Positions 1-64,000 of a stretch of DNA of 64,000 bases are shown here, piece after piece. Positions within the stretch are counted from its first letter, which is position 1. Each line of letters begins with the position of its first letter. The notes under the pieces are model-generated. The model did no database searches. It was not told where the DNA came from and saw nothing but the letters and a program-made list of their open reading frames with translations. A program made the translations under genes and the position numbers. The stretch is from Laetmonice hystrix (taxonomy: Eukaryota). The stretch covers positions 3,908,001 through 3,972,000 of the forward strand of contig OZ249436.1 in NCBI GenBank assembly GCA_965235115.1, written 5' to 3'.

Positions 1-1527
1 AAGTCTATGCTAAGATGGTGAGTGTACACCTACCGGCGGAGGTACATGATAAAGTTTATACTAAGATGGTGAGTGTACACCTACCGGCGGAGGTACATGA
101 TAAAGTTTATACTAAGATGGTGAGTGTACACCTACCGGCGGAGGTACATGATAAAGTTTATACTAAGATGGTGAGTGTACACCTACCGGCGGAGGTACAT
201 GATAAAGTTTATACTAAGATGGTGAGTGTACACCTACCGGCGGAGGTACATGATAAAGTTTATACTAAGATGGTGAGTGTACACCTACCGGCGGAGGTAC
301 ATGATAAAGTTTATACTAAGATGGTGAGTGTACACCTACCGGCGGAGGTACATGATAAAGTTTATACTAAGATGGTGAGTGTACACCTACCGGCGGAGGT
401 ACATGATAAAGTTTATACTAAGATGGTGAGTGTACACCTACCGGCGGAGGTACATGATAAAGTTTATACTAAGATGGTGAGTGCACACCTACCGGCGGAG
501 GTACATGATAAAGTTTATACTAAGATGGTGAGTGTACACATACCGGCGGAGGTACATGATAAAGTTTATACTAAGATGGTGAGTGTACACCTACCGGCGG
601 AGGTACATGATAAAGTTTATACTAAGATGGTGAGTGTAAACCTACCGGCGGAGGTACAGGATAAAGTTTATACTAAGATGGTGAGTGTAAACCTACCGGC
701 GGAGGTACATGATAAAGTTTATGCTAAGATGTACACCTACCGGCGGAGGTACATGATAAAGTCTATGCTAAGATGGTGAGTGTACACCTACCGGCGGAGG
801 TACATGATAAAGTTTATACTAAGATGGTGAGTGTACACCTACCGGCGGAGGTACAGGATAAAGTTTATACTAAGATGGTGAGTGTAAACCTACCGGCGGA
901 GGTACAGGATAAAGTTTATACTAAGATGGTGAGTGTAAACCTACCGGCGGAGGTACATGATAAAGTTTATACTAAGATGGTGAGTGTAAACCTACCGGCG
1001 GAGGTACATGATAAAGTTTATACTAAGATGGTGAGTGTAAACCTACCGGCGGAGGTACATGATAAAGTTTATACTAAGATGGTGAGTGTAAACCTACCGG
1101 CGGAGGTACATGATAAAGTTTATACTAAGATGGTGAGTGTAAACCTACCGGCGGAGGTACATGATAAAGTTTATACTAAGATGGTGAGTGTACACCTACC
1201 GGCGGAGGTACATGATAAAGTTTATACTAAGATGGTGAGTGTACACCTACCGGCGGAGGGACATGATAAAGTTTATACTAAGATGGTGAGTGTAAACCTA
1301 CCGGCGGAGGTACATGATAAAGTTTATACTAAGATGGTGAGTGTAAACCTACCGGCGGAGGTACATGATAAAGTTTATACTAAGATGGTGAGTGTACACC
1401 TACCGGCGGAGGTACATGATAAAGTTTATACTAAGATGGTGAGTGTAAACCTACCGGCGGAGGGACATGATAAAGTTTATACTAAGATGGTGAGTGTACT
1501 ACCTACCGGCGGAGGTACATGATAAAG
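1..1527. repeat. 51-bp minisatellite (~30 copies) containing the TRPA exon end and donor
   Basis: Unit gatggtgagtgtacacctaccggcggaggtacatgataaagtttatactaa; runs off the left edge. Confidence 0.97.
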
Positions 1528-4500
1528 TTGATCCATGCCATGAAGAGAGCGAGCCAGCCAGCCCGCCACTGACGCAGACACGGATAGTACCCGATCGGGT
1601 AGATGAACGCGTATGTAGTCGCAACCAGAATCAACGCTATCAGATTGAAGACGTTGAAAAAATATTTAAATCCCTAAAAAAAGAAAGAAGATCATTGGCC
1701 TACTCCATTTGGCTATAAGGGGAGGCAAGAATAAAGTGATCATACTTCCTCCGGGTATAGACTGTCTATCATATTCTGTGCACACTGTATGTACCGAAAT
1801 GGTGATTTTGTTGAATTCAAAAGGTCACAATGTCGACGATTCACACTCTTGACGATTAAAACGAAGGTTAAACACGACGAATTGTAGACCTAAATTAGTC
1901 AAAAATACCTCTTATAATGGCCATCTTGTTGTAGGCCAATTTATCACGGATTATATATTTACCTTATATCCTAAATATCGTACAAATGTCATCGATTTCC
2001 TGTGACTAAACCCCAGAAAACCGGGTGGGAAATATCCGATTTCTCTCGCAAATTTCACAAGGAAACTACACAAAAGGAAGTAATTAAATCATTGGTCACT
2101 TTATAAACTAAAATTTATATGTGAGCCAGACATCTGCCTTCGTAGGCGATACCTTTTTAAATATTAATATTTTTGTCATGGAAAGAAAGATATACAATTA
2201 CATGGACTTACTCTTTGAAGTATTTTGAAAGCTTCCCTGAAGAAGAATACGAGTATGAAGATTGTCACCCATGCTACGGTCACGTTTAGGTGGGGTTCTT
2301 TTATCCTGGTCGGCTTCATCAAACATAGCAACAATATATCTCAGTAAATTCATCACCTTCATTTTGCCATGGGAACATTCCCATGGAACATAGCAACAAT
2401 ATATCTCGGTAAATTCATCACCTTCATTCTGCCATGGGAACATTCCCAACAAACATAGCAACAATATATCTCGGTAAATTCATCACCTTCATTCTGCCAT
2501 GGGAACATTCCCATGGAACATAGCAACAATATATCTCGGTAAATTCATCACTTTCATTCTGCCAGGGAACATTCCCATGGAACATAGCAACAATATATCT
2601 CGGTAAATTCATCACTTTCATTCTGCCATGGGAACATTCCTATGGAACATAGCAACAATATATCTCGGTAAATTCATCACCTTCATTCTGCCATGGGAAC
2701 ATTCCCATGGAACATAGCAACAATATATCTCGGTAAATTCATCACTTTCATTCTGCCAGGGAACATTCCTATGGAACATAGCAACAATATATCTCGGTAA
2801 ATTCATCACCTTCATTCTGCCATGGAAACATTCCCATGGAACATAGCAACAATATATCTCAGTAAATTCATCACCTTCATTCTGCCAGGGAACATTCCCA
2901 TGGAACATAGCAACAATATATCTCGGTAAATTCATCACTTTCATTCTGCCATGGGAACATTCCCATGGAACATAGCAACAATATATCTCGGTAAATTCAT
3001 CACCTTCATTCTGCCATGGGAACATTCCCATGGAACATAGCAACAATATATCTCGGTAAATTCATCACTTTCATTCTGCCAGGGAACATTCCCATGGAAC
3101 TTAGCAACAATATATCTCGGTAAATTCATCACTTTCATTCTGCCATGGGAACATTCCCATGGAACATAGCAACAATATATCTCGGTAAATTCATCACCTT
3201 CATTCTGCCATGGGAACATTCCCATGGAACATAGCAACAATATATCTCGGTAAATTCATCACCTTCATTCTGCCAGGGAACATTCCCATGGAACATAGCA
3301 ACAATATATCTCGGTAAATTCATTCGTCAACTTCGTCTCTCCATGGGAACATTCCCATGGATAGGGATAGAGACGAAATCGGGGTTACAGGTTAGGGTAG
3401 GGCCATGGATAGGGATAGGGATTGCATTATTAGATGGTTTGGTTTTTTTCTCAGAGGAGCATCTCTGAAGTACCCAAACTTCGCCCCCCCCCCCCAACTA
3501 ATTTCTGGATACGCCCCTGCCGAGGGTTCTTTATTAAACAATGCGGAGACTGAGAGGTAGCACAGGTTTGATCGAATCAACAGAACATCATCGACATACA
3601 TCCAGAACGCTGGGACATCCCTTGTATTTATTTCCCATGGTTTTCTTTCTTTCTGATCCTGTTATTTTGTTTCCCATATCAGATATCAGATATCATTAAG
3701 AACTTGCTAGGACCTTTACCTGTTCTGGCGGGTTCTGTGCTGTTGTGTTCTCTGCTGTGGAGTTCCCTGTAATGTTTACCGTGTAGTCATGACTGAATTC
3801 AGGGCAGTAGTTTTCGTCGTGGGTCCGATTGGCCAGGACACTTCCCAGCTGAGCCGTGTAGAAGGTCAATGAGAAGAGATAACCGACGTAGATGACCAGG
3901 TTCACATAAAACGTGATTCGTCCAAACCGTACCCTGGAGTGAACAAATACGGGTTGTAAGTTGACCGGAGTGGTGATCAGTCCAACTTGTAACCAGGGGC
4001 AACCAGGGGGACCTTGTCAAAATTTTCCTGAAGTTTAGATCCTGAATAATATGATCTTGGACTTAATGTCAGGCAATATTCATGTCGTTACTCATGAAGT
4101 TTTGGTTCAGATTTTGCATGGGATTTACAAAAAGGCTCTAGAATTATATATTATATAATATTATTCCTCAACCAACATTATGGCTGGCAGCGGGCTTGTG
4201 AGTAAAACATATAGAGATGGTCGCAAATCTAGAATCGGAGTGGTCCTCGAAAAGGTTTTAGTTCGAGCTCTCCCTGTCGTTAGGATGTGTATGGGGCCGA
4301 TGTCTACTACAATGTCATTATGTTACGGGATGACATATAAAGGCCTACCATTTCTGATAGAGGATTGTTTGGCACAGCGGATGAGACAAAAGCATGTCAC
4401 GTTCATGTTGAACCATTGTCTGAAATATGAAATGAAAGGACATGTACATAAGGCAGAATGTTACACAAAATGAAAGGAAATGTACATAAGGCAGAATGTT

Positions 4501-7500
4501 ACACAAAATGAAAGGAAATGTACATAAGGCCGAATGTTACACAAAATGAAAGGAAATGTACATAAGGCAGAATGTTACACAAAATGAAAGGAAATGTACA
4601 TAAGGCAGAATGTTACACAAAAGCACTGGAAATGGCATTGAACCTTTAACATCATTCAATCATTACCAATCCATTTGATGGAGATGAATTAAGGGTATGA
4701 ATGCAGGATTTGTTCAACTCACGTTCAGGGTAAGATATGAGGACAGGATTTGTTCAACTCACGTTCAGGGTAAGGTATGAGGGCATGATTTGTTCAACTC
4801 ACGTTCAAGGTAAGGTATGAGGACATGATTTGTTCAACTCACGTTCAGGGTAAGGTATGAGGGCAGGATTTGTTCAATTCACGTTCAGGGTAAGGTATGA
4901 GGACATGATTTGTTTAACTCACGTTCAAGGTAAGGTATGAGGACAGGATTTGTTCAACTCACGTTCAGGGTAAGATATGAGGGCAGGACTTGTTCAACTC
5001 ACGTTCAGGGTAAGGTATGAGGACAGGATTTGTTCAACTCACGTTCAGGGTAAGGTATGAGCGCATGATTTGTTCAACTCACGTTCAGGGTAAGGTATGA
5101 GGACAGGATTTGTTCAACTCACGTTCAGGGTAAGGTATGAGGACAGGATTTGTTCTACTCACGTTCAGGGTAAGGTATGAGGACAGGATTTGTTCAACTC
5201 ACGTTCAGGGTAAGGTATGAGGGCAGGATTTGTTCAACTCACGTTCAGGGTAAGGTATGAAGACATGATTTGTTCAACTCACGTTCAGGGTAAGGTATGA
5301 GGGCAGGATTTGTTCAACTCACGTTCAGGGTAAGGTATAAGGGCAGGATTTGTTCAACTCACGTTCAGGGTAAGGTATGAGGACATGTTTTGTTCAACTC
5401 ACGTTCAGGGTAAGGCATGAGGGCAGGATTTGTTCAACTCACGTTCAAGGTAAGATACCGACGTTTCTGGGAGGCGGGATCGTCTGGCCCAGGGTCGATG
5501 TACTTATAGTCAAAGGTCATCTACAAATATATCATTCACGTATCTACGTGTTCAAAACGTTCTTCTAAATGAGCACTCTGTTATGATCAGTGGAGTCGGT
5601 CGAGCTTACATGTATTTTTGACAGTTGACAGTTGACAGTTTACAGTCAACATAGTGTTCAAGATCTACTTTTCTCCTTACACTGTTCGTATGACCCTACC
5701 AACGTCTCTTGTCATGTAGCAAACCATGAGATTTGAATTGCTAATAAACCGTTAAAAGATAGCAGATAACAACAGATAATGGATAATGTCTGATTATGCG
5801 ATGTGTAACCGCTAGATTCTGGACGTACCGAGAGATTGACGTCCTCGTCGTCACGGGTCGATCGTTCCACACAGTGGTCGAGTACCACCTGCACCATACA
5901 AACATTACACGTTTCAACCTCACATTGGTCACATACAACCAGGGGCAGGTTTTACTAAAGGTTGAAAATAAAGATGGCGAAAATTTAACATAGAAGTGAC
6001 TGGTTACTAGGTCGTTATTTTCGACCTAGAAACCCATTCACTTCTATGTTAAATTTTCGACGTCGTTATTTTCGACCTTTAGTAAAACCGGCCCCAGAGC
6101 CTTAGATCACTCAGTCACCGGGACCCCCTTACATACAACAGTCTGGATTTGGGTTTAGATGTGGTTTTACACTTCCGAAACATCCAGGTTCATAATCAAG
6201 ATGGTCAATGTTACTGGTGCAGAAACCGGAAGACCCTTGGAAACCACTGATCGACCTTACAGCAGCTAACTGACAAACCTTCTCAAACAACGTAACCAAA
6301 GACCCCTGGAAACCACTGACCTTACAGCAGCTAACTGACAAACCTTCTCAAACAACATAACCAAAGACCCCTGGAAACCACTGACCTTACAGCAGGTAAC
6401 TGACAAACCTTCTCAAACAACATAACCAAAGACCCCTGGAAACCACTGACCTTACAGCAGCTAACTGACAAACCTTCTCAAACAGTAACCAAAGACCCCT
6501 GGAAACCACTGACCTTACAGCAGCTAACTGACAAACCTTCTCAAACAACATAACCAAAGACCCCTGGAAACCACTGACCTTACAGCAGGTAACTGACAAA
6601 CCTTCTCAAACAACATAACCAAAGACCCCTGGAAACCACTGACCTTACAGCAGGTAACTGACAAACCTTCTCAAACAACATAACCAAAGACCCCTGGAAA
6701 CCACTGACCTTACAGCAGCTAACTGTCAAACCTTCTCAAACAACATAACCAAAGACCCCTGGAAACCACTGACCTTACAGCAGGCAACTGACAAACCTTC
6801 AAACAACGTAACCAAAGACCTCTGGAAACCACTGACCTTACAGCAGCTAACTGACAAACCTTCTCAAACAGTAACCAAAGACCCCTGGAAACCACTGACC
6901 TTACAGCAGCTAACTGTCAAACCTTCTCAAACAACGTAACCAAGAGGACCATCCATAATACGTTAGATAAAAGGCCAATAGACCAGGGGCCCGTCTCACT
7001 AAAGCCTGGTTAATAACCAGATCGTTAAGTTAACATAGGAGTGAATGGAAGGTTGCTGGTTACTGTAACCAGCAACCTTCCATTCACTCCTATGTTAACT
7101 TAACGATCTGGTTATTAACCAGCCTTTAGTGAGACGGGCACCAGGGAGCTAATGGGTTGAGAGACTTAAGTTGAGTTTGCAATTCATTTACACGTAGGCC
7201 TATCCATTTTAATGTTATTAACAATATTGTAGATGTTGTACAATTACTGTAGATGAAGATCTATACGCCTAATTTAAACAGGAATTTCGGCTTAATTCTT
7301 TCTTTCCAAAATCCTGAACTGGTCGCCGTATACGGCCTACATTATAGTTTTCATTTTAAAATGGCTTCCGACGCCCCCGAGGAGTTCTCCAGCAATTAAA
7401 GGAGGAGTATGAATTAGCGCTACAGCAATTAAAGGAGGAGTATGAGTTCGAGGCGTTCACCATTGCAACATCCGGTAGTCGCGCCACCAAGCGGTCAATT

Positions 7501-10500
7501 GGGGGAAGCCCGTGAGCGTCACGAACGCTGATACAATCTCGCCAGCTGAAACGAGACAACACGTGATGTATGAGTAATAAATGGGGTGGTGTGTATCGGG
7601 GCTAGCTTGGTAAACAACACAGAGCTCGAGTAACTCGGGGCTTCATGGAAATCTTAGCATCTGACACTCAGCTTCTGTCGGCACATAACTGGTGCTGTTA
7701 TTAGCATTGAAAAGAAGCCCAACAAATTGACGATAAACAAACTTAAGAAGATACAATCCTTAGCGTTTGCACGCACCATGGATCTATCATTAAATCTGAC
7801 AGAAGAAATATCGATAAATAGCCGACAGCCACATTGACACAGCTTGGCAAAAACAGCTACGGCAACATCTCTGTATAATGAAAAGACGAAACCCTACCCT
7901 GTATGCACAGAACTCGGTCATTTGTAAACCATTTCACATTTCGATTTGGATTGGCGGTTTATGCCTACCTAACAGCACGGATCAAAACGAGGTGGTCATC
8001 TTTATTTGTGGAGGAAACCGGAACACCCGGGTAAAAGACTCGACATTGCAGCAAGTATATATGTATGTCAATAACTATGATAAATTTATGTTATCACGTT
8101 AGAAAGCAAATAGCTTTCATTACGGTAACAATGTTTCCTATCGTGTTAAGTACTCATATTTTACCCGCTGCGAGGGAACTTCAAGTACATAACATAAAAA
8201 AAAGAGTTCTTTATAAAAAAAAATCGTTTGTAGCAGATTAAGAGGTAAACATTTATTTCGCATGAATATTCCAATGATTGTTGTCCCTTCTCGTTCATCT
8301 TGTTCTCGTTTTCACCATTTTATCGTGTTTTTTTACCTTTTGTGTTTCACCATAGTAATGGCGACGTCGTTGTTAAGGTTGTCGATGGCCAGATCGAGGG
8401 GCGCCTGGTCGTAGGTGTTTTTAACAGTGACGATTGCCCGTTTATCCAGTAACAGTTGGGCCGCCTCGACATGACCTCCCGCGCATGCGTAGTGCAACGA
8501 TGAGTTCTATCATAAAGGTAAACACATAAATTGCTGAAGGGGGGAAGCCACCTAGGGCGAGTAACGTACTAGAATGTTGGTCCAAGGCCTATCGAGTTTC
8601 AGTACCAGGCATTCATCTATTTTTTATATGTTTACACGGGGTAGGCTAAACATAATAATTTATTATAATACTAGTAGGCCTACCAAGTCCTCATCAATCA
8701 AGCGTGGTTAAGACAACCCCTATAAAGGCCGTTACCATAGTTACGTTAAGTGCCTTACGAGGGATGTTATTAGATCTAACACTACAATAAATGGTTCTAT
8801 GGCAACCCAACTTCGTCTCGGCCCAAGGAGTAGGCCTATAGTGATTGTAGACCCCACCTACATCTCTACAGACATACAGGTTTAGTTACGTTCCTCTCAC
8901 CGTAGATTCTACCAACCGTTCATACACCATGAACAGACCTACAGGTTTAGTTACGTTCCTCTCACCGTAGATTCTACCTCTGAGGTCGTGCAGGAGGCTT
9001 ATTTGGTTTTCGTTTTATAAAATGTAATGTAGGCCTAATGTACACCACTTATTTTATCCATATTTAAAGACTGGTTGTTATAGGGGGTGGCTGGCTGAGG
9101 CTAACCTTGAGTTTGTCCGTATCGTTGACCATGGCGTGATTTTCCAGAAGGATACGCATGGTGGTCGTATGACCTTCAGCAGCCGCAACCATCAGCGCCG
9201 TGCGGTGGTCGTCGTCCCTGGCAACCATAACATGTCAGTAGGCAAAATTAGTGACAGACTAAACCTACCAGAGTTTATCGGTAATGGGGCTGATCAAATC
9301 TGTGAACATTTCAATAACTTAAACGCCTATATAAACGCTCTGAAATCTACGCTAGGTGAATTTTGCTAAGGCCTTCACCCTCTCAACTTAGGGATAAGTG
9401 CATCTAGAGCTACAGGTCAAGGTCACTGGTGAGAAACCGATCCAACCTTGCAGAAGTTTTCAGGAACAGTAATGGTCATGTAATTTCAAGTATTAGGTTA
9501 AATATGGTGCTGACAGCATTGTCTACAAACATACATTGTATATCGCGATATTTGTAACCTACCGACAGGAGATGTCAGCGCCGAGGGAGAGCAACACCTG
9601 CGCCACCTGGTGGTGCCCATTGGCAGCAGCCAGGAGGAGTGGGCTCCGTCCGTCCACATCGCAGTCATTGGTTTCGTGGGAGCTGGCGTGGATCAGGGCC
9701 TCTACACAGTGAACGTTATCACACCTATCACAAAGAAGGGCAAGTCATAATTCTAAAAACTCCTTTATTAACAGTTATACTATATCTAACACTGGGATGA
9801 TAAGATAGCCCTACGGTTGATCCAACGCTGCTAGATCATACCCTTGAGGAGCAGTGGGGTCGAGTGAGTCTTTGTCACTCCCATTATGACCTTAAATGTG
9901 ATTTTACTTTTAGAATATTTAGGCCTACAATGCAGTTTAATAAATAAATAATCTTGTTTCAATAGTGGGAAATCTCTTCTTAAATGTGGCGCCGAGAGGA
10001 GGGCGGGTCGGGAGGTCCTTACTGAGCGGCCATGTGAAGCGGCGTTCGTTCCTCCGTATCTTTGGCGTCCGTCCGGGCGCCGTACTCAAGCAGCGTCTTC
10101 AACACCTTCAATCATAGAGAATGCGCTCACTGACGTCATAGATCATTATACGTCACGTGACGTCATACATCACGTCATACAACACCTTCAATCATAGACA
10201 TAATGCGCTCACTGACGTCATAGATCATTATACGTCACGTGACGTCATGCATCGCGTCAGAGGGCGGGTTCACCATAGCGTCACGTAACGTCATGATACA
10301 TCACGTCATACAACACCTTCATTCATAGAGGAGGCGCTTACTGACATCATAGATCATCATATGGCATGTGACGTCATACAGGACGATATACAACACCTTG
10401 AAGCAGAGGGAGGACGCGCCCACTGACGTTAAGAATCGAAGAGGACAATGGGACAGCTCAGTTTATTTTGTTCCAGGGTAGGACCTTAGAAAAATGCGCG

Positions 10501-13500
10501 GGGTCCAAGCAAGGAAGACCCTACGGACTATATGTCCCTGAATGTCCTACCTACCAGCACGTTACCCCTTAACGTCCTACCGACCAGCAGGTTACCCCTG
10601 AACGTCCTACCTACCAGCACGTTACCCCTGAACGTCCCACCTACCAGCACGTTACCCCTGAACGTCCTATACCAGCACGTTACCCCTGAACGTCCTATAC
10701 CAGCACGTTACCCCTGAACGTCCTACTTACCAGCACGTTACCCCTGAACGTCCTACCTACCAGCACGTTACTCCTGAACGTCCTACCTACCAGCACGTTA
10801 CCCCTGAACGTCCTATACCAGCACGTTACCCCTGAACGTCCTACCTACCAGCACGTTACCCCTGAACGTCCTACTTACCAGCACGTTACCCCTGAACGTC
10901 CTACCTACCAGCACGTTACTCCTGAACGTCCTATACCAGCACGTTACCCCTGAACGTCCTATACCAGCACGTTACCCCTGAACGTCCTACCTACCAGCAC
11001 GTTACCCCTGAACGTCCTATACCAGCACGTTACCCCTGAACGTCCTACCTACCAGCACGTTACCCATGAACGTCCTATACCAGCACGTTACCCCTGAACG
11101 TCCTATACCAGCACGTTACCCCTGAACGTCCTACCTACCAGCACGTTACCCCTGAACGTCCTACCTACCAGCACGTTACCCCTGAACGTCCTACCTACCA
11201 GCACGTTACCCCTGAACGTCCTACCTACCAGCACGTTACCCCTGAACGTCCTATACCAGCACGTTACCCCTGAACGTCCTATACCAGCACGTTACCCCTG
11301 AACGTCCTACCTACCAGCACGTTACCCCTGAACGTCCTACCTACCAGCACGTTACCCCTGAACGTCCTACCTACCAGCACGTTACCCCTGAACGTCCTAC
11401 CTACCAGCACGTTACCCCTGAACGTCCTATACCAGCACGTTACCCCTGAACGTCCTACCTACCAGCACGTTACCCCTGAACGTCCTACCTACCAGCACGT
11501 TACCCCTGAACGCCCTACCTACCAGCACGTTACCCCTGAACGTCCTACCTACCAGCACGTTACCCCTGAACGTCCTACCTACCAGCACGTTACCCCTGAA
11601 CGTCCTACCTACCAGCACGTTACCCCTGAACGTCCTATACCAGCACGTTACCCCTGAACGTCCTATACCAGCACGTTACCCCTGAACGTCCTACCTACCA
11701 GCACGTTACCCCTGAACGTCCTATACCAGCACGTTACCCCTGAACGTCCTACCTACCAGCACGTTACCACTGAACGTCCTACCTACCAGCACGTTACCCC
11801 TGAACGTCCTACCTACCAGCACGTTACCCCTGAACGTCCTATACCAGCACGTTACCCCTGAACGTCCTACCTACCAGCACGTTACCCCTGAACGTCCTAT
11901 ACCAGCACGTTACCCCTGAACGTCCTACCTACCAGCACGTTACCACTGAACGTCCTACCTACCAGCACGTTACCCCTGAACGCCCTACCTACCAGCACGT
12001 TACCCCTGAACGTCCTATACCAGCACGTTACCCCTGAACGTCCTATACCAGCAGGTTACCCCTGAACGTCCTACCGACCAGCACGTTACCCCTGAACGCC
12101 CTACCTACCAGCACGTTACCCCTGAACGTCCTACCTACCAGCACGTTACCCATGAACGTCCTACCTACCAGCACGTTACCCCTGAACGTCCTACCTACCA
12201 GCACGTTACCCCTGAACGTCCTACCTACCAGCACGTTACCCCTGAACGTCCTATACCAGCACGTTACCCCTGAACGTCCTACCTACCAGCACGTTACCCC
12301 TGAACGTCCTACCTACCAGCACGTTACCCCTGAACGTCCTACCTACCAGCACGTTACCCCTGAACGTCCTATACCAGCACGTTACCCCTGAACGTCCTAC
12401 CTACCAGCACGTTACCCCTGAACGTCCTACCTACCAGCACGTTACCCCTGAACGTCCTACCTACCAGCACGTTACCCCTGAACGTCCTACCTACCAGCAC
12501 GTTACCCCTGAACGCCCTACCTACCAGCACGTTACCCCTGAACGTCCTATACCAGTACGTTACCCCTGAACGTCCTATACCAGCACGTTACCCCTGAACG
12601 TCCTACCTACCAGCACGTTACCCCTGAACGTCCTATACCAGCACGTTACCCCTGAACGTCCTATACCAGCACGTTACCCCTGAACGTCCTACCTACCAGC
12701 ACGTTACCCCTGAACGTCCTACCTACCAGCACGTTACCCCTGAACGTCCTATACCAGCACGTTACCCCTGAACGCCCTACCTACCAGCACGTTACCCCTG
12801 AACGTCCTATACCAGCACGTTACCCCTGAACGTCCTACCTACCAGCACGTTACCCCTGAACGTCCTATACCAGCACGTTACCCCTGAACGCCCTACCTAC
12901 CAGCACGTTACCCCTGAACGTCCTATACCAGCACGTTACCCCTGAACGTCCTACCTACCAGCACGTTACCCCTGAACGCCCTACCTACCAGCACGTTACC
13001 CCTGAACGTCCTATACCAGTACGTTACCCCTGAACGTCCTGTACCAGCACGTTACCCATGAACGCCCTACCTACCAGCACGTTACCCCTGAACGTCCTAC
13101 CTACCAGCACGTTACCCCTGAACGTCCTACCTACCAGCACGTTACCCCTGAACGTCCTATACCAGCACGTTACCCCTGAACGTCCTATACCAGCACGTTA
13201 CCCCTGAACGTCCTATACCAGCACGTTACCCCTGAACGGCCTACCTACCAGCACGTTTCCTGCGTGGGCGGCGTAGTGTAGAACAGTCTGGTCGTTTTTA
13301 TCAGTCGCCTCCAGCAGAGCCGTGCCACAGTGCTGCAATCAGACAAACATGGACCAATTCCAAAACGTTGTGATTTTGGCAGTATATCGAAGGCCCGGAA
13401 ACGATGTAAAATCAAGGCTATGGTCGTTCTAAATAACCACATGAACAAGGCATGGACGTTATATGATTATATTAACTACAGATTTGCTGGAATCTTTCAC

Positions 13501-16500
13501 CAAGTAGCCTACATAAATACTTATAAACGGAGACGATTTCGTTTTTCAAGTTTAGGTTTTAAGACTGATTTACGGAGGGAGGCGTACTTCTTTCTGAAAC
13601 ACTGTCTGCTGTCTGTAAGGCATGCGCATCCCTCTCACGGCAAGACGGGTATGGTTTTAACAAAATTAGTTTTACGGTCATTCCAACCAGGAAATGTTAA
13701 CAAGACGCCTTAGTGATGCGTCCATACCTCACAGGAGTCATCAGAAACTTCAGTAACAGACCACTAGGATGCTGAGAGTCTAGTTTTGTCGTCTTGCCGA
13801 GGGTGTTGCAGGTCATGTTCCTCCTGGACTGTTACATGCAGTAGATCACAATGTCGGCATACATGGAGGTCTCAGTACTATACACTGAAAAACTTTGATT
13901 CGTCTTAATGACTAATAACGGTTTGTCATCCTCCCCTTCCGAGATGACAAACTTAAATCAAAGTTTTTCAGTGTAACGCGTGTATGTTATTTGTCTGGGT
14001 AGTTAACTGACTATCTCGGTGCAATATCACTCAGGGACGTATTCGGGGTAAATGGGCATGCCCCCTGGTGTTATCCGGGGGTGCATCCACTATGGACCAA
14101 CCAGAAAAGGAGATGTAAACAATCATTCCGTCCCACAGGGAACACCATTCGTGGTCAATGATGGACTTGTCACTTACGATGCTAGTACTACATGTCTCTT
14201 CCAGCCGGCTTGAATCTCCTAGCCCTATTCTCTGTAACCAATCGTAGCCAGGATATATACAGGCCGCCCCCACCGCCGCATGAAGCTTCCTTCAGCTATC
14301 TTTACTACACATTATTTGGTATTTTATATAGCTGAGGCCTAAAGCAGTCGGTCGACGGCAGCCAATGACGGAGATATGACAGAAGACGCGAGGAGAAATC
14401 AAAACGTGTAAAGAAAACTGCGCCATGTATAGGTCTCTGCTTGTATGTTCATAGCGCATCTTCATGGTCCTTATGTAATATTAGAGGACTATAGACTGTA
14501 ATATTAGAGGACTATAGACTGTAATATTAGAGGACTATAGACTGTAATATTAGAGGACTATAGACTGTAATATTAGAGGACTATAGACTGTAATATTAGA
14601 GGACTATAGACTGTAATATTAGAGGACTATAGACTGTAATATTAGAGGACTATAGACTGTAATATTAGAGGACTATAGACTGTAATATTAGAGGACTATA
14701 GACTGTAATATTAGAGGACTATAGACTGTAATATTAGAGGACTATAGACTGTAATATTAGAGGTTCCGTTCATTTAGCATTGGGAGGCCCATTGAAAAAA
14801 CGTTCTAACTGATAACTTCACAATTGTTGTTCTCTTTGCTATCAAACTTACTATACATCAGAATCAACATCTCTTATGTCAGAAAAAATACACTTCATAC
14901 TTAAGAAATATTTAATTGTCAAAAGAAAGGCCGATGTTTGGAGAGGTGTACGCTCGCCCTATGTTAAACCAGTGGGGAATTGTGACGTAACGGAAGTTGC
15001 ATGTCGCCAGCGGTCTGACCTAGTTAGACCGAACCTCGTTTTCGGTCGCGAGACTTACGCTCCCAAGGAATAATTCATAAATCAATCAAAATTCAAATAT
15101 TCCCCCTTCTACTTCTATAATAATAATAGATGTTATATAATAGGTAAGTGACATTCCAATATCATTCTGAGAACAGCTTTCCACAGTTTTCCGCAAATTG
15201 TCTTTTTAAGACAATCACAATAATTGTTATAATGCCGTAGACCTACGGGATGTCGACATGCAGCGAGCTGAGGCTGACCTTTAGGAGTGCGAGTAGTGTG
15301 TTGTAATGTGCGAACTGGACGGCCCAGTGTAAGGCCGTCATGAGGGAGCCATCCATCTCTGCCACCTGAGCTCCATGGTCGAGCAGGTACTGGACCGTCT
15401 CAGTCTGACCCTTCCAACACGCACAATGTAATGGCGACTTGTTCTTCTTGTCCTTGGCGTTCAGATCGGCACCCTTGGTTTGTATCCAAATTAAAATAGA
15501 ATATAAATAAATCATGAAATTATTGTCATTTTATATTGTACCTGGATATGCTTTTACGAATTTACTTTAGTTTCAGACTTTTAAACGTTTATTCAAACAC
15601 AAAGTGAATGAAAATAATACCGGTATGATAATTATTGGGGGGGGGGGGGGGGCATTACTCTTACTGGGAGATCGGTGGAAAATTTACATAGCTACTTACA
15701 TAGCTAACAAGTAGTTCGATCAGGTCAACTTTGTTATAAAGCGCAGCTCTGAAAAAAAAACAATTATCTCTTTGTATATAAAGCCTACTGCATATTGACC
15801 TAAACCGAGGTCAGATATCGAATTGTTCTACTCGACCCTCACAGTTATCCTACTCGACCCTCACAGTTATCCTACTCGACCCTCACAGTTATCCTACTCG
15901 ACCCTCACAGTCATCCTACTCGACCCTCACAGTTATCCTACTCGACCCTCACAGTTATCCTACTCGACCCCCACAGTTATCCTACACGACCCTCACAGTT
16001 ATCCTACTCGACCCTCACAGTTATCCTACTCGACCCTCACAGTTATCCTACTCGACCCTCACAGTTATCCTACTCGACCCTCACAGTTATCCTACTCGAC
16101 CCTCACAGTTCCGTTATAGAGAGGTTAGCGATTGTAAGCAGACAGTAGGCCGAGGCAGTACATCACGTTACCTGTGAATGGGTGACATCGCATCTATGTC
16201 TGGTTGATTGACGTCTGCTCCACGAACGATCAACAGTTTGGTGATCTCCGTGTTTCCTGCGATAGCCGCTAGGTGGAGTGGCGTCATCAGGTTGTGCTGG
16301 AAGCAAGTTCAACCAGACACCAGACGTAGGTCTGGGTGAGTATACGCGCCATGCCCTCCCACATTAGATATATGTTTGAAAAGTCTCGTGCAGTGTGTTT
16401 TTTACATGACCTAGAGTTGTTTATGTTTTCTAATTTGACAAACTTGGATATTTTTCATGCTGAGGCACTGAATTTATGTGGTGTATGTAGGCTTAAAATA

Positions 16501-19500
16501 TCTGCCTACCTTTTGGCCATTGACATCTGCAAAATGGTTGAGCAATTGCTCAGATGCCTGTGAAATGAATACAAAACGTGTCAGAAATGTGCAGGCCTCT
16601 CAAACACATGGTTTATGACAGCAAATGCAGTGGACCCTTTTGCCGCACAGAGGCCCCCATAGATCTACCGGTCCTATACTATACACCAGGTGGAGCCACA
16701 CTTTTTGCCCATATTGTTTCACTTTCAGCACACTAGGTGGACTGAAGTATACTAAATTGTACTTCAGACGACGCATGCAAAAAGTTAACTTTCCAAGCGA
16801 TACACAGAAAAGACCTAATGCCCCTTTTTACACCCTGTGTCAGTTTAAATGCCATACCTTGGCGCCAACTATATACTCACGTCTGTCTGTCCATTTTGTA
16901 CCGCTAGATGGAGCGCGGTGTTGCCCTCGTTATCGCACGCTTGGACAAAACTGCGTTCGCCTGGGCCGTGTTTTCGTACTGGATGGAAATATACGTAAAA
17001 CGTCCTAGTTACGACACTGGAAGAAGACTACTGGAGGGAAAGAAGTAAAACGTCCTATTTACGACACTGGAGGAAGGCTACGCCCTGTTATAGCGTCTTC
17101 AATTGATTGTACAATGAACTATACAGTCAATAAAATCGAATAACAACAACCTGTGTCTGCTCAGTGGAATCGTTTTAGGCCGAGAGTTACAGGGGCCCCG
17201 TCAATTAAAAGCCACAAAATCGACCCCCTCTCATATTAAACAAGATTTACCTGCAATCTCGTAAACAATTTGAAGCAAAACAACTGCGCATATAGTTGTA
17301 ATACGGAGCAGCGTGGAGCATTGCATGGTAACTGCCTTCCTTCGCTCCACGCAGCCATGGGAAACTGAATTTGTAATTTTCTTACATTTGTTGAAATTAT
17401 TTGATCGCCATATTTAAATCTCATGTGGCTAAGGATGAAAGGTACGTTTCATAGTTGGGGGGAATTAATGGAGTCCCTTTAACCGTCAAGCCCAAACATG
17501 GAAAGGGGATTGAAGAGTCGAAAGTGAGCATGGTAAGTTTTGACCTCTTCAAAACCAACGGCTAAACTTTTGTTTAGCGAACTCTTCCGGAAGGTTTTCC
17601 GATGGTTATTATGGTGTGACCGTTGCCGCTAACGGTCTGGGGTCATAGCGGGGATAGAGGTGACTTACCAGCTCGTAACAGAAGGTCTATGACGTCATAG
17701 CGGGGATAGAGGCGACTTACCAGCTCGTAACAGGAAGTCTATGACGTCATAGCGGGGATAGAGGTGACTTACCAGCTCGTAACAGAAGGTCTATGACGTC
17801 AATATGTCCCTCCATGGCTGCCCACATCAATGCTGTCACCTGATTGACGTCACGGTGGGCGACAATCGCTCCCCTCGATATCTACAAGAGGCAGTTATTA
17901 ACTGTAGTGGTCACACTTACAGCAAACAGATCCCAACACGGCTGTGCCTTTTGCCCATTTTCTCCACACGTTGTCATAGATTTTCTGTTGCTAATGGGGC
18001 CTAACCCGAAATGTACTTTACCAACCGTGGCATGTTTTCAGTGACGGGCTTTCGACGCCCACCGACTACCGAAAGGTGCCCCCCCCCCTTTCCTGAGATC
18101 CTGGATCCGCCACTGTTTTTTTATAATATAAGTTAAGGAGAGCTTGGACTGTGCGGTGAGGATGCTCTGGGTACTAATTAGTGCCGAGTGTTTTCGTTAG
18201 GTGGTGCGCGGGTGCGTACGCTCTCTGGGCGGCCTGCTCCCCCTGGCTACCTGCCCCTTGACTACCTATTCAATATAGGCCTACATAGACAATAGCCTGG
18301 TCCCCGCCGCCTTACCATACGCATCCGCTTGATGTTAGGCCCGGTGATGGCTAACAGAAAGCTGTAAAACGGAAGTGGTGATCTCCAAGCACTTCCGCCT
18401 CGGAGCTAATCACTTCCGCCTCCGGTCCGTTGGTCAGCGTTAACAGAGTGATTGACTTCTGCTTGGAGCGTGGCCGGGAGTGGCCAACAATAGCAACATG
18501 CCCCTGCGTATGCAGACCGTAGCAGGTGGTGGGACTGCTGACGCTATGTTTACATCCAGAAAAGCGAGGACATTTAACACTTGTATTTTAAAGGGATTGA
18601 TGAAAATATTTGTGTCTTGTTGGAGAAATACGGAGGGTACGGAACTATACCTCGTTTGCGTCCATGTTTTCGATGGGCCAATCACAATGCTCGCTTCGAT
18701 TGGCCTACGCCAGGCTCTATATACGAAGTTAATATAGAGCTGGGGACCCGGCTACATAGACAATAACTCTTACAGTACCATCTATAACCTTGAGTCCCCA
18801 GTAGGCCTATTTCTTCACTTACCAACAGTTCACAGATCCTGACATTGCCCTGAATGGCGGCCATGTGTAACGGAGTGGTCTGGTCATGGTCCACGGCGTT
18901 CACATTACAACTGGTAACGCTAAGTAACATCTGTAAAGAAATCCATATATCTTTTGTAGCCTTTTGAAATAATCTGTTTGTAGCAGAGCGAGTACAAACA
19001 CTATACACTCAGAGCCGTAAATTTGACGGGAATTTGGCCGAGGCGAGCGTCGAGGGCGCGAGTCGTTCATGTGGCGGGGGTCTAAGAGGTCTCATCCAGA
19101 AAATTTTTGCAATTAATCTTCTATTTTATTTTGGAAATGTCGCTGAGGCAACTGCCTCAGCTGCCTCAATGCAATTTACGGCCCTGTACACTTAAAAATA
19201 GGCTGATGTGTCAGATATTGCAAGATCAGGACATGTAGTAGGCCTTGCTAATTGGTACAGAAAGAGTAACTTGTGCTTCATTTTCGTGGTTGATCGAACT
19301 TGATCCACTCAGATGCGACTAATAGGCCTAATGAAGAAACAATTACCATTTTTGAAACCCAAAGCAATGAAAAGCAATGAAAAACAATGAAACTGTCATG
19401 GCTGTGGTCATGGATTGCATAATCAGTTCAGATCTCTGGATCTTGCTTAAGCCTGCTTGGTGCTGCTGACGAATGGTGCGGCCACATCAGTTCACGCCCC

Positions 19501-20389
19501 AGCCACAGAGTGGCGCTCTGCGTCTAGGCAAATTCCTTGACCAAGAAGGCCTACTTGGTGGGGTGTGAACTGTGGACTTGCGTACCTTGGTGACGGTGTC
19601 GTGCCCCCTCCGGGTGGCATAGTGCAGTGGGGTGCGACCCTTGAAGTCGGCCACGTTGATCTCAGCGCCCTGCGCAAGCAAAGACTGGACAGCGTCGGAC
19701 GCGTTGTAACGACAAGCTAAGTGTAGGGGGCGCTGCTCGTCTGGCCCGCCCTTCACGTTCACAGCTGGGTAAACACAGACATATCATGTCAACATTCGGA
19801 CCCCGATCTAGGGGGGGGGGGCAATTCCCCCTTTTACCAAAAAATGTGTAAAGGGGCAGAAAAGGGAAGAAAGGACAACACGGATCGGGGCCCCGTTTCG
19901 GAAATCCTGGATTCGCGCTCTGATAGGTCTATAAGAATCGGCTGAATTGCCCATACAACGTAGGCCTATAGGGCCTAAATGTGCCAACAGTAGCCTATAG
20001 GTCTAGGCCCCCTTAAAGCCTAGGCAAAAGATACCTTATAGATCCATATAGCCTACTTGTCAATGTTATGTCTTAAGCCCCCTCGTTCTGTTGCGTAGAT
20101 TTCCGGCTTTAGTGGAGGGACTGCATGCTAATGTTTTTTAGATTTCATCCGGGGTATGGGGAAAGAGACAAAAGCGTCGACTCTTTCGTGCATGAAGTTG
20201 CTTTTCATTTAGCCTAACAATTAGTAACCCTTAGTATACGACATAGATATTTACCCCCCAATTATTAATGTTTAGGGTCTAAGTAGGCCTAGATAGGCCC
20301 TAAGTAGGCCTAAAGGGGTCTACGCCTGTATTCCAAACATTTATTTTTAAACCAATATACGATCTAAACACGTTAAATGTTCGCTGGAT

Positions 20390-20461
<72 letters not shown>

Positions 20462-20621
20462 TACCTGCGCCAGCATCCACCAAGCACCTGACGACCTCGA
20501 CACGGTTGTACCTGGCGGCGTGGTGCAGAGCCGAGAAACCGTCGTCGTCAACGTCATGGACCGAGTTCTCGTTCAACACGATATGACCTTCAACCACGTC
20601 CAGCATGCCGTCACGGGCAGC
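1507..20621 (-). CDS. TRPA1: TRPA1-like ankyrin-repeat TRP cation channel (multi-exon; 3' part continues left of the window; N-terminus unresolved)
   Basis: Phase-consistent GT-AG exons (minus): 20621-20465, 19764-19586, 18930-18823, 17881-17773, 16978-16881, 16557-16510, 16296-16172, 15748-15700, 15473-15279, 13332-13249, 10105-10023, 9724-9563, 9217-9106, 8506-8337, 7545-7461, 5888-5829, 5520-5443, 4419-4349, 3933-3720, 2313-2212, 1673-1507. Translation gives ~16-17 ankyrin repeats (TPLHxA-type), linker 'LPDVAMVVLDHC..FDYKYIDPGPDD..LLSHPLCQTILYQKW', S1 'FYVNLVIYVGYLFSLTFYT', S2 and S3-S4 'QWRAGWLALFMAWINFIMYLRR'. Orthology (TRPA1 vs another TRPA clade) not tested. Confidence 0.9.
2321..3360. 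repeat. 65-bp minisatellite (~16 copies) abutting a TRPA acceptor
   Basis: Unit aacatagcaacaatatatctcggtaaattcatcaccttcattctgccatgggaacattcccatgg, with internal hairpin CCATGGGAA/TTCCCATGG. Confidence 0.97.
4430..4622. repeat. 38-bp tandem repeat (~5 copies) abutting a TRPA acceptor
   Basis: Unit aatgaaaggaaatgtacataaggcagaatgttacacaa. Confidence 0.95.
4692..5457. repeat. 40-bp minisatellite (~19 copies) containing the TRPA exon end and donor
   Basis: Unit gggtaaggtatgaggacaggatttgttcaactcacgttca. Confidence 0.97.
5943..6094. mobile_element. Fold-back MITE with CAG flanks (PIF/Harbinger-like)
   Basis: TIR gggcaggttttactaaagg / cctttagtaaaaccggccc, imperfectly palindromic throughout; CAG on both sides. 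Confidence 0.75.
6232..6945. repeat. 65-bp minisatellite (~11 copies)
   Basis: Unit gacccctggaaaccactgaccttacagcagctaactgacaaaccttctcaaacaacataaccaaa. Confidence 0.97.
6987..7141. mobile_element. Near-perfect ~155-bp palindromic MITE with CAG flanks
   Basis: gggcccgtctcactaaag...ggttac T gtaacc...ctttagtgagacgggcac; CAG at 6984-6986 and 7142-7144. Confidence 0.85.
10100..10430. repeat. Degenerate ~70-130-bp repeat (4 copies) containing a TRPA acceptor
   Basis: caacaccttca(atcataga)...cactgacgtcatagatcat recurs at ~10100, 10180, 10311, 10391. Confidence 0.85.
10536..13256. repeat. 30/26-bp two-variant minisatellite (~90 copies) containing the TRPA exon end and donor
   Basis: Units ctacctaccagcacgttacccctgaacgtc (30 bp) and ctataccagcacgttacccctgaacgtc-type short variant, interspersed. 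Confidence 0.97.
13883..13973. mobile_element. Short MITE, CACTG...CAGTG termini, TA flanks
   Basis: ta-cactgaaaaactttgatt ... aatcaaagtttttcagtg-ta. Confidence 0.7.
14475..14763. repeat. 23-bp tandem repeat (~12-13 copies)
   Basis: Unit gtaatattagaggactatagact. Confidence 0.97.
15827..16110. repeat. 22-bp tandem repeat (~13 copies)
   Basis: Unit ctactcgaccctcacagttatc. Confidence 0.97.
17642..17800. repeat. 52-bp repeat (3 copies) containing the TRPA exon end and donor
   Basis: Unit gtcatagcggggatagaggtgacttaccagctcgtaacagaaggtctatgac. Confidence 0.95.
20394..20460. repeat. (TCTG)n microsatellite directly after a TRPA donor
   Basis: Minus strand reads GTAA-GACA-GACA... Confidence 0.95.
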
Positions 20622-21074
20622 CTACAACAGTCGCCGATAGAGGGCGTTCTTACCATGTCTGGAGGGCCATGTAGGTCTACAGGTTTATGGATGAGGTGCC
20701 TACATGTGGCTCTCCATTATAGCCCATAGACTCTATATATACACACATTTGGAATAATTACCATGTTGGGATCTGGGGGGCAGGGGGCCATGGCCCCCAT
20801 GAGGGAAGAAGAAAAGATTTTTTGTGGGTTCTCTAATTAGGCCTTATTAACCCCGAACTCCAGTATTGTAAATGTCCCCTCAGCTGCTCCCTCCCCTCAA
20901 GGAAATCCTGGATCCGGCCTGATTACATCATTGGTCGTATTTAATACAGCTATATGCCTCTAGGGCCCCTATATCGCACAACTAGACCTATATGACCAAT
21001 AGGCAGACAGCAATATACCAATAGGTCTACTGCAATACGGTAGCTCTTCCAGCAGACATTTAACCCTCCCCCAT

Positions 21075-21385
21075 CTATACAATGGCCCCTAGGTCTATAC
21101 ATTGGCCCATAGGTCATACATTGTCCCATAGGTCTATACATTGTCCCAAAGGTCTATAGGTACATTGTCCCATTGGCCCCTATAGGTCTATACATTGACC
21201 CATAGGTCTATACATTGGCCCCTAGGTCTATACATTGACCCATAGGTCTATACAATGGCCCCTAGGTCTATACATTGTCCCATAGGTCTATACATTGTCC
21301 CATAGGTCTATACATTGTCCCATTGGCCCCTATAGGTCTACACATTGTCCCATAGGTCTATACATGGCCCATTGGTCTACACAGT
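21075..21385. repeat. ~20-bp degenerate tandem repeat
   Basis: Unit ggtctatacattgtcccata. Confidence 0.9.
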
Positions 21386-22697
21386 GTCCTGCTTCACCAA
21401 GTAGCTGGCGCATGAAAGTGGGACGGTGGCGTTGGCGTATAGTTGGTTTGGGCCTGATACTTCATGTCATGTGAAGAGGTGCAGCAAAGTTGGGGCCTTA
21501 CTGTTCGAGTCCACTAGGCTCCTATATATTTTCTGTTTCGTTCCATTCCTAAAAGGTCAACCTTGTTAAAAGAATCATGTCACCTATTTCATATAGATTT
21601 TACATATTGGCGAAAATACTGCTTAATTGTCTGGTAATTATGTTCCATAGCACTGCCTACTTGACTGATTGGATGCCGTGAATATTTTTTTTTTTTTAAT
21701 ATTTGGAATGACTCGCGTCTTTTTCGAGACCTGCAGCCCACCTACGCGATAGAGTTTTAGCCGGGCGATTTTACACCCTTTTCACAGAACGCGAGACTAT
21801 ATATAGCCGCAATCACGTGATCATCTCACCTGTTGCATGCAACGTTATGCCTGCAGGTCAGACATTCCCGATGGCGGAAGGCAGCGTTGTTTTTGAGTGT
21901 TCTCGACACCAAATGTGAAATGTGAAGGTGACTGCATTTTCTTTGCTGTACGTAATGTAAACCTAGGAAGTAACCTCTGGACAGAAGGTGCATAGATTTT
22001 GACGAGGTAAGCATGAAACAGGCCGAACTGGCTTCCCGGAACGCTCAACCAGGGTATCATGATTCCTTTAAGCATGATGCCCAGTAAAGAGACGCCTAGT
22101 AAAGAGAAGATACGGTCCTATCTATCCTGATAGAGTCCTTCTATCTATCCTTAGCAAAAACCTACGTTATAATTATGTAAATAACCCTAACTATACACAA
22201 ACCGAATTACCTACACGCACACCCATCATGTGGTGTCAACACCTACTTCTAAAATAGTCCGTTTCCATTCTATCTTAGTAACTCCTGTGACAACATGCCA
22301 TCAGGAGGCGTACTCTACGACCTGGAAACCTTTCCCCAAGTACATAGAGGTGCACACAAAAATATCTCGCGGAGCGAACATTTTGCAGGTATGCCTGATA
22401 ACTCCATGAAAACTTTGACTGAGGACTTTTTTTTTGGGGGGGGGGGGGGTCTGGGGTCCGATGTTAGGGATTAGATCTAGGTCAGGTCTTGGACGAGAGA
22501 TAGATTTCAGGGTTACCAGTGTCGGAGCGGTAGGGGTTGACGGGGTGGTTTCCATCAGAGGGCCTCATCCTGTCAGCGATCTAAGTGGTAAAGAGCAAGG
22601 TGCCACAAATGTTCAACGCCTAATTCTTGACCGAAGCCAAATTGACCAGAACTTTTTAAAATTACATAACATAAACTACCTAGCATTGTTTATTCAT

Positions 22698-22748
<51 letters not shown>

Positions 22749-23099
22749 CTTATTTTTATTATTTTACTTATTTATGTATTTTTCATTGGATTTATTTGGG
22801 GGAACAATCAGTCCCCCTGAAAATTCTTCATTCACTGTAAGTGCACTTCATGTGCTGCAGTATATCACACCTTCTGGTATAATCCAGGTTTATTTATAAA
22901 CTATACAGCACTTCTAACATGATTCACCTCGGACACGGCTACCCAATTTACAAAGGTTTAATTCAAGCCCAACTATATACTGATTGATGTAGCTGGGTGC
23001 ACTCTACCCGTTAGCCTCCTATCAGGTTTCAAGTGTTTCAAGCAACAGCAGCTGTTGGGGTAGGCCAACGGTAGTGACAAACTGGGGCACTGCGATATT

Positions 23100-23560
23100 T
23101 CAGCGAGCGAGGGACCGAGTCACTTAGTGAGCGAGTGGTGATTCTAGGCCCTGCCCGCGCCCCCTCGCTATATTGAATTAGTGAGGGGGCCACAGTGAGC
23201 GAGGGGCCGAGTCGTTCAGTGAGCGAGTGGTGATTCTAGGCCCTGCCCGCGCCCTCTCGGTATATTGAATTAGTGAGGGGGCCACAGTGAGCGAGGGGCC
23301 GAGTCGTTCAGTGAGCGAGTGGTGATTCTAGGCCCTGCCCGCGCCCTCTCGGTATATTGAATTAGTGAGGGGGCCACAGTGAGCGAGGGGCCGAGTCGTT
23401 CAGTGAGCGAGTGGTGATTCTAGGCCCTGCCCGCGCCCCCTCGCTATATTGAATTGGTGAGGGGGCCACAGTGAGCGAGGGACCGAGTCGTTCAGTGAGC
23501 GAGTGGTGATTCTAGGCCCTGCCTGCGCCCCGTCGGTATATTGAATTGGTGAGGGGGTCC
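23100..23560. repeat. 92-bp GC-rich tandem repeat (5 copies)
   Basis: Unit cagtgagcgaggggccgagtcgttcagtgagcgagtggtgattctaggccctgcccgcgccctctcggtatattgaattagtgagggggcca. Confidence 0.95.
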
Positions 23561-23597
23561 CGATGGCTCTGTGGTCGGCACTGGCTCATGCATGACA

Positions 23598-24640
23598 ACA
23601 GGGCCTGCCTCTCCCCCTGCATGGAGCCCTCTCCGAGCCAGATGTGAGGAGGGTTATCAGTTACCTGTTGTAAGGTGAATGGATTTCTCGATATTATGAC
23701 CACAAGGCCTCTCCCCACTGCATGGAGCCCTCTCCGAGCCAGATGTGAGGAGGGTTATCCGTTACCTGTTGTCAGGTGAATGGAGTTCTCGATATTATGA
23801 CCACAGGGCCTCCCCCCCTGCACGGGTTGGGGCCCTCTCTGAGCCAGATGTGAGGAGGGTTATCCGTTACCTGTTGTCAGGTGAATGGAGTTCTCGATAT
23901 TATGACCACAGGGCCTCTTCCCACTGCATGGGTTGGAGCCCTCTCTGAGCCAGATGTGAGGAGGGTTATCAGTTACCTGTTGTCAGGTGAATGGATTTCT
24001 CGATATTATGACCACTATGCCTCTCCCCCTGCATGGGTTGGGGCCCTCTCTGAGCCAGATGTGAGGAGGGTTATCAGTTACCTGTTGTCAGGTGAATGGA
24101 GTTCTCGATATTATGACCACTATGCCTCTCCCCCTGCATGGGTTGGGGCCCTCTCTGAGCCAGATGTGAGGAGGGTTATCCGTTACCTGTTGTCAGGTGA
24201 ATGGATTTCTCGATATTATGACCACAGGGCCTCTCCCCCCTGCATGGGTTGGGCCCCTCTCTGAGCCAGATGTGAGGAGGGTTATCCGTTACCTGTTGTC
24301 AGGTGAATGGAGTTCTCGATATTATGACCACAGGGCCTGCCTCTCCCCCTGCATGGAGCCCTCTCTGAGCCAGATGTGAGGAGGGTTATCAGTTACCTGT
24401 TGTCAGGTGAATGGAGTTCTCGATATTATGACCACAGGGCCTCTTCCCACTGCATGGGTTGGAGCCCTCTCTGAGCCAGATGTGAGGAGGGTTATCAGTT
24501 ACCTGTTGTCAGGTGAATGGAGTTCTCGATATTATGACCACAGGGCCTCTTCCCACTGCATGGGTTGGAGCCCCCTCTGGGCCAGATGTGAGGAGGGTTA
24601 TCCCTTACCTGTTGTCAGGTGAATGGATTTCTCGATATTT
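23598..24640. repeat. ~105-bp tandem repeat (~10 copies)
   Basis: gagccagatgtgaggagggttatc...ctcgatattatgaccac recurs every ~101-106 bp. Confidence 0.95.
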
Positions 24641-26206
24641 TGACTCTGGCTGTTGCGGGGACGTAAAAACTTTGGTCCTTTCCAAGGATTCCACGCGGAC
24701 GTGATTCCCGATCGCAGGGAAATTCAACGGTTCATCGCCCCATGCCATGTCAACAACCAGCCATGAGACGATCGCTTCATGACGACAACATACAGGAAAC
24801 TGGAATGTTGAGTTTCATTAGATTTCTCCATTTCTGTGTGTATACATTATTGATGTATGTATAGTCTAAGACCTTATCTAGCCTAACAGCCCATGTCTGC
24901 ATTTTGGAGTCATCGAAATGAGAGCTACTCGCTGATTGCTGTAAGGTTATTGCCCATGCGACCTCCGTACAAAATTATTTTCGCAATGGATCCTTTTAAT
25001 TTAAAGTCAACACTTCCACCCGAAAGAAACTTATTAAATAATCGGTACCGGTCTTGTACGAGGGCTTCGCAACACAGTTTCCAATACATATTTGATAATG
25101 GTGATGTATATACCACCATATAAATAAGACCCTATAACAGACGTGTCTTCAAATGCATAATTCCTGGGCCGCACTAGTCCTTCAGCAAGCTCTTTCTGTG
25201 ATGTCATGGTAAGGAAGTCTATCAGCTGATGTCTTACCCGTTTGTAAACACCATTTAGCCCGTCTCGACCTGCCGTGCGTATCCTCCTCAGGGAACTGCC
25301 AAGCACGATACCCGGGGCGATAACTGCCGTCGGTGGCGAGCGGTATACGAAAGGAAAAGTTTTTGTTATGTTCCAGATGTTCTGCTGAGAGGGAAGCGTT
25401 CCAATGAGAACGCCCCAGAACCTTCCAGTCGGCGTCGAAAGTATCTAATCCAACCTCATAGGTCTCATTTCCTCTGATATTCGGTTATAATCAATCGATA
25501 TTAAAGTTAAACAGGCGTGAAATACCAAAACATTAAAGGCAATAAAAAATTGTGTATAACATAATCATCGTATAACCTTCAAAATAAAGCATTAAAATTA
25601 TAGGGTTCCATTACAATTTTCGAGTAAATGGTGAGCAAAAACTTGAATTCAATAAAACATATTAGTACCGTACTGTGTGATTTTGTATTATTCGGTTCGT
25701 AGTCATTATATTTAACTGGGTGGGAATCATTTTTCCTTTACTGATTCATGTCTTGATGTTTCCCTAATACTGATTTGGGGTAATCTTATCATTTATAAGA
25801 GATTTTTAAGGAATTTTCCTATACGACAAATGTGCATGTTTACTGCGAAATCAGCTGTTCATAACAGAACCTCTAAACCGCCCTTTTCATACCAGCTACA
25901 TGTACCTGTGCGAGGGGTGTGGCATGGGATTGGGGTGGGGTAGGGGACGGGGCAGGTTAGGGTGGGGTGGGGTGGGGGTGGGGTACATTCCGGGAGACAT
26001 CTGTTCTACGACCGGCCCCTGTCACACCCACACGTGGCCAGCGCCACAGCAAGCCCTATTAACCTGCACGTACCGAATACCACGTGCCAGTCTGATTCGA
26101 ATACTCTGGTTGGTGGATTCCAAGAACTTCGAAATGAGTAAATTCTCTTGAAAATATTTCCGAGATAAATCAGAAAGGTATGTACACACAGCAGTACCGG
26201 TATTGC

Positions 26207-27213
26207 TCCAGATACAGAAATTCCTGATAGTCAGAGCCCCTACATGTACGGTTTGTGCGTAAACTGTCCTGATAGTCAGAGCCCCTACATGTACGGTTTG
26301 TCCGTAAACTGTACGTTTTCAGACTGTGATCTCCAGATACAGACATTCCTGATAGTCAGAGCCCCTACATGTACGGTTTGTCCGTAAACCGTACGTTTTC
26401 AGACTGTGATCTCCAGATACAGAAAGTCCTGATAGTCAGAGCCCCTACATGTACGGTTTGTCCGTAAACTGTCCTGATAGTCAGAGCCCCTACATGTACG
26501 GTTTGTGCGTAAACCGTACGTTTTCAGACTGCGATCTCCAGATACAGAAATTCCTGATAGTCAGAGCCCCTATATGTTTGTCCGTAAACTGTATGTTTTC
26601 AGACTGCGATCTCCAGATACAGAAAGTCCTGATAGTCAGAGCCCCTATACGTACGGTTTGTGCGTAAACTGTATATGTTTTCAGACTGCGATCTCCAGAT
26701 ACAGGAATTCCTGATAGTCAGAGCCCCTACATGTACGGTTTGTCCGTAAACCGTACGTTTTCAGACTGCGATCTCCAGATACAGACATTCCTGGTAGTCA
26801 GAGCCCCTACATGTACGGTTTGTCCGTAAACTGTCCTGATAGTCAGAGCCCCTACATGTACGGTTTGTGCGTAAGCCGTACGTTTTCAGACTGCGATCTC
26901 CAGATACAGAAATTCCTGATAGTCAGAGCCCCTATATGTTTGTCCGTAAACTGTATGTTTTCAGACTGCGATCTCCAGATACAGAAAGTCCTGATAGTCA
27001 GAGCCCCTATACGTACGGTTTGTGCGTAAACTGTATATGTTTTCAGACTGCGATCTCCAGATACAGGAATTCCTGATAGTCAGAGCCCCTACATGTACGG
27101 TTTGTCCGTAAACCGTACGTTTTCAGACTGCGATCTCCAGATACAGACATTCCTGGTAGTCAGAGCCCCTACATGTACGGTTTGTCCGTAAACTGTACGT
27201 TTTCAGACTGTGA
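26207..27213. repeat. ~80-bp tandem repeat with a 362-bp higher-order duplication
   Basis: ctccagatacaga..cctgatagtcagagcccctacatgtacggtttgtccgtaaac units; variant pattern repeats at +362 (ORFs at 26449/26811 and 26505/26867 nearly identical). Confidence 0.93.
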
Positions 27214-27764
27214 TCGACGGTTATACGGCCAGTAGCAAAATCTCACGGAAAATAAAATGGTCACCTTATACTTGCGATCACACTCTATCGGAGAGCTTAT
27301 ACACGTAAACGACCGCTAAGTTGACTTAGAGGCTGGTGATTATAGAGTTATACGACCGCTAAGTTGACTTAGAGGCTGGTGATTATAGCGATCTGACATA
27401 ACCCACAGCATCCTGACAGGGCAGGCCTAGACGCGTTCCCCATTCTTCTTATTTCTTTTATTTTGGGGCAGTCCATAAATTACGTAACGCTATACTGACC
27501 AAAATCTGCCCCCCCCCGTAACGCTTTCAATGGAGCTTGAATGAACCGTAACGCTTGGACATACACTCCACTAACACCCCCACACCCCTAAGCGTTAGGC
27601 CTACGTAATTTATGGAAGGCCCCTTTTATTCTTTGTATTTCTTTTCATTTGAAGACAAATTGCTATAGCCTTATGTTGAGGAAGGCAGACCAGCGCCCTT
27701 TTACAATTCTTTTCCTTATTTTCTCTATTTGTCTTTATAGAAAACGAATTGACAGAATACTGAC

Positions 27765-28020
27765 CCTGTACATTGAGATACTGGTAAGAAAGGCTGGCCT
27801 GGAGCCGTTTCCCAGCATGTCGATACTCTGAGCCTTGAGCAGGCGTTGTTTGTAGGCGGGCATGACGCTGGCCACTGTTGACGCCACCTTGAGGCCGATA
27901 GCGTACGACTTCCGGCGAAGGTTCACGGCTAGTTTCTCCTTGCCCGCACTGCTGGCACGTGGTTTCCGGAGGTCAAGGCGGTCCGGCCCCGGTGTACCCG
28001 GCAAACTGGGCATCTTCACG
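27765..28020 (-). CDS. Probable upstream (N-terminal) exon of the TRPA-like gene
   Basis: Acceptor tttattccAG (28022-28021), donor GTCAGT after 27765, open frame MPSLPGTPGPDRLDLRKPRASSAGKEK...SMYR, GC-rich coding-like composition. Phase-compatible candidate exons follow (22580-22517, 21962-21830, 21548-21502) but the chain to 20621 could not be closed. Confidence 0.45.
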
Positions 28021-28916
28021 CTGGAATAAACCCGACAGACATGTCAAGATCATCTGTGGCAGAGATATATGTGTACGTGGTGGTTATCCCCCCCTCCACA
28101 ACAAACCCCCAACCTATCCATATCCCTAGCCCTGCCTTCAAGGACAAAGTGTGGATATAGGCTAATGACGGGGTCATGCCTTTGCGACTTTCTGTTTAGT
28201 CTTATTAAAACGCACTGACATAGGCCTTATATATGTCTCCATGCACATATTAGAATCTGTAGGCCTACACCTGTAGGCTATAGCTTCCAACAAGTGGATC
28301 CTCTATTTTTTTCAGCTGCGGCTGCAAGATATCTGTTTGGCTCTGTGCATCAATCAGTTCTCAGACAGAAAGGCGTCGGCAAAGGTCGCCGCTACACGTG
28401 TTTGGCTGTGAACGTAAGGCAGATTGTGAACTGACGTTAAACATCACGAACTGATATCTTAACAGTTGAACGGAGAGTAACGGCAAAACAGGAGATATTG
28501 CTTTCTATTTGAAGGGGCAGTCAAGGTCAATTAGTTCCCCATACACATTAGTCATGCATTGCATAGAAAGCCTATCTTCAAGTGGGGGTCGAGAGGGGGG
28601 CCGGACCCCACCCCACCCAGTAGACAGAAGACTATACCTTTTCGTGCAAAAAAAATGCAGAAAACTGTTTTCCTGCAGGTTTCAGTAAAGAGAAATCGCC
28701 TTCAATAGAGCTCTAGCTTTTAAAAGTCTACACCTCTCCCAAATGTTCCACTTTTTCTAAAATTATAATCCACTTCTTTAAAGAGGTCCCCTTTTCAAAC
28801 AAATTGTGGCTACGGATCCGATTGTTAAGTTTTAAATGTGGATGGGCCGTGGCAGGGAGATTTGGTTGTATTCTGATCAGTATGGGGGGGGGGGGATCAG
28901 TAGGCCTATATAGGGT

Positions 28917-29203
28917 AGTGGCGTATCCAGGGGGGTTTCCAAGTATCCCGGAACCCCTCCCCCCTTGAAAAATTACTAGGCCTATATTAAGGACATCTTT
29001 GTAAAACAGGAGTGTAAAAAGTGCTTGCATGGTTATTTTAACCAAAGGGAATCTTCATATTTCCAAACAAGATGTTCTGAGATTGCAATATTTGATGTCT
29101 ATTTTTATCAATTTCCCAGAGGAGCATGGCCAGGCCATCTCTGACGTACCTGAACTTAGAACCCCCCCCCCCCCCCCCCAAACCAATTTCTGGATACGCC
29201 GCT
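28917..29203. mobile_element. MITE (agtggcgtatccag...ctggatacgccgct); related remnants scattered through the window
   Basis: Inverted termini with poly-G/poly-C subterminal tracts; similar ends near 3500, 18100, 19800-19920, 20770-20920, 46090-46660. Confidence 0.65.
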
Positions 29204-29635
29204 GTAGGGCCTCAAGTCGGCAGCATTTTAACAGTCAAGTCAGTGTTCACTAATATAGTTGCATCCCCGAGCCATAGCTGCGAAATGGTTCAGAAAGCAA
29301 GCAACAAGTTAAGCAGGTCCTCGATAAGAAGAGGGCTGCTTGACAGCTGTGGATCTGGCTTAGATTAGCATCAGACAGCTTTGGTACTCGCCTCTTGCCG
29401 GTGGGCCCGTAACAAACCCAGGCTTAGGTCGACAGGAATTCCTGGACGGAACCATGTATACGTGTATCGGTGCCAGTTTGTGTACGTGTGAGGAGAATAA
29501 ATTGTTTGAAAGGACATGACACAGGTCTAAGGCCCGTTTATTCCGGTCGGGGGGGGGGGGGGTCAATATGTGACATTCTAATTATACATGAATAAACCTC
29601 ATGAAAGCAGGCCTACCTCAATCCCAGCTACTCGG

Positions 29636-29670
29636 AGAGAGGGAGAGAGAGAGAGCGGGAGGGAGGGAGG

Positions 29671-29748
<78 letters not shown>

Positions 29749-29800
29749 CAGACAGACAATCAGAGACAGACAGAGAGATAGCAGATAGAGAGACAGAGAG
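29636..29800. repeat. (AG)n/(AGAC)n microsatellite
   Basis: Direct inspection; similar tracts at 32366-32580 and 54060-54210. Confidence 0.97.
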
Positions 29801-30230
29801 AAATGGGGTTTATGGTGTTTAAAGTCTCGTGCCCGTTTTACAAAGTCTTTGAAGATTAAAATTTATACCTATAAAGCATCTGCATGGTTGCTCACAACAT
29901 ATGAATATGCTATCATATAGTGCAATTATAGACCTGTTACGTGCGCCCCCTATACCCATCACAATTTCCTAATTAGAACCTGCATGTTTAAACTGTTTAT
30001 CAATGTTTAACCAATTCACCGCCCCTTTCCATCATAAGCTATCTGCCCGTATGACAACGGATGTTGTCAGGAGGCCTACACAAGTGGGTTTCCCATGCCC
30101 CGCTTGCTCCATTTTACCACCACCCAACCCCCGGTTACTTTTTCCACACGAACTGCCACGTGGGCCACGTTGTACCCTATACAAAATGTACCTTCATCCA
30201 CAAAACACGTAACATTTCCATGACATTGGG

Positions 30231-30484
30231 TGTTGAGTTCAGGGGCAAAGCTCGGGGCAGGGATGAGTCCTCTGTGGGAGGTCTCAGGACTGGGAGTTGA
30301 GTTTAGGGGCAGAGCTCGGGGCAGGGATGAGTCCTCTGTGGGAGGTCTCAGGACTGGGAGTTGAGTTTAGGGGCAGAGCTCGGGGCAGGGATGAGTCCTC
30401 TGTGGGAGGTCTCAGGACTGGGAGTTGAGTTTAGGGGCAGAGCTCGGGGCAGGGATGAGTCCTCTGTGGGAGGTCTCAGGACTG
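30231..30484. repeat. 64-bp tandem repeat (4 copies)
   Basis: Unit gttgagtttaggggcagagctcggggcagggatgagtcctctgtgggaggtctcaggactggga. Confidence 0.95.
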
Positions 30485-32449
30485 CGACTATTGGGATTAG
30501 AGTTAGCTTTCAAATTTTCAGATGTTCAGTTTATAGACGCCCAAATTTGATGGAACTGTTACCATAGGTTCATTCTTGCCAAGGCAGACAGACTTACCCG
30601 GAAATTTACGGTACTTGAGGTACTTCGGGTAAGTTACCGGCGAGCATAGCAGGCAGCGCGGATACGTAATCCGGTCATTCGCGTCTGTTCAACGATCGAA
30701 GTGAGGTCCCATGGCTGAATAACCATTCCGACTATAGCAGGACATCTCTGACGTTAATAACCATTCCGACTATAGCAGGACATCCCTGACGTTAATAACC
30801 ATTGCGACTACAGCAGGACCTCCCTGGCGTTGTGTAATGTTGTATGGAGCAGGTATGATTGCAGTATGAACACACCCCTCGGCTCCGCGTGTATCGTGTC
30901 TGCTGACTGCTGCCGTACCACTTCCTGGTACCAGGAAATGCTCGGAGATGGTGTGACTGTGGGTGATGTTACCCAGATGGTGGGGAGGAAACGTACGCCG
31001 ACTTGCCGATAAGTGCCTCGCCATCATTCCAATTATAGACCCTCCTTATGGAAGGTTGACGGTGCCAGCTCGGCCGACACCAGCGGTACAGGGCGCGGGT
31101 ACGGTCAGCGTCTGCATCACGTCATGCAGAAGACATTCCAGTCAAATTTCAACTGTTAAATATCAACGGAAGAAACTATACATGTATGTTGAACAAGGCC
31201 GGGCTTCAATCTAATTGTCTTCTCGTCTACTGTAAATCTACTTCTTATGGTCATTTCTTCATGTAGGCCTATAGGCCTACATGTATTATCCGTAGGCTTT
31301 GCGTTTGGGGCAAATGAATAACTTTTATTGGCCACCCACCAAGTTTTATTGGTCCAAGAAAGGTATTCAAATGCAAATTTTATAAATCAAACAATGAACC
31401 CGCAGGGGTGGGTCCAGGTTTGCCCCAAGGGGTGGATGGGGTGCCGAGAGGGGGGTTATGGGTGCCAAGGGGGTTGTGTTTGTTTAGGTTGAACTTTTCA
31501 AGCAGAAAAAAAAGAAAAAATACTTCGTAGGGGGGCGGGCGGGGGTTGCGACCCCCGTAACCGCCTCCCCTTCTGGGTCCACCACTAAAACTACGGATCC
31601 ATCCTCTCACCGATGTATAGGGCCTATACAGTCATAGGCATAAAGTATAGAGTAGGCCTAATGTCGCAAGATATCCTTTTGAGATTTGTTAAGCCGAGCT
31701 GTTTTATAGATATCTACTTGAGGGAGTAAATCGAGGAGCACATTTAGGACCATTGTGTGGCTTTATGTGCGGTGTCGGTCTTAGAATAAACGGCTCCTGG
31801 TGAAGTGCTGCGGGAGGGCCCGTCAGAAAGGTCATCATGACTGATACAGCCTGGTGACCTTTGACGTTAGACACGTTGCTGTCGGTTGAAGACAAATACT
31901 GGAGTCGGTCGAGTGGATATGGTTGGCAGACGTTAACAAGTGCGGGATAAATCTACCGTTATCCGTTATTTACTGGGGATAGACCGCACCAAATCAATGA
32001 TAAAGGATCTTCGCGTATGGGACCAGCAAGTACGTATTTGTGTATTTGTTCGGCGAAGTGCACAGGTCCTGCATGTTGGGACGTTAATTATCTGTCATTA
32101 CGGGACATTCTGTACATTTAACCATTTATGGCCCCTTGCTCAGCCAGAATACACACTTCGACCTCTGACGCACTTCTGCAAATCAACCAGCTATATCTTT
32201 GTTCTCGCAATAAAGGCCCATAATTATGTCCACTTCAAAGTGGACATAACGCCATACATGTATAACGCCATAACGCCATACATGTATAACGCCATAACGC
32301 CAAATGGCGTTATGACTTTAAACAGGACTTTAGGCCCTATATTATTTTAGTTATTTTCGTCCATCGAGAGAGAGAGAGAGAAACAGACAGAGACAGACAG
32401 ATAGCAGATAGAGAGACAGAGAGAAGAGAGAGAGAGGGAGAGAGGGAGA

Positions 32450-32580
<131 letters not shown>

Positions 32581-33725
32581 CTGACAGACACACGGACAGA
32601 TTTTCAAAGATAGTGTTTGGTCGGCAGCTAGTGCAACCATGAAGAAACCCTTTTTTTAAACGACCTTGTAGACTATTGGGGGCGATCCTCTACATTCTGT
32701 TGACTTTAACCTGAATCTTGGATATCCAGGACTTTTTACAGAAAGGGGCATCCATAACGTTCCTATATGTAAGAGCTTTGGAGCATGCCGAAAAACTGCC
32801 TTCAGGGAGCTACAAAAAGAGTCTGCATTTTGTTCGTGCACGCTCTTTCAACGATGCTGGCGCCATCTAACGACCACTTCTCGTAAACAGCTGAAAGAAG
32901 CTTCCTTCGCGCTCGACAGCCACGGATCATGAGGCCCCCACAACCGTTTTAAACAGCGTCTCAATTTCACAAAACATGGCCTTTCATCAAATTCAAATTA
33001 TATCTGCAAAGCTGTTTCATCCATGACTCCCCGATACCTTTCTATCAGATTCAGTTTGATGGGTATTATGTAAAAATAAAATCATAAGTCGCAAAATCGG
33101 CTTTCAAGCGACTAGAAATCTTGCGAAGCCACGAGATTGTACATCATATGGGGTTCTGCCTGTTCAGGATCCGTTCAGACGCAGTTACAAGGCGGATTCA
33201 GTTGGGGGGGGGGGGGGGGGGTCAGAAGGGGGGCCCTCCGACTGAAAATGTTTGGGAATATAAAGCCGGGTGTTAACACATTCAGCTAAAGATCGTACAA
33301 AGAATATTCCGAGCGATTTTTGGCCATGATTATTTGACAGCTCACATGCACGTTTATTGGAGACAGAGGGAGGAAAACGGCCGAGATCAGGGGGGGGGGG
33401 GGGGGGTCACGACTCGTTCACTTTATCCAAGACAAAATTAAGCGAGGTATAGTAGTTCCAGTTCCGGAAGCCCTGGGTGACGTGGGCCTGGTTGGTCCGC
33501 CCACACGGGATGACTGGCCAATTTCAGTAACCAGCTAGAGTGGTCCTAAGGTGGAAGGGGCAAGTCGGAACATTCAGATAAATGATAATCAAGACTAAAA
33601 TCAATTTGAAGGTTTTATTTCCCTCGGACTGAATGGCAACTGCCATATCGATTAGTAGTCTTTGGTTTTCAGAAGACTGTTCTATCTGAATATCTGCATC
33701 AGCTCCTCCCGACAGTTCGTGCCGT

Positions 33726-40972
<7,247 letters not shown>

Positions 40973-40989
40973 CTTGCCGCTCGCCGGGT

Positions 40990-41035
40990 GAAAAAGGCCG
41001 AGCACCGACCGGCCAGAAAGAGGTCAACTTCCTGT
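40990..41035 (-). promoter_or_regulatory. TCT/5'TOP-type start of RPL3 within a short divergent promoter shared with NDUFB10
   Basis: Minus strand reads aggaagttgaCCTCTTTCtggcc...cCTTTTTCacc..aagATG. Polypyrimidine initiators preceded by a GGAAG (ETS-like) motif are typical of ribosomal-protein genes. Confidence 0.65.
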
Positions 41036-41590
41036 CCTTACCATGTTCTTCGTGAGTTTAAACAGAGGAGATTTCTGTCGTTTATTAAACCAAAATTCAG
41101 TACTTCTACTCTTTTCTGTTAAAAATTAACACTGTAAAGACCAATGTAATACGGCCAAAAAAGTAAATCTAAAGATCAATATATAAAAAAAGGAAAGTCT
41201 CTTTCTTTATTTTACAGTACCTTCAGGATTAGGGTAAATCGATGATTCTTCCGGTCATTTTGTGGCATGCTGTTATTAAAAGAAATGTCAAATGATATTT
41301 AGGGCTAGAAAGTTGGAGTTTGGCATTCGTATTTATTCGGAGGAGACTTGACATCACACTTGATATCTACCATCATGAATAACAAAAAAACTGATATTTT
41401 TCTGATAGCGACATGCCACCATCACGTCCTGACTGGTTCCCTGCTCAACTCCTATCTCCGAGGGAAGGGAGGAGTGAGCAGGGGACCAGTCGGCATCCCC
41501 ACGTCCTGCCCAACATTGGCAACAAGGTCGCGGTGAAGTACATCGTTGTTTGGGTTCTTCTTTACGCGGACGCGGAAGAAAGCCCTCAAA

Positions 41591-44500
41591 ATGACCGACG
41601 ACTTGCCAGGCCCAGAAACTGCTAATAATAGATTTGAAAAATTTTGCTATGCAGCTTTTGGGATCGTCGATAAGCCAGTGACATGGTTCAGGGGTAGGTG
41701 TACAGAACTGTCACAGTGTCAGAAGATCATCTTCAAGATGCCTAACTTAGTAACTACGTTAGGGCCTAGGCCTAGTCACTCAGTGGAGATCTACTCCCTG
41801 TCACTAGTGGCGCTGGTGTCAGCGTCTTGTGGGCTAGGCCTCAGGTACTCCCTTCTTCGTGGGCCTACCCCCCCCCCCCCGGTACTTAGCTTAGCCTGTC
41901 TAGGGCTAGGCTTAGCTCAGGCTTAGCCAAGACCCCAAGTCATGATTACCCCTTATCCTTGGGTTAGGCTAATAGTAATATTGACTCAATAATTGAGTAA
42001 TAATAACTATCTATCTAATTAGGCTCTTACAGTTAGTACTTACAGTTACACTATCTCATCTCTAACGTTACAGACAACAAGATTCAAGAGTCAAGATATG
42101 TACACTTATGGCGGGCTCAGACAGAGCGACGCGACTGCTTGCGACGCAACTCTATCGTCGTGTCGGCCTGTCTGAGCTACATTGCAACGCGATTTTGGCC
42201 AGTTGCAGTTGCGTCGCAAGACATTAAACATGTTTAATATTTGGCGACTGGTCGCAACTGGTTGCTTTGTCTGAGCAGGCTGCCAACGCGACTGGACCGT
42301 TGCTAGCGGTAATAACCAATAAGAGACAATCATTATAGTTCGCTTGACGATTACAACGTCACAAGCTCATTGTGACGTAACAGGATCACTGTAGTAGCGG
42401 CGGTCGCATTGCTCTGTGTGAGCTCCCCCGTCTTTCAGTCGTGTGCAACTTGTGATTCACTGCAACTGTTGCCATTGCAAGGAATCGCGTTGCATCGCTC
42501 TGTCTGAGCCCACCATTACACTTACAAGTTACAGTTACACAAGAATTTTTTTTGCAGGGGGGGGGGGCTAAAGTAACAGAAGGATACTCTAATAGTAGTA
42601 CTGCTACTCTGTGATGACTGACAACCCCCCCACCCCCCACCAAATTTTAAAAATTCTTCACCTGGCCTAGGCTAGGGCTAGGCCGGCTAGGTAGGACCGC
42701 AGGTGTCTGACATGTCCTTCCTAGCCCAGGCCAGGGGCCTGCATTACTAAGAATATTCATTGCCAAATGGCGACGTCCCAGCGACATCCCCCAATGAATG
42801 TCTTCTTAGTAAAGCTAGGAACAGACAGGATGCGATGCAACATGCTTTTTTCAACGCCCCAGAAAGCTCCCAATGATGGTTTTCTATGTGAGTGAACACA
42901 CCGCACGCTACACCCTGTGCAACGCCATGCGACAAAATCAGGAAAAGCCTCGGGTTTTTTTATCATGCACGTCACATTAGCGCATTTTGATGCAATGGGT
43001 TTCTCCTCATGCTGGTGCCATGTTTTGTCCTTTCCGACATCTGAATAAGTACAAAGAACGTATGTGATGTTCTTTGATAAGTACGGCCTAATCAGACAAT
43101 AGGCCCTTGGATTTCATGCTACCAGACCCATGGAAACCCTGTGATACTGCATCACAATCCACAATACTGATGACTAAATAAATCTTCAGAATTATTTAAT
43201 ATATTTCCTACCGGGTATAAAAAAAAAAAAAAAATATATTAGCAGAGGCCCAATTATAACTTAAAGCATTCATTAGACAAGTCGTGGCGCGTGGTGATGC
43301 CTGTGGTGTGTTTACTCAAACTTTATGCCACATATTGTCCCTCAACTCAAGGTCGATACAGGGCTTCAGATAATATTTTAAGGTGGGGAGTTTTTGACTC
43401 CCCCTCTTTTTTCAGGTTGCGTATTGTAGTACCCATCCTCAACAAGTGTTGCGTATTTGACTTCCAACTTTCAACTGACCTGCATGTGTTTGCTAATGCT
43501 GGGAACAACTTAAACTGACAACTTATAGTATTGTCCAGTTGGCACCCTACTGGCAGGGTGCCAACGTGTCCAGCTGTTGGCACCCAGTCAGTGCTTGCTG
43601 ACCACTGCAGACCATTTTAGAAGTCCCCTCCCAACCATATATGACGCTCAGTGCAGAAGGACTCAGCGTATGGGAAGCTTTTATTACCCAATACTGATGC
43701 GTTTTTGACGATAGGGTCTTCAAAATTACTGCGTATTTCCACCACTTCAGTGCGTAAATACGCAAATACGCACCTTATCTGAAGCCCTGTCGATAACTCA
43801 CTATGTATCGTACTATATAGTTATAACTGCCTATGGTTTAAATGAACTATGAGGACAGGGTGATTCAGTGATTTTCTTACATTTGTAATGTTTCAGAAAA
43901 AATTGTGGTGCCAAATCAAAGCAAGAACAAGTCGTATTACTACCATCGACGATTTCGTCGAGTCCCAACAATTGATGAGTGTGATGTGAACGACTATGTA
44001 TGCTTTTTTGAGGCACAGCAGCAATTCAAGAGGGATAAGTATGTCAGAATGTTATGCAATAATATATATTCTAAGTATTCCCCACAGCTTGGATATATTG
44101 TATTTTATAAATGACAACAATCTAAAACAGAACTTCAGTACCGTACTAAACCAAAGCAGGCATTTTAAACTAGCCCGACAGATGTTCTTGTAAGTTTTTA
44201 GTTTTGGTGGAAAAGAAAAACTACTGTTCTGATTCATCGTTCTTATACATGTATTTTCCGTCTTCATTTCTTTCAGCTAGCTAAGAGATATTGAATTTGT
44301 AGTTTGTATGGGCATACAGGACCAGAGAGAATGATACCAGCTATAGATAGCATTGTGTGTTTTTGATGATGTTCCTCATATCAAAGCTGTATTTTTGACT
44401 GGCCCTGAACACCTAGCTGTGGGCTAGTCCAAGTAATGTATGCAAATATGTGGACTAGCAGCTCAAAGTGGTGGACTAACACTAGTCTGGACTAGTGGCC

Positions 44501-45440
44501 AAAAGCTGGATTTTTCAACCCCTGCAGGAAACATTTTCTTATAATACATTGTAATTTTGTAGTTTTTATTTTTAAAGAATTGTTCAGGTACAAAATATGA
44601 TTTCATTTTTACATATTCTAATCAGTAATGCCATTTACTGACAGGTTGGTTGATAATGAGATCCTGGATATTCTGCGTCAGAGAAGGATTGAATGTCTAT
44701 ACTACTATGGCAACGATTCAGACAGGAAGTGTACCAAGGTATCTGAGGACTACGAGACTGCAGCCACAAACTGGTTCATCAAGTGTGAGTTTATATCTGT
44801 TAGAGGGTTTTTGTTTTGAGATCTTTGTTACCTAAAGTATAAGCAGAGTAAAAGTTTGGTGAATTTCCTGATGTTCCAGTTGATTTCTTGAATCTGTCAG
44901 TCAAGAACTTGTGGATGTCAGTCAAATTTTCTATCTTTTGTCTCTGACACAAATGGATATGGGGTAGTTAGACAAGTTGACCCCCAGCCAGTACTCCGCT
45001 TCGCTCCTGGTGGGTGGGTTTGACAATTTTGGTGTCGTGGCAGGGCAGGCTGAAACTACTCCCTTTTTTTGCCACTTATCCTTATATTTTTCCGTTTTGA
45101 CTCACCAGTTCATCAAGCTAACGCACTTACCCACAAGGTCACACGCTGATTTCAGTTCTTCAAATGTCAGCCTGCCACTACTTCATAGTAAAGTAGTGCA
45201 CCAAAATTGTCACGCCCTATATTAGGACTGACTAGGGTTGGACTTGTCTGACTAGATATGGGGCTGTCCCTATAAGAGGTGTATATTTCTGGAACTCAAG
45301 ATTTAGTGACATCTCTTTCAGATGGTGATTTAGGTGCAACTGGGAATGTGAGAGATGCATACATGAAGCAGAAGCACCGACTTGTCTGGGAGAGACGGCA
45401 TGGGCCTGTTGGTTCTGGCAATAACGTGGAAGCACAATAG
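41591..45440 (+). CDS. NDUFB10: NADH dehydrogenase 1 beta subcomplex subunit 10 (PDSW), 167 aa
   Basis: Exons 41591-41693, 43897-44038, 44645-44784, 45322-45440 with consistent phases. Motifs DKPVTWFRE, YYYHRRFRRVPTIDEC..C..EAQQQFKRDKLVDNEI, C..Y....C, KYGDLGA..AYMKQKHR. Confidence 0.95.
42107..42517. mobile_element. MITE in NDUFB10 intron 1
   Basis: TIR atggcgggctcagacagagcgacgcgac / gttgcatcgctctgtctgagcccaccat. Confidence 0.75.
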
Positions 45441-46427
45441 ACATAACTTTTCAAATAATTACATTACCAAATGACATGGTTGTCATTATTGTAAAAAAAT
45501 TAAAAAAAAAACAAAAATGGCAAAGATCTTGTTTATCTATTATTTTATATATTTTGTGCATGCGATAGTGTCTGTCCATATCTCAATTCTTGGAGGTTAA
45601 TACGAAGTGAGGTCCTTCTTTCTTACATCCTCCCGTCTATGTCCCCTTCAATTAATGGATTGGCCGATTGTAATGGTAGTTAGGAATGTCAAACTTTATC
45701 ACGGAGACATAGAAAACATGCATACAGTCTGCATATTAATATTTCCAATATTTCAAATCACTATCTGGATACTGAATCACTCAGCATATCAATATTAATT
45801 GCCAACTGGCGGAATGTGGGAATCTAGGATTAATGAGATCTCAAGTTAAACAAGAGATTATTAGGCCAGCTAGGAGTCGAAACCGTAAAAGATGGATTTG
45901 TCTGAAAACTGATAGTGGTAGGCAAAACCATGGCATAGAACTGGATGGAACAAAACTAGAAAAGAAACAAATTTTTCGGATTAGATCAACAAGCAGCTAA
46001 GTGGTACCATGATATATTCTATCAATTTGGCAAAGTAGGCCTTTGAAGTAATTATTGTTATATTAAATAAATCCTACTTCACTGCCACCTCACTGGGGGA
46101 TCCAGGGGGGGGGGGCCAAGGGGCCCGGGCCCCCCCTTAAATTTTCCTTTTCCCTGCTTTTTTGGAAGAAGATGCATTATTCGGACCCTAAAACCAGTAT
46201 TTCAACAAAATTCTGTAAAAAAAAGCCTCCTATATTGTACGTGAAAGTAACATCGGGCCCAATAGGGCCTCCTCAGTCATCCAGGAGCAACAACTCTGGC
46301 CGTCTGGGTCATGCAGCATTGAAATAGACTAAAAGGGGCCCAAAATGGCCATGATTACAATAAAATCATACAGAGCTTGGTGAGGGCTAAAAAAATGTTA
46401 GGTGGGTCCCCCCTTATCAAAATCCTG

Positions 46428-46645
46428 GGTGGGTTGCACTAACGGTCCTAGGGGTGAGGACTGAATTTAGGACCAGTCCTACATTCAACAGGGGCCAATA
46501 CCCATAATTTAATGTAATTCGTATACTTTTATATCTCAAGGGCTATTCAAACTCAGATAGATATGAAGTGCTTGGGGGGCATGACACTCCGTAGGACTGG
46601 TCCTAAATTCAGTCCTAACCCGTAGGACCGTTAGTGCAACCCGCC
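46428..46645. mobile_element. Long-TIR MITE nested in the end of another MITE (46092-46658)
   Basis: gggttgcactaacggtcctaggggtgaggactgaatttaggaccagtcctac / gtaggactggtcctaaattcagtcctaacccgtaggaccgttagtgcaaccc; it interrupts the aaatcctg|gatccccc terminus of the host element. Confidence 0.75.
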
Positions 46646-47461
46646 GGATCCCCCACTGTACATGTGTACCATCAAAGGCCCCTCATCCCGCCCTTCAAAG
46701 ATCAGCGCCGTGTGGTAGCACCGCCTCAGGCTCAGTCTGGTCAGTCTGGGATAAGTTCTCAGAACAACAGGATCCTGTTTAGTTCTCATTCTTTGCGCTA
46801 GTTGCTTTAGAACACCTCAAACTGCCAGTAGGTGACGCCACCCTCGAATAACTGGCGCCACCTGGTGAGTATGGATCGCCCTCATGTCTGGCGTATGCCA
46901 ACAGAGGGCGTGATGATCAAGGTTAGCAGGACAAGATGCCATGCCAGAGGTTGGTAGGCCAATAATATGTAAAGATTAGCTGTTTATAAGAGGAAGACCA
47001 TGTTAGCATGTATTAGTAACCTTATTAAGGTGCAATAATGTTCGTATAACACTTATCTAGCCTTCACTGATAAGTTATTACTGTAAGAATGAATCACGTT
47101 GGCTCCCAGGGCCGTGGGAATTATTGAGGGAAAGTCAGGTACGACAACACCAATTCATTTTGGCTGAGGCACTTGATAACAACTAACAAACAGAGATATT
47201 TGGCAGTTGCGTAACATTTGCCCAGTAGAGTCTACATGTATATTATTATTAATGAATTTATCTATGACTATTTACAGACTACTGACAAGAACTTAAGAAA
47301 TAATCAAGTTTGGAAATTTGGAAAGTTGAACTTAAGTTGTATGCATTAGCCTAGGCCTATGCAGGCCAATTAAAACTAAAAATGACATTGACTGTAAGTG
47401 TGTTGTTGTCATGTACCCAGTAAACCTTTTTGATGGACCTTTTCAACAATTCAATTTCAGG

Positions 47462-48139
47462 ATGGCAATGAAAATGACTTCCCGAATGATTTCTTCAAGA
47501 TACCGGCAAGGATTCTGGTGCATGGTTGGGCAGCAAAGAGTTAGGCCAGTAGCATGTTGCCTGGACAGCAAAAAAAGTTCCCAAGTTCGTCGTCTATCGA
47601 CTTCACATGCGAGACCATGTCAGGTGTCTGACAAAACACATGGCAATACTCCAAAGACAGTCACGGAGGAAACATATACAATATTTTATCAGTTCCCACA
47701 TATCCGGACGATGCGTTTGATCTCAAGGATGAAGATCTATCAAACAGGACTGACTGTACTTGCACTACCAGGATTTTATATCGGACATTACTTGGGGCAC
47801 TTGGATGCTGCAGTTGTTACCACATCAACCGCAGTGGCAACTTTTGCAGGTGTTATGCTATATGTGATGAGCCATTACATGCGTCGGTTGATAGGATTAA
47901 TGGCTATCAATAAATCACATGATACACTACGTATCTCACATTTGAGTTTCTGGGGCAAGAGAAAAGATGTCTATGTACCTTTGGAACGCATTGTTCCAAT
48001 GTCAGAACTACCAGATCGTCCACACGATGCCTATCAAAAACTACGTATTTATGAAAGCAAAGATTTTTTTTACTACACTGTACGGTTTGGAGGGATGAAA
48101 GACAGGGAACTTTTCCGAGGCATTTTTGGGTTTTCTTAG
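47462..48139 (+). CDS. TMEM186: Transmembrane protein 186 (mitochondrial complex I assembly factor)
   Basis: Long exon after acceptor ttcaatttcAG (47459-47460). Basic transit-peptide-like N-terminus, 'IFYQFPHIRTMRLISRMKIYQTGLT', two TM segments, 'LRISHLSFWGKRKD', 'FRGIFG'. AATAAA at ~48233. Exact start uncertain. Confidence 0.85.
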   Translation: MAMKMTSRMISSRYRQGFWCMVGQQRVRPVACCLDSKKSSQVRRLSTSHARPCQVSDKTHGNTPKTVTEETYTIFYQFPHIRTMRLISRMKIYQTGLTVLALPGFYIGHYLGHLDAAVVTTSTAVATFAGVMLYVMSHYMRRLIGLMAINKSHDTLRISHLSFWGKRKDVYVPLERIVPMSELPDRPHDAYQKLRIYESKDFFYYTVRFGGMKDRELFRGIFGFS

Positions 48140-49058
48140 AACATTTGTTTCATTAAATTAATTACCTCAGTGAAGACCTTGATCTTCTCACCAATACATA
48201 ACTTGTATCCAGGCAATTCATTGAAAATGTTCAATAAAACATTTAAACAAACCTTTGCTAAAGATATTTTTTTACATGGAGTAATTTGGATAGAGTTATT
48301 CAAGACACTAGCATCTCTCTGCTGAGGCCAAACATTTGTTGAAGGTGACCTTACGAAGTTGGGCTGAATGTGCTGATCCACCCCAAATACTGGGGTGTGA
48401 TTAGATCCCTGCAGAAGGAAGTGAAGGACCCATGTGTAGATTTTTAAAAATTTGGCATCATTGAAAGATATACTGGACCCGTATTAGTACCCCACATTTT
48501 CCCTGGTATATAATAATTTTGTATTGTATGCTGGGCCCACGCTACTCGGTTGTGAAGTCGCCAATGGCCATTAGTTTCTCAAATTGGCTCGAAAAAATCT
48601 ATCTTGGCGAATTTTCTTGCAAATGGTACATAATAGAATTTGTTGAATTTTGGATAAAAATAAAAGTGTTTGGCTAGGTTATTGGCTAATCAGATTTGAA
48701 AGCCAGCGAGGGCTCCAGTATTGTGTAGGAACTTTACTAGATTACATGTAGGCCTATTAGCAGTTTCTGATTTTTGTAGGTTTTAGTAACTGGCCCTTCT
48801 CATAAACTACAACGGGCATACAAAGAGAAGTGATGCAGCATAAAAAATGCATTACATATTACAGTGACACAATTCTCACTTTCTCGTGGCCAATTCTTTA
48901 TGCATGGAGGATCACTACAAAACCAACCATTACCATATATGTTTTCACAGTTCATTTATTAAATTCATCCTGTACAAAGGTTTCTCAGTTCAAAAGAAAT
49001 GCTGTTTCTGATCTGTCAGTATCCGCAACTGGCTAAAGAACAAAACCAACTTCCTCTT

Positions 49059-50630
49059 CTAGGATATCAGCTGTAGCACTTGTCGTACCCGACTAACTTG
49101 TGAAGCAGTCAATATTTTACCTGGAAACAACAAACACATTTATTATTACTAGCTGTCTGGAAGATACTCCCAGGAGTGCTGGTACATGTACATTTGACTC
49201 AATGCCGCAAAAAAAACACTTTGAATGCTACGATACCTGGCAATTTAAATGAGTCCAGTAGCTTCACACTGAAGCTACATAGTGCCACCTGGTGGCAAGC
49301 AAGGACTTGACCGGGTTTTGTGTGTAATCTCAGTGCCCCAAATATTAGACTCGTAAGACATGGTATGTTTGAGGCAAAAATTGTGGCTATCTTACTGAAA
49401 TACACAATTGACATTACCCTTGTCCTCCTTGGATGCCCCATCCTTCTGCTGGTTATTGTCATCACCCTCCGATTGGTCATCGCTGTCGTCAGCCAATGCC
49501 TTCTCATGCGAGTTTAACAGCTCCTCAGCTTTTTCTGAAGTTACTTTTCTACCAAGACCTTTTAATCCTTCCAAATACTTCAAGAGTATTGAAAAGTCTT
49601 CATCAGATACCTATAAATATAAAAATGTAGAAAGCATACTTCAGAAATGATGTAGACAAAGTTACAAAGGGGCTGTAAGTCTGGAGCAAGACAAGAAATC
49701 ATGTTAAACAGGCCTTTCCAGTTTAAGCCTGCATGGAGCCATTGAAATGTTTTACTTTTACTTTTACTCCAAAGAGAAGCAAAAGCATGCCATACATAAC
49801 ATGAAGTATTACTTGCACAACCAAGTACACAGTCTAACATTTCTACTTCATATTCCTAAAAATTATATGAAAGATAATGTTTTATAGTAACTCTAAATTT
49901 GAGGTTTACCTACATCATCATCACTGTACATGTGCTTAAGCAGCCAAACTTGTCGTACTGTTTGAAACTTCCAATTGCTCCGATCACTTTCCCACTTTCT
50001 CAAATATTCTAGTGCTGCTGGTGAGGCAATATCTGCAGTATTACCACTCTGTGCATTAAGTTTATGTTGTTGTTTAGCATCCTTCTTCTGTTTCATGCGC
50101 TCACGTTTCTTGCGCTTCATTTCAGCCTTTTCCGGGTCTATTTTTGAATCTGAGTCGGGTGTAGGTTCATCCAATTCTGCTTCCTGACTGCAACCTTTCA
50201 TTTTTTTCATCACAATCTCTTCCTCCTCTACAACTGGAGCTGCCTTAGATTTTTTCCTTTTTTTTCGTCTGCCATCTGATTCTGAACAGTTTGATTCCTC
50301 TATTTCTGTAAGTGGTTCTATGGCTTCTTCTTTCGTGCTGTCAACTCGTGAATCAGAATCTTTGTCCTTCTTGTGTTTTTTCTTTTTTTTCTTACGTTTT
50401 GCATCTGACTGATTTGGTGAACTACTGGGTTCCTCATTATGACGCTCTTCCTTTGTTTGCTTTCCTTCCTCTAAAGGTATTTGTGACACTTCGCTTTCAT
50501 CTGCCCTATCTTGGTGCTTTTGTTTGCCTTTATGCTTTTTCTTTTCTGTCACGTTATGTTCCACTTCCTCAGTGAATTCTGCATCTGCATCAGAATGTCT
50601 TCTTCTTTTGGCCTTCTTTCTCTTTTCCAT
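49059..50630 (-). CDS. C7orf50: C7orf50-like WKF-domain protein with Lys/Glu-rich N-terminus, ~323 aa
   Basis: Exons 50630-49914, 49610-49418, 49120-49059. Motif ALEYLRKW..NWKFQTVRQVWLLKHMY..VSDEDFSILLKYLEGLKG..RVRQVLQLIS*. Acceptor at 50640-50639 implies an upstream exon that was not located. Confidence 0.85.
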
Positions 50631-53600
50631 TATTCAATCTGAAAAATGACAGGGGATATATTATTCAAAAATTGATGAAAAAAATGCTGAACTTATTGCT
50701 GAATAATAACATGCCAATGATGGCATATTGCAGATAATGTCCACCCTGTGAATACTGCGGAAAGCATCACAAAGAGTGCAATATGCTTTAATAATGAAAC
50801 TTAGTTATATCATGGCAAAATGTAATTTTTGAGCAGTGCTAGCAGTGTTCGGCCAGGCCACCAGTGTACTTTTTGATTACGCCTGTCCAGCATAGGCTCT
50901 ATAGTGTTTTGCTCTGGCTTTATCCAAAACAACTGTTTAAAATAAATTATTCATCAATGCCATCTCCTGGAGATAGCATTGTCATTGATGGCACTCCCAA
51001 GTATACTCCAACAAGTCAGAGTCCTAGTCCTTACGTCCATACGGACTCTGACCGTCGAGTACAAATGCGCCAGCGACTGCTATGCTGCCGGGGTTCTATC
51101 TCGGTCCTACCGCGCATCATCGCCTCGAAGTCTTTTTTTAGACCACTTTTGGCACTGAAACTTGCTGAGAGTACACAAAAGAGGTTACTTCACCAGATAC
51201 GTAAATGTATTTTGTTGGATGTTATTTTAGTAGGTGAAATTCTCAGTTTGTTTGGTCAAATACAGCGCAGCGCGGGTGACGAGCGGTGACCCAGTTTATC
51301 GCGTGTGCGTATTTTTGACCTCTACAGTGGATCCGGAACGAACCGCATAAATAGGTCGCGCTCTGTTCAAGCAGACGCTGACGGCACAGAGTGAAGCTAC
51401 CCGTTTCGGGTACCAGTAGCGATCTAACTTTTATCAGTTCCCGGTCACTCGGTGCACTGCAGATGGCTGCCGGACCTACGGACCCGACATGCTCGTAAAC
51501 AACCGGACCGTGTGGACGTTATATTTGTCCAATAATTATAATCAAAGTCGGAATAGAAATTTCAATACTGTGGCACTCTATAAAAATCGATTTCATACTC
51601 CGTGGAAGAAGTTTAGAACCAAAACGAAGGCCGCAAAGTTGCGATAACGGACCTCTTCGCAGAGCGTCTATGACTATGACTCATAGCGCGCAGCGCGCGC
51701 CGCCGAAGGCGGCGCCGCGAAGCGCTGTTATGGCAACGTACGTAGGCCTAGATCTTCTCAACCTCTGCCCGATCCACCAAGCCAACAACTTAAACCGGAT
51801 GGTAACCGGACCGCAGTCCATGCACGGCGCCATCTTGAATGTCCGAGTTGCGGGATTTTCTCGATTGTGATTGGTCGAAAAAATGTCAATTAATGAGAAA
51901 CTCGTAAAGAATGCAAAAATATTCCAGCTATAGCCTAATTAAATTATGGCTCCAATGACTGAAGGAGAAATATGGGATCTATACTTTCACCAGCCGATCG
52001 CTGTCTGTAAACTACTTTGGCTTGTGCGATTCTCAAAACTAGTTCCCTCAAATCCCGCTATGCGCCGCCAGCGCTGAAAGCCCACTTCCGCCGACTGGGA
52101 CTTCCGGTGTCAACATCCAGTACGACACACCGCCGCTTTGTTTCCGAGTATGATCGTCGGGCTCGATTGGGCTATAGCGACGCACTGTTAGTGCGTCATC
52201 TTCGGCTATAGATAGAGTTAGGATTAGTTAAGGTTAGGGTTAGCTCTCAATCATTTCTGTCTGATGAATAGATAGGCCTATTCATACTAGTCTACCTGTG
52301 ATCGTTAGGCCGCAGTACCTCGCCGTAACGTAGACGTAGTCGTTAGAGTTTAACATCCACCTACCACAGCACTAGTCTACTGCTACCACACGCTGCGCGC
52401 TCCCTATGTCCCCGACATTTCATATTAGTATGAGTCGCTAGGCCAGCGTCACTCAACAACTAAACGGTGTTCTGGAAGACACCGTTTAGAAACTGAACTA
52501 TCCCAAGTAGTAGTACTAGTACTACTAGTTAGTACTACTAGTAGTAGTGTCACAGACACAGTGGCAGTTTATGGAGGGTCCCGTTTTGAGGTGGGGGCCC
52601 TATGCCCCCCTATGCCTATGGCTAAAGTTATGGCCTAAACTCAGGCTAAAGCCTAAAGAGTAACTGTAAAACTGTAAACATGGTAAAAGACAAAAGTAAA
52701 CAGAACTGTCGACTTTTGTCTGCTTCATTCGGAAAAACTGATTCCAAGATTGGTGTCATCTAAGATTTCTGATACAGCTTACAGTTTCTATACCAATCGT
52801 TCTCTAGAAGTTTCGCTGTTACTTACTTAGTCCTTACCTTTGCCTTGTTTTGTTAGTGTGTCACCACGTGCACGTGCTTGCGGAAATATCGAGCGACAAA
52901 GGGCAAAAATAACGCCGTTGATCAGAACCAGTGTCTACGCGATTTATATTCTTACACACAAGGTGTCGCTTTTGCATCTTTTTAGAATGTTTCACTGTTC
53001 TCCCGCTAGGGGGCCTCCACCTCCTGGAGGAGTGAGCCGTGAAACAGTTCCCACAGTGTAGGCCTATATTTTTTTTTATCATCAAAGCGCAGGCGAAGAC
53101 CGATGAGTGGTGATCACCAAGCTATCAAGCCAGCGACCTGTAGACGTCCAAAAATGTGATGAGTGTAAAATTATAGGATTCATAGCGCGTGTCCCTAGGG
53201 GGTTCCGGGTTCAACCCCCCCCCCCCTAGAAATCCCCCTAGATCTACTCGATCTTGACAAGAGCCCCCATTTGTTTAGCGCTCTAGATCTATATTAGAAA
53301 AACTTATTAGCGGCAATAACTTATTTGTCTACGGCCTTGAGGCGAAGGCCTATCTAGGCTTTTTGTTCCCTGTCACCCGAAATCCCTATCACTATATCGT
53401 AATAATACGGAGGTGGCAATTAAAAATAGCTTTATTGGCTGGCCTTATAATAGCGCAACAGCACGTGGGACCCAAAGTCCCTAAAACAAACAGTGTTTAA
53501 CTTTGTCATAGGATATTTCAATAGCCTACATAGGCCTATATGTAGGCCTATCGGGATGTAACATGATAGGCCTAGGCCTATGTGATTGTCAGAGGATGAA

Positions 53601-54090
53601 ACATTTTGCCGTAAGTTTTTCACTTAAAAAAGGGGGAAATCTAAGGGGGGCTAGGCGGGGCCCCTAGGTCCCCCTGGATCTCCCATTGCAGTGAATAATA
53701 TGGCTCAACATAAGCAAATAAAGATATTAAGCCCAGAGTAGAATGACTTAGGCCTAGGTTCTATTGGGCATTTGGTAACTCATTAGGCTATCTTCTAAAT
53801 AGGCTATAGGCCTAGCCCTATAGGCACATGATAAAAAAGTGTGATGCGCATGTTTCAAAATCAATGATAAGCACGTAAAACGAATAGCTAATTTGTCGAA
53901 ACTTTGTGTGTGTGTTTTTTTTATTTATTTTTTTTGGGGGGGGGGGGGGAGGGTGTGACAGCTGGCTAAAATGGTTAGGCCTAGGCCCCCATAAGCATTG
54001 CCATAGAGTCTATAGGTATGGGCCTAGGCCGCCTAACCAGAAACCGGGATTTCTGTTCTCTCTCTGTCTCATGTCTCTGTCTCTGTCTGA

Positions 54091-54207
<117 letters not shown>

Positions 54208-54679
54208 CTCTTTTTTTTTGGGGGGGGGGGGGGGATTAGGCCTAGTCTACTTCTGTTCGTTGTCGGTAGGCCTATGCCTACCCGATATGGAGGGCCCCTG
54301 CGTTTGATTTTTTTTTCTAAATAGGCCTAGATGCCTGTTCGAGTGCATGCCTATGGCCAAAGTCCAGTCCAGTCCAGTCCCAGTTCTCTGGCCACTGACG
54401 GGCGGCGGGGGCAAGTCATAGCTCTGGCTCTACTGGCGCGCACCTGTTAGAAGTGGTGGTAGGGGCCTACCTTCCCGCGCCGTTAGGAGGCTGCATGATA
54501 GATTCTAGGCCTAATATTAATAAATTAATGTCCTGTTGACTGGAAACCATTTGAATGCAATTATTAATATAGGCAGAACGGATATTAATGTCGATACATC
54601 TAGTGTAATGTATTTTAAAACGAAAATGTTTCATTTTGTTGCGAAGCCGGCGTTTTGGCGGCAAGTCGCACCAGGAAGG

Positions 54680-54907
54680 TTATTTCTCGATGGCGGAAAA
54701 TGGCGGACTTTGCCGAAGAGTTCCGAGCGCGGTTTAATGATCACGTGGGATATGCGCACGCCTCTGATTGGTGCTCAACGTCTTTGTGGTAAATTCGAAC
54801 GTCTGGCATAGATCGTGGGACGACTTCGGCCAGGTCGGATGAATATGGGTCGAGCAGCCGAGAACAACTCTTAATTTCTAAAAGGAAAGAACTATTCAGT
54901 CCCGACT
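54680..54907 (+). promoter_or_regulatory. CpG-rich promoter and probable non-coding first exon (likely of the NuMA-like gene)
   Basis: Tandem ATGGCGG (YY1-like AAAATGGCGG) motifs at 54690-54706, CpG-rich context, strong donor GTAAGT after 54907. Confidence 0.5.
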
Positions 54908-56739
54908 GTAAGTATATTTTAAGTGTTCTTTGTATCCCTAGGATATGCTTTGGGTTTTTAAATAAGAAACGAATGTGCTAGGCCTGTGACAATTCCATAA
55001 ATAACAAAGACTAAAGTCAAAATTTCCGGCCCCCAGCGCCAGTTTTTCATATCCACGACCACGGTCACCGCGGGACTGCGGCAGTGCGGGCCCCGGGCGG
55101 CCAACGCAACGATTTTACATTTTCAATTTTAGTGCTAGCTGAACTTTGTAGTTTTAGCGTTTTAGGTCACGGGCCACGACCACAACCATAATGAAGTTAC
55201 AGAAGGAGAGGAAGGCCTGAATAGCCACCTAAAGCTGAATACATCCCGATGATTCAAATCAAATACTAGCCTTCAATTTCAAAACATTAGTGATTAGGCC
55301 TAAATGATTTAAATTAGATCTAGTACGGATACCGTACTAGAGTAGACAGACTTTGTAGATCTAACTTGTCAAAACTGACTTTTGTTTTGACACGCAGTCG
55401 CTTCTTGACTTAAGTGTTTTCTAAAAATTGAGGAATGTCAGAGTGTGAACGGTGAAGTCAAGATAAACCTTCACCTTGTGTTCGTTCAAGTTATTGCCGT
55501 TGGCGGGTAAGAGACTCCATGCCCCACGTCAAACTCAACTCAAGCCAAGCTTAGCCACTGACTGTTAGTGTTATCAAATCTCTAATATAAATATGACTGT
55601 AGACTACAGTGTCAGTGAGTAGATCTAGACGTTTGGCGCACCATTTAAAGAGCATGTTTTCAAAATCTTCCCGGGGGAAGAACCCACTCAGTGACCCAGA
55701 CCCAGGCCTTGCAGTTTGAAAAATGGTGGAGAGCTATAAACAGTCCTCCTAAAAATGCCCAGGAGAGTGATTTGCTCTCCTGTCTAAAATGACACTTTGT
55801 TACATTAATTGAATGTTCTATGTTTATAATACATTGACTGATGAATTATATTTCAGAAACTGATACCATAAGATAATTTAAACAATATAAAAGTACTGAA
55901 TCCAGCCGTATGAATTCCTTTCTTGAACCGTAATCTTCTGTGTCCAAGCTGCACTTTTTTCTTCCTCAAACTAATCATAGATTGGGGGTGCGGCTTATAG
56001 ATGGACACTCATGTGTCTGAGGATGGTCAAGAAGTTAGTTCAGTATATATTATCCCTGGGTCTCTAGGTTCCCAGTGGGAACTATAGCCTGCTATATACC
56101 AAAAGCTGCATGGTGTTCCTCCAACACCCATTGTTTTACGTGTGAATATATGATGGCTTCCAAATTAAAGGTGTGCCCTATTGTTTTCAATGCCCAGGGA
56201 AAGTAACAGCCCGATTAACAATGGGAGGTGATGGTGACCCTGGCGTCTGGACAGTGAGTTTTCACACTATGACCAGTCTGGGGAAGCATCTAGCTGATAC
56301 ACGTCTCAGCATGTTCCATAGGGTTGACAGTTGGGGCCCCACTTTGCTGTCACTGGCGTCATTAGCCGACCTCCCCTTGTGTGCAGTTGTAGTTCGTTTC
56401 CTAAGCCATGGAGCGCGAAAATTCACGCGCCAAAAAGAGAATTTAGGTGCGCGATGGTGCGCGAGAGCGATCGCGCACCTCAAAACGCAAGGCCTGCAGA
56501 CCCCTGTCTAGAGTGGGCTTCATGCCTTAGCAGAGCCATAGGCGCTCGCGACTGCACACCTTCGGTGTTTGCCCATCACCTTTCCCACACTGTGAGAAAT
56601 ATTCCTGGCTAGAACACTGGTATTGCAGTCACATGACCCATCCATATGCCGGCAGAATAACCACTGCCTAAAATTGGCATCAATAATTTGTGGGATAAAT
56701 AGATCAGTTACACTTAGATACAAATTATGTCAAAAGACA

Positions 56740-59388
56740 TATGGTCGATTCTCACCAACTGTCGACAACTGGTATATAATGGGGTAAAAAATAAATTTGG
56801 TATAATAATAAAAATCTTTTGTGTGCACAGAGTACAGGGGTTAGGGTATCCACAGGCTAAGTTGGGAACATTAAATCATAAAACTGTAACCATAGCAACA
56901 GAGCAAAGGATTCTGTGTAGTTACCCGTATGCCCCTAATTTGCTAAACCTACGTAAATGTATTTCGGTTTTGTTCGTGGCATATCTGGGTAAAAATATAA
57001 AGAACTCAAATATCTGATAGGTTAAAACAAAGTAATACCACCAGCGAAGCTTCTATTACATCAGTTTTCCTCCCTAAAAGACTGTAGTTACCCGTACGCC
57101 CAGTAGTTACCCGTACGCCCTGTAGTTACCCGTGACACTATAAGTTGACTAGACTTGCCGGTGAAACGACCGCAAACACCTAACGACGTTGTTTGACGTC
57201 TGTTTCTGACGTAATACTTTCACATCTTGTCGATAGGTGGCGGGCACAGACTATTTCCATGCATTACCATCAGGGGGATACGGGTAACCACGCGTGACGG
57301 GTAACCACGCTGGTTACCTTGACCTCTGTACTGACCATTACAGGGCTTGTACAATTTCATAATTTTCACATATTGTCCCTTACATTATAAAGATATTATA
57401 GGCAGACCACAGATAATTAAATGTAAAAACTACACGAGATGTACAATAGTAAAGTGCATACGGGTAACTACGAGAAAACTACACCAAACCATTGTTTTAG
57501 AAGTCCATGAGAACCATGTTCAATGTTTAAGGTATTTTCTCTCTATTTTTACCTTCATACATATAGGGCGATTCCATACATGTCGTACGGACATTCAGAC
57601 AACATTTTTTAATCTGAGATGCCTATGACAATGTAAGCAGAAACTGATGTATTACTAAATGAGAGACTTATATCCTAGTATGAACTCAGCATAATGAAAA
57701 AAAAAAATTCTCGTTTTAATTAAGTGAAATTAGTGAAAAACTAATCTGTCGTACGGACGCAGAGAAAACACTTTTTTTTAACCTACAACTTCAGATGAAA
57801 AACTCTCTGAGTTGATGCTGAAAAAAATCATGAAACTGATATTAAAAGATCTATAGGAAGTTGTTTAAAGGTTAAAAATTGTATTATGAAGAAATTATTT
57901 TTTTCTGCGAAATAAACAGAAATCATATTTAAAAAAAAAAACTGTCGTACGGACATAGAAAATCTGTCGTACGGATGTTTCTGATTTTATTGCTAGTACA
58001 GCAGTAAAACTCCCTTTTTTCATCGTTTTAGGAAAAGTAACCATGAAACAATGACAATGTATTGCAGATTTAAAGATTTTTTAATTCATTATCAGTAATA
58101 ATTATAAAAAGACAACATTAAATTAGAAATCTGTCGTACGGACAAAATACAATCTGTCGTACAGACACCTTTTATCTAGAAACTTGCAAAGTGTCTAGAA
58201 GCATCGTTTGCCTTCACCCTGTAATGCCCCAAAGGGTTAATAACTTGTATCAACAATAATCACAAAGAAATGATAGCGTGTGTCTGAAAAAAAGAGGAAA
58301 ATCCTATGGTCTGTCGTACGGACATCGTACGGACATGTCCGTACGACAGAAAATCTGTCGTACAGACTAATTTTTAAGGCCAATTATAAATCACCTGATT
58401 AATAAAAATTTGTTACAACTGACTGACTTTGTTTGTTTTAGCTAAGATACAGAGGATTTGCAGTAAGAAAGAAAATTCTTGGAAAATATGGATATTATGA
58501 AAACTTTTCGACATTTTTCTGTCGTACGGACATTGCACACATAGTTATGATTAATTAACAAATTTTTTGTCAACAGAAATTTTGTCTCATTGAAAAAAAT
58601 CCTTAATTATATGTTGCTAATGAACTCAGAAATTGACTCATTGGTTATAGCAACATTAGAAGTCTTTTGTTAAAAAATATGGGCTTAGTAAAGCAAAATA
58701 TTAAAAAAATTCAAATTTTCAGAAGAATTACAATTTTCATCAAAATTGCCTAAAAAACACATATTGAATGAAATTTTTCCTACGATATCTTATTGTTCTA
58801 GGTAGATGAGACCCCCAACTCAATTAATTCATCATTACTTTGCTATTTAGTGCAATTTTGAATTTCAGTATTCATGTCCACCTTTGCATGGAATCGCCCT
58901 ATAGAGGTATTAAACATTATGATAGCACATTTTTTTCGTGTGCACCTTATATTTGGAGAGAACCAGGGACAGCTGATTTTAAAAACATGACGGGTAACTA
59001 CTAAAAATTACACAATCATTATCAAGTCACTCAGTGTATCTCCATAATAATATTCCCATGATGCACAGACAAAAAATATATCTTTAATCCTTAGACTACT
59101 TGAATGTCATCAAAAAACTTACATTCGTTTTATTTTTTCTCATCGTAGATGCTTTAAACTATATGATCTGTGCGATTTTTGTGAAAAAATGGCCTTTCCT
59201 GGTGTTTAATTTTGCTCTATCTCCCTTGATTTTGATGATAGATATGCAAATGTAGGGTTCCTTGTGAAGATCTCGACACGTCGGATACGATGGAATAGGG
59301 GGAAATCAAAAGTAAATAACTTTGAAAGATTTATTCAGAACAGAAATGAGAATTTCCAGTTGTCGACAGTTGGTGAGAATCGACCATA
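56740..59388. mobile_element. Non-autonomous DNA transposon with ~33-bp TIRs
   Basis: tatggtcgattctcaccaactgtcgacaactgg / ccagttgtcgacagttggtgagaatcgaccata; internal gtagttacccgt / acgggtaactac repeats; no transposase ORF. Confidence 0.8.
57562..58903. mobile_element. Second non-autonomous DNA element nested in the first
   Basis: tatagggcgattccat / atggaatcgccctata; ~10 copies of ctgtcgtacggac, AT-rich. Confidence 0.75.
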
Positions 59389-59987
59389 TATGATAACAAC
59401 CTGGTTGCCTAACAAGACTGGTGATTGTCCAGTGCAGTGTAGGGCATGAAATCGTGGCATTTGGAGGTACATTTTAAAAGCAAAACAGACAGGCATTTTT
59501 GTTTGTATGTGGAATTAATTTCTTCCACAGTCAAACAAAGGCGAATCTCTCAAACAGTAAAGTCATTAAACTTAAAGTCTCAAGTTCAGTCAAGTCATTA
59601 AGCATCTCAAACAGTTTCCAAGGTTGCAGGAGTTGATGGAGGCTTAGAGTCTACAGCCAACACTGCAGATGGGCACACTGGTAGGCATCCGGGTGCCTGT
59701 TCCCTCATTCAGCTAGATACATTTCTGCTCTGGATGCCAGTGACTGCTTCTTACAGACCAGTTGCCTGCCAGGCGTTACCTAGACAAGTGTTGGTAGCCC
59801 GCCGCTTCAAAATGGTTGTCCCGGGTGTCCGGGCAGACAATTTGGCAAGCCCTGCAGCAAAATAAGATTGATTCGCAGGTAGTACTAAATTATAGTGAAC
59901 ATTTTGGAAAATGATTAGCTAAATGTGCACATCAGTTGTATAGCAATTTGCAATGCGAAACAGGTTATTTTGCTGCTTGGGTACTCT

Positions 59988-61050
59988 ATGTCAGTCAAGT
60001 CAAGGGAAAGCTCTGTGGTATGATAGTCAAGTCAAGCCCTGGGAGACCTCTGGGATGTATGTCAGTCAAGTCAAGGAGAGAGCTCTGTAATACCGGTACT
60101 TGTATGTCAGTCAAGTCAAGGGGAGAGCTCTGTGATACATGTCAGTCAAGTCAAGGGGAGAGCTCTGTGATACATGTCAGTCAAGTCAAGGGGAGAGCTC
60201 TGTGATACATGTCAGTCAAGTCAAGGGGAGAGCTCTGTGATACATGTCAGTCAAGTCAAGGGGAGAGCTCTGTGATACATGTCAGTCAAGTCAAGGGGAG
60301 AGCTCTGTGATACATGTCAGTCAAGTCAAGGGGAGAGCTCTGTGATGTATGTCAGTCAAGTCAAGGGGAGAGCTCTGTGGTACATGTCAGTCAAGTCAAG
60401 GGGAGAGCTCTGTGATACATGTCAGTCAAGTCAAGGGGAGAGCTCTGTGATACATGTCAGTCAAGTCAAGGGGAGAGCTCTGTGATACATGTCAGTCAAG
60501 TCAAGGGGAGAGCTCTGTGATACATGTCAGTCAAGTCAAGGGGAGAGCTCTGTGATACATGTCAGTCAAGTCAAGAGGAGAGCTCTGTGATACATGTCAG
60601 TCAAGTCAAGGGTAGAGCTCTGTGATACATGTCAGTCAAGTCAAGAGGAGAGCTCTGTGATACATGTCAGTCAAGTCAAGGGGAGAGCTCTGTGGTCTGT
60701 CAGTCAAGTCAAGGAGAGAGCTCTGTAATACCGGTACTTGTATGTCAGTCAAGTCAAGGGGAGAGCTCTGTGATACATGTCAGTCAAGTCAAGGGGAGAG
60801 CTCTGTGATACATGTCAGTCAAGTCAAGGGTAGAGTTCTGTGATACATGTCAGTCAAGTCAAGGGGAGAGCTCTGTGGTCTGTCAGTCAAGTCAAGGAGA
60901 GAGCTCTGTAATACCGGTACTTGTATGTCAGTCAAGTCAAGGGGAGAGCTCTGTGATACATGTCAGTCAAGTCAAGGGGAGAGCTCTGTGATACATGTCA
61001 GTCAAGTCAAGGGTAGAGTTCTGTGATGTATGTCAGTCAAGTCAAGAGGA
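59988..61050. repeat. 35-bp minisatellite (~29 copies)
   Basis: Unit tgtcagtcaagtcaaggggagagctctgtgataca. Confidence 0.97.
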
Positions 61051-61256
61051 GAGAGATAAACAGAGTCCTGAGCACAGACGGCCAAATGAATAGAAAGAAA
61101 TGGAGGAATCCTAAGTTGAGAAAATGCCGAAACATTCACTGCAAACATTCTTCATGATTCGGGAAGATTCCTGATTGACATTCATAACCAAATTTTGGTA
61201 GGTATGATAATTTAGTTAAAATATGATTTTTTTTATATTTTAGTTCAACCTCCAGA

Positions 61257-62997
61257 ATGGATGCTGGCAAAGTGAAGACCATAATTGAGTGGGTATGTAT
61301 CAGCACTTCTATCTTCAAATGTTCAGCAAGTTGATTCATTTTAAAACCTTTAAAAGGAATCAATGAGAATCTCGTTTCAATGATTCCAAAATGAGTTGGA
61401 AGACATAGGTTAGATTTACAAGGTCTAAGTTAGACGACATAAATCAATAAATGTATACCCACAGAAAGGAAAAATCTACTGAAATTCAACTGTTGTTGCC
61501 ATGAGACATTAGACAATCGCTTCATGGCGACAACAGGGAACGGGAATGTAGAATTTCATTAGATTTCACCAGTTATGTGGGTACCGGTATACATTTATTG
61601 ATTTATAAACTGTATAACTTCCAAGGCCTTGTCTAACCTAGCGGCCCATGTCTTCACTTTGGATTGGAGTCATTGAAATGAGAGATACTCTCTGATTGCT
61701 AGTACAAGTTTACATGTAACAGTTTGATCACTCCAGATTTCAGTCTGTGAAAAGTCAACACTAAAGGAACCTTGGTACTGCAATGTGTAATGTGTCTTTT
61801 AACAACTTTAGTCTTTTTTTAATCTATATATAGGTAAACTCGCTCGCAGTGGCAGAATGCATCGAAGCGCTTTGCCAGCTGCAGGATGGGCGACATGCTC
61901 TTGCGACTGCAAACTTTATGTAAGTTTTTTGTTTTGGCGGTCTGTAATGTGGATAACGTGTGCTGCCCGGCAGGAATTTTTCTTAGGCCTATCATCTAAA
62001 AAAAAAAGGCAGTGTAGTGACCCCTGGTGGCTCTGTAGGCTGGGAGGGTAGCCGTAGGGTCTGGATAGATGGCTGCACCCCCAAGTTTGAGGTGGGTCTC
62101 TAGGGTAGAAAAATGTGGCGATCTATTGAGTATGTATACGGTATGCTTGTGGTTTCATTGGTCATTACCTCAGCGCTTTCTATTTTTGCAGAGAGGGGAT
62201 TGCACCAGTAAATATAGAATCCACAGAGGAAAGATGGACAGCCATTGTCATCTATCTTGAAGGTCAGTTGGTGAATTTCAGAGCTTTGCAGAGATATTTT
62301 TACTACACTAGAATTCTCCAATTCCAAAAGATTTTCTCACCCCACAAAGTTTGGCTATGAAGGTACCACTACCAGGCCTTTTAAAACTTATTCTAGAGCC
62401 CTAAGAACTCAGGCATGTATGCACTTTGTTAAATGTGTTCACACTAAACTTCACTAAAGCCATGCATAAAAACTTTTGTTCTCATTTTAAGGGCTGTACC
62501 AATGTGACATGAAAGGCAAGATTGATTTGAAACTCATTAAAGATAAGGGACACGATTTTGAAATTGCAAAGGTAAGGAATTGTATCAAATAATATTTTTT
62601 ATAAAAAGAGAAAACAAATATGTGATTTAAGAAATATATTTGTATAAATATTAATTGATTATCATCAAGTTTTATGCCTTAGAGTTCCAAAAGGAGAGCA
62701 TAAGAACTTCCATGGGTCCAGAGGGTACCTGACTACAAGTACTAGTCTTTATTGTGTAGTGCTCAGCATTGCTAAACATGCTTAATACATATAAATTATT
62801 ACTGCAGGTATTTCTCCTCCTGATGTCTGCATCACTGCTCTGTGAACGCAACCAAATCTTTGTGGAGCGTGCCATGTCAGTGGAGACAAATCTACAGCAC
62901 GAACTTCGAGAAATGGTCGAGTGGGTCGTTCAGCCCAACCAGAACTTAGTCGACCTTGATGCCTCCACGTTTCACCAGGTGCTCTGTAAACCTCTGG
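61257..62997 (+). CDS. NUMA1: NuMA-like protein, N-terminal Hook/CH-like domain (partial; continues right of the window)
   Basis: Phase-consistent exons 61257-61292, 61834-61919, 62192-62262, 62492-62571, 62808-62997 give MDAGKVKTIIEW-VNSLAVAECIEALCQLQDG...FEIAKVFLLL...LQHELREMVEWV, resembling the human NuMA N-terminus as recalled (WVNSLHVADPVEAVLQLQD..ELAKMTMLLL). Could be another Hook-domain family member. Confidence 0.65.
61369..61690. mobile_element. Degenerate fold-back element; half-copies at ~24760-24940 and ~63160-63320
   Basis: 61369-61490 is an inverted copy of 61545-61685. The arm ttcattagatttctccatttctgtg..cccatgtc..gaaatgaga recurs at the other two sites. Confidence 0.65.
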
Positions 62998-64000
62998 GTG
63001 AGTGTCTGTTTAAAATTCTAAGTGAAGATAGCCATATATCATTTTTACAAACTTGTGAAATTTAATTGGGGGTCTTGATTTGAATAAACAGTTGGGTTGG
63101 ATTGTTTATCACCTGGTGAATTACAATGGGTGTTCTCAAGTCAATACCAGGTCAACGTCCAGCCATGAGATCTTCACTTCATGCCGACTACAGGCAAACT
63201 GGAATGTTGGATTTCAATTAGATTTCTCCATTTCTGTGGGGATACATATTGATTTATTTAGTCAGAGGCCTTATCTGACCTAATAGCCCATGTCTACATT
63301 TTAAAAATGAGATACTCGCGTATTACATAAGTTTCTCCTGACATGCTCAGCAGCAAGTGAATAAAATCATAGGGACAACTTAGAATAGAGGATCATTTTC
63401 ATCAAATTAGTGGGCACTAATTTTTTTTGATCATCCTCCAAATTTTAATTTTGAATAGGAAGCTTTGGGGTTCAATAGGATTTGCAGATGCAGGTGTATT
63501 TGTATAATTGCTCAACTTGAAACTTTGTCTTATAAATAAAAATAATGGAATGTTGCAAGTTGCAAGCCCCTTTGTTTTCTTGACTTGTTAATTCAAGTTT
63601 TCTTGCATCAGTAATCTTTGCTTACAATTTACTAAAGGAATAGCCAGACAGTGCCTCATCCTGTAGCATATTTTATAATCATTAATATAAACTCTTATTA
63701 CTCGCACTAAATCTATTAACAGGATGAATTCTTTGTTGCACTGATTTGCTATTCAAAGCAGCTTGGGATTTGTCCATAATGTAATGTTGCAGGCCAGTGA
63801 GGTTAAAACTGGGTTCTGAAATAGATTGTAGAATTTGGTTTGTTGTCAAGTCAATTTTGAAAAGTGATAGTATTGAAGAATGCGGTTTTAGTCACTGGAC
63901 TGCAACCTCTGAATGCTTTGTTTGCTTGTTTCTTTGGATTTTTCTGTATTTCCGTGAAACTCTAAAGATTAGAGTGTCCCACTTAATGATGAAAAACTGC

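Follow-up and report, generated by a model that had tools for sequence, protein, structure and literature searches.

In the TRPA-like gene of the window (the whole stretch of 64,000 nucleotides that was analysed), minisatellites repeatedly cross exon–intron borders and carry copies of the splice sites with them. We read these as mirage-type arrays that arise as a neutral by-product of repeat instability, and put the probability of this reading at about 0.65. The repeat class is known, though little studied; the TRPA case brings in a probable annelid host and stands out by its density. Array density and short collapsed introns account for most of the overlap with splice junctions, while a surplus at donors and the greater length of junction-spanning arrays are better matched by tolerance and persistence than by a special process of birth. 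The TRPA-like gene is not alone in this pattern: the flanking ABCG-like and TMC-like genes and one calcium-channel gene show it too, and such arrays are common in some genes but not in all. In practice, hundreds of perfect spare donors can mislead gene predictors and read mappers.

The TRPA-like gene and its arrays

The window lies on a 73.8-Mb chromosome, about 3.9 Mb in from its start, in an assembly of 627 Mb and 35 contigs. Judged from its sequence, the host gene is TRPA-like, and its reading frame is intact when the exon-side splice site is taken at each array, which suggests that this site may be the one normally used. The part within the window (1507–20621, minus strand) has 21 homology-supported exons: 20621–20465, 19764–19586, 18930–18823, 17881–17773, 16978–16881, 16557–16510, 16296–16172, 15748–15700, 15473–15279, 13332–13249, 10105–10023, 9724–9563, 9217–9106, 8506–8337, 7545–7461, 5888–5829, 5520–5443, 4419–4349, 3933–3720, 2313–2212 and 1673–1507. 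These join into an open chain of 818 amino acids with zero stops. Seven further exons left of the window edge, where we extend window coordinates leftward as negative numbers, bring the total to 28 homology-supported exons and 1,100 amino acids, a chain that is colinear with the protein P0014 over 1,112 columns at 55% identity. Exon borders were set by hand and confirmed through the open chain and homology.

The precomputed domains of P0014 are ankyrin and Ion_trans (PF00520); our own Pfam search gave ankyrin matches on four of seven TRPA exons and no match on three membrane-region exons. Hallmarks of TRPA channels are a long N-terminal ankyrin run, a six-helix channel domain and a TRP-like helix. 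We presume the TRPA label and such a helix for this gene; homologue searches returned no named proteins among the matches, a PDB search with one 26-aa exon gave no match, and an Rfam scan of the window found nothing reaching the gathering score. Two probable 5' exons (24748–24609 and 20699–20654, together covering 20654–24748 on the minus strand) are uncertain because an in-frame link to the exon at 20621 needs a GT-AG intron of 32 nt, and they were excluded from the statistics. An attempt to place the 5' end of the gene with an open reading frame at 28013–27765 and an acceptor at 24799 gave no in-frame chaining.

Between the first and last supported exon lie 17 minisatellites, together 14.1 of 30.5 kb; the census admitted periods above 10, one 10-bp three-copy row being excluded. 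Over all arrays, including a 106-bp one upstream of this range, TRF periods are 22–106 and matches 83–100%. Under a strict rule, by which the end unit must include at least three exon nucleotides, seven of the 17 span a splice junction—six donors and one acceptor. Four donor arrays had been described in an earlier note on this DNA as built from the end of the adjacent exon, and this is borne out. The 52-bp array over donor 17773 (17642–17801, minus strand) has 29 exon nucleotides in its first unit and two spare donors equal to the real one. The 30/26-bp array over donor 13249 (10536–13257, minus strand) has nine exon nucleotides and 92 spare donors, of which 55 match the real donor exactly and 32 are of a weak variant form. 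Twelve exon nucleotides enter the 40-bp array over donor 5443 (4704–5454, minus strand), where 17 of 18 spare donors equal the real one, and 23 enter the 51-bp array over donor 1507 (1–1529, minus strand), which runs to 65 copies, most of them left of the window, and keeps GT in 60 of 64 spare donors. The remaining spanned donors are at −4405 (22 bp) and −6027 (42 bp).

Three acceptor arrays had also been claimed, and one of them stands: the array of ~80–82-bp units over acceptor 10105 (10100–10400, minus strand) takes in the AG and six exon nucleotides, is the single strictly spanned acceptor, and has spare acceptors upstream of it, at 80, 211 and 291 nt. The other two, a 65-bp array of 16 copies (2322–3361, minus strand) and a 38-bp array of five copies (4430–4622, minus strand), merely abut, stopping 8 nt short of exon 2313 and 10 nt short of exon 4419 with no acceptor copy. 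Both belong to a further five arrays (50, 38, 65, 42 and 33 bp) whose end lies no more than 20 nt from a junction, the other three being looser spans: a 50-bp two-copy duplication at acceptor 16978 (16977–17081, minus strand), with the AG plus two exon nucleotides and upstream AG sites that outscore the real one; a 42-bp array at −5692, which opens with a degenerate donor unit and keeps GT in none of four copies; and a 33/45-bp region in which the acceptor, together with the start of its exon, is present as two scattered copies. The 12-bp duplication of donor 15700 (15684–15706, minus strand) is real, as had been noted, and its in-frame spare donor (+4 codons) has a PWM score of 2.5 against 6.1 for the real site. 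Equally as claimed, three arrays, listed without strand, are unanchored: the mid-intron 65-bp (6230–6943) and 23-bp (14474–14763) arrays, and a 22-bp array (15828–16110) that lies 61 and 79 nt from the closest junctions. Overlooked earlier were the 50-bp acceptor duplication at 16978, a 106-bp array over donor 24609 of a probable 5' exon (23622–24644, minus strand; nine of nine spare donors weaker than the real one), and the junction arrays beyond the window.

The array units are mutually unrelated and local, not one dispersed family. Among 21 units no pair shares a word of more than 12 nt, which agrees with the earlier view that position is the shared feature, and the units have no match elsewhere in the portion of this genome that we examined. 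Each array arose in place from a different 20–110-bp piece of the gene, and we take the seeds to be ordinary local tandem duplications. That spliced RNA or cDNA served as the template for seeds while the junction was being repaired is highly improbable. In two donor arrays a word of 9 or 10 nt does recur at the beginning of the following exon; however, only these two of 12 rank high, words of 9–10 nt also match unrelated exons, and one of the two shared words is the junction itself. The units moreover consist of exon end plus intron start, which is the genomic form and not the spliced one.

Least probable of all is that the arrays are assembly artefacts. Contigs of four runs were compared with window positions 16115–20390, the part that contains the 52-bp array and the 50-bp duplication; there, contig depth over the 52-bp array was 160–202 compared with 37–51 just to its right (three runs of one sample, possibly the source), and the 50-bp duplication lies inside single contigs that differ by one or two letters (one also has a distant 7-base insertion). 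Variant units are also interspersed in higher-order patterns, which argues against an artefact.

Junction overlap within and beyond the gene

Our null model collapses each array to one unit and places seeds randomly, barring those wholly within exons. An ungapped junction-duplication detector was dropped in favour of these TRF-based tests; it missed first-unit indels and let array interiors enter the null. The permutation of TRF arrays against junctions that the earlier note had proposed, carried out at gene scale, gives a split answer: seven spans of 17 exceed the 2.37 expected under a uniform null (P = 0.0049), but not the 4.84 expected under an own-intron null (P = 0.15). Counting arrays that span or finish within 20 nt, 12 of 17 compare with 3.75 (uniform, P = 2e-5) and 7.32 (own-intron, P = 0.007), and the latter excess speaks against geometry alone. 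Collapsing reduces the gene to 17 kb, in which there are 55 junctions and about one array per collapsed kb; with density this high and junctions so many, many seeds cross a junction through geometry alone. Copies wholly within an exon would be purged, whereas intronic or junction-crossing copies would be retained, since their extra units turn into intron.

The TRPA-like gene had been chosen for its apparent enrichment, and the tests were therefore moved to DNA outside the range of the earlier note. In the 3' part of the gene, left of the window, two of six arrays span a junction (0.70 expected). An ABCG-like gene 36–40 kb left of the window and a TMC-like gene 32–40 kb to its right, with Pfam matches on four of eight exons submitted, have five of 12 arrays spanning against 3.4–4.5 expected (P = 0.24 at 3.4); the first three TMC-like exons gave no chaining. 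The earlier statement that neighbouring housekeeping genes have no such arrays holds for the adjacent RPL3 cluster; these two flanking genes do have them. In the ABCG-like gene one array runs across the stop codon, which shows that the crossing of a harmless coding border does not require a splice site. Pooled with the panel described next, the regions outside the earlier range give seven spans against 5.45 expected (P = 0.31).

A panel of 60 internal exons, chosen from 268 kinase and ion-channel matches and taken with 250-nt flanks, has none of its 118 junctions spanned, where 1.3 would be expected from eleven random 10-kb loci and 15 at the TRPA rate. The automatic count of one in 118 was corrected by hand to zero—the donor of exon L053 is U12-type and was missed by the matrix, and its array starts about 11 nt beyond. 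Fisher's test of the panel against TRPA gives P = 0.0015 before this correction and 0.00025 after it. Arrays within 20 nt are found at four or five of the 118 junctions against 2.4 expected (five if the acceptor of exon L045, probably misplaced, is counted). Twenty of the 60 exons had been picked for their position within ~5 Mb of a chromosome end; these show no spans, so nearness to a chromosome end is insufficient by itself.

Donors and acceptors differ. Out of sample, six donors are spanned where 2.7 would be expected (P = 0.06, with half of the total expectation assigned to donors). Over the TRPA-like, ABCG-like and TMC-like genes, which include the gene that prompted the test, donor spans number 10 against 2.9 (P = 0.0009), while acceptor spans, at two against 2.9, are at or below chance; the split between donors and acceptors is 10 to 2 (P = 0.039), or 14 to 5 by a lenient count (P = 0.064). 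Spanning arrays are also longer than the others, with medians of 683 and 283 bp (n = 12 and 17, one-sided P = 0.022). On another chromosome, a 20-kb stretch of a calcium-channel gene has one array that spans a junction and two that lie near one, all at donors; three of its seven arrays start at a donor or no more than 20 nt away, with 0.6 expected (P = 0.025), the stretch having been picked after two of the three had already been seen.

These counts bear on the general process proposed in the earlier note, a nucleation of duplications at exon borders. Donors would be the main starting points, and chromatin, replication or DNA lesions coupled to splicing could be the cause. Such a start is favoured by the uniform-null excesses in TRPA, the out-of-sample donors, the calcium-channel stretch chosen post hoc and the near-junction count of the panel. 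It is opposed by the panel's unspanned junctions, the missing overall excess out of sample and the acceptors at or below chance, and the TRPA excess shrinks once short introns are modelled. Nucleation at exon borders is therefore weakly supported, and we think it unlikely to be the explanation. A further proposition—that in this genome tandem duplications are born, or preferentially kept and expanded, at 5' splice sites some two to three times more than geometry predicts, with acceptors spared—is one we entertain tentatively. As the donor excess and the span-or-near excess make pure geometry insufficient, our preferred reading, neutral repeat instability, also requires the steps of tolerance and persistence set out in the next section.

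The TRPA-like, ABCG-like and TMC-like genes carry 1–2 arrays per collapsed kb, compared with 0.39 at random loci and none at window positions 40001–50000. That these three genes, unlike the RPL3 cluster, are array-rich weighs against our preferred reading: CpG o/e and GC3 of the panel exons do not predict arrays (P = 0.84 and 0.82), and unit GC content, 0.30–0.64 compared with 0.42 for unique intron, explained nothing.

Spare splice sites and their probable tolerance

Over nine arrays, GT is kept in 241 of 249 donor-context copies; 142 of these lie within 1–17800, in line with the more than 100 decoy sites estimated earlier. Site matrices built from 34 donors and 36 acceptors (TRPA and RPL3) give rough scores, by which most spare donors equal the real site and weaker ones occur in the 106-bp, 12-bp and 42-bp (−5692) arrays and in the 26-bp variant. 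An in-frame stop lies 4–60 nt into each donor-array intron, so only the first spare donors of the 12-bp and 30/26-bp repeats could lengthen the protein; both score weak, and the one in the 30/26-bp array is in frame and then followed by a stop. Nearly all spare donors, if used, would lead to a stop or frameshift. Acceptor copies are found in the 80-, 50- and 33/45-bp regions, and some score at least as high as the real acceptor. The TRPA protein is colinear with P0014 at each array-bearing junction, and no new intron or exon extension relative to P0014 was seen at these junctions.

By analogy with experiments on human F7, the most upstream of the duplicated donors would be chosen, so that downstream copies are silent whatever their number. 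Spare acceptors sit upstream of the real one and are probably less well tolerated. Spare acceptors that score at least as high as the real one nevertheless persist, which counts against the neutral reading. An array whose end unit is exonic could not be deleted from that side, and junction-tied arrays would consequently persist and lengthen.

Alternatively, the spare sites may be kept by selection, tuning TRPA splicing or level via copy number or coupling to NMD; we consider this very unlikely. The retention of GT in nearly all copies, mostly at full strength and with a stop or frameshift as the usual outcome of use, speaks for such tuning, and human 6-16 and CBS do make use of spare donors (PMC1557585). 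However, young homogenised arrays retain GT without selection, some spare sites have decayed (GT in 0/4 copies of the 42-bp array, all weaker in the 106-bp array, a weak 26-bp variant), and arrays of the same kind occur in unrelated neighbouring genes. The excerpts of the amphioxus study report no aberrant splicing (PMC3087553).

Relation to known junction repeats

Tandem duplications of exon–intron borders were named mirages in amphioxus, in Adh3 and the globins BflGb6 and BflGb9, where, as far as the excerpts of the report go, RT-PCR suggested normal splicing and a model of intron gain was proposed (PMC3087553). The TRPA arrays resemble them in that units span exon–intron borders, at donors and acceptors and several per gene, and many units retain GT or AG; unit sizes overlap as well (10–160 bp in amphioxus, 12–106 bp in TRPA) (PMC3087553, in part). 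We find in TRPA the features of the class: head-to-tail units, an end unit over a real border (7/17), a repeated splice signal and local units. Unlike in the amphioxus passages, the host is a probable annelid, and the largest arrays reach 65–93 copies and up to 3.3 kb. Length instability was demonstrated for amphioxus and normal splicing indicated by RT-PCR, whereas the TRPA arrays are known here as genomic sequence.

Donor-spanning VNTRs are also described in human genes: F7 intron 7 (37 bp), 6-16/IFI6, CBS intron 13, LMNB2 and PDGF (PMC1557585, in the passages available). Splicing of F7 takes the most upstream donor, in preference to identical copies further down (PMC1557585). The architecture is similar—a first unit made of exon end and true donor, followed by identical pseudo-sites—and the F7 unit holds four exon nucleotides, as the 22-bp TRPA array does. 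These passages describe one such array per human gene, compared with six to nine in TRPA, and first-site choice, experimental in F7, is for TRPA an analogy (PMC1557585). In the Rogers model, introns are gained through tandem duplication of proto-splice sites (mirage version in Fig. 7 of PMC3087553, seen in part). A duplicated GT or AG beside an exon is the raw material of that model, but TRPA, colinear with its homologue, has neither a new intron nor an exon extension. Our search of the open-access literature, with subscription papers and supplements outside its scope, found mirages in the amphioxus paper only and no annelid report.

Should the donor excess hold across the whole genome, mutation and selection at splice sites could be told apart, and the 5'-to-3' choice of donors could be tested in an invertebrate. 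Donor-biased duplication, if true, would make this genome, with mirages common in its array-rich genes, a natural experiment on a large scale: it could test 'first donor wins' beyond mammals and the idea that splicing marks DNA mutationally. Mirages, so far a lancelet oddity, would then become a genome-wide class in a spiralian.

As to the host, which its mitochondrial code and gene order make a probable annelid, a dominant annelid mitochondrial order exists, although the passages available of PMC10405356 do not spell it out. The mitochondrial locus of this genome uses code 5 and reads nad3-trnS1-nad2-cox1-trnN-cox2-trnD-atp8-trnY-cox3. This is the common annelid mitochondrial order and not the amphioxus order.

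Arrays at coding borders beyond TRPA

Tandem minisatellite arrays that cross or abut coding borders are found in several other genes. In the ABCG-like gene to the left of the window, the final codons and the stop codon lie inside the first unit of a 61-bp array of 10.7 copies (L014:4063-4713). To the right, in the TMC-like gene, a 60-bp array of 20 copies (L018:6007-7207) spans an acceptor and takes in 54 nt of exon. A 45-bp array of 24 copies at a further locus (L017:112-1186) also spans an acceptor, apparently extending into an exon of a minus-strand gene, and in a calcium-channel gene on another chromosome (L053, on G000:C8) a 45-bp array begins about 11 nt past a U12-type donor. Within the window, no supported exon border was found near four arrays: a complex 80/45-bp array (26206-27215), a 92-bp array (23101-23557), a 20-bp array (21074-21383), and a 35-bp array (60104-61053).

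The compact gene cluster and the RPL3 intron

A compact gene cluster with few arrays occupies 33690-52100 of the window. It contains RPL3 on the minus strand and, around 41000-45400, a small gene on the plus strand. Also in the cluster are an ORF without introns (47462-48139), for which PF06979 is present in one homologue, and, around 49000-51200, a lysine-rich gene on the minus strand. The last intron of RPL3 holds six minus-strand copies of an element of about 135 nt (33895-35840), whose fold has two hairpins separated by an H-box-like motif and whose 3' end carries ACA; the element is a candidate amplified H/ACA snoRNA. In Rfam, four of the six copies weakly match SNORA41—at 23-28 bits, far under the gathering score of 80.

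Candidate exons in the TRPA-like gene

In the adjoining DNA that holds the 3' part of this minus-strand gene (L011), a 75-nt phase 0 segment (L011:7277-7351, minus strand) whose AG and GT sites are good codes for a hydrophobic helix. This helix is similar to that of the next exon, an 87-nt minus-strand exon encoding the helix preceding the pore loop (L011:6854-6940), and judged from sequence the two may form a mutually exclusive pair. At the 5' end, excising a 32-nt minus-strand GT-AG gap (window 20622-20653) places a probable 46-nt exon in frame with the first ankyrin exon; 32 nt is an unusual size for an intron, being so small.
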